This document shows positions 1 through 64,000 of a stretch of 64,000 nucleotides of DNA, one piece after another; position 1 is the stretch's first letter, and each line of letters begins with the position of its first letter. The notes under the pieces are model-generated. The model saw only the letters and a program-made list of their open reading frames with translations. It made no database searches and was not told where the DNA came from. Where the stretch lies: NCBI GenBank assembly GCA_049510745.1, contig JBEKYR010000005.1, positions 96,001 to 160,000 of the forward strand. The letters are read 5' to 3'. Origin of the DNA: Verrucomicrobiota bacterium (GTDB lineage Bacteria; Verrucomicrobiota; Verrucomicrobiia; Limisphaerales; Palsa-1400). The position numbers and the translations under genes are program-made.

Positions 1-1195
1 CCTCGGTCACGCCGTAGTGAAACGGGGCGCGGGCTTTCCATTCGGCGATTTGCTGGTGCCAGGCGGTGAATTTCTTGGCGATGGGCCGCTGGCGGATCAT
101 TTCGTTGAGCCGGTGCAGGGCGTATTTGATGTCGCTTTCGATGGCCAACTGCACCTTGCGGTTCTTGTTGTGCTCGGACTGGTCGATGTCGATATGCACA
201 ATCGTGCCGGATTTGCAGAATTCATCCACCTTGCCGGTGACGCGGTCATCGAAGCGCACGCCAAAGGCCAGCAGCAAATCGGCGCCCGGTTTGATCTTGA
301 CCAGGGGTTCGTCCACGCTCTTGCGCTGTTTGTATTCGCCGCTGACGGCCCAATTGGCGTAGGCGGCGCCATGCATGCCCAGCCAGCGGAGGGACAGCGG
401 GTGTGTTTCCGGAAACGCGCCGCAGCCCATGAGGGTGGTGGTGACAGGAATCTGCGTGGCTTCGACAAATTGCCGCAACTCGGCCGCGGCTTCTCCCGTG
501 ATGATGCCGCCGCCGCAATAGAGCACGGGCCGCTCGGCCTTTTCCAGCAAGCCGATGATTTCGTTGAGCGCCAGGTCATCGGCCCTTTTGTCCGGATTGT
601 ATCCGGGCAAGGTGACCCCCGCGGGCCAGACGGGCTGGGTTTTGGCCTGCTGGAGGTTCTTGGGGAAATCGATCACCACCGGGCCGGGCCGGCCGGTGGA
701 GGCGATGTAAAAGGCCTCTTTGACAATGCGGGCGATGTCGTTGACGTCGGTGATGAGATAGCTATGTTTGACAATGGGCAGGGTCAGGCCGAAGAAATCC
801 GTTTCCTGGAAGGCCCCCTTGCCGATCATCGACTGCGGCACCTGGCCGGTGATGGCGATCAAGGGGACCGAATCCATGTAAGCGTCGGCGATGGGGGTGA
901 CGAGGTTGGTGGCGCCCGGGCCGCTGGTGGCCATGCAAACGCCCGGCCTGCCGGTGGCGCGCGCGTAGCCGCCGGCGGCGAAGGAGCCGCCTTGCTCGTG
1001 GCGGGGCAGGATGGTGCGAATGGCCGAGCGGGTCAGCGACTGATGGATTTCCATGCTGGCCCCGCCGGGATAGGCGAAGAGGCATTCGACTCCCTCGCGT
1101 TCCAAGGCCCGGACGAGGATATCGCGCCCCAACATCGGCTCGCCGATGCCGGCTTTGGGCGCTGCTGTTTTCTTTGTTCGGATTTTCGTGCTCAT
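1..1195 (-). CDS. ilvB: Acetolactate synthase large subunit (runs off the left window edge)
   Basis: Manual minus-strand translation from ATG 1195: MSTKIRTKK...[16 protein letters not shown]...[38 protein letters not shown], the canonical AHAS N-terminus. Absent from the ORF track because it is truncated. Confidence 0.95.
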
Positions 1196-1225
1196 ATCTT
1201 CATTTGGCTGGGGGGGGCCGGGGCC

Positions 1226-1260
1226 AAAAAAAAAGCCCACGACCGTGACCAGCCGTGGGT
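1226..1260 (-). terminator. Attenuator terminator upstream of ilvB
   Basis: Minus strand ACCCACG-GCTGGTCACGGT-CGTGGGC followed by T9, 30 nt before the ilvB start. Confidence 0.85.
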
Positions 1261-1275
1261 AGTTATCAACCTGCG

Positions 1276-1359
1276 CTAAACGCGACAAGTCCCCGCGGCG
1301 TGGCCGCCTGCGACGACGACTACGCCCGACAGATTGACTTGCGGCACATTGCCTGACAT
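1276..1359 (-). CDS. ilv leader peptide (27 aa, [27 protein letters not shown])
   Basis: Four consecutive Val codons; the stop codon is immediately upstream of the terminator hairpin preceding ilvB. Confidence 0.8.
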
Positions 1360-1365
1360 GCGACC

Positions 1366-1394
1366 AGAATAGTGGAGTGGCGGCAGCGGGTCAA
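1366..1394 (-). promoter_or_regulatory. Sigma70-type promoter for the ilv leader (leaderless transcript)
   Basis: TTGACC-17 nt-TATTCT, then 6 nt to the leader ATG. Confidence 0.65.
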
Positions 1395-1513
1395 GCAGGG
1401 AATTGGCTTGTTTCGTTTTTTTCGCGCTCGCCCGGCGCTGGATTTGTGGCAGGGAATGGCAAACGAGATGGATCGGACGCTCCGTGAAGAAGCGCCGTAG
1501 TGTGTCTCCCGGA

Positions 1514-2950
1514 TCAGCGCGCGCCGGCCCCGCTGCCGCTGCCGAAGCCCAACCCGCCGGCCGGGCCGGTCGCGGGGGACTGGCTGCCGGCGGTGTTCCC
1601 CGGGCGCAAACTCAACGGCGTTTGCAGCGCGGGCTGATTTTGGGAGCCGCCAAAAAGGGCGCCAACGGCTGCCTGCATGACGGCCGGGTCGGCGCTGTCA
1701 ATTGGAAAGATGGAGACAAAGCGCATGTCCTTGTCGCCCTCATCCCATTTGGCGATCAAACCGCGAATGGTCGTCATGGAAGTCCTCGAGGCGGTGATGG
1801 CAACGGATTGGGTGCGCCGGTCGGCCACAGCGCAGACGCTGGCTTGGCGTTTCAGGCGGTTGCTTTCATTCGCGCGGCCGGATGACGGCGATGCCATCCC
1901 AGGCGGGCCGAACTGAAAACCCGCCGTCCGGCTGTTCTGGTCCGAAGTTCCGGCGGGGGCGGCGAACAGCGCGGAGATTTGGTCGGCGATCTCCGTTGGG
2001 TCAGCGTGCTGGAGGGGGAAGATCTCGATCTCGGTGATGTCCTGGCTTGGTTTGTCCAATTGCGCGATGACGTTCGTGATCATCGGCATCGCGCCGGGTG
2101 GCGCGCTGGCGATGACCGCGTTCATTTGCTCGTCGGACACGAAGACGGCATGAGTCTGCGCGTTTTTTGAGTTGGGATCGGCGCCGGCGCCGCCGTCAGC
2201 GGGGTTGAAGCCGGCCGCCACGCCGCGCCCAAACCTCCGCGGGTTGGCGCGGATGACCTCCGCATCGGCGCTTTGGAAAGCCTCCTTCAACTCCGCCGCG
2301 ACGGACCTGGCATCGGCGTAAGTGAGAACAAAGACCTCAATCTCGGAAATGGCGGTGCTGTCCAAAGCGGCGATAATCGCGGCGATGCGGCGAACGTCTT
2401 TTTGCGGAGCGGTCATGAGGAGGGCGTTTCCCGCCTCGTTGGCGGTGACCGTGTCGGCGGCCGGAATCAACGGCTCAAGGTCTTTGGCCAGTTGACCGGG
2501 GTTCAAGGCATGCACCGGCAGGATTCCGGTCACGATTTCATTGTTGACTGGAATCTTCGCCGGATCGTTGGCGACGACCAGCGGCGTCAGCGCGCTGGTC
2601 CGGGCGCGGCTGGCATCCATAATGGTCAGAGTCCGGCCCCGGCGCAGGGCGGCGTAATTGTTCCGGCTCAGTTGGTCGCTGAGCAAATCGACCGCCTCGC
2701 TGGCGGTGACCGGTTGCCGCGCAGCCACGCTGACTTTGCCCGTCAAATCCACCTCCGAATCGACAATCAACCCCGCCTTGGCGCTGAGGTAATTGACCAC
2801 CGCGCTCAAAGGTGCGTCGTGGAAGTTCAGGAAAAGGCCGGCGCCGGGCGTCGGCTCCGCGGGCAGGGCGGCGTTGTCTTCCGCGGCCGAGCCGAGCCGG
2901 ACGACCGCGAAGGCGGCTGATAGTATCGCAAGGAAGTTTCTTGTATTCAT
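1514..2950 (-). CDS. Secretin N-terminal (GspD-like N-domain repeat) protein, apparently lacking the C-terminal secretin domain
   Basis: Signal peptide MNTRNFLAIL..., LNFHDAPLSAVVNYLS N0-like segment, repeated 'F.L.(Y/H)AD..E...L..LF / VADRRTQSV' N-domains. Start chosen at 2950 because a sigma54 motif lies just upstream. Confidence 0.75.
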   Translation of the reverse strand: MNTRNFLAILSAAFAVVRLGSAAEDNAALPAEPTPGAGLFLNFHDAPLSAVVNYLSAKAGLIVDSEVDLTGKVSVAARQPVTASEAVDLLSDQLSRNNYAALRRGRTLTIMDASRARTSALTPLVVANDPAKIPVNNEIVTGILPVHALNPGQLAKDLEPLIPAADTVTANEAGNALLMTAPQKDVRRIAAIIAALDSTAISEIEVFVLTYADARSVAAELKEAFQSADAEVIRANPRRFGRGVAAGFNPADGGAGADPNSKNAQTHAVFVSDEQMNAVIASAPPGAMPMITNVIAQLDKPSQDITEIEIFPLQHADPTEIADQISALFAAPAGTSDQNSRTAGFQFGPPGMASPSSGRANESNRLKRQASVCAVADRRTQSVAITASRTSMTTIRGLIAKWDEGDKDMRFVSIFPIDSADPAVMQAAVGALFGGSQNQPALQTPLSLRPGNTAGSQSPATGPAGGLGFGSGSGAGAR

Positions 2951-2979
2951 TTTATGGCACGATGTGCGAAACCACCTGA

Positions 2980-2995
2980 GGCAAGTCGTGTGCCA
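2980..2995 (-). promoter_or_regulatory. Sigma54 -24/-12 promoter for the secretin-N gene
   Basis: Minus strand TGGCACACGACTTGCC matches TGGCAC-N5-TTGC, 30 nt upstream of ATG 2950. Confidence 0.75.
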
Positions 2996-3162
2996 ACTGC
3001 CGTCCCGGCGCAGCCCGGCGCAAAAGGCCCGTGGGCCGCGCAACAGATGCTCAAAAACAGGCTGGCGTCGCGCAGGGATTGCGCGCTGATCGGCGATCAA
3101 AGTTCTTGCGGGGAAAAACGCGGCAGGATCAGGCGTGATGAACGGCCTGCCTCCCTGTCCAA

Positions 3163-3984
3163 TTGCATGTGAACACGAAAAGGCTCAGACGCCGGAGGCC
3201 GATTCGGTCTTCGGCCGCAAGAGCATTCACGCTGGTCGAACTGCTGGTGGTGATGGCCATCATCTCGATCTTGGCGGCGCTCCTCTTGCCGGCGCTGGCC
3301 AAGGCCAAAGCCCAGGGATACTCCACCACCTGCAAAAACCACCTGCACCAAATGGGCCTCGCGCTGGAAATGTATGTCCACGAAAACCGACACGAATATC
3401 CTTACCTGGTTTCCAGTACGGCGATATGGTTCGACAGCCTTTCGCCTTACTACCCAGTCAAATGGACCGACCGAGCGTACCATTGCCCGGGATACAAAGG
3501 AGCCCTCTCGCTCTTCGCGGGGAGGCTGCCGCACGACCCGCTTGGCAGCTATGCTTACAACGCCTGGGGCGTTGGGAGCTGTGACTCCCTGTCTCCATCC
3601 TATCTGCATGGTCTTGTGAGTCTCGGCCTTGCTGGCAGGGGGCGAAAAGCGCCTCCCATTTCCGAGTCCCAGGTAAAAGCGCCGAGCGAGATGCTTGCCA
3701 TTGGCGAATCCAGGCACAGAGGCGAACGGGAGGTGTCCAATGACTCCTGCGTCTTCATTATGTTTTGCGGCAACATTTGGGGAAGGCATGTCCCGGAAAA
3801 TTATTACGGCAACCCCCCGCTCCCGGAGCGGCACGGAAAGAACTACAATCAGCTCTTCTGCGATGGACACGTTGCGTCAATGGATCCCCGCATTTTGTTC
3901 AATCCCACCAATACAGCCGCGCTGTGGAACTACGACCACCAGCCGCATCCGGAACTATGGACCGGTCTTGACGTTCAGCCCTGA
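3163..3984 (+). CDS. Prepilin-type N-terminal cleavage/methylation protein with H-X9-DG C-terminal motif
   Basis: [29 protein letters not shown]...C.NHLHQMG; C-terminal [14 protein letters not shown]. Confidence 0.92.
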
Positions 3985-3993
3985 CGCGGGCGG

Positions 3994-5328
3994 CTACGCT
4001 TTGCGTGCCGCGGGCAAAAGCACTTCGCTGCCTTCGCGGGCGGCTTCGACGATGAGATCGGAGTGGCGGTTGGCAGCCATTTGACGGGCGCGCGCCACCA
4101 TGCGCGAAATCTGCTCGTCGGTGTGGTCCGGGTCGTGGTGAAAGAGATAGAGGCGCTTGACGCCGGCGTGGAGGGCGAAGGCGACGGAATCTTCCACGCA
4201 ACTGTGGCCCCAGCCGACGTGCTGGTCGTATTCGGCGGCGTCGTATTGGGAATCCAGAATGAGCAGGTCAGAGCCGCGGATGAAATCGACCAGACTGCGG
4301 TCCTCTTCGGGAGCCGTCTGACGCTCTTCGCGCGGGACCACCTTGGTGTCGGCTTTCCAGCGCTCGCGCAGGCGCCGGAAAAGTTCGACATCGGGCAAAT
4401 AAGCGATGGAGCCGCCCGGGGTGAAGAGGCGGTAGCCGGTGCAGATGCCGGGATGGTTGAGGAAGTGGGCCTTGACGGGCACGCCGCTGACTTCGAAGCT
4501 CATCTCTTTGAGTTCGTGAATGGTGATGTAGCCGGGCATCTGCTGCATGCTGATGGGGAAATAGGGGCTTTCCATTTGACTGCAAAGGGTGCTGCGCAAT
4601 CCCTGGCTGGCGCCTTCGAAGCCGTAGATGGCCACGATGTTCTTGGGATCATAGGCCGGAAGGAAAAAGGGGAAGCCCTGGATATGGTCCCAATGCGTGT
4701 GGGTGATGAGCAGGTTCAAGTTAATGGGCCGGTCTCGGAACTCGCGGATCAGGGCCAGGCCCAGTTTGCGCAGGCCGGTGCCCGCGTCCAGCACGATCAA
4801 CACATCATTGACGCGAATTTCGACGCACGAAGTATTACCCCCATAATGCACGGTGTCCGTTCCGGGAGCGGGAATGGAGCCGCGCACGCCCCAGAATTTC
4901 AAGCGTGTGACGCCTCCCTGTTCCGGAGCGCCATTGAACTGGCAGCCGGATTGGCCTGTTCCCGCCCCGGCGACGCGCGCCAGGAACTGATCCAGCAGAG
5001 GGTAATTGAGGGGTTTGGGGAGATACTCGTCCGCGCCGCATTCCAAGGCGCTGAATTTTTCGGCGCCATTCCCGGCGCCGGTGGCGATGATGACAGGCCG
5101 CGGGCCGGCCGTGTCCGATTGCGCCTCCAATTCGCGGCAAAAGCCCAGGCCATTATTCGAGACGGAGGGCCAGTCGCAGAGGATCAGGGCGGGCAGGTGC
5201 TCGCGGGCCAGGGCGAGGGCGCGCTGGCGGTCTGGCGCGTCCAGGACACGCCAGCCCCGTTCGTTCAGCCAGGGCATCAGCCGGCTGCGAACAGACTGCT
5301 CACTTTCCACGACCAAAACCGTTTTCAT
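3994..5328 (-). CDS. Response-regulator receiver fused to MBL-fold metallo-hydrolase
   Basis: REC domain (LILCDW, GADEYLPKP) followed by WGVRGS..GGNTSC..DAGTG..THTHWDH..FHHDP. Confidence 0.9.
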   Translation of the reverse strand: MKTVLVVESEQSVRSRLMPWLNERGWRVLDAPDRQRALALAREHLPALILCDWPSVSNNGLGFCRELEAQSDTAGPRPVIIATGAGNGAEKFSALECGADEYLPKPLNYPLLDQFLARVAGAGTGQSGCQFNGAPEQGGVTRLKFWGVRGSIPAPGTDTVHYGGNTSCVEIRVNDVLIVLDAGTGLRKLGLALIREFRDRPINLNLLITHTHWDHIQGFPFFLPAYDPKNIVAIYGFEGASQGLRSTLCSQMESPYFPISMQQMPGYITIHELKEMSFEVSGVPVKAHFLNHPGICTGYRLFTPGGSIAYLPDVELFRRLRERWKADTKVVPREERQTAPEEDRSLVDFIRGSDLLILDSQYDAAEYDQHVGWGHSCVEDSVAFALHAGVKRLYLFHHDPDHTDEQISRMVARARQMAANRHSDLIVEAAREGSEVLLPAARKA

Positions 5329-5415
5329 GGTGGCACCGTTATTGTCACATATCTGTAATAAAAGGCAAGTCTTTGTTTGACACCTCTGCGGGCCGGTTTT
5401 GGGCCAATAAGACGA

Positions 5416-5445
5416 AGGCCGGGAGACTTCTCGCTCTCCCGGCCT
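5416..5445 (-). terminator. Hairpin downstream of the hsp20 pair
   Basis: AGGCCGGGAGA...TCTCCCGGCCT inverted repeat ~25 nt after the stop. Confidence 0.55.
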
Positions 5446-5469
5446 GTTGTCAAATGAAACCGCCCTTGT

Positions 5470-5850
5470 TTAGCTCACCTTGATTCTGCGGGGCTTGACC
5501 TGCTCGGTCTTGGGCAGGGTGAGGGTCAGGATGCCCTGCTCGATCTTGGCGGCGATTTTCGCCGTGTCGATGGTCGGGTCCAATTCAAAGACCCGGCGGT
5601 AATCGGCGTTTTCCGATTCGCGGTAGAGAAGGCTTGCGCCAAACTCGGCCTGCCTTCGGCCAACAATTGTTAACTCGTTGTTGTCCAAGCTGATATCCAG
5701 GCCTTCCTTGTTCACTCCCGGCAATTCCGCTTCCAGGACGTAGCCGTCCTGGTTCTCGACGATGTTGACTTTCGGCGTGAGAAACTCACGCTCGGTGTCC
5801 GCCGGTTGCGGGCAAACGGGTTTTTCCTGCTGTTGAGCAACTGCGTTCAT
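5470..5850 (-). CDS. Hsp20/alpha-crystallin small heat-shock protein
   Basis: PKVNIVE...AELPGVNKEGLDI...YRRVFEL...AKIEQGILTLTLPK. Confidence 0.95.
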   Translation of the reverse strand: MNAVAQQQEKPVCPQPADTEREFLTPKVNIVENQDGYVLEAELPGVNKEGLDISLDNNELTIVGRRQAEFGASLLYRESENADYRRVFELDPTIDTAKIAAKIEQGILTLTLPKTEQVKPRRIKVS

Positions 5851-5901
5851 AAGTTCCTTTCGTTTCCCGGGCAAGCTGCGCTCGCCCGGCAGTGGGGGTT
5901 G

Positions 5902-6390
5902 TTATTTGACCGTAATGGGGATTTGTTTCGGCTTCGCTTCCTCCGCTTTGGGCAGAGTGACCGTCAGGACACCGTCGGTGTAGGTGGCCTTGATTTTTTC
6001 CGCATCGACCCTGCAAGGCAGGCTGATGGTGCGATGAAAACGGCCCAGCCAGCGTTCCGAGCGGTAGGTCTCCGCCGTCTCGTACTTCTCCTCCTGTTTC
6101 CGTTCGCCGGAGAGGGTCAGATAGCCGTCGTGCAGCGAGATTTCGATGTCTTCCTTTTTCATGCCCGGCACTTCCGCCCTGACGACCAGGCTGTCTTTGT
6201 CCTCGTACAAATCCACCGCCGGAAACCAGCCTTCGAGCAATTGTGTGCTCTGCTCGGAATCCTGGGGCGATCCCAAGAACCGTCCAAGGGTCAGGTTGAA
6301 CAGATTATCCACTTCGTCCCGCAAGGTCGCGATGCGACGAACCGGGGCCACGCTCGATAAGTTAGGCTTTTGCCATCTTGTTAACGTCAT
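5902..6390 (-). CDS. Hsp20/alpha-crystallin small heat-shock protein
   Basis: PAVDLYED...AEVPGMKKEDI...GRFHRTISLP...ATYTDGVLTVTLPK. Confidence 0.95.
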   Translation of the reverse strand: MTLTRWQKPNLSSVAPVRRIATLRDEVDNLFNLTLGRFLGSPQDSEQSTQLLEGWFPAVDLYEDKDSLVVRAEVPGMKKEDIEISLHDGYLTLSGERKQEEKYETAETYRSERWLGRFHRTISLPCRVDAEKIKATYTDGVLTVTLPKAEEAKPKQIPITVK

Positions 6391-6457
6391 AGGTCTTCCT
6401 TTCTCTATCTCAAAATGTTGTTTGTTAAGACTGTTTCAGTTCTTCGATGTTCTGAAT

Positions 6458-6473
6458 AGCGTTTCCTGTGCCA
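6458..6473 (-). promoter_or_regulatory. Probable sigma54 promoter for the hsp20 pair
   Basis: Minus strand TGGCACAGGAAACGCT (GG-N10-GC spacing intact), with an AT-rich upstream tract. Confidence 0.55.
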
Positions 6474-6607
6474 AAACATTCAAAAGTCATAAGATGCTAC
6501 TGCACAATAATATACGACTTACAATATTATAAACCCAGTTTCATAAAGAGACAAAGTGACTCATATTGAGAGTTGATTGAAGTGTCATTATGTCCCACAA
6601 TGACCGC

Positions 6608-6636
6608 AAAAACGCCGCCTTCCGAGGGCGGCGAAG
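6608..6636 (-). terminator. Intrinsic terminator after fba
   Basis: Minus strand CGCCGCCC-TCGG-AAGGCGGCG followed by T5. Confidence 0.7.
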
Positions 6637-6648
6637 CTTCACTCAGTA

Positions 6649-7614
6649 TTAATCAAAGGCGTGCCCCGCGCAGCAGAGGACATCCCGAATCTTATGGCGG
6701 ACAAGCTCTTTGACGCCGGTTCGGGCCGGGCCGAGGTACTTGCGGGGGTCGAACTCTTTGGGGTTTTCGGCGAAACATTTGCGAATGGCGGCTGTCATCG
6801 CCAGGCGCAGGTCAGTGTCAATGTTGACTTTGGTGCAGCCGACCCGGCGGGCGATTTCGATGTCGGCTTCCGGCACGCCTGCGGTGTCTTCGCCCAATTT
6901 GCCGCCGTATTTATTGATCTCCTGGACCAGGTCCTTGGGGACGCTGGAAGCGCCGTGCAAAACCAGCGGATAATCGCCCAGGCCGGCATCCATCAGCGCC
7001 TTTTTGATCGCGCGCAGGCGGTCCAAATCCAGCCGTTGTTCTCCCTTGAACTTGTAGGCGCCATGCGAGTTGCCGATGGCGACGGCCAGGGAATCAACGC
7101 CCGTCTGGCGGACAAACGCCACGGCTTCCTCCGGGTGCGTATAGACGCCCCCTTTTGAATAGCCGCCGCCCTCTTCGCCGTCGTCGTGTTGCGCGCCGAC
7201 GAGCATGCCCAATTCGCCTTCCACCACGCAGTTATGCTTGTGGGCGTAATCGACGACGCGCCTGCAGATTTCGGCGTTTTTCTCAAATGGCTCGTGGCTG
7301 CCGTCGATCATCACGCTAGTAAAGCCCTCGTCGATGCATTCCTTGCAGAGATCGAACGAATCGCCATGATCCAAGTGGACGGCAATGGGGATGTTGGAGG
7401 TGCTGACGGCGGCCTCGATGAGTTTCTTGAGATAAACGGGGCTGGCATATTGGCGGGCGCCTTTGGAGATTTGGAGCATGACAGGGGCCTTTTCCTCCTC
7501 GCAAGCCTCGACGATGGCCTGGAGCAGCTCCATGTTATTGACGTTAAAGGCCCCAAGGGCGTATTTGCCTTTGAGCGCTTTGGCGAACAGATCCTTAGTA
7601 TGTGTCAGTGGCAT
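6649..7614 (-). CDS. fba: Class II fructose-bisphosphate aldolase
   Basis: GAFNVNNME, VHLDHG, SVMIDGS, VEGELG, AIGNSHGAYK, VLHGASS, KVNIDTD, FDPRKYL. Confidence 0.97.
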   Translation of the reverse strand: MPLTHTKDLFAKALKGKYALGAFNVNNMELLQAIVEACEEEKAPVMLQISKGARQYASPVYLKKLIEAAVSTSNIPIAVHLDHGDSFDLCKECIDEGFTSVMIDGSHEPFEKNAEICRRVVDYAHKHNCVVEGELGMLVGAQHDDGEEGGGYSKGGVYTHPEEAVAFVRQTGVDSLAVAIGNSHGAYKFKGEQRLDLDRLRAIKKALMDAGLGDYPLVLHGASSVPKDLVQEINKYGGKLGEDTAGVPEADIEIARRVGCTKVNIDTDLRLAMTAAIRKCFAENPKEFDPRKYLGPARTGVKELVRHKIRDVLCCAGHAFD

Positions 7615-7861
7615 AATCTTTGATCTTTATGCGGGCAACGTGCGGGTTTCCACGTCTCCGGGACCCAGATACTAGGAAGCGCAACGGGAAAGGGGAAGGA
7701 AAAACTACGGCCGGATAAACCGCCCTGCGCGCGGGAGCTGAATTCCAGGCCGGGGCAGGTGGCCGGACCGCCCTGTTTGAGGCTCCAGTGACATCGACGG
7801 ACTTGGGCGGGTTAAAAACCGCTTTACAATTGCGCCGCGCGCGGCATGTTTGGGCGTTTTT

Positions 7862-8002
7862 ATGACGGATACCGACTTGAATTTGTGGGGGCTTATTGCC
7901 GTGCCGGTGGGTTTGGCCATTTGCTTTGGCGTCCCCCTTCTGGTCTGGCTGCGCGATGAAATCCGCGCCGGGGCCGAGGAAAAGAAAAACGCCCGTCACT
8001 GA
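7862..8002 (+). CDS. Small single-TM membrane protein (46 aa), below the ORF-track cutoff
   Basis: MTDTDLNLWGLIAVPVGLAICFGVPLLVWLRDEIRAGAEEKKNARH*: hydrophobic helix plus charged tail, fills the gap between fba and ubiE. Confidence 0.6.
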   Translation: MTDTDLNLWGLIAVPVGLAICFGVPLLVWLRDEIRAGAEEKKNARH

Positions 8003-8017
8003 GCCGCTGAAGCACCT

Positions 8018-8746
8018 TCAGGTTTTTCGCGCGAAATGGATGCTCATCGCGCCGCCAAGCAGGTTGCGTACCCGGATGTCCCGGCAACCCAAGGCCGCCA
8101 TTTTTTCCGCCACGCCGCGCTGCGCGGGATAGTCTTGCAGTGATTCATATATGTAAGCGTGCGTGGCGGAGTCACGGCAAAAAATCCTTCCAAACAGCGG
8201 AACGGCCCATCGCAGCCAGCTAAAATAAAGCCGCCGCCAGAGCCAGCCTTCAGGCTTGCCGAAATCCAGCGCCAGGAGCCTTCCGCCGGGCCGGGCCACG
8301 CGCGCCATCTCTGCCAGGCCGCGTTCCCAACTTTCCAGATTCCTCAGTCCGTAGCCGATGGTGACAATGTCGAAAGAAGCGTCGCCGAAGGGGAGGCGCA
8401 TGGCGTCGCCGCTCATAAACCGCAACGGAGGGGCGGACGGCGCGGCGGGCGGGTTTTTGGCCCGTTTCTCCGCCACCGCCAGCATCGCGGGGCTGAAATC
8501 CAGGCCGACAACTTCCGCGCCGGCGGCGCGCAAGGCGAACGCGATGTCGCCCGTTCCACAGCAGAGGTCCAGCGCTTTTTCGCCCGGTTGCACGGCGGCC
8601 ATTTCGACCAGGAGCTTTTTCCAGCGGCGATGCAGCCAGAAGCTTTGCAGGTCGTTGATCAGGTCGTAACGCGGCGCGATGGCGTCGAAGAGGTCTCCGA
8701 CGCGGGCGGCCCTTTGTTCTCCCGGTTGGTAATACTTGTTGCTCAC
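8018..8746 (-). CDS. ubiE: UbiE/MenG quinone biosynthesis C-methyltransferase
   Basis: FDAIAPRYDLINDLQSF.LHRRWK, LDLCCGTGD, GDAMRLPF, YGLRN, YIYESL. Confidence 0.92.
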   Translation of the reverse strand: MSNKYYQPGEQRAARVGDLFDAIAPRYDLINDLQSFWLHRRWKKLLVEMAAVQPGEKALDLCCGTGDIAFALRAAGAEVVGLDFSPAMLAVAEKRAKNPPAAPSAPPLRFMSGDAMRLPFGDASFDIVTIGYGLRNLESWERGLAEMARVARPGGRLLALDFGKPEGWLWRRLYFSWLRWAVPLFGRIFCRDSATHAYIYESLQDYPAQRGVAEKMAALGCRDIRVRNLLGGAMSIHFARKT

Positions 8747-8772
8747 GCCTTCCGGGCCGATAGTCTCATGTC

Positions 8773-11031
8773 ATGGCGTCTCCGATTCAAGCCGGGCCTC
8801 GAAGTGAATTGCGCATCGCGGGAATGAACTGCGCCAACTGCGTCCGTCACGTCACGGATGCCTTGCAGGCCGTGGCGGGCGTGGCGAGCGCCGTTGTCTC
8901 GTTGCAGGAAGCGCGGGCGCGGGTCCGCTGGCAATCCGGCGCGACCCCGGACGTTTCCGCTCTTGCCGCGGCGGTGCGCGCGGCGGGTTATGAGGCAGAA
9001 CCGCTTTCGGCGGAAAACCAGCCGAAACGGGCCGCGCCCTTGGATGGCTGGCGTTTGAACGTGGCCGTCGGCCTTCTCTGCACCGCGCCGCTAATGGCGG
9101 GCGAATGGGTCTTTGGGCTGGGAATGAGGACTTGGTTCCATTGGCTGGCGTTTGCGCTGGCGCTTCCCGTGCAGGTTTTTTGCGGCGCGCGATTTTACAG
9201 GGGCGCCTGGCAACAACTCAAATCGGGCGGGTCAAATATGGACACGCTGGTGGCGCTGGGATCGACGGCCGCCTTCGGCTACAGCGTGTGGGCGCTCTTT
9301 TCCGGCGCGGGCGGACATCTCTATTTCATGGAAGCGGCCGCCATCATCACGTTGATCAGCGTGGGCCACTGGCTGGAGGCGCGCGCGACCAGCCATGCGG
9401 AAAAATCCCTGCGCGCCTTGTTCCAATTGGCTCCGCCTACAGCCCGCCGCCGCAACGTCGATGGCACCGAAACGCCCGTGCCCGCCGCCGAGCTTCAGCC
9501 TGGCGACAAGGTCGTTTTGCGGCCGGGCGACCGGGTCCCAACGGACGGCCAGTTGCTCGAAGGCCAGTGCAGCATGGATGAAGCGATGTTGACCGGCGAA
9601 TCGATGCCGGTGGAGAAGGCGGCGGGCGGACGCGTTTATGGCGGGACAGTGAACCTGAACGGGCAGGTTGTGATGGAGGTGACGGCGGTCGGCGACGCCA
9701 CGGCCCTGGCCCAGATCGTCGCCGCCGTCGAGCGCGCGCAGAACAGCCGGGCGGATATTCAACGTCTGGCAGACCGGGTCAGCAATGTCTTTGTGCCCAT
9801 CGTGGTGGCGATCGCCATCGGGGCCGCCCTTTGGTGGGGCTTGGCGCCCGGCCAGGCCCATCGGTTCAGCGCGTTGCTGGGCCGCTATCTGTGGCCTCCG
9901 CACATGCCATCGACGCCCCTGGCCGCGGCGATTCTCAGCGCGGTAGCGGTGTTGATTGTGGCCTGTCCGTGCGCGATGGGTTTGGCCACGCCGGTGGCGA
10001 TCATGGCGGGCGCCAACGTGGCCGCCCGGCGCGGCATTCTAATTCGAGACGGCATCGCATTGGAAAAGGCGGGCGGCATCACGGTGCTGCTGGCTGACAA
10101 AACCGGCACATTGACCTGGGGCAAACCCACTGTCGTGGCCACCGAGGGCAACGACTTGCCACTGGCCGCGTCATTGGCGGCGGGTTCCAAACATCCCCTG
10201 AGCCAGGCGGTGGCGAAACTGGCCACGGAAAGGACTTCGTTCCGGGACTGGCGGGAAATTCGCGGGTCGGGGGTGGAGGCGGTCTTGGAAGGCGCGGTCG
10301 TGGCGCGTCTGGGTTCACTGGCGTGGTTGAAGAGTTGCGGCATCGACACGCCGGACCGAAATGGATTCGCGGAAAAATGGAGCGCCGATGGCGCCACGAT
10401 TCTTGGCCTGGCGGCGGGGTCGAACTTATCAACCCTCATCGCGTTGCGGGACACCGTCAAACCGGCCGCCGCCGAAGTGGTGCGCGAGTTGACGCAAAGC
10501 GGTTTGAAAGTGTTTATGGTCACGGGTGATAATCCGCGCACGGCCCATGCCATCGCCCGCCAGGCGGGCATCGCGGCGGAAAATGTTTTCGCGCAAATCC
10601 GGCCCGAGCGCAAAGCGGAGTTGGTCAGCCAATTGCAGGCCAAAGGCGAGCGCGTGGCCTTTGTCGGCGACGGCATCAACGACGCGCCGGCGCTGGAACA
10701 GGCCGATTTGGGCATCGCCGTCAGCGAAGCCAGCGATGTCGCCGGAGCGGCGGCGGACATCATTTTGCTGAAGACGGAGATAGAGGCGATACCGGAGGCG
10801 CTGGCGTTGGCGCGGGCCACGTTGCGGACCATCCGGCAGAATTTGTTTTGGGCCTTTTTTTACAACGCCGCCGCCGTGCCCCTGGCGGCGCTGGGCTTCT
10901 TGAGTCCGATCCTTTGCGCGGCGGCGATGGGCCTTTCGGATTTGGTGGTGATTGGCAACGCCCTGCGGCTGGGCAAAACTGCCCCGAGAAAACCGGCCGC
11001 GCCTCCGTCTCTTTCCTGTCCGAATCCGTAG
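8773..11031 (+). CDS. copA: Cu(I)-type heavy-metal P1B-ATPase
   Basis: HMA GMNCANC, LTGES, CPC, DKTGTLT, HP, GDGINDAP, YN in the C-terminal TM. Confidence 0.9.
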   Translation: MASPIQAGPRSELRIAGMNCANCVRHVTDALQAVAGVASAVVSLQEARARVRWQSGATPDVSALAAAVRAAGYEAEPLSAENQPKRAAPLDGWRLNVAVGLLCTAPLMAGEWVFGLGMRTWFHWLAFALALPVQVFCGARFYRGAWQQLKSGGSNMDTLVALGSTAAFGYSVWALFSGAGGHLYFMEAAAIITLISVGHWLEARATSHAEKSLRALFQLAPPTARRRNVDGTETPVPAAELQPGDKVVLRPGDRVPTDGQLLEGQCSMDEAMLTGESMPVEKAAGGRVYGGTVNLNGQVVMEVTAVGDATALAQIVAAVERAQNSRADIQRLADRVSNVFVPIVVAIAIGAALWWGLAPGQAHRFSALLGRYLWPPHMPSTPLAAAILSAVAVLIVACPCAMGLATPVAIMAGANVAARRGILIRDGIALEKAGGITVLLADKTGTLTWGKPTVVATEGNDLPLAASLAAGSKHPLSQAVAKLATERTSFRDWREIRGSGVEAVLEGAVVARLGSLAWLKSCGIDTPDRNGFAEKWSADGATILGLAAGSNLSTLIALRDTVKPAAAEVVRELTQSGLKVFMVTGDNPRTAHAIARQAGIAAENVFAQIRPERKAELVSQLQAKGERVAFVGDGINDAPALEQADLGIAVSEASDVAGAAADIILLKTEIEAIPEALALARATLRTIRQNLFWAFFYNAAAVPLAALGFLSPILCAAAMGLSDLVVIGNALRLGKTAPRKPAAPPSLSCPNP

Positions 11032-11040
11032 CGCCTTTTT

Positions 11041-11236
11041 GGGAGCGCAATCGTCTCAAAAAATGACTCCAAAAACACTTCGCACTCCCGCATGAAATGT
11101 CATACTGTCATATGACAGTATGGATTGTTGGGCGTGCTCGAATCCTTGGCGACTTTGTGGGAGTGCGGCCATGCGATTGTCTCTAAAAATTACTTGGCGC
11201 TCCCGCATGCAATGTCATCCTGTCATATGACAGTAT
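11041..11236. repeat. Two imperfect direct copies (115-bp offset) of a motif ending in a TGTCATATGACA palindrome
   Basis: ctcccgcatg-a/c-aatgtcat-a/c-ctgtcatatgacagtat at 11085 and 11200; 11101-11122 is a perfect 22-bp palindrome. Confidence 0.85.
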
Positions 11237-11297
11237 TCATTTCCGGCTGGCTGCAACGCTGGCGCGCTGGTGTGCCGGTCTGGTGAACAGAGCGACA

Positions 11298-12965
11298 TCA
11301 TCGCTGAGAATCGGGGTTTGTGACGAAGCGGGCCGAATAAAACGCCGGCTGCCCCTGCGCATCACACCAGGTTTGGATGGATAGGCGCTTGCCGGCAGGC
11401 GGGACGAGCCGGGCGAAGTTGTGACCGAACGTGAACAGGCTGTATTGATCCGGGTGAAAAAGGTAAACCAAATTGTCCCCATCGGGTGGACTTGACAGGT
11501 CCACGCCGGGGTTCGCATTCCATTGCCAGATCGGTTCCTCCATGCGCGGGCCGTCGGCCAGGAATAGCAGTGGCTCGTTAAATCCCCAATCCAGGCTGAT
11601 GATGACGAGGTCGGTGCGGCCTTTGACCTTCTGGCAGAATTGGACCAACGCCTCGCTCCACCAACCCCGTCCGCCCGTTTCCCGAATCAACCGCTGGGTT
11701 CGGGCAATCGCCACGGTCTGCCAGCCGAGCAGGACGACAAAGCCGGCCGCGAGCAGAGCGCGCCCGGTTCGCGCGGCGCGCCGCCCGTCGCTCCACCGTT
11801 GCCACCCGCCCACCAGCGCGGCGGCGATGATCAAATGCGGAAAGGGCAGAACCAGGAGAGCGTGATGCAGCCGCACCGCCCCCGGCAGCAGCAGGACGCC
11901 CGCCGTCACAAAAACGGTTGTCAAGAGGAGAAATAGGGACAGGCGTCTGGCTTTTTCCTCGCCGTCCCGCCGGAGCACTCCGGCCGCCAGCGCCACTGCG
12001 GCCGCCGCCAACACCACCGAAAAAGGCGTCCACGCCGCCGACGGGACTTGGCACATGGTGTCAAATCGCCCGCCGGCCGCCATCAGCCGGTAAAAATACG
12101 ATCCGTCGCCCATCATTTGCAGAGTGTGGAGTTTCTCGTTCAACTCGCCCGGGGGGGCAAAGCCATGATGATGGGCATGGATTTCAGCCACTTGCGAGAG
12201 CATCAGCCCGCCGCCGAGCAAAAAGCCCAGGCCGCCCATCTCCGCCAACAGGCGGCGGCGGACCACAAACGCGGCAAGCGGGCGGCCAAACGCCCCCGCA
12301 GCGCCCAACCCCGCGCCCAGCAACAGGACCGCGAAGTCGATCTTATTGAACAATCCCAGCCCGAGGCAGAAGCCCGCCAGGAACGCGTCGCGGGCCTTTC
12401 CTTTCTCCCACGCGCGCACCGCGAAAAGGAAACCGGCGAACCGGAAGAGCAAACCCGGCGCGGCGGAGCCCCAGTCAAGCACACCTGTGAAAAAGAACGC
12501 CGGGTCCAGCGCCAGCAGCGGGCCGGCGGCCAGCGCCACTTTCAGCCCCGCCATGCGCCAGGTCCAGAGCATGAACAAGAGCAACCCGGCCGCGCTCCAG
12601 GCCAGGTTGGTCAGGCGCAGCGCCGGCACGTTCGGTCCAAAGAGCGCCACCGAAGGAATCAGCATCCAGCTCTTGACGGCTCCCAGGTAGGATTGGACAA
12701 AGACAGGAAACGGACGGCCAAAGACCTCGACCACCCCGGTATTGGGCATGTGCTGGCCGCGCGCCGGGCCGGCCACAAAATCCCTGGCCAACCCCCCAAA
12801 AATGGCCTCGTCATAATACAGGCCCGGCTGGAACGCGTTCTCTCCGCCCAAGCAAAACAGAATCGCGGCCAGCGCCAGCCAGACACCGAGCACCGCCCGC
12901 AGTTCGCCGGAGCGGTTGCCGGCCCTGGCCGCCGGCTCGGAGGAATCTGGAGAATCACTTTGCAT
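11298..12965 (-). CDS. GT-C fold glycosyltransferase (ArnT/PMT family 39-like)
   Basis: Polytopic membrane protein; PGLYYDEA acidic motif after TM1; GLGLFNK; start uncertain. Confidence 0.75.
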   Translation of the reverse strand: MQSDSPDSSEPAARAGNRSGELRAVLGVWLALAAILFCLGGENAFQPGLYYDEAIFGGLARDFVAGPARGQHMPNTGVVEVFGRPFPVFVQSYLGAVKSWMLIPSVALFGPNVPALRLTNLAWSAAGLLLFMLWTWRMAGLKVALAAGPLLALDPAFFFTGVLDWGSAAPGLLFRFAGFLFAVRAWEKGKARDAFLAGFCLGLGLFNKIDFAVLLLGAGLGAAGAFGRPLAAFVVRRRLLAEMGGLGFLLGGGLMLSQVAEIHAHHHGFAPPGELNEKLHTLQMMGDGSYFYRLMAAGGRFDTMCQVPSAAWTPFSVVLAAAAVALAAGVLRRDGEEKARRLSLFLLLTTVFVTAGVLLLPGAVRLHHALLVLPFPHLIIAAALVGGWQRWSDGRRAARTGRALLAAGFVVLLGWQTVAIARTQRLIRETGGRGWWSEALVQFCQKVKGRTDLVIISLDWGFNEPLLFLADGPRMEEPIWQWNANPGVDLSSPPDGDNLVYLFHPDQYSLFTFGHNFARLVPPAGKRLSIQTWCDAQGQPAFYSARFVTNPDSQR

Positions 12966-13012
12966 TCCGCGGCACCCGCGTAATCGTGTGTTTTTGGAGA
13001 GCGGGGCCTTGG

Positions 13013-13240
13013 TCAAGACTTGCGGCAGCGCGAGGCCAACGCCTTCACGACAGGAACAAGTCGGCAGTCTTCCAACGGGCGGTAATGCAGTGGCCTGCGG
13101 CGGGCGCGTTTGAGCCAAGCCACATCCTCGGCGTCCTCCACGCGCTCCAAGAGTTCTTCATAATTCTTGATGGGGATGATGACCGAGACGGGTTTGCCGT
13201 TGCGCGTCACGATTTCAGGTTCTGGCATTGTCGCCTTCAT
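13013..13240 (-). CDS. Phd/YefM-like antitoxin (orphan, possibly with run-on C-terminus)
   Basis: EIVTRNGKPVSVIIPIKNYEELLERVEDAED is a typical Phd-like signature. Confidence 0.75.
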   Translation of the reverse strand: MKATMPEPEIVTRNGKPVSVIIPIKNYEELLERVEDAEDVAWLKRARRRPLHYRPLEDCRLVPVVKALASRCRKS

Positions 13241-13264
13241 AGTCGTGGATTACCGTCTCCACGT

Positions 13265-13453
13265 TCAGGCACGCGGAGTGTTCTCCTCCTCATCCAGCGC
13301 GCGGAAAGATGCCGCCGCCAGAGCCGCGAAATCGTCATCCGTCAAATCATCAGACATGGGAGCACGTTCGACGATGGCGCGTCGAAGCTGTTGACGCTCC
13401 TTTTCCGAAAGCTGCTCGAACTCGCCAAGAATTTGAGTGACTGCTTGTGTCAT
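13265..13453 (-). CDS. Small acidic hypothetical protein, antitoxin-like (62 aa)
   Basis: MTQAVTQILGEFEQLSEKERQQL...LTDDDFAALAAASFRALDEEE; size, acidity and position next to a Phd gene. Confidence 0.55.
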   Translation of the reverse strand: MTQAVTQILGEFEQLSEKERQQLRRAIVERAPMSDDLTDDDFAALAAASFRALDEEENTPRA

Positions 13454-13542
13454 GTCCTGAACATACGCCGACGGAAAGGACTGAGCAAGCGCCGGGTATT
13501 AAGCGATTGACAAGCAGTACGATTCGTGATAAAGGAGCGATC

Positions 13543-14172
13543 ATGACTAAGGAAGGGATTATCATTGCCGCTTTCACGACAATGGCCATGTTCTCTTTAC
13601 AACGGTTGGAAGCTCAGGGGACATTAACGATGGCGACTGATCCGACATTCGGGCCAAACTCACTAATTGTTGACACGGCAACAGGTCTGAACTGGCTAAA
13701 CCTAAAATACACAGATGGCTTGAGTTATGACCAGGTCATTGGGGAGATGGCGCCGGGAGAGCTCTTCGCGGGATTTACGTATGCTAGCTCTGCCCAGGTG
13801 ACTACACTTTTTGCGGATGGTACGCCAGGGAACGCAAATTATTCGCCCACGAGTCCTGCAATTGCGACATTCATTGATTTGGTTGGAAGCACCGGAGAGC
13901 AGAACGGATACCCTTACTCCATGGGTGAAGTGCTAAACGGACCACCTGGTATTATTGGTGGCGAGCTTATCATACCGACGTGGGGCCTTTTTGTTGCAGG
14001 TTACAACGGCGTCTTTTCTTATGGTGTGCAGGGGTCCAGGCAAGGAGAGTGGTACGGGGGCGGTTTCGGAAGCTGGCTTGTGGAAGCTGTACCGGAGCCC
14101 AAGACATGGTGCTTGTGTTTGCTTGCCGCACCATTTGTAATCAGCGCGGTTCGGAAAAGAAGCAGAATATGA
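13543..14172 (+). CDS. PEP-CTERM sorting-domain secreted protein
   Basis: Signal peptide; C-terminal VPEP + hydrophobic stretch + RKRSR; lower GC than host genes. Confidence 0.85.
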   Translation: MTKEGIIIAAFTTMAMFSLQRLEAQGTLTMATDPTFGPNSLIVDTATGLNWLNLKYTDGLSYDQVIGEMAPGELFAGFTYASSAQVTTLFADGTPGNANYSPTSPAIATFIDLVGSTGEQNGYPYSMGEVLNGPPGIIGGELIIPTWGLFVAGYNGVFSYGVQGSRQGEWYGGGFGSWLVEAVPEPKTWCLCLLAAPFVISAVRKRSRI

Positions 14173-14385
14173 TACTGTTTGGGATTTTTTAGCGGATTTC
14201 TGAGGATTCGTGAGGAGCGCGCGATTTCGGAAGCGCCCTAACGATAACGCCTTGCAACGTGTGAGGATTGGTGAGTAAATAGTATTGTCACTTTCGAGTC
14301 AGTCAGCCTTATGCCAGTTGCGCTGATATGATACATGAATATAACTAATGCGTTAATTTTTCGCTTGCTTTGTTCGCTCTGTTCG

Positions 14386-14424
14386 TAATGCGGGGAATGG
14401 CGGGAGTGGCGGGGCTCGAACCCG
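14386..14424. repeat. att direct repeat (duplicated 3' end of tRNA-Asp), 39 bp
   Basis: TAATGCGGGGAATGGCGGGAGTGGCGGGGCTCGAACCCG is identical to 19307-19345. Confidence 0.97.
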
Positions 14425-14607
14425 CTACGAATCATTGCAAATCAAGGACTTAGGTGGGCTGCCATCACAAGGAGCCTCACAAATCTCTGGCGTGTTGGGG
14501 CAGGACCTGTCACGCGTAGTCACTGCATGGGCTGATCTTCCTCCGCCTCTCAAGGCTGCAATCCTCGCCATTATCGAGGCCGCCGGGAAATAGGAAAGCG
14601 GCTACCT

Positions 14608-15546
14608 GTGGACACGCAAGCCAGTGGGGGCACGGAAGGGCCGGGGGCGGAGCGGCGCGAAGCGCCGCCCGCACCCGGCCTTCCTTGTCTAAATAGTAAC
14701 AATTCAGACAACGCGGAAGCGAGTCCGTGGAATCTCCTGACGGGTTCGCATCGCAAGGTGGCCTTCTGTCTGCAAGGAGAAATTCTCGCTTTGGTTGAGG
14801 ACTTCGGTATTGAGCATCTTGGATTTTTAACCCTCACTTTTGCTGATCATGTCGTTGACATCAGGGAAGCGTCTCGGCGGTTTAACAATCTCAACCGGCG
14901 CGTATTGAAGGCCCGTTACAAGCGCCTGGTGGCGGTGCCAGAGCGGACGAAGATTCAGAGGCTGCATTTCCACTGCCTGTGCGTGTTAGACGTTGATATC
15001 CGCACTGGCTGCGATTTTGAGGCTTTCAAGAAAGGGGATTACCGGTCGGCATCGGCGGTTCTTAAGTCCGAGTGGAAGTTTTGGCGCGAGACTGCGCCCA
15101 AGTATGGCTTCGGTCGGACTGAGTTGCTGCCGGTTAAGTCAACCGCCGAGGGCATCTCGAAATACGTTGGGAAATACATCGCCAAGCACATCGACTGCCG
15201 GGTCGAAAAGGACAAAGGCGCGAGGTTGGTTCGCTACATCGGTTATCGCCCTGGGGAGCGGTCGTTCCACCCACACATGATGTTCAATTCGGAGCATGCC
15301 TGGCTGTGGCGGCAGAAGGTAGAAAAGTTCACCCGCCAAAATCGCATTTTTGACATGGAGCATTTCACGAAGATTTGCGGGCCTCGTTGGTGCTACTTTT
15401 TTCAAGACGCGATTCTTCACACGGATTTGCCTCCTGGCACGGTGTTTCCGTCGTTGGCTCTGGGGTTGGACGAGTCGGAGCGCAAGAGCGCCAGGGAGTG
15501 TTTGCTTTTGAAAGTTCGTCTTTGCAAAGACATCGACAAGCTGTGA
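14608..15546 (+). CDS. HUH-family rolling-circle replication initiator
   Basis: Motif I FLTLTF, motif II LHFHCL, motif III KYVGKYIAK in the canonical order; start codon (GTG) uncertain. Confidence 0.85.
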   Translation: MDTQASGGTEGPGAERREAPPAPGLPCLNSNNSDNAEASPWNLLTGSHRKVAFCLQGEILALVEDFGIEHLGFLTLTFADHVVDIREASRRFNNLNRRVLKARYKRLVAVPERTKIQRLHFHCLCVLDVDIRTGCDFEAFKKGDYRSASAVLKSEWKFWRETAPKYGFGRTELLPVKSTAEGISKYVGKYIAKHIDCRVEKDKGARLVRYIGYRPGERSFHPHMMFNSEHAWLWRQKVEKFTRQNRIFDMEHFTKICGPRWCYFFQDAILHTDLPPGTVFPSLALGLDESERKSARECLLLKVRLCKDIDKL

Positions 15547-15748
15547 GTCCGCACTGTCAATTACACCGTGTAACCTCGGAACTGCGCGGAGCGTAACCAA
15601 CACAACCAAACAGGACCACCCTTGCCACCCTGGGCAATAGGGAGAACCTGGCATTGGAAAAAACCATCCTGGGCAAGGGGCATCTCAATGCGATTTGTCT
15701 TGCTAGGGCCATCAAAAAGCGCAATGGTGGCCGAAATTTAAAACACGC

Positions 15749-16594
15749 ATGACAATCGTTGTTGGACTAATAGGCAAGGAATCAATCGTTTTAGCGAGTG
15801 ACAGCCAGTCAACCTATGGAGTGGCAAAGTTACTGAACGCAAGAAAAATAGGCGTCGTCGCATTTGAAAATGGAACGGCACTTGTTGCACAAGCTGGCGC
15901 GGCGTATCCGGCGTCTCGCGCAGTGCAACTTTTTGAACGGAAGGCAAAAAGCCTTCGCGTTACTGATTCCGAATCGTTTATTAAGGCCGCTCGTGACTCT
16001 GTATTAGAAGTGAAACATTGCCTAATTGAAGGACAAGGGGGAGCAGCGTTTTCAGAAGATAGACGGGAGCAATTTTTTAGATGTGACTACTACTTTAAAT
16101 TGATGGTCGCTTACTATCTTAACGACCAGCCTTTCATTTTCACGATTGATAGTTATGACTGTCTGCCGGTCCATCTGAAATCGGATTATGTGGCAATGGG
16201 ATGCGGTGACACTTTAGCGTATTACCTTTTAAGCGAGATTGTGGAACTAGGGATGCCATTTACGAACTGCATGGCGCGTGCAATCTACGTTGTGGAAAAG
16301 GTCAAACAAAACGTTGAGGGATGCGGGGGATCGACATGCGTTGGAGTTGTTCATAACGTCCCTGATTCGGATGATGATTATACCGCGAAAGTCCGCCGTT
16401 CAAAAGGATTGACATTACCGTATAGCAGTGCTCGTGTTCTTGATCAAAATAGAATCAGCGATATTGCAAGGAGACTTACAGACGTTGATTTTAAATGCAG
16501 GAAAGATAGAAACAAGCAAATTATAGCGATGATTCAAGGTGTGGAGGCTGATTATCAGAACGAATGGGACGAATCGCCGGAGGAAGTACAATGA
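15749..16594 (+). CDS. Proteasome-beta/Ntn-hydrolase-like protein without propeptide
   Basis: M-T1IVVGL..IVLASD17SQST..RK32I..AQAG..YVAMGCG..GCGG follows the Thr1/Asp17/Lys33/Gly47/GSG/SGG pattern; strongly AT-rich. Confidence 0.75.
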   Translation: MTIVVGLIGKESIVLASDSQSTYGVAKLLNARKIGVVAFENGTALVAQAGAAYPASRAVQLFERKAKSLRVTDSESFIKAARDSVLEVKHCLIEGQGGAAFSEDRREQFFRCDYYFKLMVAYYLNDQPFIFTIDSYDCLPVHLKSDYVAMGCGDTLAYYLLSEIVELGMPFTNCMARAIYVVEKVKQNVEGCGGSTCVGVVHNVPDSDDDYTAKVRRSKGLTLPYSSARVLDQNRISDIARRLTDVDFKCRKDRNKQIIAMIQGVEADYQNEWDESPEEVQ

Positions 16595-16713
16595 GTAAGC
16601 CAGGTATCCAAGTCGGTTTTTACTGGCGATAACCAGGATTTGTTTCTTGAAGACACTGTTCCTGTTTTGAGGACTGCGTGCGGCTTAGTGCAGTATCACA
16701 TGTGGCAGCAAAT

Positions 16714-17154
16714 TTACTTGAGGTTTTGCCACCGGACCAATATTCCATCGCTGAAATAGAGGAAAATGTCCGGTTCGGCAGTTTCGAGAGTGACAGGGTC
16801 GGGATCTAAATATGACCATAAATCAAATGAACCGCCAATTCCTTGACTTGTTTCAATATGCCACGGGCGGCCCATGACCACGCGGACTTGCTCTTCGTCC
16901 ATACCGATTGAAATCCGTCCGTTCTTGAAGTTGTCCAGCAATCTGGGGTCGGCATTTGGATGTGCTTCCATGTATGCTCGCGCTCTCTCGGAAATTGCAG
17001 ACGGGAGACGTTGGTCGAGTTCGTCGAGCGTAAATTGCGCTGCGGATTTATAGTGCTCTGTGGCCGTGTCGGCAGGGGGTTGTCCATATTGAGGGGGGAT
17101 GGGAGACCCACATCCCGCGATTGCGACAAGAATGACTGACAGAACGATTCTCAT
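16714..17154 (-). CDS. Predicted lipoprotein with SmpA/BamE-like small domain
   Basis: Lipobox IAGC; IGMDEEQVRVVMGRP...WSY...LYFSDGILVRWQ. Confidence 0.65.
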   Translation of the reverse strand: MRIVLSVILVAIAGCGSPIPPQYGQPPADTATEHYKSAAQFTLDELDQRLPSAISERARAYMEAHPNADPRLLDNFKNGRISIGMDEEQVRVVMGRPWHIETSQGIGGSFDLWSYLDPDPVTLETAEPDIFLYFSDGILVRWQNLK

Positions 17155-17478
17155 TGTTTGGATAGTATCACGCCCGATAGCTGTCCGTCAATAATGTGAG
17201 AATGCGCCTGGTGGTGACGGCATTGGCCGCAGTGTTGCGGTGGCAGAAAGGGCGCAATCCTGGGGACAAGGACGACACGACCAGGCACTTGTCGGGGCGG
17301 AGCGTTCGCGTGTTGGCATTTGGCTTGGCCTTTGTGTTCGCAGCAAGCCGGATGCCAACACGGGAACGCGCAGCGGGGAAATGCTCATGGTTTCTAATGT
17401 GATAATGATTGCAATTAGAATTACTAAAAACGTTTTTATTTGATTGCTATGTTCGTTTTGTTCGTTTAGTTTGATGCC

Positions 17479-17877
17479 ATGAAAAGAAAACGAACAGGCG
17501 CGAAAGTGATAGCCGGGAAGGCAACGCAAAAGGCCCCCGTGCGAGCGGAACAAAAATCAGAGAACCAATGGCCGCCCGGGCATCTCACAGAATCCTCGGA
17601 TGGGGTGCTGAGAATCCGTCCGTTTCCAGAGAGCCTTCTGCACGAAGCCGAACGAGAGCCTGATCATGTGGACTTGGCGGAATACTGGCGGGTGATTTTT
17701 AAGCTGCGCGAAAAGGGCTTCACGTTTCGTGATATTGCACTGTGGCTTTCGGAGCGCAACGTTGAGGCGGACCACAACGCCGTTTATCGGGTGTACTCCA
17801 ATCATATGACCGCCGAGCAGACTGCAATAGAATCGGACCTGGAAGAACGGGAAAAGCAAATGATCGAGGAGTTGTGA
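17479..17877 (+). CDS. Hypothetical protein with probable HTH
   Basis: LREKGFTFRDIALWLSERNVEADHNAVYR resembles an HTH; first gene of the run leading to int. Confidence 0.6.
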   Translation: MKRKRTGAKVIAGKATQKAPVRAEQKSENQWPPGHLTESSDGVLRIRPFPESLLHEAEREPDHVDLAEYWRVIFKLREKGFTFRDIALWLSERNVEADHNAVYRVYSNHMTAEQTAIESDLEEREKQMIEEL

Positions 17878-17878
17878 T

Positions 17879-18100
17879 ATGTCTGACGTTGTCGAAAGGG
17901 CGAGCGAGGGCAATGCGGAATCGAAACTGGTGCGGCTGAAAGGGGCGGCGGCTCGGCTTGGTGTCAGTGTGCGGACATTGTACCGCATCATTGCGGAAGG
18001 GGGCTTGCCCTTGGTGCATATTCGAGGGTGTTCGTGTTTGAAAGAAGGCGACTTGAGCGCTTACGTGGAAAAAAGCAAACGAAGGAAAATTTATGATTAA
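17879..18100 (+). CDS. Excisionase/AlpA-like HTH protein
   Basis: LVRLKGAAARLGVSVRTLYRII.EG.LP.V.IRG; 73 aa, overlaps the integrase start. Confidence 0.88.
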   Translation: MSDVVERASEGNAESKLVRLKGAAARLGVSVRTLYRIIAEGGLPLVHIRGCSCLKEGDLSAYVEKSKRRKIYD

Positions 18101-19376
18101 CAGCATTTACAAACCCAAGGGGTCGCGGATATGGCGCTGGAGATTCCGGCAGGTCCCTGCCGATGGCAAAATTGAAGATGTATCGCTTGGGACATCTGAG
18201 AAACAGGTGGCGGAAAAACGGCAGGGTGAGCGGCGGCGAGAAAAGGAGCTTGAAAGAGGGGGGTTCATTCCTCCAAAGGCTATACGTGATGCGTCACACC
18301 GCAAGCTGTCGGACCATTTGCAAGACTTCCTGGGCGATATGCGCCGGCGGGGGAAGTCGGAAAAGTATCTGGCAAACCTTGAATTCCGTGTTGGCAGACT
18401 GATTTCGGATTGCGCTTGGAACACAGCAAGCGACGTTTCGGCTGATTCATTCCAAGCCTGGTTGCGTAGGCGACAGGAATTGAAGGACAAGACGGCGAAT
18501 GATTATTTAGAAGCTGCGCGGTGTTTTTTTAACTGGCTGGTGAAACTCGGTCGGGCGGGGTCTAATCCTCTGCTGTCGGTGGAAAAGGCAAAAACGAAAG
18601 GCGGCAAAGCACAGGGGCGCCGGGCGTTTAGTGATGACGAAATGGTGCGTTTGCTGGCTGTTGCTGGCGAGCGCAAGGCGGTTTACCTGATGGCGGTCCA
18701 TACGGGCTTGCGGAGAGGGGAATTGGCGGCGCTCAAGTGGGGAGACTTGCATCTGGATGCGGTGACACCGTTTGTCAACGTCCGGGCATCGACAACTAAG
18801 AACGGCAAGGCTGCGGATATGCGATTGCTTCCTGAATTGGTGGCAGCACTGGCTGAACTTAAAACCAACGGGACAAATGGCGATGACCTTGTTTTCAAGC
18901 GGATTCCCCGGATTGAGAGGTTTTACAGGGACTTGAAAAAAGCCGGGATTGCGCTCAAGGACGCATTTGGACGCAAGGCCGTCTTTCATTCCCTGCGGCA
19001 TACATTCGGGACTAATCTGGCGCGGGGTGGAGTGGCAAGCCGGGTTGCAATGGCTCTGATGCGGCACAGTGACCGAAGATTGACGGATCAGATTTACACT
19101 GATGAAAACCTGCTCGGCACCTGGGCGGCGTTCGACAGTCTGCCCAATTATGGGGAGCGAGCCTCACAAATAGCCTCACAGATTTTAGTCGCAACGGGTC
19201 AAAACGTGTCATTGCCTGTCACAACGAGTGCCGGGCCGGAAGTGGCAAAAACCCTTGTAAACATTGGCGATTGTCACGTTTTGGCACTGCCTGGCACAAC
19301 GGGTCATAATGCGGGGAATGGCGGGAGTGGCGGGGCTCGAACCCGTAACCTCTGCCGTGACAGGGCAGCGCTCTAA
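18093..19376 (+). CDS. Tyrosine recombinase/integrase
   Basis: TGLRRGEL (R), TKNGK (K), FHSLRH (HxxR), MRHSD (H), QIYTD (Y); the ORF reads through att into the tRNA antisense. Confidence 0.96.
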   Translation: MINSIYKPKGSRIWRWRFRQVPADGKIEDVSLGTSEKQVAEKRQGERRREKELERGGFIPPKAIRDASHRKLSDHLQDFLGDMRRRGKSEKYLANLEFRVGRLISDCAWNTASDVSADSFQAWLRRRQELKDKTANDYLEAARCFFNWLVKLGRAGSNPLLSVEKAKTKGGKAQGRRAFSDDEMVRLLAVAGERKAVYLMAVHTGLRRGELAALKWGDLHLDAVTPFVNVRASTTKNGKAADMRLLPELVAALAELKTNGTNGDDLVFKRIPRIERFYRDLKKAGIALKDAFGRKAVFHSLRHTFGTNLARGGVASRVAMALMRHSDRRLTDQIYTDENLLGTWAAFDSLPNYGERASQIASQILVATGQNVSLPVTTSAGPEVAKTLVNIGDCHVLALPGTTGHNAGNGGSGGARTRNLCRDRAAL

Positions 19377-19395
19377 CCAATTGAGCTACACCCCC
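19319..19395 (-). tRNA. tRNA-Asp (GTC)
   Basis: GGGGGTGTAGCTCAATTGGTTAGAGCGCTGCCCTGTCACGGCAGAGGTTACGGGTTCGAGCCCCGCCACTCCCGCCA folds as a 77-nt cloverleaf with anticodon GTC and encoded CCA. Confidence 0.97.
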
Positions 19396-19484
19396 GCTCA
19401 GGAACCCAAAACCTAACCAATCCTTCGCCCCCAGTCAATGGCGAACCCGCGGTTCGCTGATTCGTCCTTCGTCATTTCCCCCGG

Positions 19485-20954
19485 TCAATCAACGCTTGCC
19501 CTCCTGTGGCGGCGACGCCTGCCCAAACCTGGGATTCCCCCTGGCTGCGGGAGGACCGACTCCGCCCGCGCGAAGTGGAGCACATTGCTCACCTCGGGCT
19601 GGACGCCGGTGAAAACGATTTCCAGCCCCTGTTGCAGGCCGCTCTCCCTGGCCCGCAGCATCAGCCAGGCGCCGGCGCTGTCAATGAATTTCAGGGCGGA
19701 GAGGTCAATCAAAAAACGGCTGCCGGCCTTGGCCCGCGCCGCGATCTGGCTTTGCGTCGAACGCCACACCTGCTCCACGTTGGCCGCGGTGATTTCCCCC
19801 TGCCAGAAGACCGAGGGGCGCCACGGAAAATAATTGGGCCGCGCCAGGACCGGCCGCGCGGGGGCGGGATTCTCCATCAGTTCGGCCGCCGCCGCCATGT
19901 CCGCCGCCACGGTGAAGAGGCCCTCCAGGCGCATCCACCGCAGCGCGGCGCGCGCCGCTGGGCTGGGCGAGAGGAGGATCACTTTGCGATGGGACAACCG
20001 CGCCCGCTGCCGCAAAGCCAGCAGCAGCCCGGCGCCAGTGCTGTCAATATAAACCACGTTCGACAGGTCCAGCAGGCAATAACGCCCGTCCGCCAGGGCT
20101 GCTTCGCACGACGCCCGGTCGCGCCGCGCCGCCGCGCCGTCCAGCCGCGCGGGCATCCTGATCCGCTGCCAATTATTGCGGGGCCGGAGCGCCGCCTGCG
20201 TAACCGCGCCGGCGGGCGCGTGGACTTGTCGAAGCTGTATCCGCCACCATTGCTGGGCGATGGCCAGGGCGAAGACGGCCAGGTTCCGCGCCGCGCGGCC
20301 CCAGTGGCGCCCAGGCTCGCCCCGGACGCGGCCCCTCACCGCCTCCATCGCCGCGCCGACGCCCACCGCGATCGGCACACCGAGCGAACGATAGTGCATT
20401 GCGATCCACTTTTCCTCTTTGGGACAGCCAAAGGAGACGAACAACAGGTCGGGGCCGGCCTGCTTGATTCGCCGGCAAATGTCTTCGTGGTCCATTTCCA
20501 GCAAAGGCGCGCCGGGCGGCGCGTACGAGCCGGCGACGATCAAATCCGGATGCCGGGCGCGCAGTTTCGCGCAGGCGTCGGCGGTGGATTCGGGCGTGCC
20601 GCCCAGGAAAAAGACGCGGTATTTCCTGCGCGCCGCGACCTGGAGCAGCAACGGAACAAGGTCAGCCCCTGCGACGGGCCTGGGCAGGGGATTGCCCAGC
20701 AGGCGCGAGGCCCAAACCAACGGCCGCTCATCGGCCAGCACCAGATGCGCGTCGGTCAAGATGCGGTGCAATTCGATGTCGGAGAGCGCCTGCACCAAAA
20801 AGCCGACGTTGGCGGCGACCAAATGATGCGGTTGGCGGGAGGCGACCATTTGCTCGATCAACTCGACGGTTTGGGCGGCGGTGACGTTGTCGAACGGCAC
20901 GCCCAGGAGCACGATAGGCTGGGCGGCGGCATCGGGTTGGGGAACGGTGCTCAT
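19485..20954 (-). CDS. WecB/TagA/CpsF glycosyltransferase-like domain fused to two STAS domains
   Basis: LLGVPFDNVT, VAGADL, FFLGG, PDLLFVSFGCPK.EKW; two 'DLS....IDS.G' STAS motifs. Confidence 0.88.
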   Translation of the reverse strand: MSTVPQPDAAAQPIVLLGVPFDNVTAAQTVELIEQMVASRQPHHLVAANVGFLVQALSDIELHRILTDAHLVLADERPLVWASRLLGNPLPRPVAGADLVPLLLQVAARRKYRVFFLGGTPESTADACAKLRARHPDLIVAGSYAPPGAPLLEMDHEDICRRIKQAGPDLLFVSFGCPKEEKWIAMHYRSLGVPIAVGVGAAMEAVRGRVRGEPGRHWGRAARNLAVFALAIAQQWWRIQLRQVHAPAGAVTQAALRPRNNWQRIRMPARLDGAAARRDRASCEAALADGRYCLLDLSNVVYIDSTGAGLLLALRQRARLSHRKVILLSPSPAARAALRWMRLEGLFTVAADMAAAAELMENPAPARPVLARPNYFPWRPSVFWQGEITAANVEQVWRSTQSQIAARAKAGSRFLIDLSALKFIDSAGAWLMLRARESGLQQGLEIVFTGVQPEVSNVLHFARAESVLPQPGGIPGLGRRRRHRRASVD

Positions 20955-21423
20955 GGCGTCAAGAAGTCTGGCGCCCTTGCCGCGCTTCGCGCCCCTCCCC
21001 CCACTCGGAAGTTACGCAAAGGTTCGATGGGCGGCAAGGGCGCCGCAATGTCTCCAACATGTTCTGAGTTCATGTCTCGCCTGCCTGTCACGCCGCGCTC
21101 CTGGCGTCGGTGGGTTAAAATCCAGATTCCCGCTGCCGATCCGAAAGCATTCCCACCCGAGCGTGACAACAATTCATCGGCAGGTTCCGGCATTTTGTTA
21201 AATTTCGGGTCAGGGAACAACTGAGGCAGCGCCTTAAAAAGAGCGGCAAAAATTGCCCACTGCATGGACAGGAAGAGATTTCGATTTGAAATCAACTTGA
21301 TGAATTTGTCGAGCGTTGTAAACTTGCTTCGTGCGCAAAACAAAAGAAACCGCGTATCAACTCACCCGCCATCATTTAGTCCACATTCTTCGCGAGGAAG
21401 CGCAGTCGAACAGCGTCCACTCG

Positions 21424-22302
21424 ATGACGATTGGCGATTACACCGATGCGATCATTTGCGGCGATGCAGAGTCCACGGTGCGCGCCCTGCCATCCGAATC
21501 CGTCAACGCGATTATCACGAGTCCGCCTTATTACCAACAGCGGGATTACGGCGCGGGGTTGCAAATTGGAAACGAATCTTCGCCGGAAGCTTACGCGCAA
21601 AAGTTGGCGGGCGTTTTCCGCGAATGTTTCCGAGTGCTGGCGAAGGATGGCACGTTGTGGTTGAACCTCGGAGACAAATACAAGGAGGGGCGGTTGTTGG
21701 GAATGCCGTGGCGCGTCGTGTTCGCCTTGGAAAGCCTCGGCTGGATTCTCAGGTCTGACATCATTTGGCATAAAACCAACGCCATGCCCGCTTCGGTGAA
21801 GAACCGCCCGACGACGGATCACGAATACGTCTTTATGTTTTCCAGGTCGCCGGATTATTTCTACAACGCCGACGCCATTCGTGAACCGCACGTCACGTTC
21901 ACGGAAAAAAGCAGGATGAGGGGCGGGCGCGGGCATTTCGGAAAACGGGGAGGAACGCCGGAGCAAGGCAAGAACGGCGGAAATCCCAATCTCCACAATG
22001 GGCGCTGGGACCAGGCGTTTCATCCGTTGGGCAGAAACAAAAGAACCGTTTGGCAGATTCCTCTGTCAAAATTCCCGGAGGCTCACTTCGCGGTGTTCCC
22101 GGAAAAGTTGGTTGAAACCTGTGTTATGGCTGCGACGAAGCCAAACGGTTTGGTCCTCGACCCGTTCGCTGGCAGCGGCACTGTTGCAATTGTAGCCCAG
22201 CAGTTGGGGCGTCACTTCGTCGGGATTGATTGCAGCGAGAAATACTGCGCTCTGGCCAAAAAGCGTCTCGAAAAAAGCCAACTGGCATTTGGCCTGGCCT
22301 GA
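21424..22302 (+). CDS. Beta-class amino-DNA methyltransferase (probably N4-cytosine)
   Basis: TSPPY precedes VLDPFAGSGT; IIWHK.N.MP, HEYVFMF, HFAVFPEKL; alternative GTG start at 21331. Confidence 0.93.
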   Translation: MTIGDYTDAIICGDAESTVRALPSESVNAIITSPPYYQQRDYGAGLQIGNESSPEAYAQKLAGVFRECFRVLAKDGTLWLNLGDKYKEGRLLGMPWRVVFALESLGWILRSDIIWHKTNAMPASVKNRPTTDHEYVFMFSRSPDYFYNADAIREPHVTFTEKSRMRGGRGHFGKRGGTPEQGKNGGNPNLHNGRWDQAFHPLGRNKRTVWQIPLSKFPEAHFAVFPEKLVETCVMAATKPNGLVLDPFAGSGTVAIVAQQLGRHFVGIDCSEKYCALAKKRLEKSQLAFGLA

Positions 22303-22303
22303 A

Positions 22304-23182
22304 TCAGGCAAACCGCTTGAAAAATGGAATCAACTTTTCCACTTCATTTTCGAGCATCGGTCCGATGGCCTCGGTCTGGTTTGGATTGGCGCGAAGATAA
22401 ATCCAATGCTCGCACCGGAGGGATTTCAGATCTCCGCCCCAAGACTCCGCAATGATGACAGGCACGCATTCGTATCCGTTCTCATGCGCCACTGAAATTG
22501 CCTTGAAAATATCTCGTGTGAACAGATTGGCATGGCCGCCGCCCATCGTTTCGCGCGTTTTGACTGGCACAAGAATCGTTCGCTTCTTGCCGATGATCTG
22601 CACATCGAATGTTTCTTCTTTGATTCGCTTTTCGCCATCTCCGATTTCAAGCCGAACGGAGCGTCTCTCAAAAACTGTTCGGAAAGCCCCGCGAACAAGC
22701 TCCTCAAATCTCGTTCCTTTGAGCGCCCGGCGACTTCCCTCAAGCCTTGCCAGCATCACTTCGGACAACGCCGGCCACGACCAACTTTCGGCCTGCGGAA
22801 ACAATGGTCCGACGAATTTGCGCAACTGATTCAAGAGGTTTGCGCGCTTTTCATCCAGGGATTCGCCTTGCACTGAAGTCAGGAGCGGTCGCAGCCGTTG
22901 AGCAGGCGCGTCCCGTAGAATCCACGCGAGGAAATACCATTTTGCCGTCGCGTCTTTGTAAGGTCTGGCCAAACCATCAAGCAATTGAACACCGCTCCGC
23001 CTCGCCAAATAATTTCCAATGACCTTCGTCGCTTTCGCATCCGACGGCTCGTTTATGAAAACGTAAATGTTTTGATAGCCGTGCTGCTTTAAATACACGC
23101 AGAAGTCCTCATAGTATTTTTGATTCTGGCGGACGATGGCCACCAAATCTTGCAGCCGCAGATTCTCGATTATGAAGCCCAT
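22304..23182 (-). CDS. Probable type II restriction endonuclease
   Basis: Convergent with the MTase (1-bp gap), lower GC, G..FE...FDVQI...VPVKTRE PD-(D/E)xK-like core. Confidence 0.65.
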   Translation of the reverse strand: MGFIIENLRLQDLVAIVRQNQKYYEDFCVYLKQHGYQNIYVFINEPSDAKATKVIGNYLARRSGVQLLDGLARPYKDATAKWYFLAWILRDAPAQRLRPLLTSVQGESLDEKRANLLNQLRKFVGPLFPQAESWSWPALSEVMLARLEGSRRALKGTRFEELVRGAFRTVFERRSVRLEIGDGEKRIKEETFDVQIIGKKRTILVPVKTRETMGGGHANLFTRDIFKAISVAHENGYECVPVIIAESWGGDLKSLRCEHWIYLRANPNQTEAIGPMLENEVEKLIPFFKRFA

Positions 23183-23190
23183 GAAATGTT

Positions 23191-24981
23191 TCAATGATAT
23201 TCCTGCACCGTCTTGACGCCGTAGCCGCTTTTTTTGAGGGCGGCGATGCCCAGGGCGGCGGCGCGGGCGCCGCCGAGCGTGGTCATAATCGGCGTGCCCG
23301 TATAGACGGCGGTGGTGCGGATTTTCACTTCGTCGGCCCGCGGCGTCTGGCCGGCGGGGGTGTTGATGACCAGGTGAATTTCACGGTTCTTCAGCAGGTC
23401 CAGCGTGTTGGGGCGGCCTTCGGCCAGTTTGAAAACGCGCGAAACCTTCAGGCCGGCTTCCTCCAGGACTTTGGCCGTGCCCACCGTTGAAATCAGCTCG
23501 AAGCCCAGGTCGGCGAATTGCCGGGCAATGGCGGCGACTTGTTTCTTGTGCGCGTCGCTCACGCTGATGAAGACGCGCCCGCTCAAGGGCAGCGGCGCCC
23601 CGGCGGCCATCTGCGATTTGGCGTAGGCGATGCCCAAATCGGCGTCCAACCCCATCACCTCGCCCGTCGAACGCATTTCCGGCGAGAGCAAAATGTCCTG
23701 GCCCTGAAAGCGGTTGAAGGGAAAGACCGATTCCTTGACGGCCCAGTACCGGGTCCAAATCTCCCTGGTGAAACCCAGTTCGGCCAGTTTCTTTCCCGTC
23801 ATGACTTTGGCGGCCAGCTTGGCCAGGGGCACGCCGATCGCTTTGCTGACGAAGGGCACCGTGCGCGAGGCCCGCGGATTGACTTCCAACACATACACCG
23901 TTTCTCCCTTGACGGCGTATTGCACGTTCATCAAGCCGATGACGCGCAATTCCCGCGCCATGGCGTGCGTGTACTGGCGCATCGTTTCAATGACTTTGGC
24001 CGAAAGGGTGTGCGGCGGCAACACCATGGCCGCGTCGCCCGAATGCACCCCGGCAAACTCGATGTGCTCCATAAATCCCCCAATCACAATCGTGCCTTCC
24101 GCCGCGTCCGCGAAATGTCCCACGTCGGCAATGCAATCCACGTCCACCTCGGTGGCGTCTTCCAGGAATTTGTCCACCAGCACGGGCCGCTCGGGAGAAG
24201 CCTCCACCGCGACGCGCATGTAATGGTTCAACTCCGCGTCGGAATAGACGATCTGCATGGCCCGTCCGCCCAGCACAAAGGACGGACGCACCAAAACCGG
24301 GTAGCCCAGGCCGCGCGCCGCCTCCAGCGCCTCCGCTTCGTTGGTGGCCAGGCCGTTGGGCGGTTGCGGAATGGCCAGTTTATTGAGCATGGCGGCAAAG
24401 AGTTTGCGGTCTTCGGCGATCTCGATGCTTTGCGGAGAGGTGCCGATGATGTTGACGCCGTTCTTTTGCAGGCCCAGCGCCAGATTCAGCGGCGTCTGCC
24501 CGCCAAACTGCGCGATCGCCCCCCGGCATTTTTCCCGCTCGTAAATGTGCAGGACATCCTCCAGCGTCAGCGGCTCGAAAAAGAGCTTGTCGCTGGTGTC
24601 GTAATCGGTCGAAACGGTTTCGGGATTGGAATTGACCATCAACGTTTCAAAACCGTCCTCCTTCAGCGCAAAGGCGGCGTGGACACAGCAATAATCAAAT
24701 TCAATCCCCTGTCCGATGCGGTTGGGGCCGCCGCCCAGGATCATGATTTTCCGCTTGCCGCCCGGCCGGATTTCGTCGTCCCCGCAATCGTAGGTGGAAT
24801 AATAGTAGGGTGTGTAAGCCTCGAATTCCGCCGCGCAGGTATCGACCAGCCTGTAACTGGGGACCAGGCCCAGTTCCTTGCGCAAGGCGCGGACGTCCTC
24901 CTCGGATTTTCCGGTCAAACAGCCAATTTGACGATCGGAGAATCCGAGGGATTTCGCCTTGGCGAGCAATTCACGATTCAT
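23191..24981 (-). CDS. carB: Carbamoyl-phosphate synthase large subunit, C-terminal half only
   Basis: [34 protein letters not shown], second ATP-grasp, MGS domain; 596 aa. Confidence 0.92.
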
Positions 24982-25091
24982 TCCGCGGAACTTTTCTTAA
25001 AGTCAATCGGATGAGGAGCCAACCGTTGTCCCCGCCTTTAGGCAAGAAAAATCTTTCGTTTCAAAATAATAAACAGAAAGATGCTTCCGCC

Positions 25092-25610
25092 ATGAACTCC
25101 ATGCCCGCTTTAGAGGTCGTCCAGTCGGACATCACCAGACTGGCCGTCGATGCGGTGGTGAACGCGGCCAATACCACTTTGTTGGGCGGCGGGGGAGTCG
25201 ATGGCGCCATCCACCGGGCCGCCGGCCAGCGCCTTCTGGAGGCCTGCCGCCGGCTCAACGGCTGCAAAACAGGCGACGCCAAGATCACTCCCGGTTTCGA
25301 TCTCCCGGCCCAATTCGTCATTCACGCCGTCGGCCCGGTCTGGTCCGGCGGGAAGCGGGGCGAAGCGCAATTGCTGGCCTCATGCTACCGGCGCTCCCTT
25401 GAAATCGCCGCCGAACATGGATTGAAGAGCATCGCCTTCCCGTCCATCAGCACGGGCGCTTACGGCTATCCGTTTCGCGCCGCCGCCCAGACCGCCCTCG
25501 AAACGGTGCGAAACTTCCGCCCCGATCCGAATCCGCTCCAGGAAATCATTTTCTGCTGCTTCTCCCCCGAGCATCACCGCGTCTATGTGGAATTGATTGC
25601 GGCGGAGTAG
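25092..25610 (+). CDS. Macrodomain O-acetyl-ADP-ribose deacetylase (YmdB-like)
   Basis: [45 protein letters not shown]. Confidence 0.95.
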
Positions 25611-25749
25611 ATGTCGCCATTCAATTGAAATGGGAGCGCGACTGTCTCGGTCGCTCTGGCCGGCCCACGCGCAAGCCCACGCGCAAGCGTCAGCCCAACA
25701 ATTTGTTCTGATGTCCCGCCGGCCAGCCACGCCCCACAGATACTTCCGG

Positions 25750-26196
25750 TTAAGGCTTTCGCGGGCGCTTCATGATTTGGGCCACTTGACCATAAAACGC
25801 CCCTTGCAGGCTCGAAAGCTTATTATGTTCGATGTCTTCCAAGTCTCCGAGTTTGCTGGTCCATGCGCCAGACTTCAATTGGCGGGCCGCGTGCGTGACT
25901 TGGTTGAACAGGTCCCGAAAAATTGCGATTTTTTCGATTCCCTCCTCCAGCGAGTCATTATCGCAGACGATATATCCGCACTCAGCCTCGTATAGCTTTA
26001 TGAAGCTTTCGACATCCAAACTGCGGGGAATGCCGCTAGGCCAATACCTTCCAGACGTTGGGTCTGGGTCCCACTTTCTGGTGGTATCGTCTCCGGTCCA
26101 AGCGATGCAGTTGTAATCGTCGGTCTCATCGCTGGTTTTGGAATAGCCATCGACGAGAAGTTGCGGCCACTCTGCCTCAATTGCCTGGAGCGACAT
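25750..26196 (-). CDS. Hypothetical protein with possible papain-like Cys/His pair
   Basis: YNCIAW...THAARQ...WTSKLG; low GC. Confidence 0.6.
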   Translation of the reverse strand: MSLQAIEAEWPQLLVDGYSKTSDETDDYNCIAWTGDDTTRKWDPDPTSGRYWPSGIPRSLDVESFIKLYEAECGYIVCDNDSLEEGIEKIAIFRDLFNQVTHAARQLKSGAWTSKLGDLEDIEHNKLSSLQGAFYGQVAQIMKRPRKP

Positions 26197-26202
26197 CTGG
26201 TT

Positions 26203-26544
26203 TTAATCAATGAGAGAATTCTCCCTGCCCCAGGCCAACCAAGCCGCTACCGCCTCCTTAAAATTGGCGATCCCATTGGCTGGATTTCTTCTGGAAATTG
26301 CCTCAAGCGCCCAGAGCCAATCTCCGCCGCGATCTCTTAATTCTCGCAGGATCAATGGCAACGCGCCCCTGCCCATCCCGATGATTTTCTGGTAAGCCGG
26401 ATGGACCGCCTTTTGGCGGATAAAGGACATCATTCTTGTTTCGCGATACCATTGTTCGGCAAGCTCTCTGAACTCATGTTCCAACTCGAACTCAAGCCAA
26501 GACGGAACGCCGGGGGCATCGGCTGATGTTGCTTCTTCTGCCAT
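26203..26544 (-). CDS. Small helical hypothetical protein paired with the downstream gene
   Basis: FRELAEQW..HPAYQKIIGMG..ALPLIL.EL..WLWALEAI..AWLAWG; 6-bp gap to the next ORF; low GC. Confidence 0.65.
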   Translation of the reverse strand: MAEEATSADAPGVPSWLEFELEHEFRELAEQWYRETRMMSFIRQKAVHPAYQKIIGMGRGALPLILRELRDRGGDWLWALEAISRRNPANGIANFKEAVAAWLAWGRENSLID

Positions 26545-26581
26545 AATTTCTGTCAAAATATAGTCTCCTGCTTCAATATGG

Positions 26582-26756
26582 TCAATGCAATCTGCATTTG
26601 CAGAATATATCCTGATTGATTTGTTCCTGCCGCCGGTGGCGGATCATCTCACGCATGTATTCGCTCATGGAATCAAAGGCGTGCGCTTCCGAATCCGACC
26701 CGCGCGAACTCCGCCAGCTCCGGGTTCAACGAAATGCTTATGGTCACGGCTTTCAT
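26582..26756 (-). pseudogene. Frameshifted ribbon-helix-helix (ParD-like) antitoxin
   Basis: MKAVTISISLNPELAEFAR-(+1 nt)-SDSEAHAFDSMSEYMREMIRHRRQEQ matches the 'ISL......S.SEY.R..IR' RHH pattern; 175 nt. Confidence 0.6.
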
Positions 26757-26830
26757 GCCGTCAAAATAATCCGTCGGCAATGTATGTCAAAAGTCCGGTT
26801 AAGAGGCCCTCGGCGCCTGCGGCAAAAAAT

Positions 26831-26860
26831 CAAAGAGGCCGGGTTTTTGGCCCGGCCTCT
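26831..26860 (-). terminator. Terminator-like hairpin with no evident upstream CDS
   Basis: Minus strand AGAGGCCGGG-CCAAAAA-CCCGGCCTCT followed by TTGATTTTT. Confidence 0.65.
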
Positions 26861-27322
26861 CCGACTGAGAACAGAACAAACGCTTAAAAATCGTTTAGCA
26901 GACCAAGGCAGCGCCGCGGAACATTACGCTGACACACACACACGGAAACCGCATTTCGCCCCGTCAACTATCCACAGCTTACCTCATCCCGAAAAACCCG
27001 CCAGTCACCAGTACTGGGGACAAGGGCGCACACCCGTTTCCGGCAACCCCATTGTCCACAGGAGATCATGGCCCGCGGCAAACAGGCCCGCAAGAATGAC
27101 GAATGTCTAAGCTCTAATGACGAAACAATGACGAAGCCCGAATGACGAGGGTGCTTCCGGTTCCGTATTCGTCATTTTCCCCGGGCGATTGCGGCTTCCC
27201 CTCCAGCGGCAGCAACGAGTGTCCAAAGAGTGAGACGCGCGCCCAGGGCCGAAGGCCGTTCCCGATGGAATTCCGTGGAAAAATTCCGGGAAAGTGAGAC
27301 AGTATCCCTGTCAGATCATGCC

Positions 27323-29287
27323 ATGAAGACTGCCGCTGCCAACGCTCGTCGCAGGCGCCGTTGCGCGCCCGTCCCGCTCCGGCTCTTCCTGCCCGCCTTG
27401 TTTTTTTTGATGGCGAAGCCTGCCTCGGCTCAACGCCCGCTGGGGACCGACGTTTCCCACTATCAAGGCGCGGGCATCAACTGGACGAACGTCAAGAATG
27501 ACGGCGTCTCGTTTGCGTGGGCCAAGGCGACCGAGGGGACGTATTACTTCGATGCGGATTTCACCCTGAACGAAGCCAATGCCAGGGCCGCCGGGGTGAT
27601 GATCGGAGCGTATCATTACGCCCGTCCGAGCGACGACACCAACTTGACGGGCGCGAACAGCGCGGAGAGCGAGGCGGCGTATTTTTGGAGCAAGGCCAGC
27701 AACTACGTGACCGGGGGCGGCGCCTATCTCATGCCGATGCTGGATTGGGAGGACGTGTATGTCACCAATGCCGGCCTCAATTTCACCGCGGCGGCCCTGT
27801 CGCAGTGGGTCAACCAGTGGTGCAATGACGTGTCCAATTACGCCCGCGCCAACGGCGTGACGGTGCGGCCGGTGGTGTACACGGGCACCTGGTATTCCAA
27901 GCCGGGCGGCTATCCGGGATTGACCACCGCGGTGACAAATTGGGCATCGTGGATCGCCGATTACCCCAGTCATCCCAATCCCCAGACGGGCGCTCCCAGC
28001 GATGGTTCGAGCGACCCTTTCTTCCCGTGGACTTCCTGGAACATCTGGCAGTACGCCGACACCAACTGGTCGGGCGGCGATGCGGATGTGTTCAACGGCA
28101 CAACAAACCAGTTCTGGCAACTCTTCCTCGTCGGCGGCGTCAACGGGCCGCGCATCACGACGAATCCCCCCAGCATGACGGTGGCTCAAGGATCGAATGC
28201 CACTTTGTCGGTGTCCGTATCCGGCGCGACGCCGTTGTACTATCATTGGCAGTTCGACGGAACGAATGTGGCCGCGGTGACCAATTTCAACACCAACACC
28301 GTGCAGTACGCCATTGCCAACGTCCAGTTGGCCAATGCCGGGAACTACGCGGCGCAGATCAGCAACGCCTACGGGACGGCGAGCAGCGCGCCGGCTTTTC
28401 TCTCGGTGACGGCGCCACTGTCAAACGCGGCCGGAGCTGTCATTGCCCCCGCCGGGCTGGTGAATTGGTGGCCGGCGAACGGGAACGCCATCGACATCGT
28501 CAGCGGCTGCAATGGCCTCGCCGCCAACGGGTTCTTTTACGCTCCGGGCGAGACGGGCCTGGCCTTTCACTTTGACGGCTCGACGGGTTACCTTTCGCTG
28601 ACGAACTCTCCGGCGGACGTTCCCGTGCCGTGGACGGCCTGCCTGTGGGTGTACCGGCAACAAACGCCGCAAACTTCGGCCGCTCTGCTTTCCGACGGCA
28701 CTTATACACTCAAGCTGGAGCAATGGAGTAAAACGCACCAAGTCGGCATGACGCAGTCAAGCGTGGCGGATTGGATTTTCACCAACTCAAACTACACCGT
28801 TCCGCTGCAAACCTGGACGCACCTCGCCTTTGTCGCCAGCGGCAGCGGCGCCGGCGGCCTGACGACGCTCTACGTGAACGGCGCGCAAGAAGGCATCCTG
28901 AACACGACCATTCCCCTGGGCCGAACCACCCTGGGCGCCACTTATGTCAGTTCCACCGATTACGTGGATTACCTGGAGGGCGCGATGGATGAGGTCATGA
29001 TTTTCAACCGGGCGCTGACGGCCGCCCAAATTCAGTCGATCTACAGCGCCGGGGCTTCCGGGCTGGTTCAGGCGCCGCAATTCCTCGGCTTGACACCAGT
29101 GGCCGGCGGGAATTGGACCCTGAATCTGGAAGGCTTGACCGGCAGGAATTTTACAATTGACTCCTCAACGGACTTGATCCGTTGGTCCGCGCTGGCGACG
29201 CTGGGAAACCCCGGCGGGACCGTTCTTTATACCGACACCAACGCCGGCTCCAGCCCGGCCACGTTCTACCGGGCCATTCAGCCGTAG
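27323..29287 (+). CDS. Secreted GH25 lysozyme + Ig-like + LamG-like domain protein
   Basis: GTDVSHYQG, FAWAKATEG, GAYHYARP, LDWE, IWQY; Ig segment; WTHLA..LYVNG..G.MDEVMIFNRALT; C-terminal S.DL..W...FYR module. Confidence 0.92.
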   Translation: MKTAAANARRRRRCAPVPLRLFLPALFFLMAKPASAQRPLGTDVSHYQGAGINWTNVKNDGVSFAWAKATEGTYYFDADFTLNEANARAAGVMIGAYHYARPSDDTNLTGANSAESEAAYFWSKASNYVTGGGAYLMPMLDWEDVYVTNAGLNFTAAALSQWVNQWCNDVSNYARANGVTVRPVVYTGTWYSKPGGYPGLTTAVTNWASWIADYPSHPNPQTGAPSDGSSDPFFPWTSWNIWQYADTNWSGGDADVFNGTTNQFWQLFLVGGVNGPRITTNPPSMTVAQGSNATLSVSVSGATPLYYHWQFDGTNVAAVTNFNTNTVQYAIANVQLANAGNYAAQISNAYGTASSAPAFLSVTAPLSNAAGAVIAPAGLVNWWPANGNAIDIVSGCNGLAANGFFYAPGETGLAFHFDGSTGYLSLTNSPADVPVPWTACLWVYRQQTPQTSAALLSDGTYTLKLEQWSKTHQVGMTQSSVADWIFTNSNYTVPLQTWTHLAFVASGSGAGGLTTLYVNGAQEGILNTTIPLGRTTLGATYVSSTDYVDYLEGAMDEVMIFNRALTAAQIQSIYSAGASGLVQAPQFLGLTPVAGGNWTLNLEGLTGRNFTIDSSTDLIRWSALATLGNPGGTVLYTDTNAGSSPATFYRAIQP

Positions 29288-29311
29288 GCAGCCGCCGGGC
29301 GGAGTTGTCAA

Positions 29312-30763
29312 TTACAAATTGAATCCCGGGCCGCCCGCCGGCCCGCCGCGCCGGGGGTTTTTCCCGGCGGAGCCGCCGGGGAGATTCATCCAGTGATCGG
29401 CGCCGTTGCCTCCGGCGTCGAACGGGTCGAGCATGTGCAGCGAGCTGCCGCCTTCGGCCCCGATGACTTCCCAGTCGATGTAATAGGAGGCGCAGCCCTC
29501 GTCTTTGAGCAGGCGCATCGCCCGGGAACGGACGGCGGCGCGGGTGTTGTTCGGGGGCTGGCTGGCGGCTTGCGTGATTTCCTTGTGGGGCAATTCCCAC
29601 CCCGGCGGGTTTTGCGCCAGGGCGGCGCCCAGGCCGCGCGCGGGGTCAATCTGGTGATACTCCAGGTCCTGCGACTTGAGCCACGGATGGCTCCAGGGAA
29701 TGTTCTCCTGCTCGCAGAATTGCCGCAAGAGCCACCGCTTGGTGATCCAATCCACCTTGCCAACCAAGGCCTCGGGGTCTGTTGCCAGCGCCTGGAGCGT
29801 GTCGGCCCAAATGGACAGGAGCAGGTCCGTTTCGGCGTCGCGTCCCTGCAATTCCGCCTTCGCGGCTTGCTGGTAATCGAACAACAGGCTCACGGCATCG
29901 GCGCACCGGCCGTCGGCCAAGCGCACCAGCCACGGGCCGTCGGGTTGGTGGGAGAGGTTGCGAAACGCGGCCACGGCGTCGGCCAGCGCCGTTCTGGGCA
30001 GGCAATTTATTTCCAGCAAATCCAGCGCCAGCGCCGTGGTGCCCGCCTTCAAAAGGAGGCTGGCGGGCAAAACGTTGGTGTCGCCGTGCAGGAGGTGGAG
30101 GCGGCGGTATTTGCGGGCATCGGCCAGCGGCTCGTCGCGGGTGTTGATGATGGCGCGATTGAACTGCACCCACTCGAAAAGGTCGTTGTTGATGTAATCG
30201 GCCCGCTGGCTTATTTGGAAACTGTCTTCCACGCCGGGCCGCGCCGGTTCGCCGCGCGCCTCCGCCGCCAGGCTGGCGCCCACCCGCCCCGTGCTTACGT
30301 ACAACATGCGCAACGTCAGGAATGCCAGCAGCGACTGCACGTTCGCCTCCGTCAGGGGCGCGGTGCGGCGCACCAGGTAATTCTCGTGGCACCCGAAGGT
30401 CGTGCCGAAATAATGATCGATGTTGTTGCGGATGAAATGGATTTCACGCTCGGCCCGCATCGACTTGACAGCTTGCAGCAGGATGGCGTCGCCGGCTTGG
30501 TCGTAGCGCAAGACATCCAGCAGGCTCAGGCATTCGGGCGTGCAGTATTCCAGGTGGCCCATGTCGATGTAGCACCGGCCGCCGTTGAAGAGGAAACCGC
30601 CGTTGCCCGCCGGTTCGTCCCAATCCCGCTGATGCACGTCAATGAGGCCGAAGCGCTGCTCCTTGAAAATCCAGTCGCGCACCCGCGTGACGGCGGTGGC
30701 CGAGCCGGGAAATTCGGGGGTCAAACAACCATATTCTGTTTCCAGGCCAACGATCCGGTTCAT
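29312..30763 (-). CDS. pafA: PafA-family (Pup/UBact) ligase
   Basis: GLETEYG, FLFNGGRCYIDMGHLEYCTPEC, GCHENY, SQRAD, INTRDEP, RRLHL..GDTN, DWITK, DLEYH. Confidence 0.88.
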   Translation of the reverse strand: MNRIVGLETEYGCLTPEFPGSATAVTRVRDWIFKEQRFGLIDVHQRDWDEPAGNGGFLFNGGRCYIDMGHLEYCTPECLSLLDVLRYDQAGDAILLQAVKSMRAEREIHFIRNNIDHYFGTTFGCHENYLVRRTAPLTEANVQSLLAFLTLRMLYVSTGRVGASLAAEARGEPARPGVEDSFQISQRADYINNDLFEWVQFNRAIINTRDEPLADARKYRRLHLLHGDTNVLPASLLLKAGTTALALDLLEINCLPRTALADAVAAFRNLSHQPDGPWLVRLADGRCADAVSLLFDYQQAAKAELQGRDAETDLLLSIWADTLQALATDPEALVGKVDWITKRWLLRQFCEQENIPWSHPWLKSQDLEYHQIDPARGLGAALAQNPPGWELPHKEITQAASQPPNNTRAAVRSRAMRLLKDEGCASYYIDWEVIGAEGGSSLHMLDPFDAGGNGADHWMNLPGGSAGKNPRRGGPAGGPGFNL

Positions 30764-30786
30764 AAACGCGCCTTGCCCAAAAAACG

Positions 30787-31527
30787 TCAAAGTCCCAGTT
30801 CCGAAATCGTTGGCGCCTGGTAGCGCGCCGGGCGCGGGCTTTGCCGCGCCAGCCACCCGATCTCGACCGTCTTGCCCCGGACGCTTTCCCGCCAGCCGGC
30901 CCGCCGCGCCGCCTCGTCCGGCCCCGGTTCGGTCCACGACTTTTGCTCCGACATCCGCCACCAGGCCTGCAAGAGAACCTCCGCCGCCTCCGCGCGGCTG
31001 GTTTTGTTCTTGACGGCCTCGTTGAGCCACTTTTGGGCGGCGGCTTCGGCTTCCGGGTCGGGCGCCGCGATCATCGCGCCGCCGAACTGCGTCTGGTACG
31101 CCCCGTCAAAATGGAGGCGGAAAAACAGGTCGTGCGCCGGGTCCGCCCCCAGCTCGGCCAGGAGCGCCTCGACCAGGAACGGGGCGCTGAAAATCTGCTC
31201 GAAATTGGTTTTCAACTGCGGCCCCAACCCGAAACCGACCAGCCGCCGCAAACTCACGTCCTCCGGCGCCCGTGTAAAGGCCTCGATATGCGCGGCGTCG
31301 ATGGCCGCCTGGCGTATCTTCTCGATGTCCGCCGGATGTCCCAGCCCGGCCAGCGCGTGGCGGTCAAACAACTCGAACACCTTCGATTGGCCCCCGCCCA
31401 CGCCCAGCAGAAGGATGCCCTCGGGAAGGCTGGCGGCGAACACCGGCGAGCCGCCCTTGAGCTGCTCGCGCACGTATTCGCGGCGGTTGGCCACCGCCTC
31501 CAGCCAGCGATAGGGTTCCTCAGTCAT
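30787..31527 (-). CDS. prcA: 20S proteasome alpha-subunit homolog
   Basis: EEPYRWLEAVANRREYVREQL.GGSPV, KVFELFDR, GHPADIE; lies between the beta subunit and pafA. Confidence 0.85.
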   Translation of the reverse strand: MTEEPYRWLEAVANRREYVREQLKGGSPVFAASLPEGILLLGVGGGQSKVFELFDRHALAGLGHPADIEKIRQAAIDAAHIEAFTRAPEDVSLRRLVGFGLGPQLKTNFEQIFSAPFLVEALLAELGADPAHDLFFRLHFDGAYQTQFGGAMIAAPDPEAEAAAQKWLNEAVKNKTSRAEAAEVLLQAWWRMSEQKSWTEPGPDEAARRAGWRESVRGKTVEIGWLARQSPRPARYQAPTISELGL

Positions 31528-32293
31528 GCAAAAACTCCCGCTGCTGCTCGTCGGTGATGGTCTCGACCCCGGCCGGCCGCAACACCTTGATGGTGGCGTA
31601 AGTTTGGGTCGAGGGATTGACGCCCCCGGTGGCGGAATCAAACTCCGAGGCGGTCGAGAGCAAACGCGACCCAAACCGCACGGCCTCGCGCAAATTCATT
31701 TGCGACGGCGCGGGTTGTCCGTACCGCTCCTGAAAACTCAGGACGCTGCGAATGGTCGCCGACCCGGAGCCGGAGGCGGCGTAGCCGACCGCCTGGAATT
31801 GCGCGCCGAGCGGATCGTAAAAGAAAATCTGCGGTTTGGGCGGCGCGACCGAATGGTCCACCCCCGCGAAGAGCGGCACGACGATCCCAATGCCCTGCAT
31901 CGTCAGGGTCAGGTTGTCGCGCAGCAACCGCGCCAGGGCGCGCACCCGCGCGGGCAGGCTCAACGGCTGGAGCTGGCTGCGCCGGTAGTATTCAAAGGAG
32001 GTTTGCAGCACCCGGGCCATTTCAAAAGCCGTCGCCGGCACCCCCGCGATGGCCAGCAGGGAAGTCGAATCAATTTCGATAATCTTCTCGACGCGGTCCG
32101 TGACGATGACGTTGCCCGCCGTGGCGCGGCGGTCCCCGGCCATCAGAACGCCCCCGGCGAATTGAAACGCGAAAACGGTGGTGGCCTGCGTTTGCACCGG
32201 GGCGCCGGGCGACGACGCCGCGGGCGCCGGGGCGAGGCGACGCTCCGCCAAAAGCGAAAGGAAATCGCCTGCAATCGGGAGCGGCTGGCTCAT
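31520..32293 (-). CDS. prcB: 20S proteasome beta-subunit homolog with propeptide
   Basis: TTVFAF..GVLMAGDRRATAGN..VEKI, SGSGS, FDSATGG. Confidence 0.92.
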   Translation of the reverse strand: MSQPLPIAGDFLSLLAERRLAPAPAASSPGAPVQTQATTVFAFQFAGGVLMAGDRRATAGNVIVTDRVEKIIEIDSTSLLAIAGVPATAFEMARVLQTSFEYYRRSQLQPLSLPARVRALARLLRDNLTLTMQGIGIVVPLFAGVDHSVAPPKPQIFFYDPLGAQFQAVGYAASGSGSATIRSVLSFQERYGQPAPSQMNLREAVRFGSRLLSTASEFDSATGGVNPSTQTYATIKVLRPAGVETITDEQQREFLHD

Positions 32294-32460
32294 TGGCCGG
32301 TGCGCTGGCGATAACGCCGGGCCTGGTCGGGATCGACCTTGCGCATGCGTTTGAGCAATTCCTCCGTGTTGGGTTTATCGACTTTCGGCGCGCTCGGCCC
32401 CTCGCCGCCGCCGCCGCCGGGCGGCGCGATCGGTCTGTTTTTTTGAGCTTGGTCTGGCAT
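32290..32460 (-). CDS. ubact: Ubiquitin-like protein UBact (56 aa)
   Basis: MPDQAQKNRPIAPPGGGGGEGPSAPKVDKPNTEELLKRMRKVDPDQARRYRQRTGQ*; C-terminal R(T/S)G(E/Q); ATGA overlap with the beta gene. Confidence 0.92.
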   Translation of the reverse strand: MPDQAQKNRPIAPPGGGGGEGPSAPKVDKPNTEELLKRMRKVDPDQARRYRQRTGQ

Positions 32461-32693
32461 ACAACGTATTAAGTATCGTCCCTTTCGCCCATTTTACACG
32501 TTACAACTTGGCAGAAAAATCCGGGAATTCAAGTCGCGCCCGATTGAAAAATCCGCATGTTCTTCCCACCCGGGCCTTGAAAGCGTTTGTGCCTCGGTAT
32601 TCGGTTTATCTGCGATGGATGGGCAATCGCAAGACTTCCACGATCTTGCGGGCGATCAAATAACGCCGTTCTTCGGTCACGCTGCCCTTGCGG

Positions 32694-33017
32694 TCAGCAA
32701 ATTGCGCTTTGGGCAAGAGCTACATCAAGGTCCGCGGGTGCGCGGATAACGGACGCTTTGGCGAGCCGGTTTTGTTCCTGGATTTCTTCTCTGCTGTAGC
32801 AGTTGGCGAAATAGCCCGCCGGCCGGATGGGAATGGGGTCAATCGGGGGAACTTCCTGCAATAGGAAGCGGTGTTCTCCACGCGCGATGTACACGGTTTC
32901 GCCCTTCCTGACTTTTTCCAGCAGCCGCCCCAAGTAAGTCTTCGCGTGGCTGAGGCTGAAACTGTCCGACTGCAAATTGACCTTCCGTCTTCGCGGCGAA
33001 TGATTCGCAACTTTCAT
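32694..33017 (-). CDS. Phd/YefM-like antitoxin (orphan)
   Basis: FSLSHAKTYLGRLLEKVRKGETVYIARG. Confidence 0.7.
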   Translation of the reverse strand: MKVANHSPRRRKVNLQSDSFSLSHAKTYLGRLLEKVRKGETVYIARGEHRFLLQEVPPIDPIPIRPAGYFANCYSREEIQEQNRLAKASVIRAPADLDVALAQSAIC

Positions 33018-33074
33018 AGGCTAATCATAGGCTGTTTTCAGGTTGGCGTCGAGAGATTTTTTGGAAATCCGCCC

Positions 33075-35945
33075 TCACCCGCAGGTGCAAACCAGATTCC
33101 GGTCGCCCCACACGTTGTCGATCCGCCCGACGCCCGGCCAGAATTTATGCTCGCGCGTCCACGGAGCCGGGAAGGCGGCGCGTTCGCGGCTGTAGGGACG
33201 CTCCCACGGCTCCCGCGCCAGGGCCAGTGCGGTGTGCGGGGCGTTTTTCAGCAGGTTGTTTTGCGGCGGGACTTTGCCCGATTCGATTTCCTGAATTTCA
33301 CCGTGAATCGCCACCAGGGCATCGCAGAATCGGTCCAGTTCCCCGGCCGATTCGCTTTCCGTCGGCTCGATCATCATCGTTCCGGGCACGGGGAACGAAA
33401 TGGTCGGCGCGTGAAATCCGTAGTCCATCAGCCGCTTGGCCACGTCCTCGACGGTGACGCTCTTGAAGGGGCGCAGATCGACGATGCACTCGTGGGCAAC
33501 GAAACCGCTCCTGCCCTTGAACAGCACCGGAAAATAAGGGTCAAGCCGGCGCGCGATGTAATTGGCGTTGAGAATGGCCATGCGCGTGGCCTCGGCCAGC
33601 CCCGCGCCGCCCATGAGCGAAATGTAAACCCACGGCACGGCCAAAATGCTCGCGCTGCCCCACGGCGCGGCGGACACGGCGCCAATCGGGTCCTCGCCGC
33701 CGAGGTTGACGACGGGATGGCCGGGCAGGAATTCCACCAAGTGTTCCGCCACGCAGATCGGCCCCATGCCCGGCCCGCCCCCGCCGTGCGGAATGCAAAA
33801 GGTCTTGTGCAAATTGATGTGGCAAACGTCCGCGCCGATGTCGCCGGGACGGCAAAGTCCGACTTGCGCGTTCATGTTTGCGCCATCCATATAGACCAGC
33901 CCGCCGTGTTCGTGGACGATCCGGCAGATGTCCCGGATGCCTTCCTCGAACACCCCGTGGGTGGAGGGATACGTCACCATGAGCGCGGCCAGATCGTCTT
34001 TGTGCGCTTCGGCTTTGGCGCGGAGGTCGCCCAGGTCAATGTTCCCGCCCGCGTCGCACGCCACCGGGACAATTTGCCAGCCGGCCAGGGCGGCGCTGGC
34101 GGGATTGGTGCCGTGGGCGGATGTCGGAATCAGACAGACACGGCGGCGCGGCTGGACGCGCGTTTGGTGAAATTTCTGTATGACAAGCAGGCCGGCGTAT
34201 TCCCCTTGCGCGCCGGAATTGGGTTGGAGGGAACATCCGGCCAGACCGGTGATCTCCGCCAGCCACTCCTCCAGTTGCCGGAAAAGGATTTGAAACCCGC
34301 GCGTCTGGGAGAGGGGCGCGAAGGGATGGAGGCGGGCGAATTCCGGCCAGGTGATGGGGAGCATTTCCGCCGTCCCGTTGAGCTTCATCGTGCAGGAGCC
34401 GAGCGGGATCATCGAGGTCGTCAACGATAAATCCCGGCTTTCCAGCCGCCGCAAATAGCGCAGCATCTCCGTCTCGGAATGGCAGCGGTTAAACACCGCC
34501 TGCTGAAGGAACCCGCTGGCGCGGGCCAGCGGCGGCGGATAGTCCGGCGAGACTTTTGCCGCCAGTTCCGCCGGTGATACCGCGGGCGCATTGCCGCCGT
34601 TAAAAACGGACAGAATATCGGCCACGTCCGTCTCTCCCGTCGTTTCGTCCAGCGAGATGCCGATGTTCCGGGCATCGAAGACGCGGAAATTCATGCGGTG
34701 GGCCTCCGCCGCCTTGAGAATCTCGGCGCGCTTCGGCCCCAAATCGATTTTCAGCGTGTCGAAAAACGGCGTGGCCGCCGCCGGCGCGAAGCCCGCCTGC
34801 TTGAGTCCCTCCGCCAGCATCGCTGTCAACAATCGCACGCGGCGGGCGATCCTTTGCAGTCCTTCCGGCCCGTGATAAACGGCGTACATGGCGGCCAGGT
34901 TGGCGGGCAGGGCCTGCGCCGTGCAGATATTGCTGGTGGCCTTCTCGCGGCGGATGTGCTGTTCGCGCGTTTGCAGCGCCAGGCGGAAGGCGGGGTTCCC
35001 GGCCGCATCCTTGGAAACGCCGACCAGCCGGCCCGGAAGCAGCCGCTTGAAAGCGTCGCTTGTGGCGAAGAAGGCGGCGTGCGGCCCGCCATAACCGAGC
35101 GGCACGCCGAAGCGTTGCGCGCTGCCCACCGCCACGTCCGCGCCGAACTCTCCCGGCGGACGCAGCAGCGTCAACGCCAGCAAATCCGCCGCCACCACCA
35201 GCAAGGCGCCGGCGGCATGCGCCTGTTCGGCGAACGGCTCGTAATCGAAGATGGCACCGTCGGTCGCCGGGTATTGCACGAGCGCGCCGCAAACAGAGTC
35301 GTTGCACTGGAAACTTTGGTGGTCCCCCACGATCACTTCGATGCCCAGCGGCCGCGCGCGGGTCCGTACCACTTCGATCGTTTGCGGATGGCACAATTGC
35401 GAGACAAAGAAGACACGGCGTTCAGGCCGGGCGTTCTGGCAAAGGTGCATCGCTTCGGCGGCGGCGGTCGCCTCATCGAGCAGGGAAGCGTTGGCGATGG
35501 GCAGGCCGGTCAGATCGCTCGTCATGGTTTGGAAATTGAGCAGCGCCTCCAGCCGCCCCTGGGAAATCTCCGCCTGATAGGGCGTGTATGGGGTGTACCA
35601 ACCGGGATTCTCCAGGATATTCCGCTGGAGGACCGGCGGGGTGATGCAATCCGAATAGCCCATGCCGATAAACGAGCGGAAGACCTGGTTTTTCCCCGCG
35701 ATGGCGCGCAACTCGTTGAGCGCGGCGTGTTCGTCCTTGCCCGTTGGAAGCCGCAAAGGTGTTTTCAGCCGGATCCCCGCCGGCACGACCGCGTCGATGA
35801 ATTCCTCAAGGCTGGCAAAGCCCTGTTGCTGCAACATCCGCGCCCTCTCGCCGGCGCCGGGGCCGATATGGCGGTGAACAAACCCATCGGCCGGCTCGAA
35901 GGTTTGTGGCCCGCGCGCCGCCGGAACAGTCGATACTTCAGACAT
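33075..35945 (-). CDS. gcvP: Glycine dehydrogenase (glycine cleavage P protein)
   Basis: [61 protein letters not shown]. Confidence 0.98.
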
Positions 35946-36180
35946 GGGGCGAAAATAAAATGGCGCGGGCGCAAAGCAAGCGAGTTGTGGGGAATTGTTT
36001 TGCCGGCCCGATCCCTGGCGATGTGTTCGGCAAGTTTGAAATTGCCCGAACCGATTGACCGGGTGTTTCCGATTTTCCCGCCGGCCGCTGGTTGGTTCTC
36101 CTCCACGAAATGAATGGACACCAATTTCCCAGGCCCGACCCTTTCACGACCTCTCTGTCAATGGCGCAATGCGCTTTCGC

Positions 36181-36299
36181 CTACGGGTGTTCAATCACCG
36201 CTGTTCCTGTCAAGCCCTCGAAATCTGACCGATTCCGAGTCAGAACCACGTCCGCGCCGGCTTTGACCGCCGCCAGAGCGTGGCCATGCCGTATTTCAT
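36181..36299 (-). pseudogene. PIN/VapC toxin remnant (internal deletion, frameshifted)
   Basis: ATG overlaps the antitoxin stop (ATGA) and gives MKY..., out of frame with a PIN-like C-terminus HALAAVKAGADVVLTRNRSDF; only 119 nt. Confidence 0.7.
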
Positions 36300-36541
36300 G
36301 CCCGCGAATCTCGTTCTTCGCGGACCGCCTTGGCGATGGCCTCAGGGGTGATTTCCCCAGGAACATCCAGCATAAGGCGGCCGTTGCGCCGGACTAGTTT
36401 GCCCAGGACACGTTTGGGCTCCTCCGGCACCAATCGCTTCAAAATTATCCGCGTGCCATCCACCTCCGGTTCAAAGCTCGTGCCCGGTGGAAACAATTCC
36501 AGGCTGGCGATGCGGCCCCTTGAATCTGCAGTTAATGTCAT
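36296..36541 (-). CDS. AbrB/MazE-like antitoxin
   Basis: LTADSRGRI...PGTSFE.EVDG.RIILKR; preceded by TTGACT-18-GATAAT with the ATGGGAT-T-ATCCCAT palindrome over the -10. Confidence 0.72.
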   Translation of the reverse strand: MTLTADSRGRIASLELFPPGTSFEPEVDGTRIILKRLVPEEPKRVLGKLVRRNGRLMLDVPGEITPEAIAKAVREERDSRA

Positions 36542-36660
36542 AATGGGATTATCCCATCAGATTGGATGAAAAGTCAAGTTCAGACGATCGGCCGCTTGAC
36601 CTGCGCGCCGCCAGAAAAACACTGGTTGAACTTACAACCGAGCCCGGAAAATCCTATGGC

Positions 36661-38691
36661 TCACCATATAACGGCGCGCACGGCGGGCGGGCGCCACATC
36701 GGGGCGCCTTCCTTGATGCCAAAGGCATCGTAGAATTCCTGCAAATTCGACTCCGGCCCGATGCCGCGAAATTGGCCCGGCGAATGCGGATCCACCGTGA
36801 TCAGCCGCCGTTGCTCGGCTTCGCGCCAGTTCACCCGCCAAATCTGCGCGAACGACAGGAAAAACCGCTGCTCAGGCGTGAAGCCGTCGATCTTCTTGCG
36901 CTTTTCCGGGTGATTGGCCAGGTCGCGTTCCAGGGCCTCGTAGGAAAGACTGACCCCTCCCAGGTCGGCGATGTTTTCGCCCAACGTCAGCCGGCCGTTG
37001 ACATGCAGACCGGGCAGGGCCTCGTAACCGCTGTATTGATCGACCAATTTTTGCGCGCGCGCGTCAAAGGCCTCCGCGTCCTCTTTCGTCCACCAGTCGT
37101 TAAGATTGCCGTCGGCGTCGAATTTGCGCCCCTCGTCGTCGTAGCCGTGCGTCATTTCGTGTCCGATGACCGCGCCGATCGCCCCGTAGTTGACCGCGTC
37201 GTCCATTGTGATGTCGAAAAACGGCGGCTGCAAAATGCCGGCCGGGAAAACGATCTCGTTTTGCGGGGGATTGAAGTAGGCGTTGACGGTTTGCGGGGTC
37301 ATTTCCCACTCGCTTTTATCGACCGGCTTGCCGATGCGGGCCAGCTCGCGTTTGGACTCAAAAATCGCGGCGCGGCGGACGTTGCCCAGGTAATCGTCGC
37401 GCCGGATTTCCACGCTGGAATAATCGCGGAAGTTGGCGGGGTAGCCGACTTTTTGGGAGAAGCGGTCGAATTTCGCCAGAGCTTTGGCGCGGGTCGCCCC
37501 GGTCATCCACGGCACTTTCGCCAGGCGCGCGCGAAAGACTCCCTTGAGATTGTCAATCAAATCGTTCATCCGCGCGCGGGCGTCGGGCGGGAAATACTTC
37601 TCGACATAGAGCTGGCCGAGCGCTTCGCCAATGGAAGCGTCGATGATGCGGGCGGCGCGCTGCCAGCGCGGTTCCTGGGCCGGCTGGCCGCGCAGGACGC
37701 GCCCGTTAAACGCGAAGGACTCCTCCTCGAACGCCGCCGGCAGCCGCGGGGCGGCGGCGCGCAGCACGTGCCAGCGCAAATAAATCTTCCAATCCTCCAG
37801 CGGACGCTCCCGCACCAGGCCGTCCAGCGCGGCGAAGAATTCCGGCTGCCGGATGACCAGCTCCGGCAGGGCGGGAATGCCGGCGGCTGTAAAGAATGTT
37901 TCCAGGTTGAGGCCGGGGTATTTGGCCTCGGCCTCGGTCGCGGTGAATTTATGATAGTTGGCGACGGGGTCGCGCAGATCGGCCCGGGGTTTGCTCGCTT
38001 TGGCCAGGGCGGTTTCCAAATCGAGGATTTTCGCCGCCGCCGCCTGGGCCGCCTCCTCCGCCGCGCCGGCCAGGGCCAGCATTTTGGCCACGTGCGCCGC
38101 GTAGGCCGCGCGTTGTTTGGCGAAAGCCTCCGTCAGATAGTAGTCGCGGTCGGGCATTCCCAGCCCGCCCTGGCCGAAATAAAGCGCATAGACCGCGCTG
38201 TTTCTGTCATCCGCCGCCACAGACGACCGAAACATGGCGCTCACGTCCCGCGTTTGTAGCTCGGCCAAAAACCGCATCATTTCCGCCGGCGACGACAGCG
38301 CGTCAATCCGGGCCAAATCGTCGCGCAATGGCCCCAGGCCCAGTTGTTCAATGCGATTGGTGTTCATGGCCGACGCAAAAAAATCGCCCGCTTCGCGGAC
38401 GGGCGAATGGGCGGGGGCGGCCTCGGCGGCGGCGGCGGATTCCAGGAGGCCGCGCAGCAAATTCCAGTTGCGCTGCTGCAATTCATCGAAGCCCGCCCAG
38501 CGCGCCTTGTCGGCCGGCACCGGGTTATTCTTCAGCCATGTCCCGCAGGCATAGCGGAAGAAGTCGGCGCCCGGATCAACCGTTTGATCCATATTATTGA
38601 CGGAAAACCGGGGCACATCCATCCCCGCCGGGAGCGCGGCGACGGCCGATGCCAGCAAGAAGCCGGCGCCAAAGAGGGTCCTCATTTGCAT
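36661..38691 (-). CDS. M13 family zinc metalloendopeptidase (PepO-like), secreted
   Basis: DFFRYACG.W, VNAYF, FPAGILQPP, GHEMTHGYD, GENIAD, DPHSP. Confidence 0.96.
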   Translation of the reverse strand: MQMRTLFGAGFLLASAVAALPAGMDVPRFSVNNMDQTVDPGADFFRYACGTWLKNNPVPADKARWAGFDELQQRNWNLLRGLLESAAAAEAAPAHSPVREAGDFFASAMNTNRIEQLGLGPLRDDLARIDALSSPAEMMRFLAELQTRDVSAMFRSSVAADDRNSAVYALYFGQGGLGMPDRDYYLTEAFAKQRAAYAAHVAKMLALAGAAEEAAQAAAAKILDLETALAKASKPRADLRDPVANYHKFTATEAEAKYPGLNLETFFTAAGIPALPELVIRQPEFFAALDGLVRERPLEDWKIYLRWHVLRAAAPRLPAAFEEESFAFNGRVLRGQPAQEPRWQRAARIIDASIGEALGQLYVEKYFPPDARARMNDLIDNLKGVFRARLAKVPWMTGATRAKALAKFDRFSQKVGYPANFRDYSSVEIRRDDYLGNVRRAAIFESKRELARIGKPVDKSEWEMTPQTVNAYFNPPQNEIVFPAGILQPPFFDITMDDAVNYGAIGAVIGHEMTHGYDDEGRKFDADGNLNDWWTKEDAEAFDARAQKLVDQYSGYEALPGLHVNGRLTLGENIADLGGVSLSYEALERDLANHPEKRKKIDGFTPEQRFFLSFAQIWRVNWREAEQRRLITVDPHSPGQFRGIGPESNLQEFYDAFGIKEGAPMWRPPAVRAVIW

Positions 38692-38760
38692 GGCGCCAGC
38701 GTAGCGGGGCCGGTGGCGAGATTCAACCCCCATCAAACGGCGGCCGCTCCTTGCGCCAGA

Positions 38761-39186
38761 TTACGACTCTGCCCAGCGGTCCAGGATCCGGCGTTCCTTT
38801 TTCGTCGGTCGGCCCGCGCCTTTCGGGCGATACCCAATCGGACGGAAAGCGGGCGCGCGCGCCTTCTCAAATTCGGAGGCCGGCGTCTGGTCCTGGACAA
38901 ACTCGCGCGCCTTGGGCGCGCCGACCCGGTGATCGAGCAATTGCAGCACTTTGAACGTGCGCGTCAGGTTGTCTTTGAGCACGACGATGAGGTCGTTGAT
39001 TCTGACCTCGCGCGCCGGCTTGGCCGGCTGGCCGGAAATGGTGACGCGGCCCTGGCGGCAGGCCGCCGCGGCCAGGCTGCGGGTCTTGAAAACGCGCACC
39101 GCCCACAGCCATTTGTCCAGGCGCACGGAGGGAGCGCGGGTATCCGGGAAAGGCGCTGCTTGGGGATCGGCGTCGCGGGGCGTCAT
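38761..39186 (-). CDS. hslR: S4-domain ribosome-associated heat-shock protein Hsp15
   Basis: VRLDKWLWAVRVFKTRSLA, GRPTKKERR. Confidence 0.92.
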   Translation of the reverse strand: MTPRDADPQAAPFPDTRAPSVRLDKWLWAVRVFKTRSLAAAACRQGRVTISGQPAKPAREVRINDLIVVLKDNLTRTFKVLQLLDHRVGAPKAREFVQDQTPASEFEKARAPAFRPIGYRPKGAGRPTKKERRILDRWAES

Positions 39187-39343
39187 GCGCCCAATCTTCA
39201 ATGACCGTTCCCGATTTTCAATGACCAATTTTCAAGCGCCTTTCAGAAGGGTTGCCAGCCGGGATGCGCCCCCTTACAAATGCCGCGCTTGGTTGTAATT
39301 GATCCTGCCCTGCGGGCACGATAGCCTCGCTTGACATGACGCC

Positions 39344-39721
39344 ATGAAACGGACCAAGCGCAGCAAACGCATTCGTCTCTTGCTCATCGGCGGGTTGTCG
39401 GCTGGCGCCCTGGCCGGATGCGCCCCCGCCGGGAAAGCGCCTCTCAGCACGGACAACGTCTATACCAATAATTATTACGTTCCCGGCGTCGGATACTACC
39501 ACGCGCCCTTCCGCGCCTGGTATCCGTTTCCCTACAACCATTTCGATGCCAGGACCCAACGCTACTATGCCGGCGGGCGCTGGGTGCCGGCGCCATTCGA
39601 GAGCATTACCAATGTTTCTTCGCCCTCACCCCAAACTGCCGCCTCCGCCGACGCCATGCGCACGGACATCACACGGGGCGGCTTCGGCTGCGTGGGCGGC
39701 GGTCATTCGATCCACGCCTGA
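39344..39721 (+). CDS. YgiB/DUF1190-like lipoprotein
   Basis: MKRTKRSK..LAGC lipobox; C-terminal ITRGGFG; coupled to the ygiC-like gene. Confidence 0.7.
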   Translation: MKRTKRSKRIRLLLIGGLSAGALAGCAPAGKAPLSTDNVYTNNYYVPGVGYYHAPFRAWYPFPYNHFDARTQRYYAGGRWVPAPFESITNVSSPSPQTAASADAMRTDITRGGFGCVGGGHSIHA

Positions 39722-40845
39722 TGATGCAACGCCATTGCTGCCAACCCAGACCCGATTGGCCCGCCAAGGTCGAGAGCATCGGCCTGACGTATCACTCGCA
39801 CGAGACCGGCCCTTATTGGGACGAATCGGCCTGCTACGAACTGACCGCCCGCGAAGTCGATGTTCTCGAAGCGGCCGCCAACACGCTGCATTTCCTCTGC
39901 ATCGAAGCCGCCGAAGCGGTCATCAAAAATAATTGGTGGCCGCGCCTGGGCATTCCCGCCGCCGCCGTTCCCACCCTGTTGCGCTCGTGGGAACGCGATG
40001 ATTTCAGCCTCTATGGACGGTTCGATTTGAGCTTCGACGGGGTGACGCCGCCCAAATTGCTGGAATACAACGCCGACACGCCCACCGCGCTGGTCGAAGC
40101 GGCGGTGGCCCAGTGGTTCTGGCTGCGCGACACGCATCCCGACGCCGATCAGTTCAATTCGATCCACGAGCGCCTCATCGCCGCCTGGCGCCGCTGGCGG
40201 GGGAAAACCGTTCATTTCACCAGCATCCGGGAGAACGCCGAGGACGAGATGACGGTGCTCTATCTGCGGGACACATGCGAGCAGGCCGGCGCGCCGACCA
40301 AGCCGGTCTGCATCGAGGACATCGGCTGGGACGCCCGCCGGGAAATTTTTGTTGACCTGGACCTCCAGCGCATCGAGCAGTGCTTCAAGCTGTATCCGTG
40401 GGAATGGCTGTGGCACGAGGAGTTTGGCGTCCACCTGGACAAGGACGCTGTGCAGTTCATCGAACCGGCCTGGAAAATGGCTCTGAGCAACAAGGGTCTG
40501 CTGCCGATTTTGTGGCGGCTCTTCCCCGATCATCCCAATCTGCTGCCGGCCTACGAGTTTGCCGGCCCGCTGGAGGGCCGTTATGTGCGCAAACCGATTC
40601 TGAGCCGGGAAGGCAACAACGTCCTCTGGGTCGAGGGCGGCGTGGTCGTCGAGGAGACCGGCGGCGATTACGGCGAGGAAGGCCACATCTACCAGGCGCC
40701 GGCCTCCCTGCCCGATTTCGACGGCAAGCACCCGGTCTTTGGCGTCTGGGTGGTTGACCACGAGGCGGCCGGACTCGGCATTCGCGAGGACAATTGCCGC
40801 ATCACCGGCAATCTCAGCCGCTTTGTCCCGCATTTTTTCCGGTGA
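39721..40845 (+). CDS. Glutathionylspermidine synthase-family ATP-grasp ligase (YgiC-like)
   Basis: YWDES, YGRFD, LEYNADTPT, QFNSIHE, FKLYPWEW, SNK, KP..SREG.N, GIRED, RFVPH. Confidence 0.95.
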   Translation: MMQRHCCQPRPDWPAKVESIGLTYHSHETGPYWDESACYELTAREVDVLEAAANTLHFLCIEAAEAVIKNNWWPRLGIPAAAVPTLLRSWERDDFSLYGRFDLSFDGVTPPKLLEYNADTPTALVEAAVAQWFWLRDTHPDADQFNSIHERLIAAWRRWRGKTVHFTSIRENAEDEMTVLYLRDTCEQAGAPTKPVCIEDIGWDARREIFVDLDLQRIEQCFKLYPWEWLWHEEFGVHLDKDAVQFIEPAWKMALSNKGLLPILWRLFPDHPNLLPAYEFAGPLEGRYVRKPILSREGNNVLWVEGGVVVEETGGDYGEEGHIYQAPASLPDFDGKHPVFGVWVVDHEAAGLGIREDNCRITGNLSRFVPHFFR

Positions 40846-40846
40846 C

Positions 40847-42016
40847 ATGAACTTTGGCAATCCAACGCGAATCCGAGCGGGCATGGCCGCGACTATTTTC
40901 GCGCGCGCTTATCGGGTCGTGGGCCGCGCGGTGCTCGGGGTGACCGAGTCAGGCTCCAATTATTATTGGAACGAGTATTACCTGGAAACCGCCGGCGGCG
41001 ACGAGGCCACGCTCGTTTTTGAAGAAACCGCGCGCGGCGGCGTGTGGCGCTTTTTCACGATGTTCGATCCGGAGAACCCGATCACCGCCGAGGACGCCGC
41101 CACCAAACGCCCGGGCGACCCTCTGAACCTCGACGGCACGCCTCTGTTCGTGACGCGCGTCGATCAATCCCGCGTCTTTTTCACCGAAGGCAAGATGCCC
41201 GAAGGGGTCAAAGTCGGGCAACTGGCGAAGTACTTCAACGCCGAAGCCGGCGACAGAATGATCGTGGTCAGTTGGACCGGCGACGAGGTGGAATGTTATT
41301 CGGGCGAGAGGATCAGGAGCCGTCTGCTGGCCGGCGCGTTCAATCTTCAAGGATGGAGTTCGTCCAGTTTTGTGCTCTTGAACGGCAGGCGTGGATTCAA
41401 CCGGGTTTTCCTGGTCCCTGTGTTTGTCCTGGCCTGTTTCGGTTTCGTGTTGACCAGGATTTTTTCCAACGCGCGGCCTCCAAGGCGCCCGCCCGCCGCG
41501 GCCGTTTTCAACGCGCCGGCGTTTCCGTTGCCGCTCGGCGCGACCGGCGTCTTGCAGGGAGCGCATTATCAAATCACCGGCCGGGCGCTGGTGGAATTCT
41601 CCGAGGTGGGCCTGCGCCTCCAGCGCCACCAATTCAGCCTGCGCGACGACGACGGCGCCGAAGTCCTGCTGCTGGACGATCCAAGACCGACGACGAATTG
41701 GTTTCTCTGCGCGCCGCTGCATCCGGAGCACACGCTGACACCGCAACAGGCCGGCAACCTCGGCCGCGGCCAGGCAGTCAATCTGGACGGACGCACCGCG
41801 CGTGTGACCGAACTTTTCCGCTGCGCCATCCTCCAGTCCGAGGCCCCGGTGCCGGGCGGCCTCAAACCCGGCGATGTCTTCTACGGTTTTATCGGCCCGA
41901 TGGGTTCCGACTTCCTTCTCGCCCGCTGGAACGAAAGGAGCATCACCTGGTATGCGGCGGCGCCGTTGCCCGCCTCAGCCGTCCTCGCCGCCTTCGGCCC
42001 CTCGGCGGAAAAATAG
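40847..42016 (+). CDS. DUF4178-like duplicated-domain membrane protein
   Basis: Two similar 'Y...GR......W/R.E/Q..L....G.E..L' domains around a central TM helix; 1-bp gap after the ygiC-like gene. Confidence 0.65.
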   Translation: MNFGNPTRIRAGMAATIFARAYRVVGRAVLGVTESGSNYYWNEYYLETAGGDEATLVFEETARGGVWRFFTMFDPENPITAEDAATKRPGDPLNLDGTPLFVTRVDQSRVFFTEGKMPEGVKVGQLAKYFNAEAGDRMIVVSWTGDEVECYSGERIRSRLLAGAFNLQGWSSSSFVLLNGRRGFNRVFLVPVFVLACFGFVLTRIFSNARPPRRPPAAAVFNAPAFPLPLGATGVLQGAHYQITGRALVEFSEVGLRLQRHQFSLRDDDGAEVLLLDDPRPTTNWFLCAPLHPEHTLTPQQAGNLGRGQAVNLDGRTARVTELFRCAILQSEAPVPGGLKPGDVFYGFIGPMGSDFLLARWNERSITWYAAAPLPASAVLAAFGPSAEK

Positions 42017-42062
42017 TTTCAATTCTTGGTGGCGGACCCCGGGAAGTTTGGGCATATCAAAC

Positions 42063-42378
42063 CAGTTTTTGAACAATCCCCAGGCCGGGACGCCGCCGCC
42101 GCGCGCAGGCGGGATCGGTCCCTCCCGCCGGCATCTCACCGGCGGAAATCAGGCCGCGGCAACAGGCACCATTTGGTCAACAGATTGAGGGTATCGCCAT
42201 GGATTTAGGCGAATTCAAAATTGAGACTCCCCGCATTGAAGCCGGAATGCGGGGAGTCTAAATTCAAATTTCCCCTCTGTCGAGAAAAATGTGGAATCCG
42301 GGCGGGCCGAGGGCGTATCTCGGTTTTTGGACCTGCTGCGACCGTGTCCGATCCCTGCCAAAAACTGAGAGGCGCGCC
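42063..42378 (+). mobile_element. MITE-like repeat, copy 1
   Basis: Near-identical to the reverse complement of 50035-50393; right end CCAAAAACTGAGAGGCGCGCC; internal 14-bp perfect stem at 42224-42259. Confidence 0.8.
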
Positions 42379-42451
42379 GCAATTCAATCAGCGGAACGAA
42401 TTCTTTGTATTTCGCTTCCCTCGCCGGCTTGTGGTAAATGTTGTCATCGGA

Positions 42452-43900
42452 ATGAAAAAAACGTCCTCAAAACGCAACTCGCCGGCGTGGGACCTCGCCA
42501 TTGTGGGCGGCGGCAGCGCCGGGTATGCGGCGGCGCGCGCCGCCGCGGCGGAGGGCTTGCGCACGGTGGTGATCGAGGGCGGCGATGAGGTGGGCGGATT
42601 GTGCATTCTGCGCGGGTGCATGCCGAGCAAGGCTTTGCTCTACGCTGCCGACGTCTTGCACCTGGCGCGTTCGGCGGGGACCTGGGGGTTGTCCGTTCGC
42701 CGGGCGGGCTTTGATTTCCGGGCGGTCATGGCGCGCAAGAAGGCCATGATCGCCGATTTCGCGCGGTCTCGACGCGAGGAATTGGCCGCGGGAAAATTCA
42801 AATTCATCCGGGCGCTGGCCCGGTTCGTCGATCCGCACACGCTGGCGCTGAGCAACGCGCGGGAAGCCGCCCCGCCCACCGTCACGGCCAAACATTTCAT
42901 CCTCTGCACCGGCTCGGTCGTGGCGCCGCCGCCCCTGCCGGCCTTGAACGGCATCGGGTTTCTGACCAGCGATGACGCGCTGTCATTGCGGCGGCTGCCG
43001 CCGTCGCTGATCGTTTTGGGCGGCGGGCCGGTCGCGGTCGAGTTGGCGCAGTTCTTCTGCCGGTTCGATGTCGAGGTCACGTTGCTTCAGCGGAGCGAGC
43101 ATGTGTTGCGCGGCTTTGACGCGGATGCGGCGGTCGTCCTGGAAAAGGTGTTGCGGCGCGAGGGCGTCCAACTCTGGACCGGCACGAAATTGCTGGGCGC
43201 ATTTCAACTGGGCCGGCAGAGGGGCATCGCGCTGTCGCGCCAGGGCCGACGCGGACGGGTCCTGGCGCGGCGAATCCTGCTGGCGCTGGGGCGCGCGCCA
43301 GCCACGGCGGGCCTGGGCCTGGATAAGGCCGGCGTGGAAACCGACGGCGGACGCATCCGCACCAACGCCGAAATGCAAACCAGCGCGCCCCACATCTACG
43401 CGGCGGGCGATTGCACCGGGCCGCACGAGATTGTCCATATCGCCATCGAGCAGGGGGAGATCGCGGCCCACAACATCGCCCGGCCGCGCCGGAAACGGGC
43501 GATGGACTACCGATTGTTGACAAGCGTCGTGTTTACCGATCCCCAAGTGGCGGCGGTGGGGCTGACCGAGAAGGAAGCGCGGCGGCGCAACATTTCTTAC
43601 CTGGCCGCCAGCCACCCCTTCGCCGATCACGGCAAATCGCTCATCATGGCGGCCACGGACGGGTTTGTGAAGTTGCTGGCCGATCCGGTTTCGGGCGAAA
43701 TCCTGGGCGGCGCCTGCGTCGGGCCGCTGGGCGGCGAACTGATCCACGAGATCGTCGCCGCCATGCACCAGCGCATGACGGCGGGCCAACTGGCGGCCAT
43801 GCCGCATTATCATCCGACCCTGGCGGAGATTTGGAGTTATCCGGCGGCCGAACTGGAGCGCCAGCGCCAGGCTGGCGGTCTCAAGGGCAATCAGCGATAG
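42452..43900 (+). CDS. Class I pyridine nucleotide-disulfide oxidoreductase (Lpd/MerA-like)
   Basis: GGGSAG, GGLCILRGCMPSK, LGGG..A.E, YAAGD, HYHPTLAE; no C-terminal Cys pair. Confidence 0.9.
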   Translation: MKKTSSKRNSPAWDLAIVGGGSAGYAAARAAAAEGLRTVVIEGGDEVGGLCILRGCMPSKALLYAADVLHLARSAGTWGLSVRRAGFDFRAVMARKKAMIADFARSRREELAAGKFKFIRALARFVDPHTLALSNAREAAPPTVTAKHFILCTGSVVAPPPLPALNGIGFLTSDDALSLRRLPPSLIVLGGGPVAVELAQFFCRFDVEVTLLQRSEHVLRGFDADAAVVLEKVLRREGVQLWTGTKLLGAFQLGRQRGIALSRQGRRGRVLARRILLALGRAPATAGLGLDKAGVETDGGRIRTNAEMQTSAPHIYAAGDCTGPHEIVHIAIEQGEIAAHNIARPRRKRAMDYRLLTSVVFTDPQVAAVGLTEKEARRRNISYLAASHPFADHGKSLIMAATDGFVKLLADPVSGEILGGACVGPLGGELIHEIVAAMHQRMTAGQLAAMPHYHPTLAEIWSYPAAELERQRQAGGLKGNQR

Positions 43901-43982
43901 GAAAATGGCCGCCGCATTCCAGCTTGCGCCCCCGGCGGGTTGGCGGCATTTTTCTCAGTGACGTAATCTGACGGAGCCCGTT

Positions 43983-44489
43983 ATGCCGATTTACGAATTT
44001 GCCTGTCCTCACTGCCGGAGAATTTTCAACTTTCTTTCCAAAAGGTTGCAGTCCGGGCGCGCGCCCGTCTGCCCCAAGTGCGGCCATCGAAAGATGATCA
44101 AACAAGTCAGCGCCTTCGCCACCCCGCGCGGCCGGGCTGAGCCTGCGACCGCGACGGACGACGGGCCGGACACCGGCCCGATGCCCAACCCGGACGATCC
44201 GCGCGTCGCCCGGGCCATGTCCGAGATGGAACGCGACATGGAGCAGATGGACGAGAACAACCCCCGGCAGATGGCGCATCTGATGAAGAAGATGAAGGAC
44301 CTCATGCCCGCGGGCGCGGTTCCCAAAGAGCTGGACGTCGCCATCAAACGGCTCGAAGCGGGCGAAGACCCGGAAAAAATCGAGGCGGACATGGGCGATC
44401 TCCTGGGGGATTTCATGGGCGGCGAAGAGGGCGGGGGCGCCGGTGGCGGCGGCGGTTACACCCACGACAGCGGACTCTACGATTATTGA
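43983..44489 (+). CDS. FmdB-family zinc-ribbon protein
   Basis: MPIYEFACPHC...CPKCG. Confidence 0.9.
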   Translation: MPIYEFACPHCRRIFNFLSKRLQSGRAPVCPKCGHRKMIKQVSAFATPRGRAEPATATDDGPDTGPMPNPDDPRVARAMSEMERDMEQMDENNPRQMAHLMKKMKDLMPAGAVPKELDVAIKRLEAGEDPEKIEADMGDLLGDFMGGEEGGGAGGGGGYTHDSGLYDY

Positions 44490-44576
44490 CATCTGCGCCG
44501 GGCCGTTTTGCCGCTTGCCGTTCGGAACGCACTAATCAGTTGATTTCCCGGCGGCGGCTTGATATGAAAAACGGCC

Positions 44577-45059
44577 ATGACGCGCGCTCGAATCATATTG
44601 CTGGCTTCCATTCTGGCGGTGGCCGCGGCGGCCCTCCTGCTGCCGGCCACCCGGGACGAACTGGCCTGGCGCTGGGCGCAATCGCAGGATGAGGCGCCCA
44701 ATTACATGAATTACTTCACCGAATGGCCCAAAGGACGCCACGTGATCGAGGCCAGAAACCGCTACGCTCAACGCCAGTGGGCCGCCACCAAAAGAGCCCT
44801 CATCCGTCAAGCCTACCAGCAGGCCGCCCATACCAACACCGCTCCCGGCGCCGACGCCGCCTATCGCAGGGAACAACGACTCCGGCGCGAGGTTTTTTTC
44901 TGGAAGCAGGCGGCCATCGCCAACACCCCCGAGAGTTACAAGGATTACCTGGATCAATATCCCCGCGGCAAGTTCGTCGCTCAGGCGCGCGCCCAACTCC
45001 AATCCCTCAGCCACCCCGACGACGGCGCTCAAGCGGCCACCAACGCGCCCCCGCAATAA
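44577..45059 (+). CDS. Exported hypothetical protein with two helical-hairpin repeats
   Basis: Signal/TM segment; W..A......Y..Y...(W/Y)P.G.....AR occurs twice. Confidence 0.7.
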   Translation: MTRARIILLASILAVAAAALLLPATRDELAWRWAQSQDEAPNYMNYFTEWPKGRHVIEARNRYAQRQWAATKRALIRQAYQQAAHTNTAPGADAAYRREQRLRREVFFWKQAAIANTPESYKDYLDQYPRGKFVAQARAQLQSLSHPDDGAQAATNAPPQ

Positions 45060-45092
45060 CACGCCCGTCAAGCGAGCCGTTCCCGCGGCCGC

Positions 45093-46139
45093 TCACTTCT
45101 TATCCGCCGGCGGCTGCGACCCGCCTTCGTCCAGGATTTTGACGTCGGCGGCGGCCTTGAGCTTGGCCATGTAGGCGGGCAGACCTTTTTTCACCCCCTG
45201 GCCGATCAGGTAATCGCGGATGCGCGGGGAAGCCTCGGCCAGAGTCACCTTCGAGGCGGGAAGTTTTTCCAGCAGTTTGATGATGTGGTAGCCGTACTGG
45301 GTCTCCACCAGGTCGCTGATTTGGTTGGTCTTGAGCGAGAACGCGGCCGCCTCGAATTCCGGCACCATTTTGCCGCGCGCAAAGGTGTATTCGCCCCCTT
45401 TGTTCTTTGAGCCGGGATCGTCCGAATACTGCTTGACCAGGGCGGAAAAATCCTCGCCTTTCTCGGCCCGTCCTCTCAACTCGTTGGCCAGTTTCTCCTT
45501 TTCCTTCTTCTGCTCCGGCGGCAACAGGCTGTGGGTCGCCGGATCGAGCGTGGACACCAAAATGTGGGCCGCATGCACCCGTTCGGGCACCTCGAATTCC
45601 GACGGGTGGTCGTCATAAAACTTCTTGATGTCGGCCTCCGAGATGGTGATGTCGTTGGTCGTTTCGCGCAGGATGACCTGGCGGCAAACCTGCTCGTCCA
45701 GCGCCTGCTTGCGCATTTTCTCCAGCGTCATGCCGCTGGCCTTGATCTGCGCTTCAAAGGCCGCCGGGCTGGGGGCGTTGGAGCGGGCGTCGGCGATGGC
45801 CTGATCGACCATCACTTGCGTCTTGCTTCGGTCCTCGTCGGTGGCCTTTTGCAGGAGTATTTGGTTGATAATCAGATGATCGAGCAGATTGGAGCGGATG
45901 GTCGCCCGCTCCGACTCCTCCACCGTCCCGCCGCGGGCGGCGATGTTGGCGCTGTAATTGAGATAGGCCTCGTTGAGCTGGCTGCGCTTGATCTCGAAGC
46001 CCTTGCCGGTCGCGACAATCGCGTCGGCAAAAAGCCCGTTGGTGTTATCGGGCGCGGCGGCCCGGGCGTGGAAAACAAGCGCCAGCAGGCTCAACGCCAG
46101 CGTGGCCGGCAGCGCCGGCCCTTTTACAAAGGAGTTCAT
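45093..46139 (-). CDS. Parvulin-type peptidyl-prolyl isomerase (PrsA/SurA-like)
   Basis: HAAHILV, YSDDPGSK.KGG, MVPEFE.AAF, VETQYGYHIIK. Confidence 0.95.
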   Translation of the reverse strand: MNSFVKGPALPATLALSLLALVFHARAAAPDNTNGLFADAIVATGKGFEIKRSQLNEAYLNYSANIAARGGTVEESERATIRSNLLDHLIINQILLQKATDEDRSKTQVMVDQAIADARSNAPSPAAFEAQIKASGMTLEKMRKQALDEQVCRQVILRETTNDITISEADIKKFYDDHPSEFEVPERVHAAHILVSTLDPATHSLLPPEQKKEKEKLANELRGRAEKGEDFSALVKQYSDDPGSKNKGGEYTFARGKMVPEFEAAAFSLKTNQISDLVETQYGYHIIKLLEKLPASKVTLAEASPRIRDYLIGQGVKKGLPAYMAKLKAAADVKILDEGGSQPPADKK

Positions 46140-46164
46140 TTTTATTTGTTTCTGTTGTTTGTCG

Positions 46165-47757
46165 TCACAATTTTACGACCCGCACGTGGCTGATGTCGGG
46201 GTCTTTCTCGATTTCCTCCAGCAATTCCCGCGGGGGCACGCTGTCCAGGTTCAACACCGTCAGCGCCCGCCCTCCGGCCTTGTCCCGCCCCAGGCTCATG
46301 CTGGCAATGTTGAGATTGTGTTTGCCCATCAACGTGCCAATGTAACCCACAATCCCGGGCCGGTCTTTATTATTCATCAGGAACAAGACCCCTTCCGGCA
46401 CGATCTCCACCGGCTGGCCGTTCAGGCGCACGATGCGCGGCAGGCTCCTGGCCCCAAAGACGCTCCCGCCGGCGGAAATCCTTTGCCCGCCGGAAAACAC
46501 CGCCACGTGCAGCCACTCGTTGAAATCGGTCTCTTCGCTCGATTTGATTTCCTGCACCTCCAGGCCCAGGGACGCGGCCAGCGCCCGCACGTTGACCTGG
46601 TTGACCTCTTTGCCGCCGGCCATTTCGAGAAAACCTTTCAGCACCGCCCGCGTGATCGGATCGGTCGGCCATTGCTGGGCCTTGCCGCCGTAAGTGATGT
46701 CGATGCGGTCGTTGCGTTTGGGCGCCAGTTGCGCCACCAAACGGCCCAGCTTTTCCCCCAGGGTCAGGAACGGCTTGACCATCTCGAAGGTCTGCGCGTC
46801 CAGGTTCGGCAGGTTGACCGCGTTGCGCACCGCCCCTGTCAAGAGAAAATCGGTGATGGCTTCGGCCACCTCGATGCCGACGTTTTCCTGCGCCTCTTCC
46901 GTGCTGGCGCCCAGGTGCGGCGTCATCACCACCTGCGGCAGGGCGCGCAAGGGGAAATCGGCCGGAGGCGGTTCGGTTTCATAGACGTCCAGCGCGGCCC
47001 CGCCCACCGTCCCGTTGAGGAGGGCGGCCTGCAAATCGGCTTCGTTGACGATGCCGCCCCGGGCGCAATTGAGAATGCGCACCCCCTTCTTCATCTTGGC
47101 AAAGGCGGCGGCGTTGACCATCCCCTTGGTTTCGTCGGTCATCGGCATGTGAACGGTGATAAAATCGGCCTGGCGGTAAACCTCCTCGACCTGTTCCTTC
47201 AAATCCACCTGCAGCGCCTTGGCGCGGGCCAGCGAGAGGTAAGGATCGTAGGCCAGCACCTTCATCCCAAAGGCCATCGCGCGTTTGGCCACTTCGCTGC
47301 CGATGCGGCCCATGCCGAGGATGCCGAGGGTCTTGTTGTAAAGCTCGGTGCCCTGGAATTCTTTCCGGCTCCATTTCCCCTCTTTCATCGACATGTGGGC
47401 CTGGGGAATCTTGCGCGCCAAAGCCATCAGCATCGAGAAAGTCAACTCGGCCGTCGAGATCGTGTTGCCGCCGGGGGTGTTCATCACCACGATGCCCCGC
47501 TGCGTGGCGGCATCGACATCGACATTGTCCACCCCCACGCCGGCGCGGCCGACGACCCGGAGGTGGGGCGCGGCGTCGATCACCTTTTTGGTGATCTTCG
47601 TTTCTGAGCGGACGACCATGGCCTGGACATCCTTGACCAGGGGCAGCAGATCGGCTTCGGGCGTCTTCTGCTTCAGCACGGTCACTTTAAATTCAGGCCG
47701 CTTCTGCAGCAGCGCGATGCCTTTCGGCGAAATCGGGTCACAGACCAAAACATTCAT
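46165..47757 (-). CDS. serA: D-3-phosphoglycerate dehydrogenase
   Basis: GRAGVGVDN, GMGRIG, NCARGG, PHLGASTEEAQ, C-terminal ACT domain (NKDRPG). Confidence 0.97.
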   Translation of the reverse strand: MNVLVCDPISPKGIALLQKRPEFKVTVLKQKTPEADLLPLVKDVQAMVVRSETKITKKVIDAAPHLRVVGRAGVGVDNVDVDAATQRGIVVMNTPGGNTISTAELTFSMLMALARKIPQAHMSMKEGKWSRKEFQGTELYNKTLGILGMGRIGSEVAKRAMAFGMKVLAYDPYLSLARAKALQVDLKEQVEEVYRQADFITVHMPMTDETKGMVNAAAFAKMKKGVRILNCARGGIVNEADLQAALLNGTVGGAALDVYETEPPPADFPLRALPQVVMTPHLGASTEEAQENVGIEVAEAITDFLLTGAVRNAVNLPNLDAQTFEMVKPFLTLGEKLGRLVAQLAPKRNDRIDITYGGKAQQWPTDPITRAVLKGFLEMAGGKEVNQVNVRALAASLGLEVQEIKSSEETDFNEWLHVAVFSGGQRISAGGSVFGARSLPRIVRLNGQPVEIVPEGVLFLMNNKDRPGIVGYIGTLMGKHNLNIASMSLGRDKAGGRALTVLNLDSVPPRELLEEIEKDPDISHVRVVKL

Positions 47758-47770
47758 AAAATGGAAGCGC

Positions 47771-47799
47771 AGTGTAGGCCATGCCCCCAGGCAGGTCAA
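47771..47799 (-). promoter_or_regulatory. Sigma70 promoter of serA (very short leader)
   Basis: TTGACC-17 nt-TACACT, 13 nt before the ATG. Confidence 0.7.
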
Positions 47800-47878
47800 T
47801 TAAAACAAGGGGTGGAATTTGCGGGGCTTAAACCCATGTTCCGTTTTCCGGGCTTGACCTCCTTCTCCACTATCTTAT

Positions 47879-48235
47879 TTATTTGTTCTGTGCCGCGCTC
47901 GATTGCTGCCTTTGTCTCGCCGCCAGCAAAGCAGAGGTCCAGTGTCCGTAGAACGCGGACGAAAGCGCGGCTCCGATGGCGATCCCGCCAAAAACAAATT
48001 GAAGGCGATAGAGATAGACGGCAATCCGATTTCCGACGTAGGCACAGAAACGTTGATCGTCAAGCAAAAACGCCAGCACACCAGCGACTAGTGCGCTGAC
48101 CGCCACTATTCCTAGTGTGGGTTTCAACGGTTTGGCCTCTGGAAGCTTTGAGAAGGCAAACAACAGCAGAATCGACCCACAGATAATCGGTGTAAGGGCG
48201 CTGATTTGGTCATGGCTCATAGCTAACCTTTCCAT
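47879..48235 (-). CDS. Small low-GC membrane protein
   Basis: Three hydrophobic segments, 118 aa. Confidence 0.5.
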   Translation of the reverse strand: MERLAMSHDQISALTPIICGSILLLFAFSKLPEAKPLKPTLGIVAVSALVAGVLAFLLDDQRFCAYVGNRIAVYLYRLQFVFGGIAIGAALSSAFYGHWTSALLAARQRQQSSAAQNK

Positions 48236-48609
48236 TTATAGAAAAACTAAAGGGGTTAAAGAGGTCATAGCAGGGGGCGCCCGGAATTCGAAATAACATT
48301 CTGTAAGTTGCTGGCATGTCAACATTTTGTGTGTCCCTGTTCATGGAGCCTCCGATGGGCGGATTTCCAGGACCCCATTTCCAGCCGGCCGCAAACCCAT
48401 TTGAGGGGCATGGCCGGTTCCCGCCGCATCGCCGGATAAGACCGCTTCCCGACGCTCGCCCCGGCTCATCAAAGGATAAATCGCGTCCGCATATTGCAGA
48501 TGGAGATCTCGAGCCATGCTCGAAGCCTGCCCCCTCCCGCCCGCTCTGTCAAGCAACAATGCGGCGAGCCAAAACATCCGGGTGCAGGACAAATTTTTCG
48601 GATGGCCCA

Positions 48610-49959
48610 TTACGGCCGCGACAGGCAATAAAGACTCCGCCGCGCGCGGAGGAATAGGTCCTTGTCCACCAGCGCCAGGGAGGCGTCGGAGTGGTCCTCC
48701 CCCACTTTGTTGACCGCCAGCACCACCGGCTCCGGGCCTTTCTTGAGCACGACGCACGCCCCTTCCCGGCTCAGGATGTAAACCCGGTCCCGCGCCGCCA
48801 CCGGCGACGCGAACACCCCCCTCACCCCTTCCAGCCGCTCATGCTCGAAATAAACCCGCCCGCTCGCGGCGTCGAAGCACGACACAATGGCGTCGTTGCC
48901 GGAAATCACGTAAAGAAAATTATCCGTCAATAATGGCGACGGCACGTAAGGGGTGTTTTTCCCGTGGCTCCAGACAAGGGCGTCGGTGCCGGTCAAATCG
49001 CCCTCCCGGCCCAGGCGGATGGCCTGCAAGGCGCTGCCCCTGAAGCCGCTGGTCAAATAGACCACGCCGCGCGCGGCCACGGGGCTGGGAATGGCGTTGG
49101 CCGTTTGTCCCGAACACGACCAAAGCTCCTTGCCGGTGGCCAGATCGTAGGCGCGCACTTTCTTCGAGGCGTTGACGATGATCTGCCGCTGGCCGTTGCA
49201 TTCGACAATCAGCGGCGTGGACCAGCCGGTCGCTTCGTCGCGCGGGGTCCGCCACAGTTCCTGGCCGGAGGCGGTGTCCAGCGCGGCGATGAATCCCTCG
49301 CCTTCCTGATCCCAATTGACGACGACCCGCCCGCCCCACAGAGCCGGTGAGGCGCCTTCGCCGAAACCCATCTTGGTCTTCATTTTGCCGAAATCCTTTT
49401 CCCACTTCAGGTTTCCCTCAACGTCATAACAGTGCAGCCCGCGCGAGCCAAAGAATGCCAGCAACTGGCGGCCGTCGGTCACCGGCGAGGCGGAGGCGAA
49501 GGTGTTGTTTTCCTGATGCCCCTCGTGCGGCGCCTCCTGGCGGGCGACTCGTTGCCAGAGGATTTTGCCGCTGGCGCGGTCCAGGCAGAGGACGACGAAC
49601 TGGTAAACCTCAGTCGGGGCCTGCGGCGCGGCGGGCGCGGCGGCGTTCGTCCCGCTCGCAATGGCCGTCAGAAGAAAAACGCGGCCGCCCCACACGATGG
49701 GCGTGGAGTCGCCCTCGCCGGGGATCGTGGTTTTCCACTTGACGTTATTGGTTTCGCTCCAAGTCACCGGCGGGTCCGCCTGCGGTGCTTCACCCGTGCC
49801 GAGCGGCCCCCTCCACTGCGGCCAAAACTGTTCCGCGGCCGGGTCCGCCAAGGCGGCGGCGTTGCCCGCCAGGCAACCGCCCAGCGCCAGCGCGGCCAGC
49901 GAAAAAAACAAGGGACGTCGGACGACGGACAACAAACATGCAGGCGCGGCAGTATTCAT
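48610..49959 (-). CDS. PQQ-binding-like beta-propeller protein (BamB-like family)
   Basis: WPQWRGP.GTG, repeated 'ALD..SG.ELW', YVPSP, ASPV. Confidence 0.92.
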   Translation of the reverse strand: MNTAAPACLLSVVRRPLFFSLAALALGGCLAGNAAALADPAAEQFWPQWRGPLGTGEAPQADPPVTWSETNNVKWKTTIPGEGDSTPIVWGGRVFLLTAIASGTNAAAPAAPQAPTEVYQFVVLCLDRASGKILWQRVARQEAPHEGHQENNTFASASPVTDGRQLLAFFGSRGLHCYDVEGNLKWEKDFGKMKTKMGFGEGASPALWGGRVVVNWDQEGEGFIAALDTASGQELWRTPRDEATGWSTPLIVECNGQRQIIVNASKKVRAYDLATGKELWSCSGQTANAIPSPVAARGVVYLTSGFRGSALQAIRLGREGDLTGTDALVWSHGKNTPYVPSPLLTDNFLYVISGNDAIVSCFDAASGRVYFEHERLEGVRGVFASPVAARDRVYILSREGACVVLKKGPEPVVLAVNKVGEDHSDASLALVDKDLFLRARRSLYCLSRP

Positions 49960-50034
49960 ATTGCAGGAAACATCATTAAGGCTTCCCCACCAATGCCCCG
50001 GAACCCGCGCGCCGGCAAGCCAATTCCGCCCGCG

Positions 50035-50393
50035 GGTGCGCATCTCCGTTTTTGGCAGGGAACGGACATGGTCACAGGAGGTCCAAAAACCGAGATCCGC
50101 CCGTCGGCCCGCCCGGATTCCAGATTTTTCTCGACAGAGGGGAAACTTGAAGTTAGACTCCCCGCATTGCGGCTTTCAATGCGGGGAGTCTCAACTTTAA
50201 ATTCGCCTAAATCCATGGCGATGCCCTCACTCTGTTCACCAAATGGTGCCTGTCGCCGCGCCCTGATTTCCGCCGGGGAGATGTCCGCCGCCGCCAAGGC
50301 TTTGGCGGACCAGCCGGCGGGAGGAACCGAGCCCGCCTGCGCGCGGCGGCAGCGTCCCGGCCTGGGGATTGTCCAAAAACTGAGAGGCGCCCC
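50035..50393 (-). mobile_element. MITE-like repeat, copy 2, with 21-bp terminal inverted repeats
   Basis: GGTGCGCATCTCCGTTTTTGG ... CCAAAAACTGAGAGGCGCCCC (18/21 match); carries an extra ~30-bp palindromic insert at ~50283-50312. Confidence 0.82.
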
Positions 50394-50664
50394 GCGCGCG
50401 GCCGCAAACCGGCGTCTCGAACCGGGTAATTTTTGACTTTAAATCGGGCGGCGTCCCATGTATGAAGAGGCCCGGAATACTCGACAAAGATGAAGAGTCA
50501 AGCGGAGCAGCCCCAACAGGACGCGGCCGCCGGAGAAGCAAGCCCTCCGGCCACCGCGCGGTTTGGTTTGACAGACCGGGCCGCTTGGTGCAGCCTGCTG
50601 GACATGAGTTTCCAGGCCGCAACCCGTTGCCGGTTTCCGTCGATTGCGTGATTAATGCCCGTCT

Positions 50665-52296
50665 ATGAGCACACGATCCCTGCGATTCAAAGTTGCCACC
50701 GAAGATTGGGAGTTTGAACAGATTCATCAACTCAATTACCGCACCTTTGTGGAGGAAATCCCCCAGCACCCCTCGCCGGGCACCCCGCGGCTGGTCGATA
50801 AATTCCACAGCGGGAACACCTACCTCATCTGTTTGTGCGGCGACCGCGTGGCCGGCATGATCGCGGCGCGGGGGGAGCGCCCCTTTTCGCTCGATCAAAA
50901 ATTGCCCAACCTCGATTCCTATCTGCCCCCCGGCCGGCGCATCTGCGAAATCCGTCTGCTCTCGGTCGAGAAAGAGTTCCGCAACACCCAGGTCTTCCGC
51001 GGCCTGGCGGCCTTGATGTGGCAGTACGGCCTGGAGCACGGCTACGATCTGGGCGTCATTTCCGGCACCACTCGACAGCAGAAACTTTACCGGCACCTGG
51101 GGTTTGTGCCGTTCGGACCCCAGGTAGGGACGGGCGAGGCGCTCTTCCAGCCCATGTATCTGACGTTGGAGAATTTTGAAAAGCAGGCCGAGGATTTCCT
51201 GCGCCAGCCGATGCGGGCCAGGGGGGCGGCCAGTTTTCTGCCGGGACCCGTCGCCATTGCCGACTCGGTGCGGCGCGCCTTCGAGCGTCCGCCCGAATCC
51301 CATCGGTCGGATTTATTCCTCGCCGAGTTTCAGAAGGTGCGCCGGCGCCTCTGCCAACTGGTGCGCGCCCGCGATGTCCAGATCCTGCTCGGCTCGGGCA
51401 CGCTGGCCAACGATGCCGTCGGCGCCCAACTGAGTCTGGAGAAAAAACCGGGGCTGATTGTGAGCAACGGCGAATTTGGCGAGCGCCTCATCGATCATGC
51501 CTCCCGTTTCGGCCTGACCTTTGACAGTTTGAAACTCCGCTGGGGCGAGCCGTTCAACATTCTGGCCATCGAGCACTTCCTCTCGCGGACGCCCCCGATC
51601 GGCTGGCTCTGGTGCGTCCACTCCGAGACCTCCACCGGCATGTTGAACCCGCTTTCCGCCCTGCAATCCCTCTGCGGGCGCAGCGACGTCAAGTTGTGCG
51701 TCGATTGCATCAGTTCCATCGGCCTGGCCCCGGTCAACCTCGAAGGGGTTTATCTGGCCTCGGGCGCCAGCGGCAAGGGCTTGGCCGGCTATCCGGGTCT
51801 GTGCCTGGTCTTTCACAATCACGCCATCGCCTCCTCGCCCGTCTTGCCGCGCTATTTGGATTTGGGCTGGTACGCCGCCCATCAAGGCGTCGCCTTCACC
51901 CATTCCTCCAATTTGGTCGCGGCCCTGGACGCCGCCGTGCGGCAAACCGATTGGCCCAGGAAACTGGGCGACGTGGCGGCGGCCTCCGCCCGCCTGCGCC
52001 CCCGCTTGCGCGCGCTGGGGTTTCAACTGGTCACCCCGGACGCCGACGCCACTCCCGGCGTGTTGACCATCGCCCTGCCTTCCGGCCAGGACTCGGTCGA
52101 GCTTGGCCAGAAACTGCACGACACGGGCTTTCTGCTCAGCTACAACAGCGATTATCTCCGGCATCGCAATTGGATTCAAATCTGCCTCATGGGCCAGTAC
52201 TCGGCGGAGAAGCTCGATGCCCTGGCCGACTGGCTGGGCAGTAATGCCGCGCCGCGCCCCGCGAATTCTTTCGCCCACATCACGCTGGCGGGGTGA
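50665..52296 (+). CDS. GNAT-fold acyltransferase fused to a class V PLP-dependent enzyme
   Basis: N-terminal QIHQLNYRTFVEEIPQH..EIRLLSVE..LYRHLGF; C-terminal FLPGP, GSGT.AND, NGEFGERL, HSETSTG, DCISS, SGKGL. Confidence 0.88.
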   Translation: MSTRSLRFKVATEDWEFEQIHQLNYRTFVEEIPQHPSPGTPRLVDKFHSGNTYLICLCGDRVAGMIAARGERPFSLDQKLPNLDSYLPPGRRICEIRLLSVEKEFRNTQVFRGLAALMWQYGLEHGYDLGVISGTTRQQKLYRHLGFVPFGPQVGTGEALFQPMYLTLENFEKQAEDFLRQPMRARGAASFLPGPVAIADSVRRAFERPPESHRSDLFLAEFQKVRRRLCQLVRARDVQILLGSGTLANDAVGAQLSLEKKPGLIVSNGEFGERLIDHASRFGLTFDSLKLRWGEPFNILAIEHFLSRTPPIGWLWCVHSETSTGMLNPLSALQSLCGRSDVKLCVDCISSIGLAPVNLEGVYLASGASGKGLAGYPGLCLVFHNHAIASSPVLPRYLDLGWYAAHQGVAFTHSSNLVAALDAAVRQTDWPRKLGDVAAASARLRPRLRALGFQLVTPDADATPGVLTIALPSGQDSVELGQKLHDTGFLLSYNSDYLRHRNWIQICLMGQYSAEKLDALADWLGSNAAPRPANSFAHITLAG

Positions 52297-52459
52297 CGGG
52301 GCGGACGCCGAACACTTGCTCTATCCACTTCAAATCAAACCAGATGCGCTCGTGCGGGAAGCCGTCCACCGGCAGGCGCGACGCGGGGCTGCCGTCACTT
52401 TGTTGCAGTTTCCAGTTGTAAATCTCCCGCCAACCTGATACACCATCCGCGCTTGCCAA

Positions 52460-55400
52460 ATGAGAAAAGGATTAATGTTGTTCCCGAAAATCCATAGCGT
52501 TCCAGTTACATTCCGGTGGATGGCCCGCGCGGTTCTGCCGGCGGCCCTCTTCCTGGTGCTGGGCCGGGAGGTCACCGGCCAGGGTTTCAATCCCGGCACC
52601 CCGGTGGATATCAGCCAGTATGCGGGCAATGAGGTGGACCCGGCGGTGGCCATCAGTCCGCTCAACACCGCCAATGTGTTTGTCGCCGCCATGTCCGATA
52701 CGTCCAACGGCTTGTTTGCCGCCATCAGCGCCAACCAGGGCCAGTCCTGGACCAAGGCCATCATCGCCAACGGCAAGGACAAGTTGGTGCAGGCTTACGG
52801 CGAGCCGTCGGTCGCCTGGGATGCTTACGGCAATTTGTATGTGGCGTACCTGCCGGCAACCTATGAAGGGGTGGCGGTGGCCATCAGCACCAACAACGGC
52901 AAAAACTTTTCCGCCCTCACCAACTTGGCGGCGGCCGATGCGACCGACACCCCCCGCATTGCCACAGGCCCCAACGGCTCCAACGCTTCGGTTTGGGTGG
53001 TCTATAAGGACTATACTTTGCCCGGAATGCCCCTGGTGGTGGAAGGCCTCCTGGCGACCAACCTCGGAACCAATGTTTCCTTTGGCCCGCCCCTGACGAT
53101 TCCCGGCTCCGCCAACGGCGGGTTTCCCGATATCGCCATTGGCCCGGCGGGCCAGGTCATGGTCGCCTACCAGACTAATCTCACCGGCTCCGCCGCCTCC
53201 AGGATTTTCGTCAGCGTCAATACCAATGCCTTCGGGACCAACGCCTTTTCCACCCCTGTCATCGCGACCGGCGACGCCGTCGGCGGCCTGACTTATATTC
53301 CCGCCCAACCCAACGGCATCGGCGTCAGCGCGACTCCCGGCCTGGCCTTCGATCTGGACCCTTACAGTTTATTCTACGGACGCGCTTACCTGGTCTATTC
53401 CGCCCTCGGCTCCCAGGGAAATATGTTCATTGGTTTGCGCTACTCCATCAACAATGGCGCCAGATGGAGCGCGGAAACGACGGTCAACGACGACGCCACC
53501 GGGAACAGCCACTTTTTCCCGCGCGTGGCGGTCGATCCGGCCACCGGCATCGTGGGGTGCTCCTGGTATGACTGCCGCAACGACTTGGGGGCGGAGTCGC
53601 AAATGCCCATCGAAACCGGGACTGTCAGTTATGTTTTTCCCAACATCAATGGTTCGAACATTGTGGTCATCACCAACGGCATTTACAATGCGACCCTCAG
53701 CGTCGTGACCAACAGTCCGGCAGTCGATGTTTTTACGGTCGTTGTTACCGCCACTAACCTCCCGGGCGATATTGTCGCTTCGGATGGAGTGCAAAACATC
53801 TTTCTTAAGTCCACTCTTGCAACTTACATGGACTTGGAACTCTCCGGCGACACCAGCACCAATGCGCAAGGCATCAACTCGTCGGTCACCCTCACGTTGA
53901 TGGACTTGTTTCCCAACGCCTTTACCGCGGGAAACATGGCCAACCAGGAGCCTATGATGTACGCCACCATCAGCACCAATGGCGGCGTCTCTTTCATGGC
54001 CAACAAATCCGTTCTATCGACCAGTTTGTTGATTAGTCCCGATGCGCCCATCAACCCGCCCGTCCTTGGGTTCGCTTCAAAAGACGTTGGCTCCGGAAGC
54101 GCCCTCGGCTTCGGCAACTACACCGGGCTGGCCTTTTCCGGGGGAAATTTCTATCCGGTGTGGGCCGACAATTCGGATTTCTTCCTCAAAAATCCCAATG
54201 GGGTGTTAAGCAATTTCGATCTGACCTCATCCACGGTGGTGGTGCCCAGCGCCGATCTGGCGCTCTTTGTCACCAATTCCCCCAACCCGGTCTTGTCCGC
54301 CGGCGTGGTCGTTTTCTCGCTGGTCGTCATCAACAATGGCCCCAACGCCTCCACTTGCGTCGTCACCGACACCCTCCCGGCCAACGTCACCTTTGAGTCG
54401 GTCGTGCCGGCCGTGGGAGCCTCCTATAGCGTCAACGGACAGACCGTGGTCCTGACGTTCCCCAGCATTAGCGCCAAGACCTCTCTCACCAATTTGATTC
54501 GCGTGACCGCCACCTCTTCAGGCTACGGCACCAATTTCGCCATTGTCTCAGGGCCGCTGCCCGACACGGTGCCCTCCAACAACGTCAACACGCTGGTCGT
54601 CTTGTTCGCCGGCGAAGACTTGGGGGTGAGCATGGCCTCTTCCTCCAGCAACGTCTTCGGCGGGCAAACCATCACCAACACCATCACGGTGTCCAATCTC
54701 GGCCCGGCCGCCAACCAGCAGGTTCTGGTCTCGAATCTTTTCTCCGCCAATTGGGGCCAGATCGCCGTGCTCTCGGGCGGCTGGACTCAGGCCCTGAGCG
54801 CAACTTCCCCCGGCACCTACTCGATCAGCAACAACCTCCTGGTCTTGAACCTGGGGACCTTGTCCTCAAACCAAACCACCAACATCATGGTGTCCGCCCT
54901 GGCTTTGGCGACCACTCCCACCGCCTTCGACCTCGTCTCTGTGTTCAGTCTGGATTACGACCCCAACCTGGCCAACAACGCCGCCAGCATCACCACCGCC
55001 ATGACGGCCGAGTCGCTCGGCATCGGCGTTTCAACCTCGCCCACCAACTCCGTCACCGGTATGCCCCTGACATTTACGATCAATGTGACCAACTTCGGCC
55101 CTTCCTCCTATGGATTCGTGACGGTCACAGACACGGTGCCGGCCGGCTTTAATTCGATTACGGTCGTCCAATCTCCCAATCCCGCCACCGTTCAGGGCAA
55201 CACCATCTCGTTCCCGGTCGGAGTGCTTGCCAGCAACACGGCAGCCACTCTGGTCTTCACCGCCGTCCCGCAAATCGCCGGGACGGTTACGAACACGGCC
55301 GTTGCTTCTTCGTTTGATTACGCCCCGAACGTCGCCAGTTACATGGTCATCGCCGCTCAACCGCCGCCGCCGCCCATTGAAAATTTCGTCGTCATCCCGG

Positions 55401-56416
55401 GGGGCAGCGGCGCCTTTCTGGTCTGGGATACCCCCGTCAGCGCGACGGCCCAGGCCGCTTATGGGCTGACCCCCGGCTATGGCAGCATTTCCTCCAGCAA
55501 CGGACCCTCGACCCATCACATCATCCTGCTCACCGGCTTGCTTCGGGACACCAATTACTACTTCAACGCCTGGTCCTGGGAGAACGGAACCCTCTACTCC
55601 ACCAACGGCTCCTTCGGCACCACCAACTCTCTTATTCTCAATACTCAGGATGCCTCCTACACCGGTCTCTGGACGGCCAGCAGCACCGGCATCGGCATTT
55701 ACGGCGCCTACTATCAGTCGGCCAACACAACCCAGAGCAGTAGTTTCACCGCCTCGGCCACCTACACCCCGGTCATTCCCGTCCAGGGCAATTACAACAT
55801 CTCGATCTGGTACCCGGAAAGTTCCATCTTCTCATCCAACGCCCAGGTCTATGTCTCCGGCGCAACCAATGAAGTCGTCACCAACGTCAACCAAACCACC
55901 AACGGCGGTAGCTGGCAACCCCTGGCCGGCGACATTTTTTTCACCAACGGCGCGGGCGGCAACGTCGCCATCTACAACAACACCGGGGAAACCAACCGCG
56001 GCGTGGCCGCCAACGCCATGCGCTGGGTTTATGACCCGGCCCAGGACGCTCCGGCCGGGGCCGTTCCCGCCTGGTGGTCTGCTGTCTATTTCGGCCACAC
56101 CGTCAGCGGTTCGGCCGATGCCGACGGCGACGGCTATTCCAACTATGCGGAATATGTTTTTGGCACCGACCCCACCGATCCCGCCTCCCACCTGAATTTC
56201 TCGGTGACCTCTCTGGCCGGTGGCACCGTCACGGTCAACTTCACGCCCTTCCAGGGTGGCCGCCTCTATCAACTCCTGGCCAGCACCGATTTGATCGCCT
56301 GGACAACCCTCACCAATGCGGCCTCGGTTGACACCAATGGCAACGGCTTCTTCACCGTCACCCAACCGGCCGCCGCCAGCGCCTTCTACCGTCTCTCCGC
56401 CACAGTAACCCCGTGA
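52460..56416 (+). CDS. Large secreted multidomain protein (BNR/sialidase-like propeller, DUF11-like repeats, FN3-like, C-terminal DxDGDG module)
   Basis: Asp-box-like S.NNG..(F/W)S; 'ADL...N.GP...VTDTLP' and 'DP..ANN' repeats; DADGDGYSNYAEYVFGTDP; STDL..W...FYRL. Confidence 0.85.
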   Translation: MRKGLMLFPKIHSVPVTFRWMARAVLPAALFLVLGREVTGQGFNPGTPVDISQYAGNEVDPAVAISPLNTANVFVAAMSDTSNGLFAAISANQGQSWTKAIIANGKDKLVQAYGEPSVAWDAYGNLYVAYLPATYEGVAVAISTNNGKNFSALTNLAAADATDTPRIATGPNGSNASVWVVYKDYTLPGMPLVVEGLLATNLGTNVSFGPPLTIPGSANGGFPDIAIGPAGQVMVAYQTNLTGSAASRIFVSVNTNAFGTNAFSTPVIATGDAVGGLTYIPAQPNGIGVSATPGLAFDLDPYSLFYGRAYLVYSALGSQGNMFIGLRYSINNGARWSAETTVNDDATGNSHFFPRVAVDPATGIVGCSWYDCRNDLGAESQMPIETGTVSYVFPNINGSNIVVITNGIYNATLSVVTNSPAVDVFTVVVTATNLPGDIVASDGVQNIFLKSTLATYMDLELSGDTSTNAQGINSSVTLTLMDLFPNAFTAGNMANQEPMMYATISTNGGVSFMANKSVLSTSLLISPDAPINPPVLGFASKDVGSGSALGFGNYTGLAFSGGNFYPVWADNSDFFLKNPNGVLSNFDLTSSTVVVPSADLALFVTNSPNPVLSAGVVVFSLVVINNGPNASTCVVTDTLPANVTFESVVPAVGASYSVNGQTVVLTFPSISAKTSLTNLIRVTATSSGYGTNFAIVSGPLPDTVPSNNVNTLVVLFAGEDLGVSMASSSSNVFGGQTITNTITVSNLGPAANQQVLVSNLFSANWGQIAVLSGGWTQALSATSPGTYSISNNLLVLNLGTLSSNQTTNIMVSALALATTPTAFDLVSVFSLDYDPNLANNAASITTAMTAESLGIGVSTSPTNSVTGMPLTFTINVTNFGPSSYGFVTVTDTVPAGFNSITVVQSPNPATVQGNTISFPVGVLASNTAATLVFTAVPQIAGTVTNTAVASSFDYAPNVASYMVIAAQPPPPPIENFVVIPGGSGAFLVWDTPVSATAQAAYGLTPGYGSISSSNGPSTHHIILLTGLLRDTNYYFNAWSWENGTLYSTNGSFGTTNSLILNTQDASYTGLWTASSTGIGIYGAYYQSANTTQSSSFTASATYTPVIPVQGNYNISIWYPESSIFSSNAQVYVSGATNEVVTNVNQTTNGGSWQPLAGDIFFTNGAGGNVAIYNNTGETNRGVAANAMRWVYDPAQDAPAGAVPAWWSAVYFGHTVSGSADADGDGYSNYAEYVFGTDPTDPASHLNFSVTSLAGGTVTVNFTPFQGGRLYQLLASTDLIAWTTLTNAASVDTNGNGFFTVTQPAAASAFYRLSATVTP

Positions 56417-56423
56417 GACGTTT

Positions 56424-57620
56424 TCAGATCTTCGGTTTCTTCAGGCCGAGGTCTTTCTCGTAAGTGCCCATCCGCTTGGGCGGGGTCGGCTGGCCCGCCT
56501 TCAGTTCCAAGGGCAGCAATCCCAGGCGCGTGGCGGCCACTTCGGCCATCGCGGTCTTGGGAAATCGCTCGATGATGCGGCGCAACGCCTGCTCCGCGCC
56601 CGGTCGGTCTTTGGCGCAACGGATGTGGAACGTCGCCAGGAGATTGAGCCAGCGCGCGACGTGTTTGGGCGTCTCCTCCGGCAACGCAATCATCTGTTCC
56701 AGTTGAGCCGCCGCCAAATCCAGCCGCTGAAAATGCTCGGCGTACAAAATCGCCAGCTTCTCCCGCACCTCGGTGTCCGCGGGATATTGCTCGAGTTGTT
56801 TGACGCACTCCGCCGCCAGGGCATCGGCATCGACTTTTGCCGGCTCCGTCGGGCCGCCCTTCTCCAGGCCGATCTTCCGCAGGCTCGTTTGCACCTCGAA
56901 CTTGGCGTTCTCGCGCTGCCGGCGCGTTTCGTCAACGCCCCCAAGGTGGGCCAGGCGCTGCTCGGCCGCGTGGGCGAATTGCGAATCGGGAAAGAGTTTC
57001 ACCACCCGTTCCAGCGCGGCCCGCGCCGCCGCCGTATCACGTCCGAATTGCAATTGCCAGTCGGCCAGCGCGTGCAGGGCGCTCACGGCCGCGTGGGGCT
57101 TCAGGCCCGGTTGCGCCAGCAGTTCCTCTAGCGTCGCCTCCGCCGCCCGCACATCGTGCTTGTCTTCGGCCTGGATCGTCGCCAGCATCATGTAGCCGGC
57201 GGCGTCACCCGGAAACCGCTCCAGTTGTCCGCGCACTTCGGCTATGGCTTCGTCGAAAAGGCCCTGCCGCCGTTTGCCTTCGGCGGCGTAATAAAACGGC
57301 TTCAACTCGACTTCCTCGTCTCCGCCGGTGATGCTGTCCGTCAATGGTTTGGTCAGCAAACGGCCCATGGTCGGCGCCCACAGGGCGGCGAGGATGACGG
57401 CTGGAATCAGAATGCGCAAGACCAGGAACGGTCCGCCATAGCGGTCGGCGATCATCCAGCGCATGAGCACCAGCAGCGCCGCTGACACGCTCCATTTGAC
57501 AATCAATTTCGGCCGGTCGTCGCTCTGTTCCAGTTTGCGATAACCCAGAACGCCCAGCACTGGCAGAACGATCAGCCAGCAGAGCGCGTCAAAGGCGCCG
57601 CTCGAGAGGAACGCGATCAC
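56424..57620 (-). CDS. Membrane-anchored TPR-repeat protein
   Basis: Three N-terminal TM segments, then helical repeats ending (F/Y)P.(D/S/T). Confidence 0.85.
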   Translation of the reverse strand: MIAFLSSGAFDALCWLIVLPVLGVLGYRKLEQSDDRPKLIVKWSVSAALLVLMRWMIADRYGGPFLVLRILIPAVILAALWAPTMGRLLTKPLTDSITGGDEEVELKPFYYAAEGKRRQGLFDEAIAEVRGQLERFPGDAAGYMMLATIQAEDKHDVRAAEATLEELLAQPGLKPHAAVSALHALADWQLQFGRDTAAARAALERVVKLFPDSQFAHAAEQRLAHLGGVDETRRQRENAKFEVQTSLRKIGLEKGGPTEPAKVDADALAAECVKQLEQYPADTEVREKLAILYAEHFQRLDLAAAQLEQMIALPEETPKHVARWLNLLATFHIRCAKDRPGAEQALRRIIERFPKTAMAEVAATRLGLLPLELKAGQPTPPKRMGTYEKDLGLKKPKI

Positions 57621-58373
57621 TCACGGCTCTATAGCAAATCTCAATTCCGTTTGCGAGCGCGTTTTCCGGTTCCGAATCTCCATCTTCTCCAGCCGCCAAT
57701 GTCCGTTGACCTTCTTGAAGCTGCTGCCGTGCAGCGAGTATTCCTTGACCCAGTGCCCCTCGGCGTCGTAACCGTCGGCCATCAGCGGCCCGCCGCTCTC
57801 CTTGTCAAAATACGATTTCACCCGCGTGATCCCGCCCCCTTGCGGATTGCGGCTTTCCAGCACATAACACGACCGGTCCAGCCGCGTTTCATCCCGGTAT
57901 CGCCACTGCTCCGGCCAATGCAGGAATTCCAGCCCCAAGTCGGCCAGCGTAAAATCCGACCCCGCCAGGGCTATCCCCGCCTCCGCCGGCGCCACCGGCT
58001 TCAATGGCCCCGCCCCGCTTTCCGCCCCCGCCGCCCGCGCGTAAAGATACTGATTCGGCCCGTTGGTGCTGTGAATAATCACCAACCGCTCCGGGCCGGC
58101 GCCGTTGGTCCCGGCCGCCGTCTCGTAATCGGTTTCCCAAACCCCCTCTTTGACCACGACTCGGCAGACCACAGGCACTTGTCGCGTTTGTTTGCCGGAG
58201 CGGATGATCAGCGTGCCGTGAGTCTCGGTGTTTTCCTCGGGCGCCGCCGAGCGCAATTGTTGGGCCAGGGCCGCGCCGGCCGCCGGGTCTCCAACCGGGG
58301 GCGCTTCGCGCGCCGCCCACCCGTTGGCGCCCGCCGCCGCCAGGGCGATTGCAGCGACAATGCGGAGCCTCAT
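57621..58373 (-). CDS. Outer-membrane lipoprotein-sorting (LolA-like) protein
   Basis: Signal peptide, AGSDFTLADL, CYVLES, KKVNG.W...MEIRN; ATGA overlap with lon. Confidence 0.8.
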   Translation of the reverse strand: MRLRIVAAIALAAAGANGWAAREAPPVGDPAAGAALAQQLRSAAPEENTETHGTLIIRSGKQTRQVPVVCRVVVKEGVWETDYETAAGTNGAGPERLVIIHSTNGPNQYLYARAAGAESGAGPLKPVAPAEAGIALAGSDFTLADLGLEFLHWPEQWRYRDETRLDRSCYVLESRNPQGGGITRVKSYFDKESGGPLMADGYDAEGHWVKEYSLHGSSFKKVNGHWRLEKMEIRNRKTRSQTELRFAIEP

Positions 58374-60766
58374 TTCGGGGTCAGCGCCAGCGGCAACATT
58401 TGCGCGATGTTGGTCACGAAATGGGCCTTTAATTTGTTCCGCACCTCGGCCGGCACTTCCTGCCAATCGTTGCGATTATCTTCCGGCAGGATGATGTCTT
58501 TCAACCCGGACCGCGCCGCCGCCAGCACTTTCTCCTTGATCCCGCCGACCCGCAGGACACGTCCCCGCAAGCTGATTTCGCCGGTCATCGCCACGTTCGA
58601 CCGCACCTTGCGCTGCACCAACAGCGACGCCAGCGCCGCCACTATCGTCAGGCCCGCGCTGGGACCGTCCTTGGGCGTCGCCCCGGCGGGCACGTGGATG
58701 TGGATGTCTTTCTTGTCGTAATCGCTCAGGTCCAGCTTCATCGCCGCCGCCCGATTGCGCAGGAAGCTCCAGGCCGTCTGCGCGCTTTCTTTCATCACTT
58801 CGCCCAGCGAACCGGTCAGGATCAACGCCCCTTTCCCAGGCATGCGCGTGGCCTCGACGAATAGTATCTCGCCCCCCACCGGCGTCCAGGCCAGGCCGAT
58901 GGCGATGCCATAGTCCAGGATGCGTTCGGCCGCCTCGGAGGTGAACACGGCCGAGCCGAGGTAATCGACCAGCATTCCGGGCGTGATGGTCAGGGGCGTT
59001 TGACTGTCGTTGCGTCCCACAATATTCCGGGCCGCTTTCCGGGTCAGCGCGGCGATTTCCCGCTCGAGCTGCCGCACCCCCGCTTCCCGCGTGTAATCCT
59101 GGATGACCCGCCGCAAGGTCGCCTCGGGAAAACGCACCAGCTTCTTCTTCAGCCCGTGCTCTTCCAATTGCCGCGGCACCAAATGCCGTTTGGCGATCTG
59201 CACCTTCTCCGCCGCCGTATAGCTGGGCAGCTCGATCACTTCCAGCCGGTCCCGCAGCGCCGGATGCACCGGCTCCAGCCAGTTGGCCGTTGTCAAGAAT
59301 AAGACGCTCGACAGGTCCCACGGCACGTCCAGGTAGTGGTCCACAAACGCGTTGTTCTGCGTCGGGTCCAGCACCTCCAGCAGGGCCGCCGCCGGATCCC
59401 CCCGGAAATCCGACCCCACCTTGTCCAACTCGTCCAAAAGAATGACCGGGTTGTTCGATTCCAGGCGGCGCAACGTCTGAATGATGCGCCCCGGCAGCGC
59501 CCCCACATAGGTGCGCCGATGCCCGCGGATCTCCGCCTCATCCCGCATGCCTCCCAGCGAAATCCGCCCAAACTTCCGTCCCAGCGCGTCGGCCACGCTT
59601 TTGCCCAGCGAGGTCTTGCCCACCCCGGGCGGGCCGACCAGGCAAAGGATCGGGCCTTTCAAACGCTGCTTGAGCTTGATCACCGCCAGGAATTCCAGCA
59701 GGCGGTCCTTGACTTTGCGCAACCCAAAATGCTGCTCGTCCAGCAACCGGGCGGCGGCGGCCAGGTCCAGTTTGTCCTCCGTGAATTTCGACCACGGCAG
59801 GTTGATCAGCCAATCCAGGTAATTGCGCGCCATGGTGTACTCCGCCACCGCCGGCGGCATTTGCTGCAACCGGTCCAGCTCCTTGAGCGCGATCTTTTTC
59901 GGCTCCTCGGGCAGGTTGTTCTGCTCAATCTGGTCGCGCAGTTCCTTGGCTTCGGCCGCGCCGGGATCGACTTCCCCCAACTCCCGCTGGATGGCCCGGA
60001 TTTGTTCCCGCAGGAAATAGTCCCGCTGGCTCTTGGACATCGAGGTCACGACCTCGTTCTGGATTTTCGAGCCGAGCTTGAGCACCTCCAGTTCCCGGCT
60101 CAACAACGGCAGCAGCCGCGTCAACCGGTCCTTGACCAGGGGCATCTCCAGAAGATGCTGCCGCTCCTCCAGGCTCAGGTTCAAATTGGTCGCGATCAAA
60201 TCGGACAGTTTGCCCGGGTCCACCGTGTTCAGCGCCATGATCTTCACCGGCTCGGCCAGCGTGGGAGAGAACTTGATGACTTCCTGAAACTCCCGCTCCG
60301 CGTTGCGCGCCAGCGCCGTCAATTCCAGCGAATCGTCCGCCACGTCCTTGAGCTTCTCGGTCCGCGCCACAAGGTAGGGGCTTTGCGACGCATAATCCAC
60401 GATCCGAAACCGGCGCAACCCCTCCACCTGCACCTGCACCGCCCCGTCAGGAAGCTTGAGCATCCTCGCCACCCGCCCCGCGCACCCGTGCTCATACAAA
60501 TCCGCCGGAGTCGGATTCTCCACCTCCGGGTGCCGCTGCAACACCAGCCCCAAAAACCGGTCCCCCGCCACCACGTCGTCGATCAGCCGGATGCTTTGCG
60601 GCGTTTCGACCAGCAACGGCGTCACCGTTCCGGGGAAAATTACGATGTCCGACAAGCCCAGGATGGGCAGCGCTTCGGGCAGCGCCTTGGACCATACTTT
60701 GGTCCCGGAAGAGTCGGACGTTCCGCCGGTGCCAAGAATGCTGATGAATTCGGTTTCCGGGGTCAT
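58370..60766 (-). CDS. lon: ATP-dependent protease La
   Basis: GPPGVGKTS, RGHRRTYVGALPG, LLDELDK, PKDGPSAG, GGIKEK. Confidence 0.98.
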   Translation of the reverse strand: MTPETEFISILGTGGTSDSSGTKVWSKALPEALPILGLSDIVIFPGTVTPLLVETPQSIRLIDDVVAGDRFLGLVLQRHPEVENPTPADLYEHGCAGRVARMLKLPDGAVQVQVEGLRRFRIVDYASQSPYLVARTEKLKDVADDSLELTALARNAEREFQEVIKFSPTLAEPVKIMALNTVDPGKLSDLIATNLNLSLEERQHLLEMPLVKDRLTRLLPLLSRELEVLKLGSKIQNEVVTSMSKSQRDYFLREQIRAIQRELGEVDPGAAEAKELRDQIEQNNLPEEPKKIALKELDRLQQMPPAVAEYTMARNYLDWLINLPWSKFTEDKLDLAAAARLLDEQHFGLRKVKDRLLEFLAVIKLKQRLKGPILCLVGPPGVGKTSLGKSVADALGRKFGRISLGGMRDEAEIRGHRRTYVGALPGRIIQTLRRLESNNPVILLDELDKVGSDFRGDPAAALLEVLDPTQNNAFVDHYLDVPWDLSSVLFLTTANWLEPVHPALRDRLEVIELPSYTAAEKVQIAKRHLVPRQLEEHGLKKKLVRFPEATLRRVIQDYTREAGVRQLEREIAALTRKAARNIVGRNDSQTPLTITPGMLVDYLGSAVFTSEAAERILDYGIAIGLAWTPVGGEILFVEATRMPGKGALILTGSLGEVMKESAQTAWSFLRNRAAAMKLDLSDYDKKDIHIHVPAGATPKDGPSAGLTIVAALASLLVQRKVRSNVAMTGEISLRGRVLRVGGIKEKVLAAARSGLKDIILPEDNRNDWQEVPAEVRNKLKAHFVTNIAQMLPLALTPK

Positions 60767-60774
60767 GCCCTGGT

Positions 60775-61185
60775 CTAATCGTCAGTCACCGAGATCGAAT
60801 GCGGGCTGGAGGAGGCAAAGGGAACATCCACGCGCAAGAACCCGTTTTGATAAACGGCCTTGCCGCGGCTTAAATCGCAGCCCTCGGGCACCTCGATCAC
60901 GCTCTCAAAGGCGCCGTAATTGATCTCCATGGCCAGAAACTTGCAATGCGGCGAACGGCAGCCGTCGGGCCGCTGCCCGCTGATCCGCAACTGGCTCCCC
61001 TCGACGGTCAACTCCAGGTTCTCCCGTTGCATCCCGGCCAGTTCCACTTTGATGACAACCCCCGAATCGGTCTCATAGACATCGGTGTTGGGGGCCCAAT
61101 GGGTTTCGTGATCTTTGGTAGCGGCAACCCGGCGTTTGGCCAGATGCACTACGGTGCTTATCTTTTGCATGGCGACGGTGGACAT
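60775..61185 (-). CDS. Hsp20/alpha-crystallin protein upstream of lon
   Basis: WAPNTDVYET, VELAG, EINYGAFE, AVYQNGFLRV. Confidence 0.92.
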   Translation of the reverse strand: MSTVAMQKISTVVHLAKRRVAATKDHETHWAPNTDVYETDSGVVIKVELAGMQRENLELTVEGSQLRISGQRPDGCRSPHCKFLAMEINYGAFESVIEVPEGCDLSRGKAVYQNGFLRVDVPFASSSPHSISVTDD

Positions 61186-61236
61186 TATTTGATTAAGGAG
61201 CATTATGCAAGCGGCAACGAGGGCCGTCCGGCAGGG

Positions 61237-61443
61237 TTAGTTTTCTTTCAGTATGATTTTGGGCCGCTGACCTTTGCGCGCGCTGAAAACAATCGAGCTT
61301 CTCGATTCGGATTGGGAGGGCGAAGCACAACCGCAATGCGTGTCGTGCTCGAAGCTGAATTTGCGCCGCCGCATTTTCGTCCATAAAAAAACCCCGGCGG
61401 TCGCGGCGACCACGCTCAGAGCTGCAATCTGCTGCCAATCCAT
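61237..61443 (-). CDS. Small membrane protein with CGC motif (FeoB-associated Cys-rich-like)
   Basis: MDWQQIAALSVVAATAGVFLW..RRRK..HCGC. Confidence 0.6.
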   Translation of the reverse strand: MDWQQIAALSVVAATAGVFLWTKMRRRKFSFEHDTHCGCASPSQSESRSSIVFSARKGQRPKIILKEN

Positions 61444-61530
61444 GCTCTTAACATACCCTAATGCCGCCGCCGCGCAACTGGATGTTTTTCCGATGGCCTT
61501 TCCCGCCTTTTTGGGGGGCATCTTCATTCC

Positions 61531-61567
61531 CAATCCTAATCTTAATCATAATCCTAATCCTAATCCC
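61531..61567. repeat. Hexanucleotide tandem repeat (AATCNN)6
   Basis: aatcct aatctt aatcat aatcct aatcct aatccc. Confidence 0.8.
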
Positions 61568-61685
61568 GTCCTGGCTATCCTCCGAAGCTTCAGCGAAGAA
61601 GGATGAAATCCGAGACCATGCCCTGCCGCCCCCGGAGCCTCCTATTTTTCTTCCCTCACGCAGCGTCTCGATTTACAAACAATCC

Positions 61686-64000
61686 ATGCCGAGCCTGAAT
61701 CTCAAGCCAGCGCAAAGGGCCGTGAGCGCCTATTACGACTCGCTCGCCAAATTTGCCGAGTTGGGCGTCACCCACGAATCCGCCGTCCGATCCGCCTTTC
61801 AGGAACTGCTCGAACACTGCGCCCGGCAGTTCGATTGGACCCTCGTTCCCGAATACCCCATCCAGCGCAAGGGCCAGGCCGCCGCCAAAGCCGACGGCGC
61901 CCTCCTCGACAACTACGGCCTCAATCACGGCCTCTGGGAAGCCAAGGACTCCGCCGCCGACCTCGACAAGCAAATCAAGCACAAGTTCTCCATCGGCTAC
62001 CCGAGACAGAACATCCTTTTCTGGCAACCCGACCGCGCCGTCCTTTACCAGAACGGCGAACGGTTTTACGAGGCCGACCTGAAAAAGCCCGACGACCTCG
62101 TTCACGTCCTCAAGCTCTTCCTCGAATTCGCCCCGCCCGCCATCGCGGAATGGGAAAAGGCCGTCGAGGAATTCCAAGGCAAAGTCCCGCAGATTGGCGC
62201 GAGCCTGAAAGCCCTCATCGAAAAGGAGCGACAGAACAACGAGAAATTCACCGCCGCCTTTGAAGCCTTCTGCTCGCTCTGCCGCGGCTCGCTGAATCCC
62301 AACATTTCCATCGAGGCCGTCGAGGAAATGATCATTCAGCACATCCTCACCGAGCGCATCTTCCGCAAAATCTTCGACGTGGCCGATTTCATCTCCCGCA
62401 ACGTCATCGCCCAGGAAATCGAGAAAGTCATCACCGCCCTCAATTCCCGCGTCTTCAGCCGCGACGATTTCAGCAAAAGTCTGGAACATTTCTACGGCGC
62501 GATTGAAAACGCCGCCGCCACGATGACCGATTTCCACGAGAAGCAAACGTTCCTCAACACCGTTTATGAACGCTTCTTTCAGGGCTTCTGCGTCAAGGTG
62601 GCCGACACGCACGGCATCGTTTACACCCCGCAGCCTCTGGTGAACTTCATGGTTGCCAGCGTCGAGCACGTGTTGAAGAAGGAGTTTGGCAAGACGCTTG
62701 CCGACCGCAACGTTCACATTCTGGACCCGTTCACCGGCACGGGCAATTTCATCGTCAACATCATGCGGCACATCACACCGTCCGCGTTGCCGCACAAATA
62801 CCGGCAGGAACTCCACTGCAACGAGATCATGCTCCTGCCTTACTACGTGGCCTCGATGAACATCGAGCACGCCTACTACGACGCCACCGGCAAATACGAG
62901 CCTTTCGAGGGCATCTGTCTCGTGGACACCTTTCAAACCATCAACGGCAAGATGTCCTACTTCGCCAATGGCGAAAAGCACGAGCAACAGGACATGGCCA
63001 TCGGATTCAACCCCGAGAACACGAAGCGCATCAACCGCCAAAAGGACGCGCCCATCCGGGTTGTGATCGCCAATCCGCCTTACAACGCCGGACAGATCAA
63101 CGAAAATGACAACAACAAGAACCGAAAGTATCCGGAACTTGAACGTCGCGTGAGCGCCACCTACGGCGAAGCCTCAGACGCAACATTGCTCCGAAAACTC
63201 TCCGATCCTTACGTCAAGGCCATCCGTTTTGCCAGCGACCGAATCGGCGACAGCGGCATTGTTTGTTTTGTGAACAACAACAGTTTCTTTACGGAAAGAA
63301 CTTTCGACGGGATGCGAAAGGAACTGGCAAAAGACTTCGATGAGATTTATGGGCTCGATTTGGGCGGCAACGTGCGTAAGAACCCCAAACTTTCCGGCAC
63401 GACGCACAACGTCTTCGGCATTCAAGTAGGCGTGAGCATTAATCTTTTTGTCCGTCTGCAAAAGAACCAGAGCGCGAAGCGTAAAGCGAAAATTTATTAT
63501 CACGCGGTCGGTGGCGATTGGCGGAAGGAACAGAAATACTCGTTTCTGGAAACGAAAGCGCACGTTGGTGGCGTCAAATGGCAGAAACTTTCGCCTGACG
63601 CCAAAGGCAACTGGCTTACGAACGACACCGACGATGAATTTGCCTCGTTCCTGCCCATCGGCAGCAAGGATGCGAAGGCGGGTACGAGCGTGCCCACCAT
63701 TTTCCGCACCTACTCACTCGGCGTTTCAACCAACCGCGACGCCGTGGTTTATGACTTTGATGAGGAGAAACTAAAAAAGCGGGCTGAACAATTCGCAGAG
63801 GATTATAACGCGGAACTATACCGGTGGAAAACAAAGGCGAAACCTCCAAAGGACGAGAAACTGTTGCCTGGTTATGTTGATAATTTCGTTAGCTACGAAA
63901 AAATCAAATGGAGTGAAACCTTGAAACGGCATCTGTTAGAGAAAGATCTGGCCGAATACTCGCAAGAAAACATTAGGGGAGCCTTATATCGCCCGTTTAC
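61686..64000 (+). CDS. Single-chain restriction-modification enzyme (type ISP/IIG-like N6-adenine MTase), runs off the right edge
   Basis: Manual translation: MPSLNLK...ADG...WEAKD nuclease motif, GIVYTPQPLVNFMV, ILDPFTGTGNFI, VIANPPYN, DLGGNVRKNP. Confidence 0.9.
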   Translation, partial: MPSLNLKPAQRAVSAYYDSLAKFAELGVTHESAVRSAFQELLEHCARQFDWTLVPEYPIQRKGQAAAKADGALLDNYGLNHGLWEAKDSAADLDKQIKHKFSIGYPRQNILFWQPDRAVLYQNGERFYEADLKKPDDLVHVLKLFLEFAPPAIAEWEKAVEEFQGKVPQIGASLKALIEKERQNNEKFTAAFEAFCSLCRGSLNPNISIEAVEEMIIQHILTERIFRKIFDVADFISRNVIAQEIEKVITALNSRVFSRDDFSKSLEHFYGAIENAAATMTDFHEKQTFLNTVYERFFQGFCVKVADTHGIVYTPQPLVNFMVASVEHVLKKEFGKTLADRNVHILDPFTGTGNFIVNIMRHITPSALPHKYRQELHCNEIMLLPYYVASMNIEHAYYDATGKYEPFEGICLVDTFQTINGKMSYFANGEKHEQQDMAIGFNPENTKRINRQKDAPIRVVIANPPYNAGQINENDNNKNRKYPELERRVSATYGEASDATLLRKLSDPYVKAIRFASDRIGDSGIVCFVNNNSFFTERTFDGMRKELAKDFDEIYGLDLGGNVRKNPKLSGTTHNVFGIQVGVSINLFVRLQKNQSAKRKAKIYYHAVGGDWRKEQKYSFLETKAHVGGVKWQKLSPDAKGNWLTNDTDDEFASFLPIGSKDAKAGTSVPTIFRTYSLGVSTNRDAVVYDFDEEKLKKRAEQFAEDYNAELYRWKTKAKPPKDEKLLPGYVDNFVSYEKIKWSETLKRHLLEKDLAEYSQENIRGALYRPF

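Follow-up and report, generated by a model that had tools for sequence, protein, structure and literature searches.

A conserved integrase tail, predicted to be severed by integration, in a family of small Verrucomicrobiota elements

The myxophage Mx8 has its attP located within int, and integration is described as giving the gene a new 3' end without removing the catalytic residues (PMC6070905, PMC4383910). In the Mx8 annotation, the excisionase-like gene uoi overlaps the start of int from upstream, and the Int translation contains a tRNA-antisense-like stretch (ARSTGLEPV) about 60 residues past the catalytic region, followed by about 110 more residues. Mx8 reportedly targets tRNA-Asp, and IntX, the prophage form of the enzyme called Int or IntP in the phage, is said to be the less active one. 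The 'suicidal' integrases of the SSV1, pTN3 and pT26-2 type also carry attP in the open reading frame, and their gene is partitioned by integration as these are described in PMC8371274 and PMC7253208; according to the review PMC8371274, recombinases of the gene-disrupting kind are known from archaea alone. In the mycobacteriophages BPs and Brujita, attP is described as located in the 3' end of a gene, from whose product integration removes a C-terminal segment and thereby alters the protein (PMC4557955). The same logic of attP in a gene, with C-terminal loss, is reported for the corynephage CyranoPS (preprint 10.64898/2026.10.29.762952). For the pleolipovirus SNJ2, an excision-dependent operon is described in which int and replication genes from the other end become joined, with a new ORF across attP (PMC13107129).

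The locus described here was found in a 64-kb stretch of DNA, hereafter the window, in which ARAGORN called a single tRNA, an intact tRNA-Asp(GTC) at 19319–19395 on the minus strand. A scripted search found a 39-bp direct repeat with exact copies at 14386–14424 and 19307–19345, neither flank extending the match; a repeat search gave this pair a length of 42 nt at 98% and a spacing of 4,921 bp. The repeat consists of the final 27 nt of tRNA-Asp plus 12 nt past its end. Its left copy is a displaced tRNA-Asp 3' fragment with these 12 nt, and its right copy lies within int and overlaps the tRNA 3' end. Positions 14386–19345 are accordingly annotated as a putative integrative element of 4.9 kb on the chromosome of a member of the Verrucomicrobiota, located at the 3' end of tRNA-Asp(GTC), its integration target, which it would have entered by site-specific recombination catalyzed by a tyrosine recombinase.

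Besides int and a gene for an excisionase-like protein, the element carries rep, of the rolling-circle type, and a small number of cargo genes. The rep gene (14608–15546, forward strand) matches Pfam PF23343 (REP_ORF2-G2P; E 9.1e-09, 36 bits, cut-off 27.8). It is followed by a cargo gene (15749–16594, forward) with a proteasome-subunit-like N-terminal region (PF00227, E 1.4e-06, residues 3–73 only) and by a small ORF from the ORF list (16714–17154, reverse) with a lipoprotein-like N-terminus and a weak BamE match under the cut-off. The ORF list further contains orf132 (17479–17877, forward, 132 aa), the first gene of a putative orf132-xis-int operon, for which the Pfam scan gave no match; in L037 and L098, homologues of it precede int. 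The excisionase-like HTH gene (17879–18100, forward; HTH_17, E 5.4e-06, 27.0 bits, at the cut-off) overlaps the int start by 8 nt, an arrangement that parallels uoi in Mx8, and its homologues lie immediately upstream of int in L007, L018, L031, L032, L034 and L086. The first-pass annotation of this DNA had described a tiny non-tailed element; in agreement with this, no virion gene was recognised by the Pfam scan among the six element ORFs and the tail ORF.

The gene int (18093–19376, forward) encodes 427 amino acids, crosses the right-hand core copy and, on the antisense strand of the tRNA, ends in ...NLCRDRAAL. Residues 181–339 match Pfam Phage_integrase, the catalytic domain extending to about residue 339. 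Six columns were invariant in an alignment of 34 sequences (R207, K236, H299, R302, H325 and Y335), and both forms of the protein retain the catalytic residues since all six lie upstream of the core, which begins at about codon 405. When int, cut at 19345, was joined in silico to the sequence that begins at 14425, the frame stayed open for a further 55 codons, with a stop at 14591–14593 and a product of 473 amino acids. The earlier claims that int reads through the att core, that it yields 427 or 473 residues and that both forms keep their catalytic residues were thus upheld, coordinates and lengths being reproduced exactly by the scripted join. Because the complete attP lies within the int ORF, between catalytic domain and tail, the free circle is predicted to encode the 473-aa Int, and because the recombination site is inside the element's own integrase gene, the tail would be lost from Int on insertion. 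Integration as reconstructed leaves a 427-aa Int with all catalytic residues and, past the core, 10 tRNA-antisense codons at its end. The tail coding sequence (DLSRVVTAWADLPPPLKAAILAIIEAAGK, 14504–14593, forward) is thereby separated from int and stranded 4.9 kb off, at the element's opposite end, where rep follows it immediately, beginning 14 nt 3' of the tail stop.

Circularisation in silico and comparison with homologues, suggested earlier as a check, showed that the frame across att is conserved in related elements: int, core and tail form one ORF in 7 of the 10 loci that hold both tail and int, the remaining three being one pseudogene and two loci without a clear outcome. The seven are the window element, L007, L011, L031 and L033 at tRNA-Asp, L065 at tRNA-Ser(GCT) and L080 at tRNA-Val(CAC), and the frame from int to tail is hence retained through three different tRNA cores. 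In the 60 non-duplicate left ends with a recognised core, the stretch from there to the tail motif contains no stop, and only two have an in-frame ATG within it; judged from the sequence, the tail is not a separate gene. Most tail loci were found by the tail peptide itself; in the less biased set found through int (the window element, L007, L011 and L018), the tail was in frame with the core in four of four. Nei-Gojobori sums over 10 pairs from five Asp-type elements gave a pN/pS of 0.21 for the 23-residue tail motif (pS 0.66, pN 0.14) and of 0.19 for 90 catalytic codons, and by these measures the tail is under purifying selection, like the catalytic domain. Codon-position entropies in the tail of 0.42, 0.25 and 1.13 at positions 1, 2 and 3, and pN/pS values of 0.13–0.26 across four core-type groups, with the same contrast to the linker as in the Asp-type set, are in line with this, although such amino acid conservation is partly ascertained because most loci were recovered through the tail peptide. 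An AF2 model of the contiguous homologue P0023 placed helices at 446–454 and 459–479 with a pLDDT of about 88, after an attP-encoded linker (369–443) with values below 50; its N-terminal domain consists of three strands and a helix. Together with the conserved frame and the low pN/pS, the modelled helices support the initial description of the tail as a genuine helical protein segment.

The DNA between catalytic domain and tail evolves differently. The complete attP within the int ORF is composed of the core, a P arm of about 150 bp and a P' arm of about 80 bp with repeated TCACAA-type motifs. The P side (19150–19306, forward) contains the repeats GCCTCACAAATAGCCTCACAG (19161–19181), CCTGTCACAACGAG (19215–19228), TTGTCACG (19271–19278) and CCTGGCACAACGGG (19290–19303). 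Its 53-codon linker has a pN/pS of 0.98 and a pS of only 0.24, as against 0.61–0.66 in the flanking coding parts, and its motifs are kept at all codon positions in 13–16 homologous loci; phased GTCAC-type repeats are also found in elements with other tRNA cores. The P' side (14425–14503, forward) is a 26-codon linker in the int frame with the repeat CCATCACAAGGAGCCTCACAAAT at 14462–14484. Among the 60 left ends, the distance from core to tail motif is constant at 22–27 codons, with 34 in one core type, and the pN/pS of this linker is 0.6–0.92 in four core-type groups, which argues against protein-level constraint on it. Both arms thus appear to evolve as constrained DNA without codon bias, and the stretch from catalytic domain to core behaves as attP arm DNA that is apparently translated by happenstance. 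The location of the arms within the reading frame had been missed in the first-pass annotation.

We consider it likely that the conserved tail, severed by integration at attP inside int, modulates Int and joins the rep operon on the circle. Only the circle, whether excised or incoming, would give rise to the tail, which, by analogy with Mx8, would most likely modulate Int so as to favour attP x attB recombination, the integrative reaction. Int of the prophage may then be a weaker, Xis-dependent enzyme, a direction taken from Int versus IntX of Mx8 by analogy only. Circularisation would re-form an orf132-xis-int(tail)-rep operon in which ribosomes ending at the tail stop could re-initiate on the next gene, and replication functions would therefore be expressed only after excision.

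The coupling to the downstream gene, absent from the earlier annotation, is visible across the family. In 20 of 47 distinct loci, the tail stop and the start codon of the following ORF overlap (ATGA in eight, GTGA in 11, TTGA in one), mostly with a GGAGG-like motif upstream, and the ORF after the tail matches the Rep family PF23343 at E <= 0.001 in 18 of the 47, 10 of them above the curated cut-off. Since the tail stop often overlaps the next start, commonly that of a Rep, excision would also restore an int-tail-rep operon. The tail frame continues into Rep in L134 (513 aa) and P0335, and part of the constraint on the tail could serve the downstream gene because its 3' end holds the ribosome-binding site of that gene and some frames enter Rep. 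The overlaps, the SD-like motifs within the last tail codons, the Rep-like neighbours and these fusions would also be expected if the tail were not functionally Int and either carried ribosomes over attP to the rep start or acted as a Rep leader or partner. We regard this as unlikely: coupling alone would not demand 23 residues conserved at such a low pN/pS, and in P0338 (414 aa) and P0330 the tail directly follows the catalytic domain and is itself followed by a stop. Moreover, of the 47 ORFs that follow the tail, 27 match nothing in Pfam at E <= 0.001 and two more match non-Rep families, the next ORF of at least 120 aa starts 278–289 nt away in 13 of 47 loci, and the 60 left ends lack the conserved start codon of an independent tail-Rep protein.

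A switch of protein stability, with the integrated C-terminus ...RDRAAL as a degradation tag, had been suggested at the outset. Such ssrA-like tags act in the integration-dependent immunity of mycobacteriophages, and 427 aa is by far the commonest length among the listed homologues (67 of 120), those fetched sharing the identical end. A repressor truncated by integration is reported to have changed activity in CyranoPS (preprint 10.64898/2026.10.29.762952). The ...RDRAAL end is, however, set by the tRNA-Asp antisense strand and is not free to evolve; in relatives at tRNA-Ser and tRNA-Val, the integrated form ends in unrelated sequence of another length (a 446-aa form entering flanking DNA in L065, ...PATPTV in L080), with no tail common to the integrated forms, and family-wide conservation falls on the tail of the circle form. 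A degron is therefore improbable, and this part of the initial interpretation is unsupported in the form given; att within int, a longer Int predicted on excision, a real tail and the likeness to Mx8 stand. That the open frame is a by-product, the DNA past the left core being conserved as attP arm, promoter or origin, is already disfavoured and highly improbable, for although arms are expected beside the core and the adjoining linkers are conserved as DNA with low pS, the tail motif shows the opposite (high pS, low pN, most entropy at third positions), its frame survives three tRNA cores and all 60 left ends are free of stops up to it.

The severed tail that we favour as a modulator of Int is widespread. 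At least 431 tail-encoding stretches were found in JGI metagenomes, the tail profile matched 1,673 representative proteins at E <= 0.001, and of 401 genomes from the same order, 49 contain the tail. Eight core types were distinguished among 71 non-duplicate left ends, the family using at least eight different tRNA-derived cores in both orientations. In the 401 genomes, int and tail were contiguous in none of 74 tail matches and none of 59 integrase matches; the full-length int-core-tail form was seen solely in a few metagenome proteins, namely P0023 (480 aa, from a contig of 4,704 nt), P0101, P0346, P0306, P0325, P0341 and P0292. Contiguous proteins on long contigs, such as P0346 on 625 kb, could represent tandem-array junctions.

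With lambda Int, the protein shares the tyrosine recombinase fold (Foldseek aligned 345–376 columns to full-length lambda Int chains), and both systems have a complex attP in which repeated motifs flank the core. The distances from motif to core presumably resemble those of lambda arm-type sites. The lambda attP is outside int, whereas here it is translated. Among phage and PDB proteins, Brujita-type integrases matched this Int best, at about 29% identity in sequence and with a Foldseek E of 1.3e-11 for the P0023 model, whose top matches were Brujita Int and lambda Int. In BPs, Brujita and CyranoPS, however, the gene that is cut encodes the repressor and not the integrase, and the integrases are described in the CyranoPS preprint as armless, in contrast to the long arms and repeated motifs of the attP described here and to the N-terminal domain of three strands and a helix in the Int model. 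The SSV1-type integrases have attP inside the integrase ORF as well, but their split parts the N-terminal from the catalytic portion and inactivates the enzyme, whereas here the catalytic residues stay together; the Pfam scan of the element ORFs gave no match to PF16795. The likeness to SNJ2 is that int and a replication gene are collinear across att, here in the order int, tail, rep and with the tail stop overlapping or abutting the next start. SNJ2 is archaeal, however, and its attP-spanning ORF is separate and downstream of int, whereas here it is the C-terminus of Int itself; SNJ2 has one transcription unit, while the collinearity here is read from sequence alone.

Closest is Mx8, likewise with a tyrosine integrase whose coding sequence contains attP past the catalytic region, and the parallel drawn in the first-pass annotation is apt in that attP lies in int, which acquires a new 3' end on integration (PMC6070905). 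The arrangement appears to be of the Mx8 IntP/IntX kind without detectable sequence relatedness: BLASTP with Mx8 Int gave a best E of 0.11 and nothing beyond a generic N-terminal motif, with no similarity detected in the tail, and tblastn of the tail against 50,697 phage records gave no match. Mx8 differs in host phylum and is a 49.5-kb tailed phage as opposed to Rep elements of 4–8 kb; unlike in Mx8, the tail here is short (some 30 residues, forming conserved helix), family-wide over at least eight cores and coupled to rep. A layout known from a myxophage is, on this evidence, general across an extensive family of Verrucomicrobiota elements.

The tRNA-Asp(GTC) gene, located by ARAGORN at 19319-19395 on the minus strand, is the sole tRNA gene of the window. 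Its final 27 nt and the 12 nt downstream constitute an exact 39-bp direct repeat (14386-14424 and 19307-19345), which in a script and a repeat search was not extendable either way and showed a spacing of 4,921 bp. Islands inserted at the 3' end of a tRNA gene typically leave such a repeat, and by this signature the predicted element extends from 14386 to 19345. It has a G+C content of 52.0% vs. 61.0% and 59.7% in the flanks. The integrase ORF int (18093-19376, 427 aa) crosses the right copy of the core and stops 31 nt beyond it, in the interior of the tRNA gene on the antisense strand. When the end of the right core was joined in silico to the base after the left core, 55 further codons were open up to a stop at 14591-14593, yielding a protein of 473 aa in which the core occupies codons about 405-418. 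Integration exchanges 56 C-terminal residues of this predicted circle form (Int473) for a short segment of 10 host-derived ones in the integrated form (Int427). Recomputation of the tRNA, the repeat, the ORF and the 473-aa join returned all coordinates and lengths of the first-pass annotation.

A Pfam scan of the six element ORFs recognised neither virion genes nor a repressor-like gene. It identified an excisionase-type HTH gene overlapping the int start (17879-18100; HTH_17, E 5.4e-06), a replication protein gene, rep (14608-15546; REP_ORF2-G2P, E 9.1e-09), and a cargo gene (15749-16594; Proteasome, E 1.4e-06). The proteasome subunit family match of the cargo gene is confined to its N-terminal 70 residues (residues 3-73 only), and among the loci fetched its only tblastn homologue was L023, the window's own metagenome contig. 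The stretch 17104-17491 separates orf132 from a divergently oriented lipoprotein-like gene and contains an imperfect inverted repeat of 48 nt (arms at 17280-17327 and 17344-17391). Compared with the remaining element, its contig word depth is raised about 4- to 13-fold in four runs of peat metagenomes (226 vs. 27.7 in run X1), and hence part of it is a repeat that recurs in many of the genomes or elements sampled there. Two small neighbouring ORFs (75 and 62 aa) immediately to the left of the element lie on the minus strand at 13013-13453; judged from its translation, the first presumably resembles a Phd/YefM-type antitoxin.

The catalytic motif of tyrosine recombinases reads R-K-H-x-x-R-H/W-Y. 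Int affiliates with the Pfam family Phage_integrase (PF00589, residues 181-339, E 3.5e-20, 72.9 bits vs. a cut-off of 27.1), and R207, K236, H299, R302, H325 and Y335 are invariant columns in an alignment of 34 sequences, which characterizes the predicted protein as a tyrosine recombinase of the phage integrase type. The core begins only at about codon 405, after all six residues, and both forms of Int are therefore predicted to be catalytically complete, as the first-pass annotation had proposed. No Pfam arm-domain matched Int at E <= 0.01. The AF2 model of P0023, a contiguous int-core-tail homologue 79% identical to the Int of the window, comprises a small N-terminal sheet-plus-helix domain (strands 2-6, 15-19 and 28-31, helix 37-55), two recombinase domains at pLDDT above 90, a linker (369-443) at pLDDT below 50 and, at the end, two helices (446-454 and 459-479) at pLDDT about 88. 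The last of these features bears out the helical segment that had been suspected in the extra tail. Foldseek matches of the model were Brujita Int (E 1.3e-11), lambda Int (2.6e-10), XerA, Tn1549 Int and Cre. A complex prediction with Int 1-352 and tail 20-56 as alignments gave a score of 0.00 without controls, a value that says nothing either way on docking.

The integrase search, with 8,000 candidates scored, yielded 659 proteins at E <= 0.001; a search of viral contigs found no relative of int. Among the matches listed, 67 of 120 integrase homologues have a length of exactly 427 aa. The same tRNA-antisense end was present in all four fetched proteins with a complete integrated C-terminus (P0002, P0040, P0051 and P0115). 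After the core, P0023 (480 aa, on a contig of 4,704 nt) reads into ...DLPKVVTAWAKLPSPLKAAILAIV... instead of this end. Integrases with 62-85% identity are encoded at 17 genome loci in Verrucomicrobiota MAGs (Limisphaerales, Pedosphaera and others). Three of these loci (L007, L011 and L018) have a second, upstream core copy, and in all three the tail then lies in the int frame. The contig of L007 (DASRLE010000482.1) was binned as Candidatus Saccharimonadales and carries an element at tRNA-Asp with an integrase 85% identical to that of the window; it is probably a mis-binned Verrucomicrobiota contig.

The tail (14504-14593) is encoded in 49 genomes out of the 401 from the same order, among them 9 of the 12 that belong to the same family, with 74 matches in total. 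At least 431 stretches were obtained from JGI metagenomes, 80 of which were fetched, and at E <= 0.001 a tail profile matched 1,673 representative proteins. The best 150 of these 1,673 are 27-232 aa long, and nearly all of them carry the tail at their C-terminus or close to it. Phage records contained no tblastn match to the tail at E <= 10. In a protein atlas the tail occurred only in small proteins, commonest in Planctomycetota, which suggests look-alikes of the Rep-element family in this phylum as a lead.

The open frame 5' of the tail always reads through a tRNA-like fragment, and eight core types were recognised among 71 non-duplicate left ends. Where ARAGORN detected a full tRNA on the locus, the partner was tRNA-Asp(GTC) in antisense orientation (6 loci), tRNA-Ser(GCT) in antisense (L065 and L069) or in sense orientation (L041, L054 and L063, with 29-68 nt from the end of the intact tRNA to the tail match), or tRNA-Val(CAC) in antisense orientation (L080). 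Core and tail motif are 22-27 codons apart, and 34 in one core type. An independent small tail gene is unlikely since an in-frame ATG between core and tail motif was present in just 2 of 60 left ends. On in silico circularisation, a single int-core-tail ORF was formed at seven of the ten loci with both tail and int, in agreement with the earlier proposal that excision produces a longer Int with the tail kept in frame. Five of the seven loci affiliate with tRNA-Asp, one with tRNA-Ser and one with tRNA-Val, the integrases of the latter two being only about 40% identical to that of the window. At L018, one of the ten, int is frameshifted; L037 and L055 have no exact repeat of at least 12 nt between the element ends.

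Substitution patterns distinguish the parts of this ORF. Nei-Gojobori sums for five Asp-type elements (10 pairs) gave the last 90 catalytic codons a pN/pS of 0.19 (pS 0.61, pN 0.12), the 53 codons between catalytic domain and core 0.98 (pS 0.24, pN 0.23) and the 23-codon tail motif 0.21 (pS 0.66, pN 0.14). In four core-type groups, pN/pS was 0.60-0.92 for the P' linker, which lies between left core and tail (14425-14503), vs. 0.13-0.26 for the tail. The codon-position entropy of 63 distinct tails was 0.42, 0.25 and 1.13. Most tail loci were found via the tail peptide, so that the amino acid conservation is partly ascertained; synonymous divergence and the contrast to the linker are unaffected. 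Three regimes adjoin within one ORF: purifying selection on the enzyme, a pN/pS near 1 in the translated DNA of the recombination site, and conservation of the tail.

The P-arm linker (19150-19306), located between catalytic domain and core, combines low synonymous divergence with motifs that are conserved at every codon position across 13-16 homologous loci. It contains a tandem GCCTCACAA pair (19161-19181), CCTGTCACAACGAG (19215-19228), an AAACC-TTG-AAACATTG block and then GTCAC-type repeats up to the core; on the P' side, CCATCACAAGGAGCCTCACAAAT is located at 14462-14484. Phased GTCAC-type repeats immediately upstream of the core are also present in elements with other cores, and TCACAA/GTCAC motifs are repeated on both flanks of the core. 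From this arrangement we infer putative arm-type sites for Int and/or Xis. If the motifs are read as DNA sites, the SQIASQ/SQGASQ peptide repeat on both sides of the core is their shadow and not a protein motif. A sigma-70-like site (19281-19310) pointing across the core was rejected as a candidate: a similar match occurred in three of five Asp-type and in none of three other-core elements, and the site coincides in part with the GTCAC-type repeats.

Across the 401 genomes, no integrase ORF contained any of the 74 tail matches, and not one of the 59 integrase matches extended past residue 419 of the contiguous query of 472 aa; hence the stranded state is the norm in chromosomes. Long tail-holding frames in genomes (513, 373 and 295 aa) proved to contain no integrase, one being a tail-Rep read-through and two chance G+C-rich frames. 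Contiguous int-core-tail proteins were obtained from metagenomes (P0023, P0101, P0292, P0306, P0325, P0341 and P0346) and could represent circles or tandem junctions. In the proteins P0338 and P0330 and at the locus L075 (1450-1746), the tail directly follows the catalytic domain without a tRNA core, and the flanking repeat (TQIRAQI or DAQRDAQ) is present just once ahead of it. These coreless forms may either be ancestral and unsplit or have lost attP by deletion between the core-flanking arm repeats; L075 and P0330 look like pseudogene remnants. In a 513-aa frame at L134 (G076:C47) and in the proteins P0335 and P0175, the tail frame has no stop and continues into a Rep-like protein, which on a circle would predict an Int-tail-Rep fusion.

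Read mapping of the junction was limited by the assemblies: in the Logan contigs of 22 runs, the contigs of four runs covering 14000-19800 break inside the core (14395-14415 and 19316-19336), and the junction is not traceable. An apparent contig link from 14433 to 19162 was rejected as a junction because it has 29 other letters and derives from the left end of a related element. The depth in X1 is similar for the element (27.7 and 21.5) and the flanks (29.1 and 24.3) and is uninformative on excision.

Stranded tails also affect annotation. The ORFs of P0123 (656 aa, host glycoside-hydrolase-like) and P0300 (570 aa, a serine recombinase) read via a displaced tRNA core into a stranded tail, which is therefore annotated as their C-terminus. 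Such a false host-gene C-terminus is an annotation artefact, expected wherever these elements insert. One genome contains nine tail matches; at its locus L144 (G239:C26:10000-26000), the int of an element is followed after 140 nt by another core, which is degenerate, and by another tail, and a span of 16 kb yielded no tRNA-Asp. These are arrays of decaying elements.

In the window, rep starts 14 nt past the tail stop on the same strand as int. In 20 of 47 distinct related loci the start codon of the next ORF (at least 120 aa) overlaps the tail stop (ATGA eight times, GTGA eleven times and TTGA once), most of these starts being preceded by a GGAGG-like motif 6-12 nt upstream. The next ORF matched the Rep family at E <= 0.001 in 18 of the 47 loci, in 10 of them above the Pfam cut-off; 27 had no Pfam match, one matched Fic-like/HATPase_c_4 families and one was an integrase fragment. 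To judge from the gene layout, the genes are arranged as in a translationally coupled operon, one that would exist only when int and tail are joined.

The architecture resembles that of the Myxococcus phage Mx8, a case that has stood as a curiosity for 25 years. In both, the att core lies within int; in the window it is downstream of the catalytic Y335. In the Mx8 record, uoi overlaps int, and within the translated Int a stretch resembling tRNA antisense precedes a long C-terminal segment. The sequences themselves share only a weak N-terminal BLASTP match (best E 0.11). The integrated form of the phage enzyme, IntX, is said to be less active, a finding ascribed to Magrini in 1999. As stated in PMC6070905, integration modifies the Mx8 integrase and does not inactivate it. 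In contrast, integration into SSV-type integrase genes severs the N-terminal part from the catalytic domain and so inactivates the enzyme, according to a 2021 review that also confines gene-cutting integrases to archaea (PMC8371274); Int427 keeps the entire catalytic domain. Integration-dependent immunity, as described in PMC4557955 and in the preprint 10.64898/2026.10.29.762952, cuts a repressor gene, whereas att of the window lies in int. The gene layout of the window, with int and rep collinear across attP, recalls the operon that the archaeal virus SNJ2 builds by excision (PMC13107129). The island finder Islander tolerates an int overlapping att because of Mx8 and SSV (PMC4383910). No description of the Verrucomicrobiota family or of the tail motif was found in the open-access full-text literature searched. 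The family represents a variant of the Mx8 layout that is new, large and well delimited, and its translated putative attP arms and the coupling of tail and rep are features not noted before.

In the proposed switch, the circle would encode Int473 and the chromosome Int427. By analogy with Mx8, the tail would favour the integrative reaction or Int assembly; the prophage enzyme would then be weaker and excision dependent on the HTH_17 protein. The helical tail module, present on the circle only, would license integration or contact Rep or host factors, and rep would be expressed only after excision. A linker free of protein constraint would allow the tRNA core to be swapped without harm to the enzyme, which would explain the at least eight targets in both orientations at a constant core-to-tail distance of 22-27 codons. 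We consider it possible, if rather doubtful, that this family of small Verrucomicrobiota Rep elements senses its own integration state through an attP placed in a disordered linker, with full-length Int and coupled rep translation restricted to the circle. The interpretation in the first-pass annotation is right in structure and unproven in function. Its idea that the ...AAL end might act as a degron is unsupported as a family feature, since the integrated ends vary with the target.

The Mx8-like logic is the rule for a family carried by 49 genomes out of 401 from a single bacterial order. Its stranded tails make up over 1,600 representative clusters, and gene callers annotate them as small hypothetical proteins or as a spurious C-terminus of a host gene, as in P0123; island finders and annotators should let int cross att and join both halves. 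The system makes it possible to test how a recombinase can record the free vs. the integrated state in its own sequence, and whether replication is wired to the same integration-state switch.

Follow-up and report, generated by a model that had tools for sequence, protein, structure and literature searches.

A probable integrative rolling-circle replicon of the phasyl type, with an att-split integrase gene, in Verrucomicrobiota

Within the 64,000-nucleotide stretch of verrucomicrobial DNA analysed here (the window), a mobile element of intact anatomy is inserted at the 3′ end of a tRNA-Asp gene, and its excised form is a circle of 4,921 bp (~4.9 kb) (Table 1). A preliminary description of this DNA, in which the overlap with tRNA-Asp was only hinted at, had reported six ORFs between intact 39-bp repeats; all six are present and open, and the direct repeat is exact over 39 nt (98% over 42 nt). 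This repeat overlaps the 3′ end of tRNA-Asp(GTC) by 27 nt only, the other 12 nt being element-type sequence, and relatives at Asp sites have att cores of 27–29 nt. The element is poorer in G+C than the genome (52.3% vs 60.3%) and holds a seventh frame that corresponds to the split-off end of int. As for the gene labels given earlier, those of Rep, Ntn-hydrolase, Xis and Int agree with profile matches, and those of the lipoprotein and the HTH protein stay weak. The reported lack of capsid, Zot-like ATPase, relaxase and T4SS genes was confirmed with Pfam, PHROGs and NCBIfam, in which the element matched no capsid, pI/Zot, relaxase or T4SS family. A weak PHROG match to a terminase small subunit (E 0.011) falls on the HTH of Xis. 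The element has no pV-like gene and no canonical relaxase or coupling protein, and it carries its own integrase, excisionase and att sites, as an integrative mobilizable element (IME) does. Promoter and terminator scans stayed at chance level, and no syntenic empty site was found in two genomes of the same genus.

Table 1. Features of the element and its target, in window coordinates
Feature	Position	Strand	Remarks
tRNA-distal att	14386..14424	.	27-nt displaced tRNA-Asp 3′ fragment with 12 element-type nt; exact 39-nt repeat
Split-off int 3′ end, 55 codons	14425..14593	+	includes 52-aa ORF 14435–14593; frame fusion, codon-type conservation
Putative arm-type integrase-binding repeats	14462..14483	+	match 19162–19183
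rep, HUH rolling-circle initiator, phasyl-Arp type (PF23343)	14608..15546	+	start codon uncertain
Candidate double-strand origin, inside rep 5′ end	14634..14702	+	hairpin and conserved motif; putative nicking site
Cargo: proteasome-beta/HslV-like Ntn protease	15749..16594	+	Thr after first Met; PF00227 E 1.4e-6
Cargo: predicted lipoprotein, weakly SmpA/BamE-like	16714..17154	-	lipobox; PF04355 E 0.0075, under cut-off
Non-coding double hairpin, 175 nt	17207..17381	+	candidate single-strand origin and/or packaging signal
Regulator of 132 aa, probably DNA-binding, unnamed family	17479..17877	+	weak PF07508, E 0.089
xis, excisionase/recombination directionality factor	17879..18100	+	PF12728 (HTH_17) E 5e-6, TIGR01764 E 6e-8, phrog_66
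int, tyrosine integrase, integrated form 427 aa	18093..19376	+	PF00589 E 3.5e-20
Putative arm-type repeats, within int frame	19162..19183	+	match 14462–14483
tRNA-proximal att	19307..19345	.	second copy of exact 39-nt direct repeat
tRNA-Asp(GTC), intact host gene, integration target	19319..19395	-	

The initiator carries the motifs FLTLTF (residues 73–78), HFH (120–122) and YVGKY (186–190), the last with the two tyrosines in motif III of Arp-type initiators, and both HxH and YxxKY are invariant in the Rep alignment. It matches PF23343 (E 9e-9), and its predicted fold is HUH (pLDDT 90.7), the nearest folds being those of pMV158 RepB, CRESS Reps and microvirus Reps (no PDB match at E ≤ 0.001); a sequence search of the PDB returned no match. 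Compared with 50,697 phage records, Rep gave one weak microvirus match, and it matched 26 PLSDB plasmids, of which the 25 listed measure 0.7–2.3 kb and at least three are annotated as 'phasyl DNA replicon protein arp' (Rep identity 42–47%). To phasyl-type plasmids of 1.3–2.3 kb it is 41–48% identical over ~80% of its length. Moreover, a sequence motif overlaps the 5′ end of the initiator gene, as in the phasyl type: a GC-rich hairpin (14634–14684) is followed by a stretch conserved as DNA (14680–14690), which occurs in 135 of 173 Rep loci with wobble positions 99–100% conserved among them, and also in phasyl-type plasmids and inoviruses. In Rep trees built by a quick method and by FastTree, with group labels assigned by the analyst and ungrouped rows left out, integrated elements are interleaved with free Rep-only circles, and the Rep of the window groups with those of two other loci (L001, L002) and one Rep-only circle, apart from the inovirus clade of Neisseriaceae. 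The phasyl link, the att-split integrase and the origin candidates (the one in rep and the 175-nt hairpin) had been missed in the preliminary description.

The integrase retains its catalytic residues (R207, K236, H299, R302, H325 and Y335). Downstream of the catalytic tyrosine the att core lies inside the int frame, which in the integrated form crosses att into the antisense strand of the tRNA; circularisation swaps the nine tRNA-derived last residues for 55 others, so that the circle form would reach 473 aa. The split-off tail, which joins the int frame only once the circle is excised, consists of a linker running over the arm-type repeats and a two-helix hairpin domain, and relatives also carry internal repeats adjoining att. 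Where int points at att, it reads through the site in 15 of 17 elements, and the catalytic end and the tail share one frame across the junction in all 14 scorable cases (22 examined), with a spacing of 113–124 aa. This frame is kept across at least five tRNA targets. In 39 tails pN/pS is 0.45 in the fusion frame as against 0.91 and 1.71 in the other frames, the codon-position values are 0.73/0.83/0.54, and no start codon is common to all. Natural Int-tail fusions exist (P0193, P0213, P0222, P0224 and P0147), which may derive from tandem arrays and not from free circles; in the predicted fold of P0213 a disordered linker of 70 aa is followed by the tail as two helices predicted with confidence. 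Foldseek returned only tyrosine recombinases for the Int-tail model, with no match for the tail itself, a two-copy prediction of the tail scored 0.27 (mark 0.42), and a close-match scan of IMG/VR gave no relative of Int. Altogether, the tail is in all likelihood the integrase C-terminus.

A change of this kind is known from the Myxococcus phage Mx8, and also from Mx9 and SSV1, where according to the accessible parts of two reports (PMC6070905, PMC4383910) attP lies inside int and integration, which alters the 3′ end of the gene but spares the catalytic domain, functions as a switch. By analogy, the circle form of Int may be more proficient in integration or more stable, and the chromosomal form damped. 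Mx8, however, is a 50-kb tailed phage, whereas in the 4.9-kb element it is a small, conserved hairpin of helices that is switched, and the long disordered linker before it is itself att arm DNA.

Cargo can be exchanged in the slot between rep and the 175-nt hairpin, and in the family it often consists of defence or toxin-antitoxin genes; the cargo lists are incomplete because some Int and Rep frames escaped the ORF caller. The Ntn protease gene of the window is not found in other elements of the family; two paralogues (34–35%) occur elsewhere in the host genome (G000, 94% complete), and PADLOC gave no match for it. The 132-aa regulator matches unnamed Verrucomicrobiota clusters (0.92–0.94), and in relatives its slot holds unrelated small proteins.

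The family of tRNA-linked relatives that the preliminary description had proposed to collect comprises 43 att-bounded elements of 3.2–10.4 kb in Verrucomicrobiota, inserted at 13 tRNA types and at tmRNA, with a Rep match in 39 and an Int match in 39. None of the 43 has a pI-, pV-, pVIII- or pIII-like gene, the pI model having found 6/6 control inovirus loci and the coat models, from four sequences each, having low reach. Cargo is swapped freely between these elements and includes TIR proteins, methylases, a TerY triad and even a Cas9 locus; the ten spacers of one array (L036) showed no above-chance match to the loci fetched. Rep and Int are exchanged as modules too, one relative at tRNA-Gly having 77% identity in Rep and 40% in Int (L002) and another at tRNA-Asp having 50% and 85% (L016). 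From the HUH fold with its invariant HxH and YxxKY, the intact tyrosine integrase and this family, the earlier view of an integrative rolling-circle replicon with no transfer genes holds, and the element very probably belongs to the phasyl type of such replicons.

The family, from soil and peat bacteria, is apparently undescribed so far. Literature searches, a weak guide with thin coverage of subscription and older papers, found nothing on verrucomicrobial integrative rolling-circle elements, on PF23343, on inovirus satellites in Verrucomicrobia or for 'phasyl', and the accessible passages of PMC13107129, PMC6813254, PMC12282955 and PMC13230959 describe no such family. The supplement of PMC6813254 may list verrucomicrobial inoviruses.

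Among known systems, phasyl, a phage-plasmid hybrid of E. coli with the arp gene, is packaged by M13, f1 and fd; it and the phasyl-type plasmids resemble the element in Rep and in the origin-like motif at its 5′ end. These plasmids are, however, free, have one to three genes and no integrase, and come from Gammaproteobacteria, whereas the element inserts at a tRNA gene, bears cargo and differs in its candidate single-strand signal; with att sites, Int and Xis it is not a free recombinase-less mini-plasmid. Satellites such as P4, PICI, cf-PICI and PLE are defined by primase/helicase replication and capsid-hijack genes, and a place among them was rejected, as Pfam, PHROGs and NCBIfam found neither kind of gene in the element. 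An inovirus prophage was discarded as well, with no pI/Zot gene and no coat/pIII operon after rep (ORF map and TM scan). On the other hand, TLC-phi of Vibrio cholerae and pDolos of Shewanella, as presented in the accessible text of PMC9226527 and 10.1101/2023.11.28.569023, are small satellites of filamentous phages with HUH Rep rolling-circle replication and no coat genes, and the element likewise lacks structural genes and provides for its own rolling-circle replication. Whereas TLC-phi relies on host XerCD at dif and pDolos does not integrate, the family studied here encodes an integrase of its own and targets tRNA genes.

The reading that we favour, at a probability of roughly 0.5, is that of an integrative phasyl-type rolling-circle replicon that depends on a helper, most likely a filamentous phage (inovirus), for movement between cells. 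Int and Xis would excise the circle from tRNA-Asp, and excision would rejoin int, the conserved two-helix tail replacing the tRNA-derived residues, a fusion seen in silico and in natural sequences. Rep would then nick at the hairpin and motif in its own 5′ end and displace the + strand, on which the double hairpin may prime second-strand synthesis and may double as a packaging signal. In the weakest step, the single-stranded circle would be extruded in the coat of a helper inovirus and reach a new cell, where it would integrate at a tRNA gene. In the accessible part of the pDolos study (10.1101/2023.11.28.569023) a bare rolling-circle plasmid is packageable by an inovirus, and we hold inovirus packaging to be an even bet as the main transfer route.

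The circles that the preliminary description had proposed to look for were not detected: no attP or empty-site joint occurs in the contigs of four peat runs (two of them maybe the source), from which rare forms are dropped, and cover of the element is similar to that of its flanks. Among 80 metagenome loci there is no circular contig with both Rep and Int, and the 21 contigs with terminal repeats are all Rep-only (1.6–2.6 kb). Five of the 31 genomes of the host family hold inovirus-like prophages, and these five are all Rep-positive, as against 12 of the 26 others (the genomes being kin). A capsid-less sister element (L135) has a gene 79% identical to the one preceding the coat gene of an inovirus (L160). 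In a close-match scan, verrucomicrobial pI had no relative in IMG/VR.

It is doubtful, though worth more than the alternatives that follow, that the same element with the same integrase switch is an integrative cryptic plasmid with no dedicated helper, which would move on rare occasions through generalised transduction, vesicles or DNA uptake and owe its persistence to integration, the hairpin being only a single-strand origin. Consistent with this, no signal shared with a helper was found: the hairpin was not detected in the verrucomicrobial inovirus loci compared (several cut by contig ends) or in Rep-only circles, and its core has no match in IMG/VR; moreover, the Rep tree mixes integrated elements with free circles, pI/Zot is absent from the host genome (94% complete), and decayed copies are numerous. 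However, Rep is found in 17 of the 31 family genomes with up to nine matches each, which together with the frequent module exchange suggests an efficient route, the size range of the elements is that of single-stranded replicons, and sister elements have a gene in common with local inoviruses.

The function given to the hairpin meets a different objection, that it is a dispersed host repeat of REP type or a structured RNA merely gathering in elements. It has no Rfam match and shows covariation (15 of 47 pairs changed on both sides). Full or partial copies occur in 24 of the 31 family genomes, the host genome holding eight further partial ones, the summed contig depth of the hairpin bin in the peat runs reaches 4- to 17-fold the value of the next bins, and the hairpin is abutted or interrupted by other palindromic units. 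Nevertheless, full copies share the strand of rep in all 21 cases, and as a rule each element has one, at a fixed position before the regulator-xis-int block. Among 20 further full copies, nine lie on the int strand adjoining an int of this type, eight of them with the tail upstream, although 11 of the 20 loci have no nearby integrase; copies away from Rep are mostly within elements or tRNA-linked relics. A host repeat or structured RNA of this kind is unlikely.

Less probable still is an IME in which Rep doubles as relaxase and a co-resident conjugation system transfers the strand, a mechanism proposed for rep-xis-int IMEs of streptococci. Streptococcal IMEs with relaxases resembling rolling-circle initiators (MobT, Rep_2, PHA00330, Viral-Rep) share the compact initiator-excisionase-tyrosine integrase plan, with variable cargo and many at tRNA 3′ ends, and in the accessible text of PMC5357655 and PMC5704250 35 of 118 lack a coupling protein; coupling-protein-like PF12696 genes also occur in 18 of the 31 family genomes, including that of the host. 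By the same sources, however, 83 of the 118 encode the coupling protein TcpA, none being seen in the element, and the streptococcal cases rely on TcpA-type ICEs. Furthermore, VirB4 (PF19044, PF03135) exceeded the cut-off in 0/31 genomes, 64–98% complete, a search that may miss divergent systems, and no P-loop coupling protein was found, Walker A-like strings occurring in 3 of the 43 elements and Pfam giving none among 98 cargo proteins.

Very improbable, and already largely refuted, is an origin by deletion from an inovirus prophage that encoded an integrase: the Rep clade and origin motif recur in true inoviruses (those of Neisseriaceae, and L077), and next to pI an integrase or Xis-like gene is present in some inovirus-like loci of Verrucomicrobiota, yet the genes and att sites are intact, the Rep of the window stands apart from the Neisseriaceae clade, and verrucomicrobial inoviruses have no close Rep. 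The structural genes or deleted remnant against which the preliminary description had cautioned were thus not found, because the 43 att-bounded elements are of like size and have no such genes.

Returning to the helper-dependent replicon, a broader picture can tentatively be drawn, in which a class of satellites of filamentous phages, integrative and spread across the phylum Verrucomicrobiota, would have combined phasyl-type replicons with a captured att-split integrase, the tail of which is switched on by excision, and would ferry defence cargo between tRNA sites; an orphan small-ORF family of more than 4,000 clusters would then consist of int ends, and 'hypothetical proteins' encoded next to att sites would be re-annotated accordingly in their thousands. 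The analysis defines small mobile elements of a dominant soil and peat phylum that is genetically almost untouched, elements present with defence genes in about half of the host-family genomes. For the integrase switch, known in few viruses, nature here offers numerous variants, and the domain concerned is small and defined, so that the rewiring by recombination of its own enzyme becomes directly testable. Finally, the 5-kb kit of site-specific integrase and rolling-circle origin would be a vector base for Verrucomicrobiota.

The preliminary description of six ORFs between intact 39-bp repeats was borne out by the repeats themselves and by domain matches (Table), and its statement that capsid, Zot-like, relaxase and T4SS genes are missing also held, profile searches giving no match to capsid, pI/Zot (the inovirus morphogenesis ATPase), relaxase or T4SS families among the ORFs of the element. 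The genome contains a single copy, with a GC content of 52.3% versus 60.3% for the whole genome; locus L174 is an identical copy and not an independent case. Named records carrying the closest Reps, together with Atlas taxa, point to a Verrucomicrobium as the host. The tRNA-derived part of the repeat comprises 27 nt only and, since the att cores of other tRNA-Asp elements measure 27-29 nt, the 12 extra nucleotides are probably the leftover of a previous occupant of the site. These extra bases, together with genes like those of the left flank adjoining tRNA-Asp in three relatives' loci (L131, L268 and L278), suggest that this flank may be the remains of an older element at the same tRNA-Asp site.

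Table. Coordinates and assignments of features in the window and in relatives' loci
Feature	Sequence	Position	Remarks
Left flank	window	13013-14385	low GC; Phd antitoxin, 62-aa ORF, PEP-CTERM-like gene
Left repeat	window	14386-14424	39-nt exact direct repeat
Integrase tail	window	14425-14593	split-off 3' end of int
Candidate origin hairpin	window	14645-14668	GC-rich, variable sequence
Candidate origin motif	window	14680-14690	3' of candidate origin hairpin
175-nt hairpin region	window	17207-17381	non-coding
Right repeat	window	19307-19345	overlaps 3' end of tRNA-Asp
tRNA-Asp(GTC)	window	19319-19395	minus strand
Inverted repeat	window	20970-21044	host flank; GC-rich, 88% over 24 nt to origin hairpin
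Convergent ORF pair	window	21331-23194	lower GC; DNA-methyltransferase-like frame and 296-aa partner; probably restriction-modification (label from motifs)
Rep	window		PF23343, E 9e-9
Ntn hydrolase, proteasome-type	window		PF00227, E 1.4e-6
Lipoprotein	window		
Probable regulator	window		132 aa
Xis	window		TIGR01764, E 6e-8
Tyrosine integrase	window		PF00589, E 3.5e-20; catalytic residues complete
Rep+Int element, tRNA-Cys	L036	88-10444	10.3 kb; Cas9 (1,054 aa), Cas2, 11-repeat array, TacA/GNAT pair
Element, tRNA-Phe	L133	9479-13380	TerY-phosphatase-kinase triad
Element, tRNA-Asp	L017	9650-14005	integron-integrase-like gene, run of small signal-peptide ORFs

The element is real, intact and one of a large family. 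Rep matches were found in 17 of the 31 genomes of the host family, with up to nine per genome, and 43 elements bounded by flanking repeats (3.2-10.4 kb, median 5.6 kb) were delimited among the fetched loci, counting that of the window and dropping duplicates. Their targets comprise 13 tRNA types and tmRNA. The Rep and Int models each match 39 of them, and models for pI, pV-like, pVIII and pIII proteins match none of the 43, the pI model having recovered 6/6 inovirus loci used as controls and the coat models just 1/6 each. Cargo varies from element to element (HicAB, ParDE, MNT-HEPN, TIR, methylases, TerY triad, Cas9), the protease and lipoprotein of the window being absent from all other elements compared. 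Moreover, relative L002 shares 77% identity with the window in Rep and 40% in Int and targets tRNA-Gly, whereas L016 shares 50% and 85%, respectively, and targets tRNA-Asp; Rep and Int swap independently between elements. A deleted remnant is very unlikely in view of this att-bounded family of like size, with no structural genes, swapped Rep and Int, and varied cargo. A targeted literature search of limited coverage found no publication on the family. Separately, three small contigs of the host genome (C73, C74 and C75) carry dense tRNA gene arrays (11, 8 and 4 genes) resembling those of large phages or of tRNA islands.

The int frame stays open through att: in the integrated form it stops nine residues into the antisense strand of the tRNA (427 aa), and in the reconstructed circle of 4,921 bp it continues into the tail (473 aa). 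Such read-through occurs in 15 of the 17 elements with int oriented towards att, the exceptions being a proteobacterial and a frameshifted element. Of 22 elements examined, 14 could be scored by stringent patterns marking the catalytic end and the tail, and in all 14 (targets Asp, Gly, Ser and Asn, plus an unassigned one) the two lay in one frame, 113-124 aa apart, against a chance expectation of 1/3 per element, kin elements not being independent, though the att peptide varies with the tRNA. Four more (Val, Gly, Pro, Val) missed one pattern and have a junction-spanning frame of at least 358 aa; the rest were one frameshifted int and three junctions without an integrase end. Across 39 distinct tails, third codon positions vary most, pN/pS is 0.45 in the int frame versus 0.91 and 1.71 in the other frames, and no common start codon was found. 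Five natural proteins unite the integrase or its linker, the att peptide and the tail, and may come from circles or from tandem arrays; in the model of one of them (P0213), the catalytic core is followed by a disordered linker of 70 aa and then by two helices predicted with confidence (399-431). The tail profile matches 4,259 clusters (50% identity), the best 150 being nearly all short orphans, and the tail is present in 28 of 301 genomes of the phylum. In Mx8, attP is described as lying inside int, and integration as making a new 3' end that alters activity (PMC6070905, PMC4383910), and because of this precedent we infer that the tail may play a switching role. The same tail domain also ends the frame of a large serine recombinase (P0195), which reaches it across an att derived from a tRNA; this may be an accident of a tandem array or a sign that the tail is portable.

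Rep conserves the motifs FLTLTF, HFH and YVGKY, with H120, H122, Y186 and Y190 unchanged across 16 diverse homologues. The nearest folds to its structure model (pLDDT 90.7) are pMV158 RepB and CRESS Reps in the PDB (best E 0.004) and microvirus initiators in BFVD. Its 1,866 homologues are accompanied by matches in 26 PLSDB plasmids (the 25 matches listed are all 0.7-2.3 kb), three of which, with 42-47% identity, are annotated as 'phasyl DNA replicon protein arp'. Members of the same clade serve true inoviruses (Neisseriaceae, L077) and also Rep-only circles, which account for 21 of the 80 metagenome loci. Circles of this kind, of 1.5-2.6 kb with terminal repeats, also include L004, L032, L035, L047, L050 and L075; several are binned into MAGs from unrelated phyla, probably by misbinning. 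In a 4.5-kb viral contig with 61% GC (L094), a Rep of the same type is directly followed by a Zot-like ATPase, with no clear coat gene. In Rep trees of 105-106 rows, built by quick methods and with group labels assigned by the analyst, free and integrated Reps are intermixed, the window Rep clusters with L001, L002 and one Rep-only circle, and Neisseriaceae inovirus Reps form a separate clade. Of 173 non-redundant Rep loci, 135 carry the candidate origin motif, and its wobble positions stand at 99-100% in these 135, a result that is partly circular as rows were selected by match; the motif is also present in phasyl-type plasmids and inoviruses. Motif and adjacent hairpin are taken for a candidate double-strand origin.

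The 175-nt region folds as two long imperfect hairpins, is 71-93% identical in about 20 relatives, some with Reps just 30% identical, and has no match in Rfam. Both sides changed in 15 of 47 pairs, a covariation exceeding 500/500 shuffles and all slid controls, with the structure taken from the very alignment tested. Long matches are co-oriented with rep in 21/21 non-redundant cases. Twenty more full copies were inspected from a list of about 45: nine lie on the int strand adjoining an int of the same type, about five in tRNA- or tail-linked relics, and the remainder near neither. No copy was found in inovirus loci, Rep-only circles or IMG/VR. A single-strand origin would be the likeliest role and a packaging signal a possible one. 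Eight partial copies elsewhere in the host genome and a high summed depth in peat runs count against a purely element-bound function.

As regards mobility, no pI was found in the host genome. Zot matches occur in 6 of the 31 family genomes, with inovirus-like loci in five on inspection, one of them partial; the sixth was dismissed as an unrelated protein. All five inovirus-bearing genomes are Rep-positive, versus 12 of the other 26. The prophages concerned (L158-L163; genomes G004, G010, G028, G030 and G022) carry a coat-like gene, a 640-680-aa pIII-like gene, pI/Zot and a Xis-like gene, and have no close relative in the IMG/VR scan used. L128, L132 and L135 stand out as the best candidates for true inovirus satellites: these Int-Xis-Rep elements lack a capsid and include a gene of 90-104 aa, labelled pV-like from its position only, whose L135 version shares 79% identity with the gene preceding the coat gene of inovirus L160. 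Phasyl is a small rolling-circle replicon packaged by filamentous phage. An inovirus is described as packaging a bare rolling-circle plasmid, pDolos (preprint 10.1101/2023.11.28.569023), and TLC-phi as an HUH-driven integrating satellite (PMC9226527). The alternative would be a conjugative route, modelled on streptococcal rep-xis-int IMEs (PMC5357655, PMC5704250): coupling-protein-like genes (PF12696) occur in 18 of the 31 family genomes, and the conjugation marker VirB4 is over the cut-off in none. In four peat runs, two of them perhaps the source, contigs, which may miss rare excision, showed neither circle nor empty-site joint and covered the element like its flanks, and because of this it seems quiet there.

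Altogether, each part has a precedent, in the phasyl Rep, the rep-xis-int islands and the Mx8 switch; what is new in this family is the combination of these parts and the conserved switched domain.

Follow-up and report, generated by a model that had tools for sequence, protein, structure and literature searches.

The gene at positions 15749-16594 (forward strand) of the window, by which we mean the whole stretch of 64,000 nucleotides that was analysed, almost certainly encodes a real stand-alone proteasome-like enzyme that is carried as cargo by mobile elements. The best explanation that we can give as a whole, which covers identity, mobility, assembly, the use of two start codons in relatives and a role in defence, is held with somewhat less than even confidence. 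Anti-phage defence is proposed tentatively as a candidate function, and it is the single likeliest one.

The open reading frame codes for 281 amino acids and begins with M-T-I-V-V, and its assignment as a proteasome-beta-like Ntn hydrolase is based on the ORF, Pfam, an AlphaFold2 model and the alignment of relatives. In mature numbering, Thr1, Asp17 and Lys32 are present after Met removal, as a first-pass annotation of this DNA had read them, together with the oxyanion Gly49. The Pfam Proteasome profile (PF00227) matches the protein at E 1.4e-6 and passes its cut-off; the NCBIfam archaeal beta profile stays far below its own (30 bits vs 224), and the HslV profile gives 14.7 bits vs a cut-off of 137. 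No match to PADLOC models was obtained at E 0.1, and pyridoxal kinase, the sole match in a sequence search of the PDB, was judged to be due to chance. The gene is very AT-rich, as had also been noticed at first: its GC content of 0.447, compared with 0.605 for the window, is the minimum among ATG-started ORFs of at least 200 amino acids.

Because an in-frame start codon is absent upstream of the gene, where 14 open codons and then a stop are found, the window copy has no propeptide translatable from a standard start, and the earlier reading that a propeptide is missing is true for this copy. The 14 open codons (15707-15748, forward strand), which are devoid of ATG, GTG and TTG, are a remnant of the basic leader of the family and end in P-K-x-K-x-R as in the sister locus L034. 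An out-of-frame ATG at 15726 starts a uORF of five codons within this remnant, and a promoter scan 5' of the gene gave nothing exceeding chance.

The AlphaFold2 model was built on a 110-sequence alignment, has a pLDDT of 94.9 and shows the four-layer beta-sandwich of the Ntn fold. Structurally it is closest to proteasome beta subunits (Z 22.0, rmsd 2.1-2.8 A), followed by Anbu (5loy, 5nyw and 5nyg; Z 20.7, with 213 residues in the longest alignment of any match), HslV (18.6), BPH (16.7) and connectase (12.1). Structure prediction, which the first-pass annotation had named as a check on its reading, therefore gave a proteasome-beta fold. Helices are modelled at 74-95, 103-113, 154-164, 171-188 and 233-275, with a helical insertion at about 96-113. 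The long charged C-terminal extension described earlier is there, but in the model it is really a folded loop insertion plus the 43-residue helix H5 (233-275). Homodimer prediction with two copies of the window protein scored 0.49, against 0.00 for the best control, on a scale where 20 of 30 solved pairs and 1 of 23 single chains attained the dimer mark; the runs share at least 30% of contacts and have a pLDDT of at least 82. The predicted interface places H5 against H5 (235-269) together with H3/H4, giving a predicted H5-mediated, Anbu-like dimer of opposing subunits, although the pass may come from likeness to solved Anbu.

According to the accessible parts of two papers, Anbu is propeptide-free, exposes Thr1 by Met removal and joins opposing subunits through its C-terminal helix (PMC5666114), in an H5-type dimer arrangement (PMC8665760). 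The window copy resembles it in being propeptide-free, in having Thr1 after Met and in its predicted C-terminal-helix dimer. It is unlike Anbu in its sequence (13% identity), its mobile and patchy occurrence, the extra helical insertion and the near-invariant Cys at the Ser169 site; furthermore, a recurring ATP-grasp/alpha-E/transglutaminase operon is absent from the family loci, with a lone transglutaminase match at L057. The fold, the Thr1-Asp17-Lys33 triad (Lys32 here) and the oxyanion Gly are shared with the 20S proteasome beta subunit (PF00227), from which the window protein differs in having no alpha partner, no ATPase and no Gly(-1) propeptide and in not keeping Ser129 and Asp166. HslV and BPH are also single-gene bacterial beta-like proteins with the same triad, but both are without H5 and have the lower Z scores given above, and no HslU adjoins members of the window family. 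The window protein is neither Anbu nor HslV, and its relatives are mobile cargo, not ordinary chromosomal genes of these two kinds.

In the accessible text of their survey, Fuchs, Alva and Lupas (2021) described 22 orphan proteasome homologues with no genomic context and propeptides in none, and listed PHI for the PVC group, with no AAA+ partner (PMC8665760). By comparison with that text, not with PHI sequences, PHI fits the modelled architecture best: both are stand-alone with an intact triad and no AAA+ partner, and both have a long insertion after H1/H2, none between H3/H4 and a long H5 with a predicted coiled coil. The absence of an H3/H4 insertion distinguishes the window protein from PMI-2 to PMI-6. 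Differences from the orphans as described in the survey are the recurring IS1595 context and the signs of an optional basic leader.

Of 111 full-length relatives, 101 retain the complete Thr-Asp-Lys-Gly set. The Thr1 amine of proteasomes is protonated by Ser129 and Asp166, and the available part of the source reports that a D166A mutant does not undergo autolysis and that activity falls by about 60% in D166N (PMC4792962). This second triad of 20S beta subunits is not retained in the window copy, which has Cys151 at the Ser129 site, Val188 at the Asp166 site and Cys191 at the Ser169 site, in a register taken from motif position and a low-probability hhalign alignment. Among the 111 relatives, the Ser129 site is occupied by Cys (42), Ile (34), Val (11) or Ser (9), the Asp166 site by Val (46) or Asp (36), and the Ser169 site by Cys in 110. 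The GCG and CGG motifs pointed out at first are present (150-152 and 191-193), but GCG is no family motif, since its middle residue, at the Ser129 site, varies; it is the Cys of CGG, at the Ser169 site, that is kept. Because the second triad is not kept, the change from GSG to GCG is no conservative swap, and Val at the Asp166 site with Cys at the Ser129 site means that efficient hydrolysis by the window copy is not assured. Remodelling of the second triad around the near-invariant Cys is a new trait of this family, and the residue pattern suggests a slow, narrow or gated enzyme in which the nucleophile is kept and the remainder of the site is rebuilt.

The element carrying the window copy is 4.96 kb long and lies between identical 39-nt direct repeats (14386-14424 and 19307-19345, forward strand) that overlap the 3' end of tRNA-Asp; the left repeat is a copy of this end, and the right one overlaps the integration target, tRNA-Asp(GTC), at 19319-19395 (reverse strand). 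Rep, of the rolling-circle (HUH) type, has 312 amino acids from a putative start (14608-15546, forward strand; PF23343, E 9e-9; phrog_3419) and contains FLTLT, LHFH and KYVGK, which we take to be the RCR motifs. The window gene starts 202 bp after rep, inside the att repeats, and thus occupies the cargo slot beside rep that the first-pass annotation had assigned to it. The second cargo gene (16714-17154, reverse strand) encodes a 146-aa predicted lipoprotein, called from a signal-peptide/Cys pattern in its sequence, with a weak BamE/SmpA-like domain (PF04355, E 0.0075, below cut-off). On the forward strand follow a 132-aa protein with a weak recombinase/HTH-like match (17479-17877; PF07508, E 0.089), a probable element regulator that precedes xis, then an excisionase-like HTH_17 protein (17879-18100; PF12728, E 5e-6; phrog_66) and a 427-aa tyrosine integrase (18093-19376; PF00589, E 3.5e-20). 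With att repeats, integrase, excisionase and Rep all present, this is a tRNA-targeted integrative element of the RCR-Rep type.

The reading frame of the integrase extends across the right att site, so that its product would not be the same in the integrated and the circular form; on excision the integrase tail would be recoded from just inside the left repeat (14425-14590), giving 473 amino acids in place of 427. Neither an empty-site nor a circle junction was found in the contigs of four metagenomes, in which the depth of the cargo was not raised, and a 14433-19162 joint found in two metagenome runs probably comes from related elements. The element also contains a dispersed non-coding repeat detected by BLAST (17207-17391, no strand assigned; imperfect hairpin at 17280-17391). 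Nine BLAST segments of it were counted in the genome, and it is found again in several sister Rep elements; its depth is high in four metagenomes, contigs from peat metagenomes have insertions within it, and it is possibly a REP/MITE-like element. Just outside the left att repeat, an earlier insertion at this tRNA may have left its traces in 13013-14172: a low-GC gene for a 209-aa protein whose tail, judged by its sequence, is PEP-CTERM-like and which has no Pfam match, a 62-aa addiction-module-like ORF and the remnant of a Phd/YefM-like antitoxin. At 21331-23194, between housekeeping genes, a DNA methyltransferase-like gene faces a lower-GC 296-aa ORF; by sequence, the two look like a putative type II restriction-modification pair.

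Relatives of Rep were found in 17 of the 31 genomes of the host's family, and 19 regions around the best Rep matches were used as the set of sister elements. L130, L135 and L144 are likewise located at tRNA-Asp and have integrases 65-85% identical. A tblastn search with the window protein gave no match in any of the 19 regions, and the slot beside rep is therefore exchangeable. When the cargo of 18 sister regions was scanned, a known defence system was found in two and none was recognised in 16. One is AbiD in L137, about 4 kb from rep in a region where the element ends are undefined; the other is a complete TerY-P triad (vWA, PP2C and kinase; 3479-7377) in L146, directly after a related rep. 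The annotated cargo of the remaining sister regions consists mostly of Sel1, LRR, ankyrin, NHL, PDZ, HEAT or redoxin proteins.

The family profile collected 946 clusters (50% identity), 241 of them at E <=1e-30. Named relatives are from Verrucomicrobiota MAGs; look-alike ESM Atlas clusters reach Acidobacteriota and others and are regarded as leads only. By presence counts made at differing thresholds, carriers are 11 of 31 genomes of the host's family, 11 of 401 of its order and 4 of 401 of its class, and a GTDB-wide scan with a 10-sequence alignment gave eight loci. Plasmids and phages gave no tblastn match to the relative P0050. Viral contigs, scanned three times, yielded one contig, and since its copy adjoins an IS1595 transposase, a phage origin was rejected.

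The family is mainly passenger cargo of IS1595 transposons. For this survey we used 57 loci with an intact N-terminus, leaving out duplicates (five, then two more), one contig-edge row and one doubtful row. An IS1595 transposase lies within 4 kb in 18 loci and an IS1595-type end within 300 nt upstream in 13 more, the latter compared with 0 of 627 AT-rich 300-nt windows of the host genome; transposase or end is thus present in 31 of 57 loci. IS1-family elements are present at two, and many of the remaining 24 loci are on short contigs. Eighteen candidate elements include exact 8-9-bp target duplications in ten of the IS1595 and two of the IS1 type, a 7/8 match in two others and none in four. 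Enclosure by TIRs with a target duplication was found for the sister L034 and the paralogue L001, and the IS1595-type ends of the family loci presumably belong to the ISNwi1 group. The mobile cargo status first read from the window copy holds for that copy and across the family.

Passenger-carrying ISs are a known class, with transporter IS (tIS) and MICs described for the IS1595 family in the available part of the source (PMC3129680). Relatives of the window protein are found, in the same manner, between TIRs of about 22 bp with 8-bp target duplications, with or without transposase. Unlike tIS passengers, the window copy itself has no IS ends, and neither IS1595 TIRs nor a target duplication was found near the gene. 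We infer that it descends from an IS passenger that was then captured by the Rep element; a possible capture route is seen at L037, where an IS1-borne copy adjoins a distant rep of the same family. A literature search, which reached few subscription papers, found no proteasome-like or HslV-like IS passengers and no proteasome-like protein tied to anti-phage defence.

Among 243 proteins within 2.6 kb of the family loci, only transposases recur, and neither an alpha subunit nor an ATPase of the proteasomal or HslU kind nor an Anbu operon was found; because ORFs were defined by a simple heuristic, small neighbour genes may be missed. About ten loci, a count that has no background control, have a defence or toxin-antitoxin-type neighbour: methylase-Mrr (L034, L061), HNH (L003), superinfection immunity (L037), SocA (L061), and further HipA, HEPN-nucleotidyltransferase, PIN, WYL and FRG. 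Several elements (L001, L041, L088) yielded no further cargo gene of notable size, and their context is therefore of little help in judging function. On a short metagenome contig, L097, a Pfam match to Tad5 (Thoeris inhibitor) lies at 637-1218, about 1.6 kb upstream of the family member. Small Lys/Arg/Pro-rich ORFs of leader-like composition and without a Pfam match were seen near the IS1595 right ends of L001 (6740-6976) and L034 (4689-4958).

Four copies of the family are present in the host genome, namely the window copy, L001, L002 and L003; the two paralogues found by tblastn are about 34-35% identical to the window protein. L001 lies in a complete IS1595 element with an 8-bp target duplication, L003 is in an IS1595-type cassette with an HNH gene and without transposase, and L002 lies between 50-nt inverted repeats with a Sel1-trypsin lipoprotein. 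The L002 repeats (6088-9426; G000:C1) belong to a different type; they are accompanied by neither transposase nor target duplication, and an IS1595-type end is nested upstream of the gene. At L001 (6675-6732 and 8935-8992; G000:C24), the right end of the element is directly followed by another left end of IS1595 type, which faces a glycoside hydrolase family 66 gene and represents a tandem or remnant cassette. A midpoint-rooted tree of 45 proteins, with a number of long branches, joins the window copy to L034, an IS1595 passenger, as its sister (100/97), places the four paralogues on four branches and shows no clustering of vehicle labels. The low identity (about 34%) and the four branches rule out duplication within the genome, and the four paralogues are separate acquisitions. 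The family is under strong purifying selection, with dN/dS of 0.09-0.11 in seven pairs and 0.20 for the window copy vs L034; five of 13 pairs were saturated. Truncated copies account for 11 of 60 tabulated copies away from contig ends.

Many relatives in databases have a Lys/Arg/Pro-rich stretch ahead of Val/Met-Thr1. The codon before Thr1 is GTG in 50 and ATG in 10 of 60 loci; GTG accounts for 234 of 932 Val codons inside genes, vs 50 of 50 for Val before Thr1. This bias at position -1 indicates a start codon, not a cleavage site, and a classical autocleaved propeptide was ruled out on this ground. Leader statistics were calculated by column permutation over 12 codons upstream in 42 dereplicated loci of 59. 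The leader frame contains 6 stops vs 19.7 expected (z -4.1; other frames -0.3 and -1.2) and is enriched in Lys+Arg (z +7.4, with +4.1 also in frame 1, as A-runs would give) and Pro (z +5.6), and the coding signal fades past codon 12. In the 7 of 17 sister pairs that were alike enough, a small sample in which one locus was used twice, pN/pS of the leader is 0.44 in frame vs 1.06 and 0.90 out of frame. An in-frame upstream start is ATG in 21 of the 42 loci, GTG or TTG in 8 and absent in 13, including the window copy. The leader stretch of one clade equally fits a promoter in the IS end followed by a short A-rich 5' UTR, and the single-sequence fold of a leader-bearing relative had a pLDDT of 35. 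We consider it somewhat more probable than otherwise that about half of the family makes an optional long form with a blocked Thr1. The leader, which looks coding in many relatives, suggests two starts, and this layout is the second new trait of the family. The first-pass annotation overlooked this upstream start of relatives, as well as IS1595 as the usual vehicle and the three further paralogues.

In the mechanism that we propose, Met removal would expose Thr1, and subunits would pair through the long C-terminal helix into Anbu-like dimers, with no ATPase-fed barrel. The helical insertion and the remodelled second triad would make the protein a narrow-specificity or triggered enzyme and no bulk degrader. 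In about half of the relatives, the upstream start would give a longer form in which the basic leader blocks Thr1, an inactive or inhibitory isoform. The benefit would most likely come from cutting one specific protein and thereby protecting against phages or rival elements. The anti-phage role that had been proposed for this gene finds weak support in the two of 18 sister regions with defence systems and the roughly ten loci with such neighbours; the missing PADLOC match and the 16 sister regions with no recognised system speak against it.

A modulator of the host's UBact-type proteasome, which would join or compete with the alpha/beta rings, had been suggested as the other role, and this we regard as extremely unlikely. 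The operon (29312-32460) contains a UBact-like 56-aa gene, beta, alpha and a PafA/Dop-family gene (ligase), with no ATPase gene among the ORFs listed for 29000-33200; it is indeed about 13 kb away (12.7 kb), and the protein family occurs more often in the host's family, in which many genomes also have the proteasome. The proximity, however, follows from the tRNA-Asp integration site. Host-beta matches occur in 166 of 401 genomes of the order (a count including G674, flagged unpublished), and 6 of the 11 family-carrying genomes have host beta and 5 do not, four of these five being at least 92% complete. Because these five carriers are without beta, modulation of the host proteasome is not the role of the family, which is independent of it. 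In addition, similarity between the window protein and host beta is 17%, and the predicted self-dimer occupies H3/H4, the surface that joins beta rings. It is also very unlikely, though less so, that the protein is a transpeptidase or ligase like connectase and no hydrolase. Connectase is a known non-hydrolytic member of this family of folds in the accessible text of the 2021 survey (PMC8665760), and here too the nucleophile triad is kept and the Ser129/Asp166 pair protonating the Thr1 amine is not. The structure, however, is far nearer to beta and Anbu (Z 22 vs 12), H1/H2 are kept without the connectase insertion between S3 and S4, and Asp is at the 166 site in 36 of 111 relatives.

Two other roles are less remote and nevertheless unlikely. 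The enzyme may serve the element itself, either as an addiction toxin checked by its own leader-bearing isoform or as a protease tuning the transposase or Rep/integrase. In many cases the gene is the passenger nearest to the IS1595 left end, on its inner side, and in some no other sizeable passenger was found; selection is strong and purifying, and the two-start layout would give toxin and inhibitor from one gene. Against this, at least three unrelated vehicles (IS1595, IS1 family and Rep-integrase) and the transposase-less cassettes L003 and L075 carry the gene, so that no fixed element target is evident; the 11 of 60 truncated copies mean that gene loss is tolerated, and the window copy has neither an upstream start nor an antitoxin-like neighbour. 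Slightly less probable still is a general non-defence benefit, such as ATP-independent clearing of damaged proteins or peptide/amide hydrolysis, perhaps redox-gated by Cys. The available text of the survey suggests that orphan homologues act uncapped in such roles (PMC8665760), sister elements mostly have non-defence genes in the cargo slot, and the near-invariant Cys takes the place of Ser169, a residue in contact with the Thr1 amine of proteasomes according to the accessible part of PMC4792962. Such a benefit would lead one to expect chromosomal fixation, yet presence is patchy and copies lie in AT-rich mobile islets; the strong divergence of relatives (22-52% identity to the window protein) around a fixed active site fits conflict genes better.

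A defence protease is the function that we prefer as a candidate. Its most specific form, which we consider improbable as a complete statement, is a transposon-spread single-gene defence/addiction module, in which one frame gives an active enzyme with free Thr1 from the internal GTG/ATG start and, from the upstream start, an inhibitor or sensor form whose Thr1 is blocked by the basic Lys/Arg/Pro leader; the two forms would pair through the C-terminal coiled coil, and the Cys-remodelled site would make activity narrow or gated. If this is true, the one-gene module would be a version of the active/inactive split that proteasomes make with separate alpha and beta genes, and the two-start layout, if true, would provide active and inactive proteasome-like subunits from one gene.

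The family now has a context, as selected cargo of small transposons and integrative elements, where the available text of the 2021 survey gave neither a context nor a hint of function for any orphan. Since carriage is repeated and under strong selection, a simple test with wild type vs T1A and with short vs long start is possible. This family is a testable lead on account of its near-invariant Cys, its two-start signature and the four acquisitions that one genome made separately, and if its function is defence or addiction, the proteasome fold would join the bacterial conflict systems.
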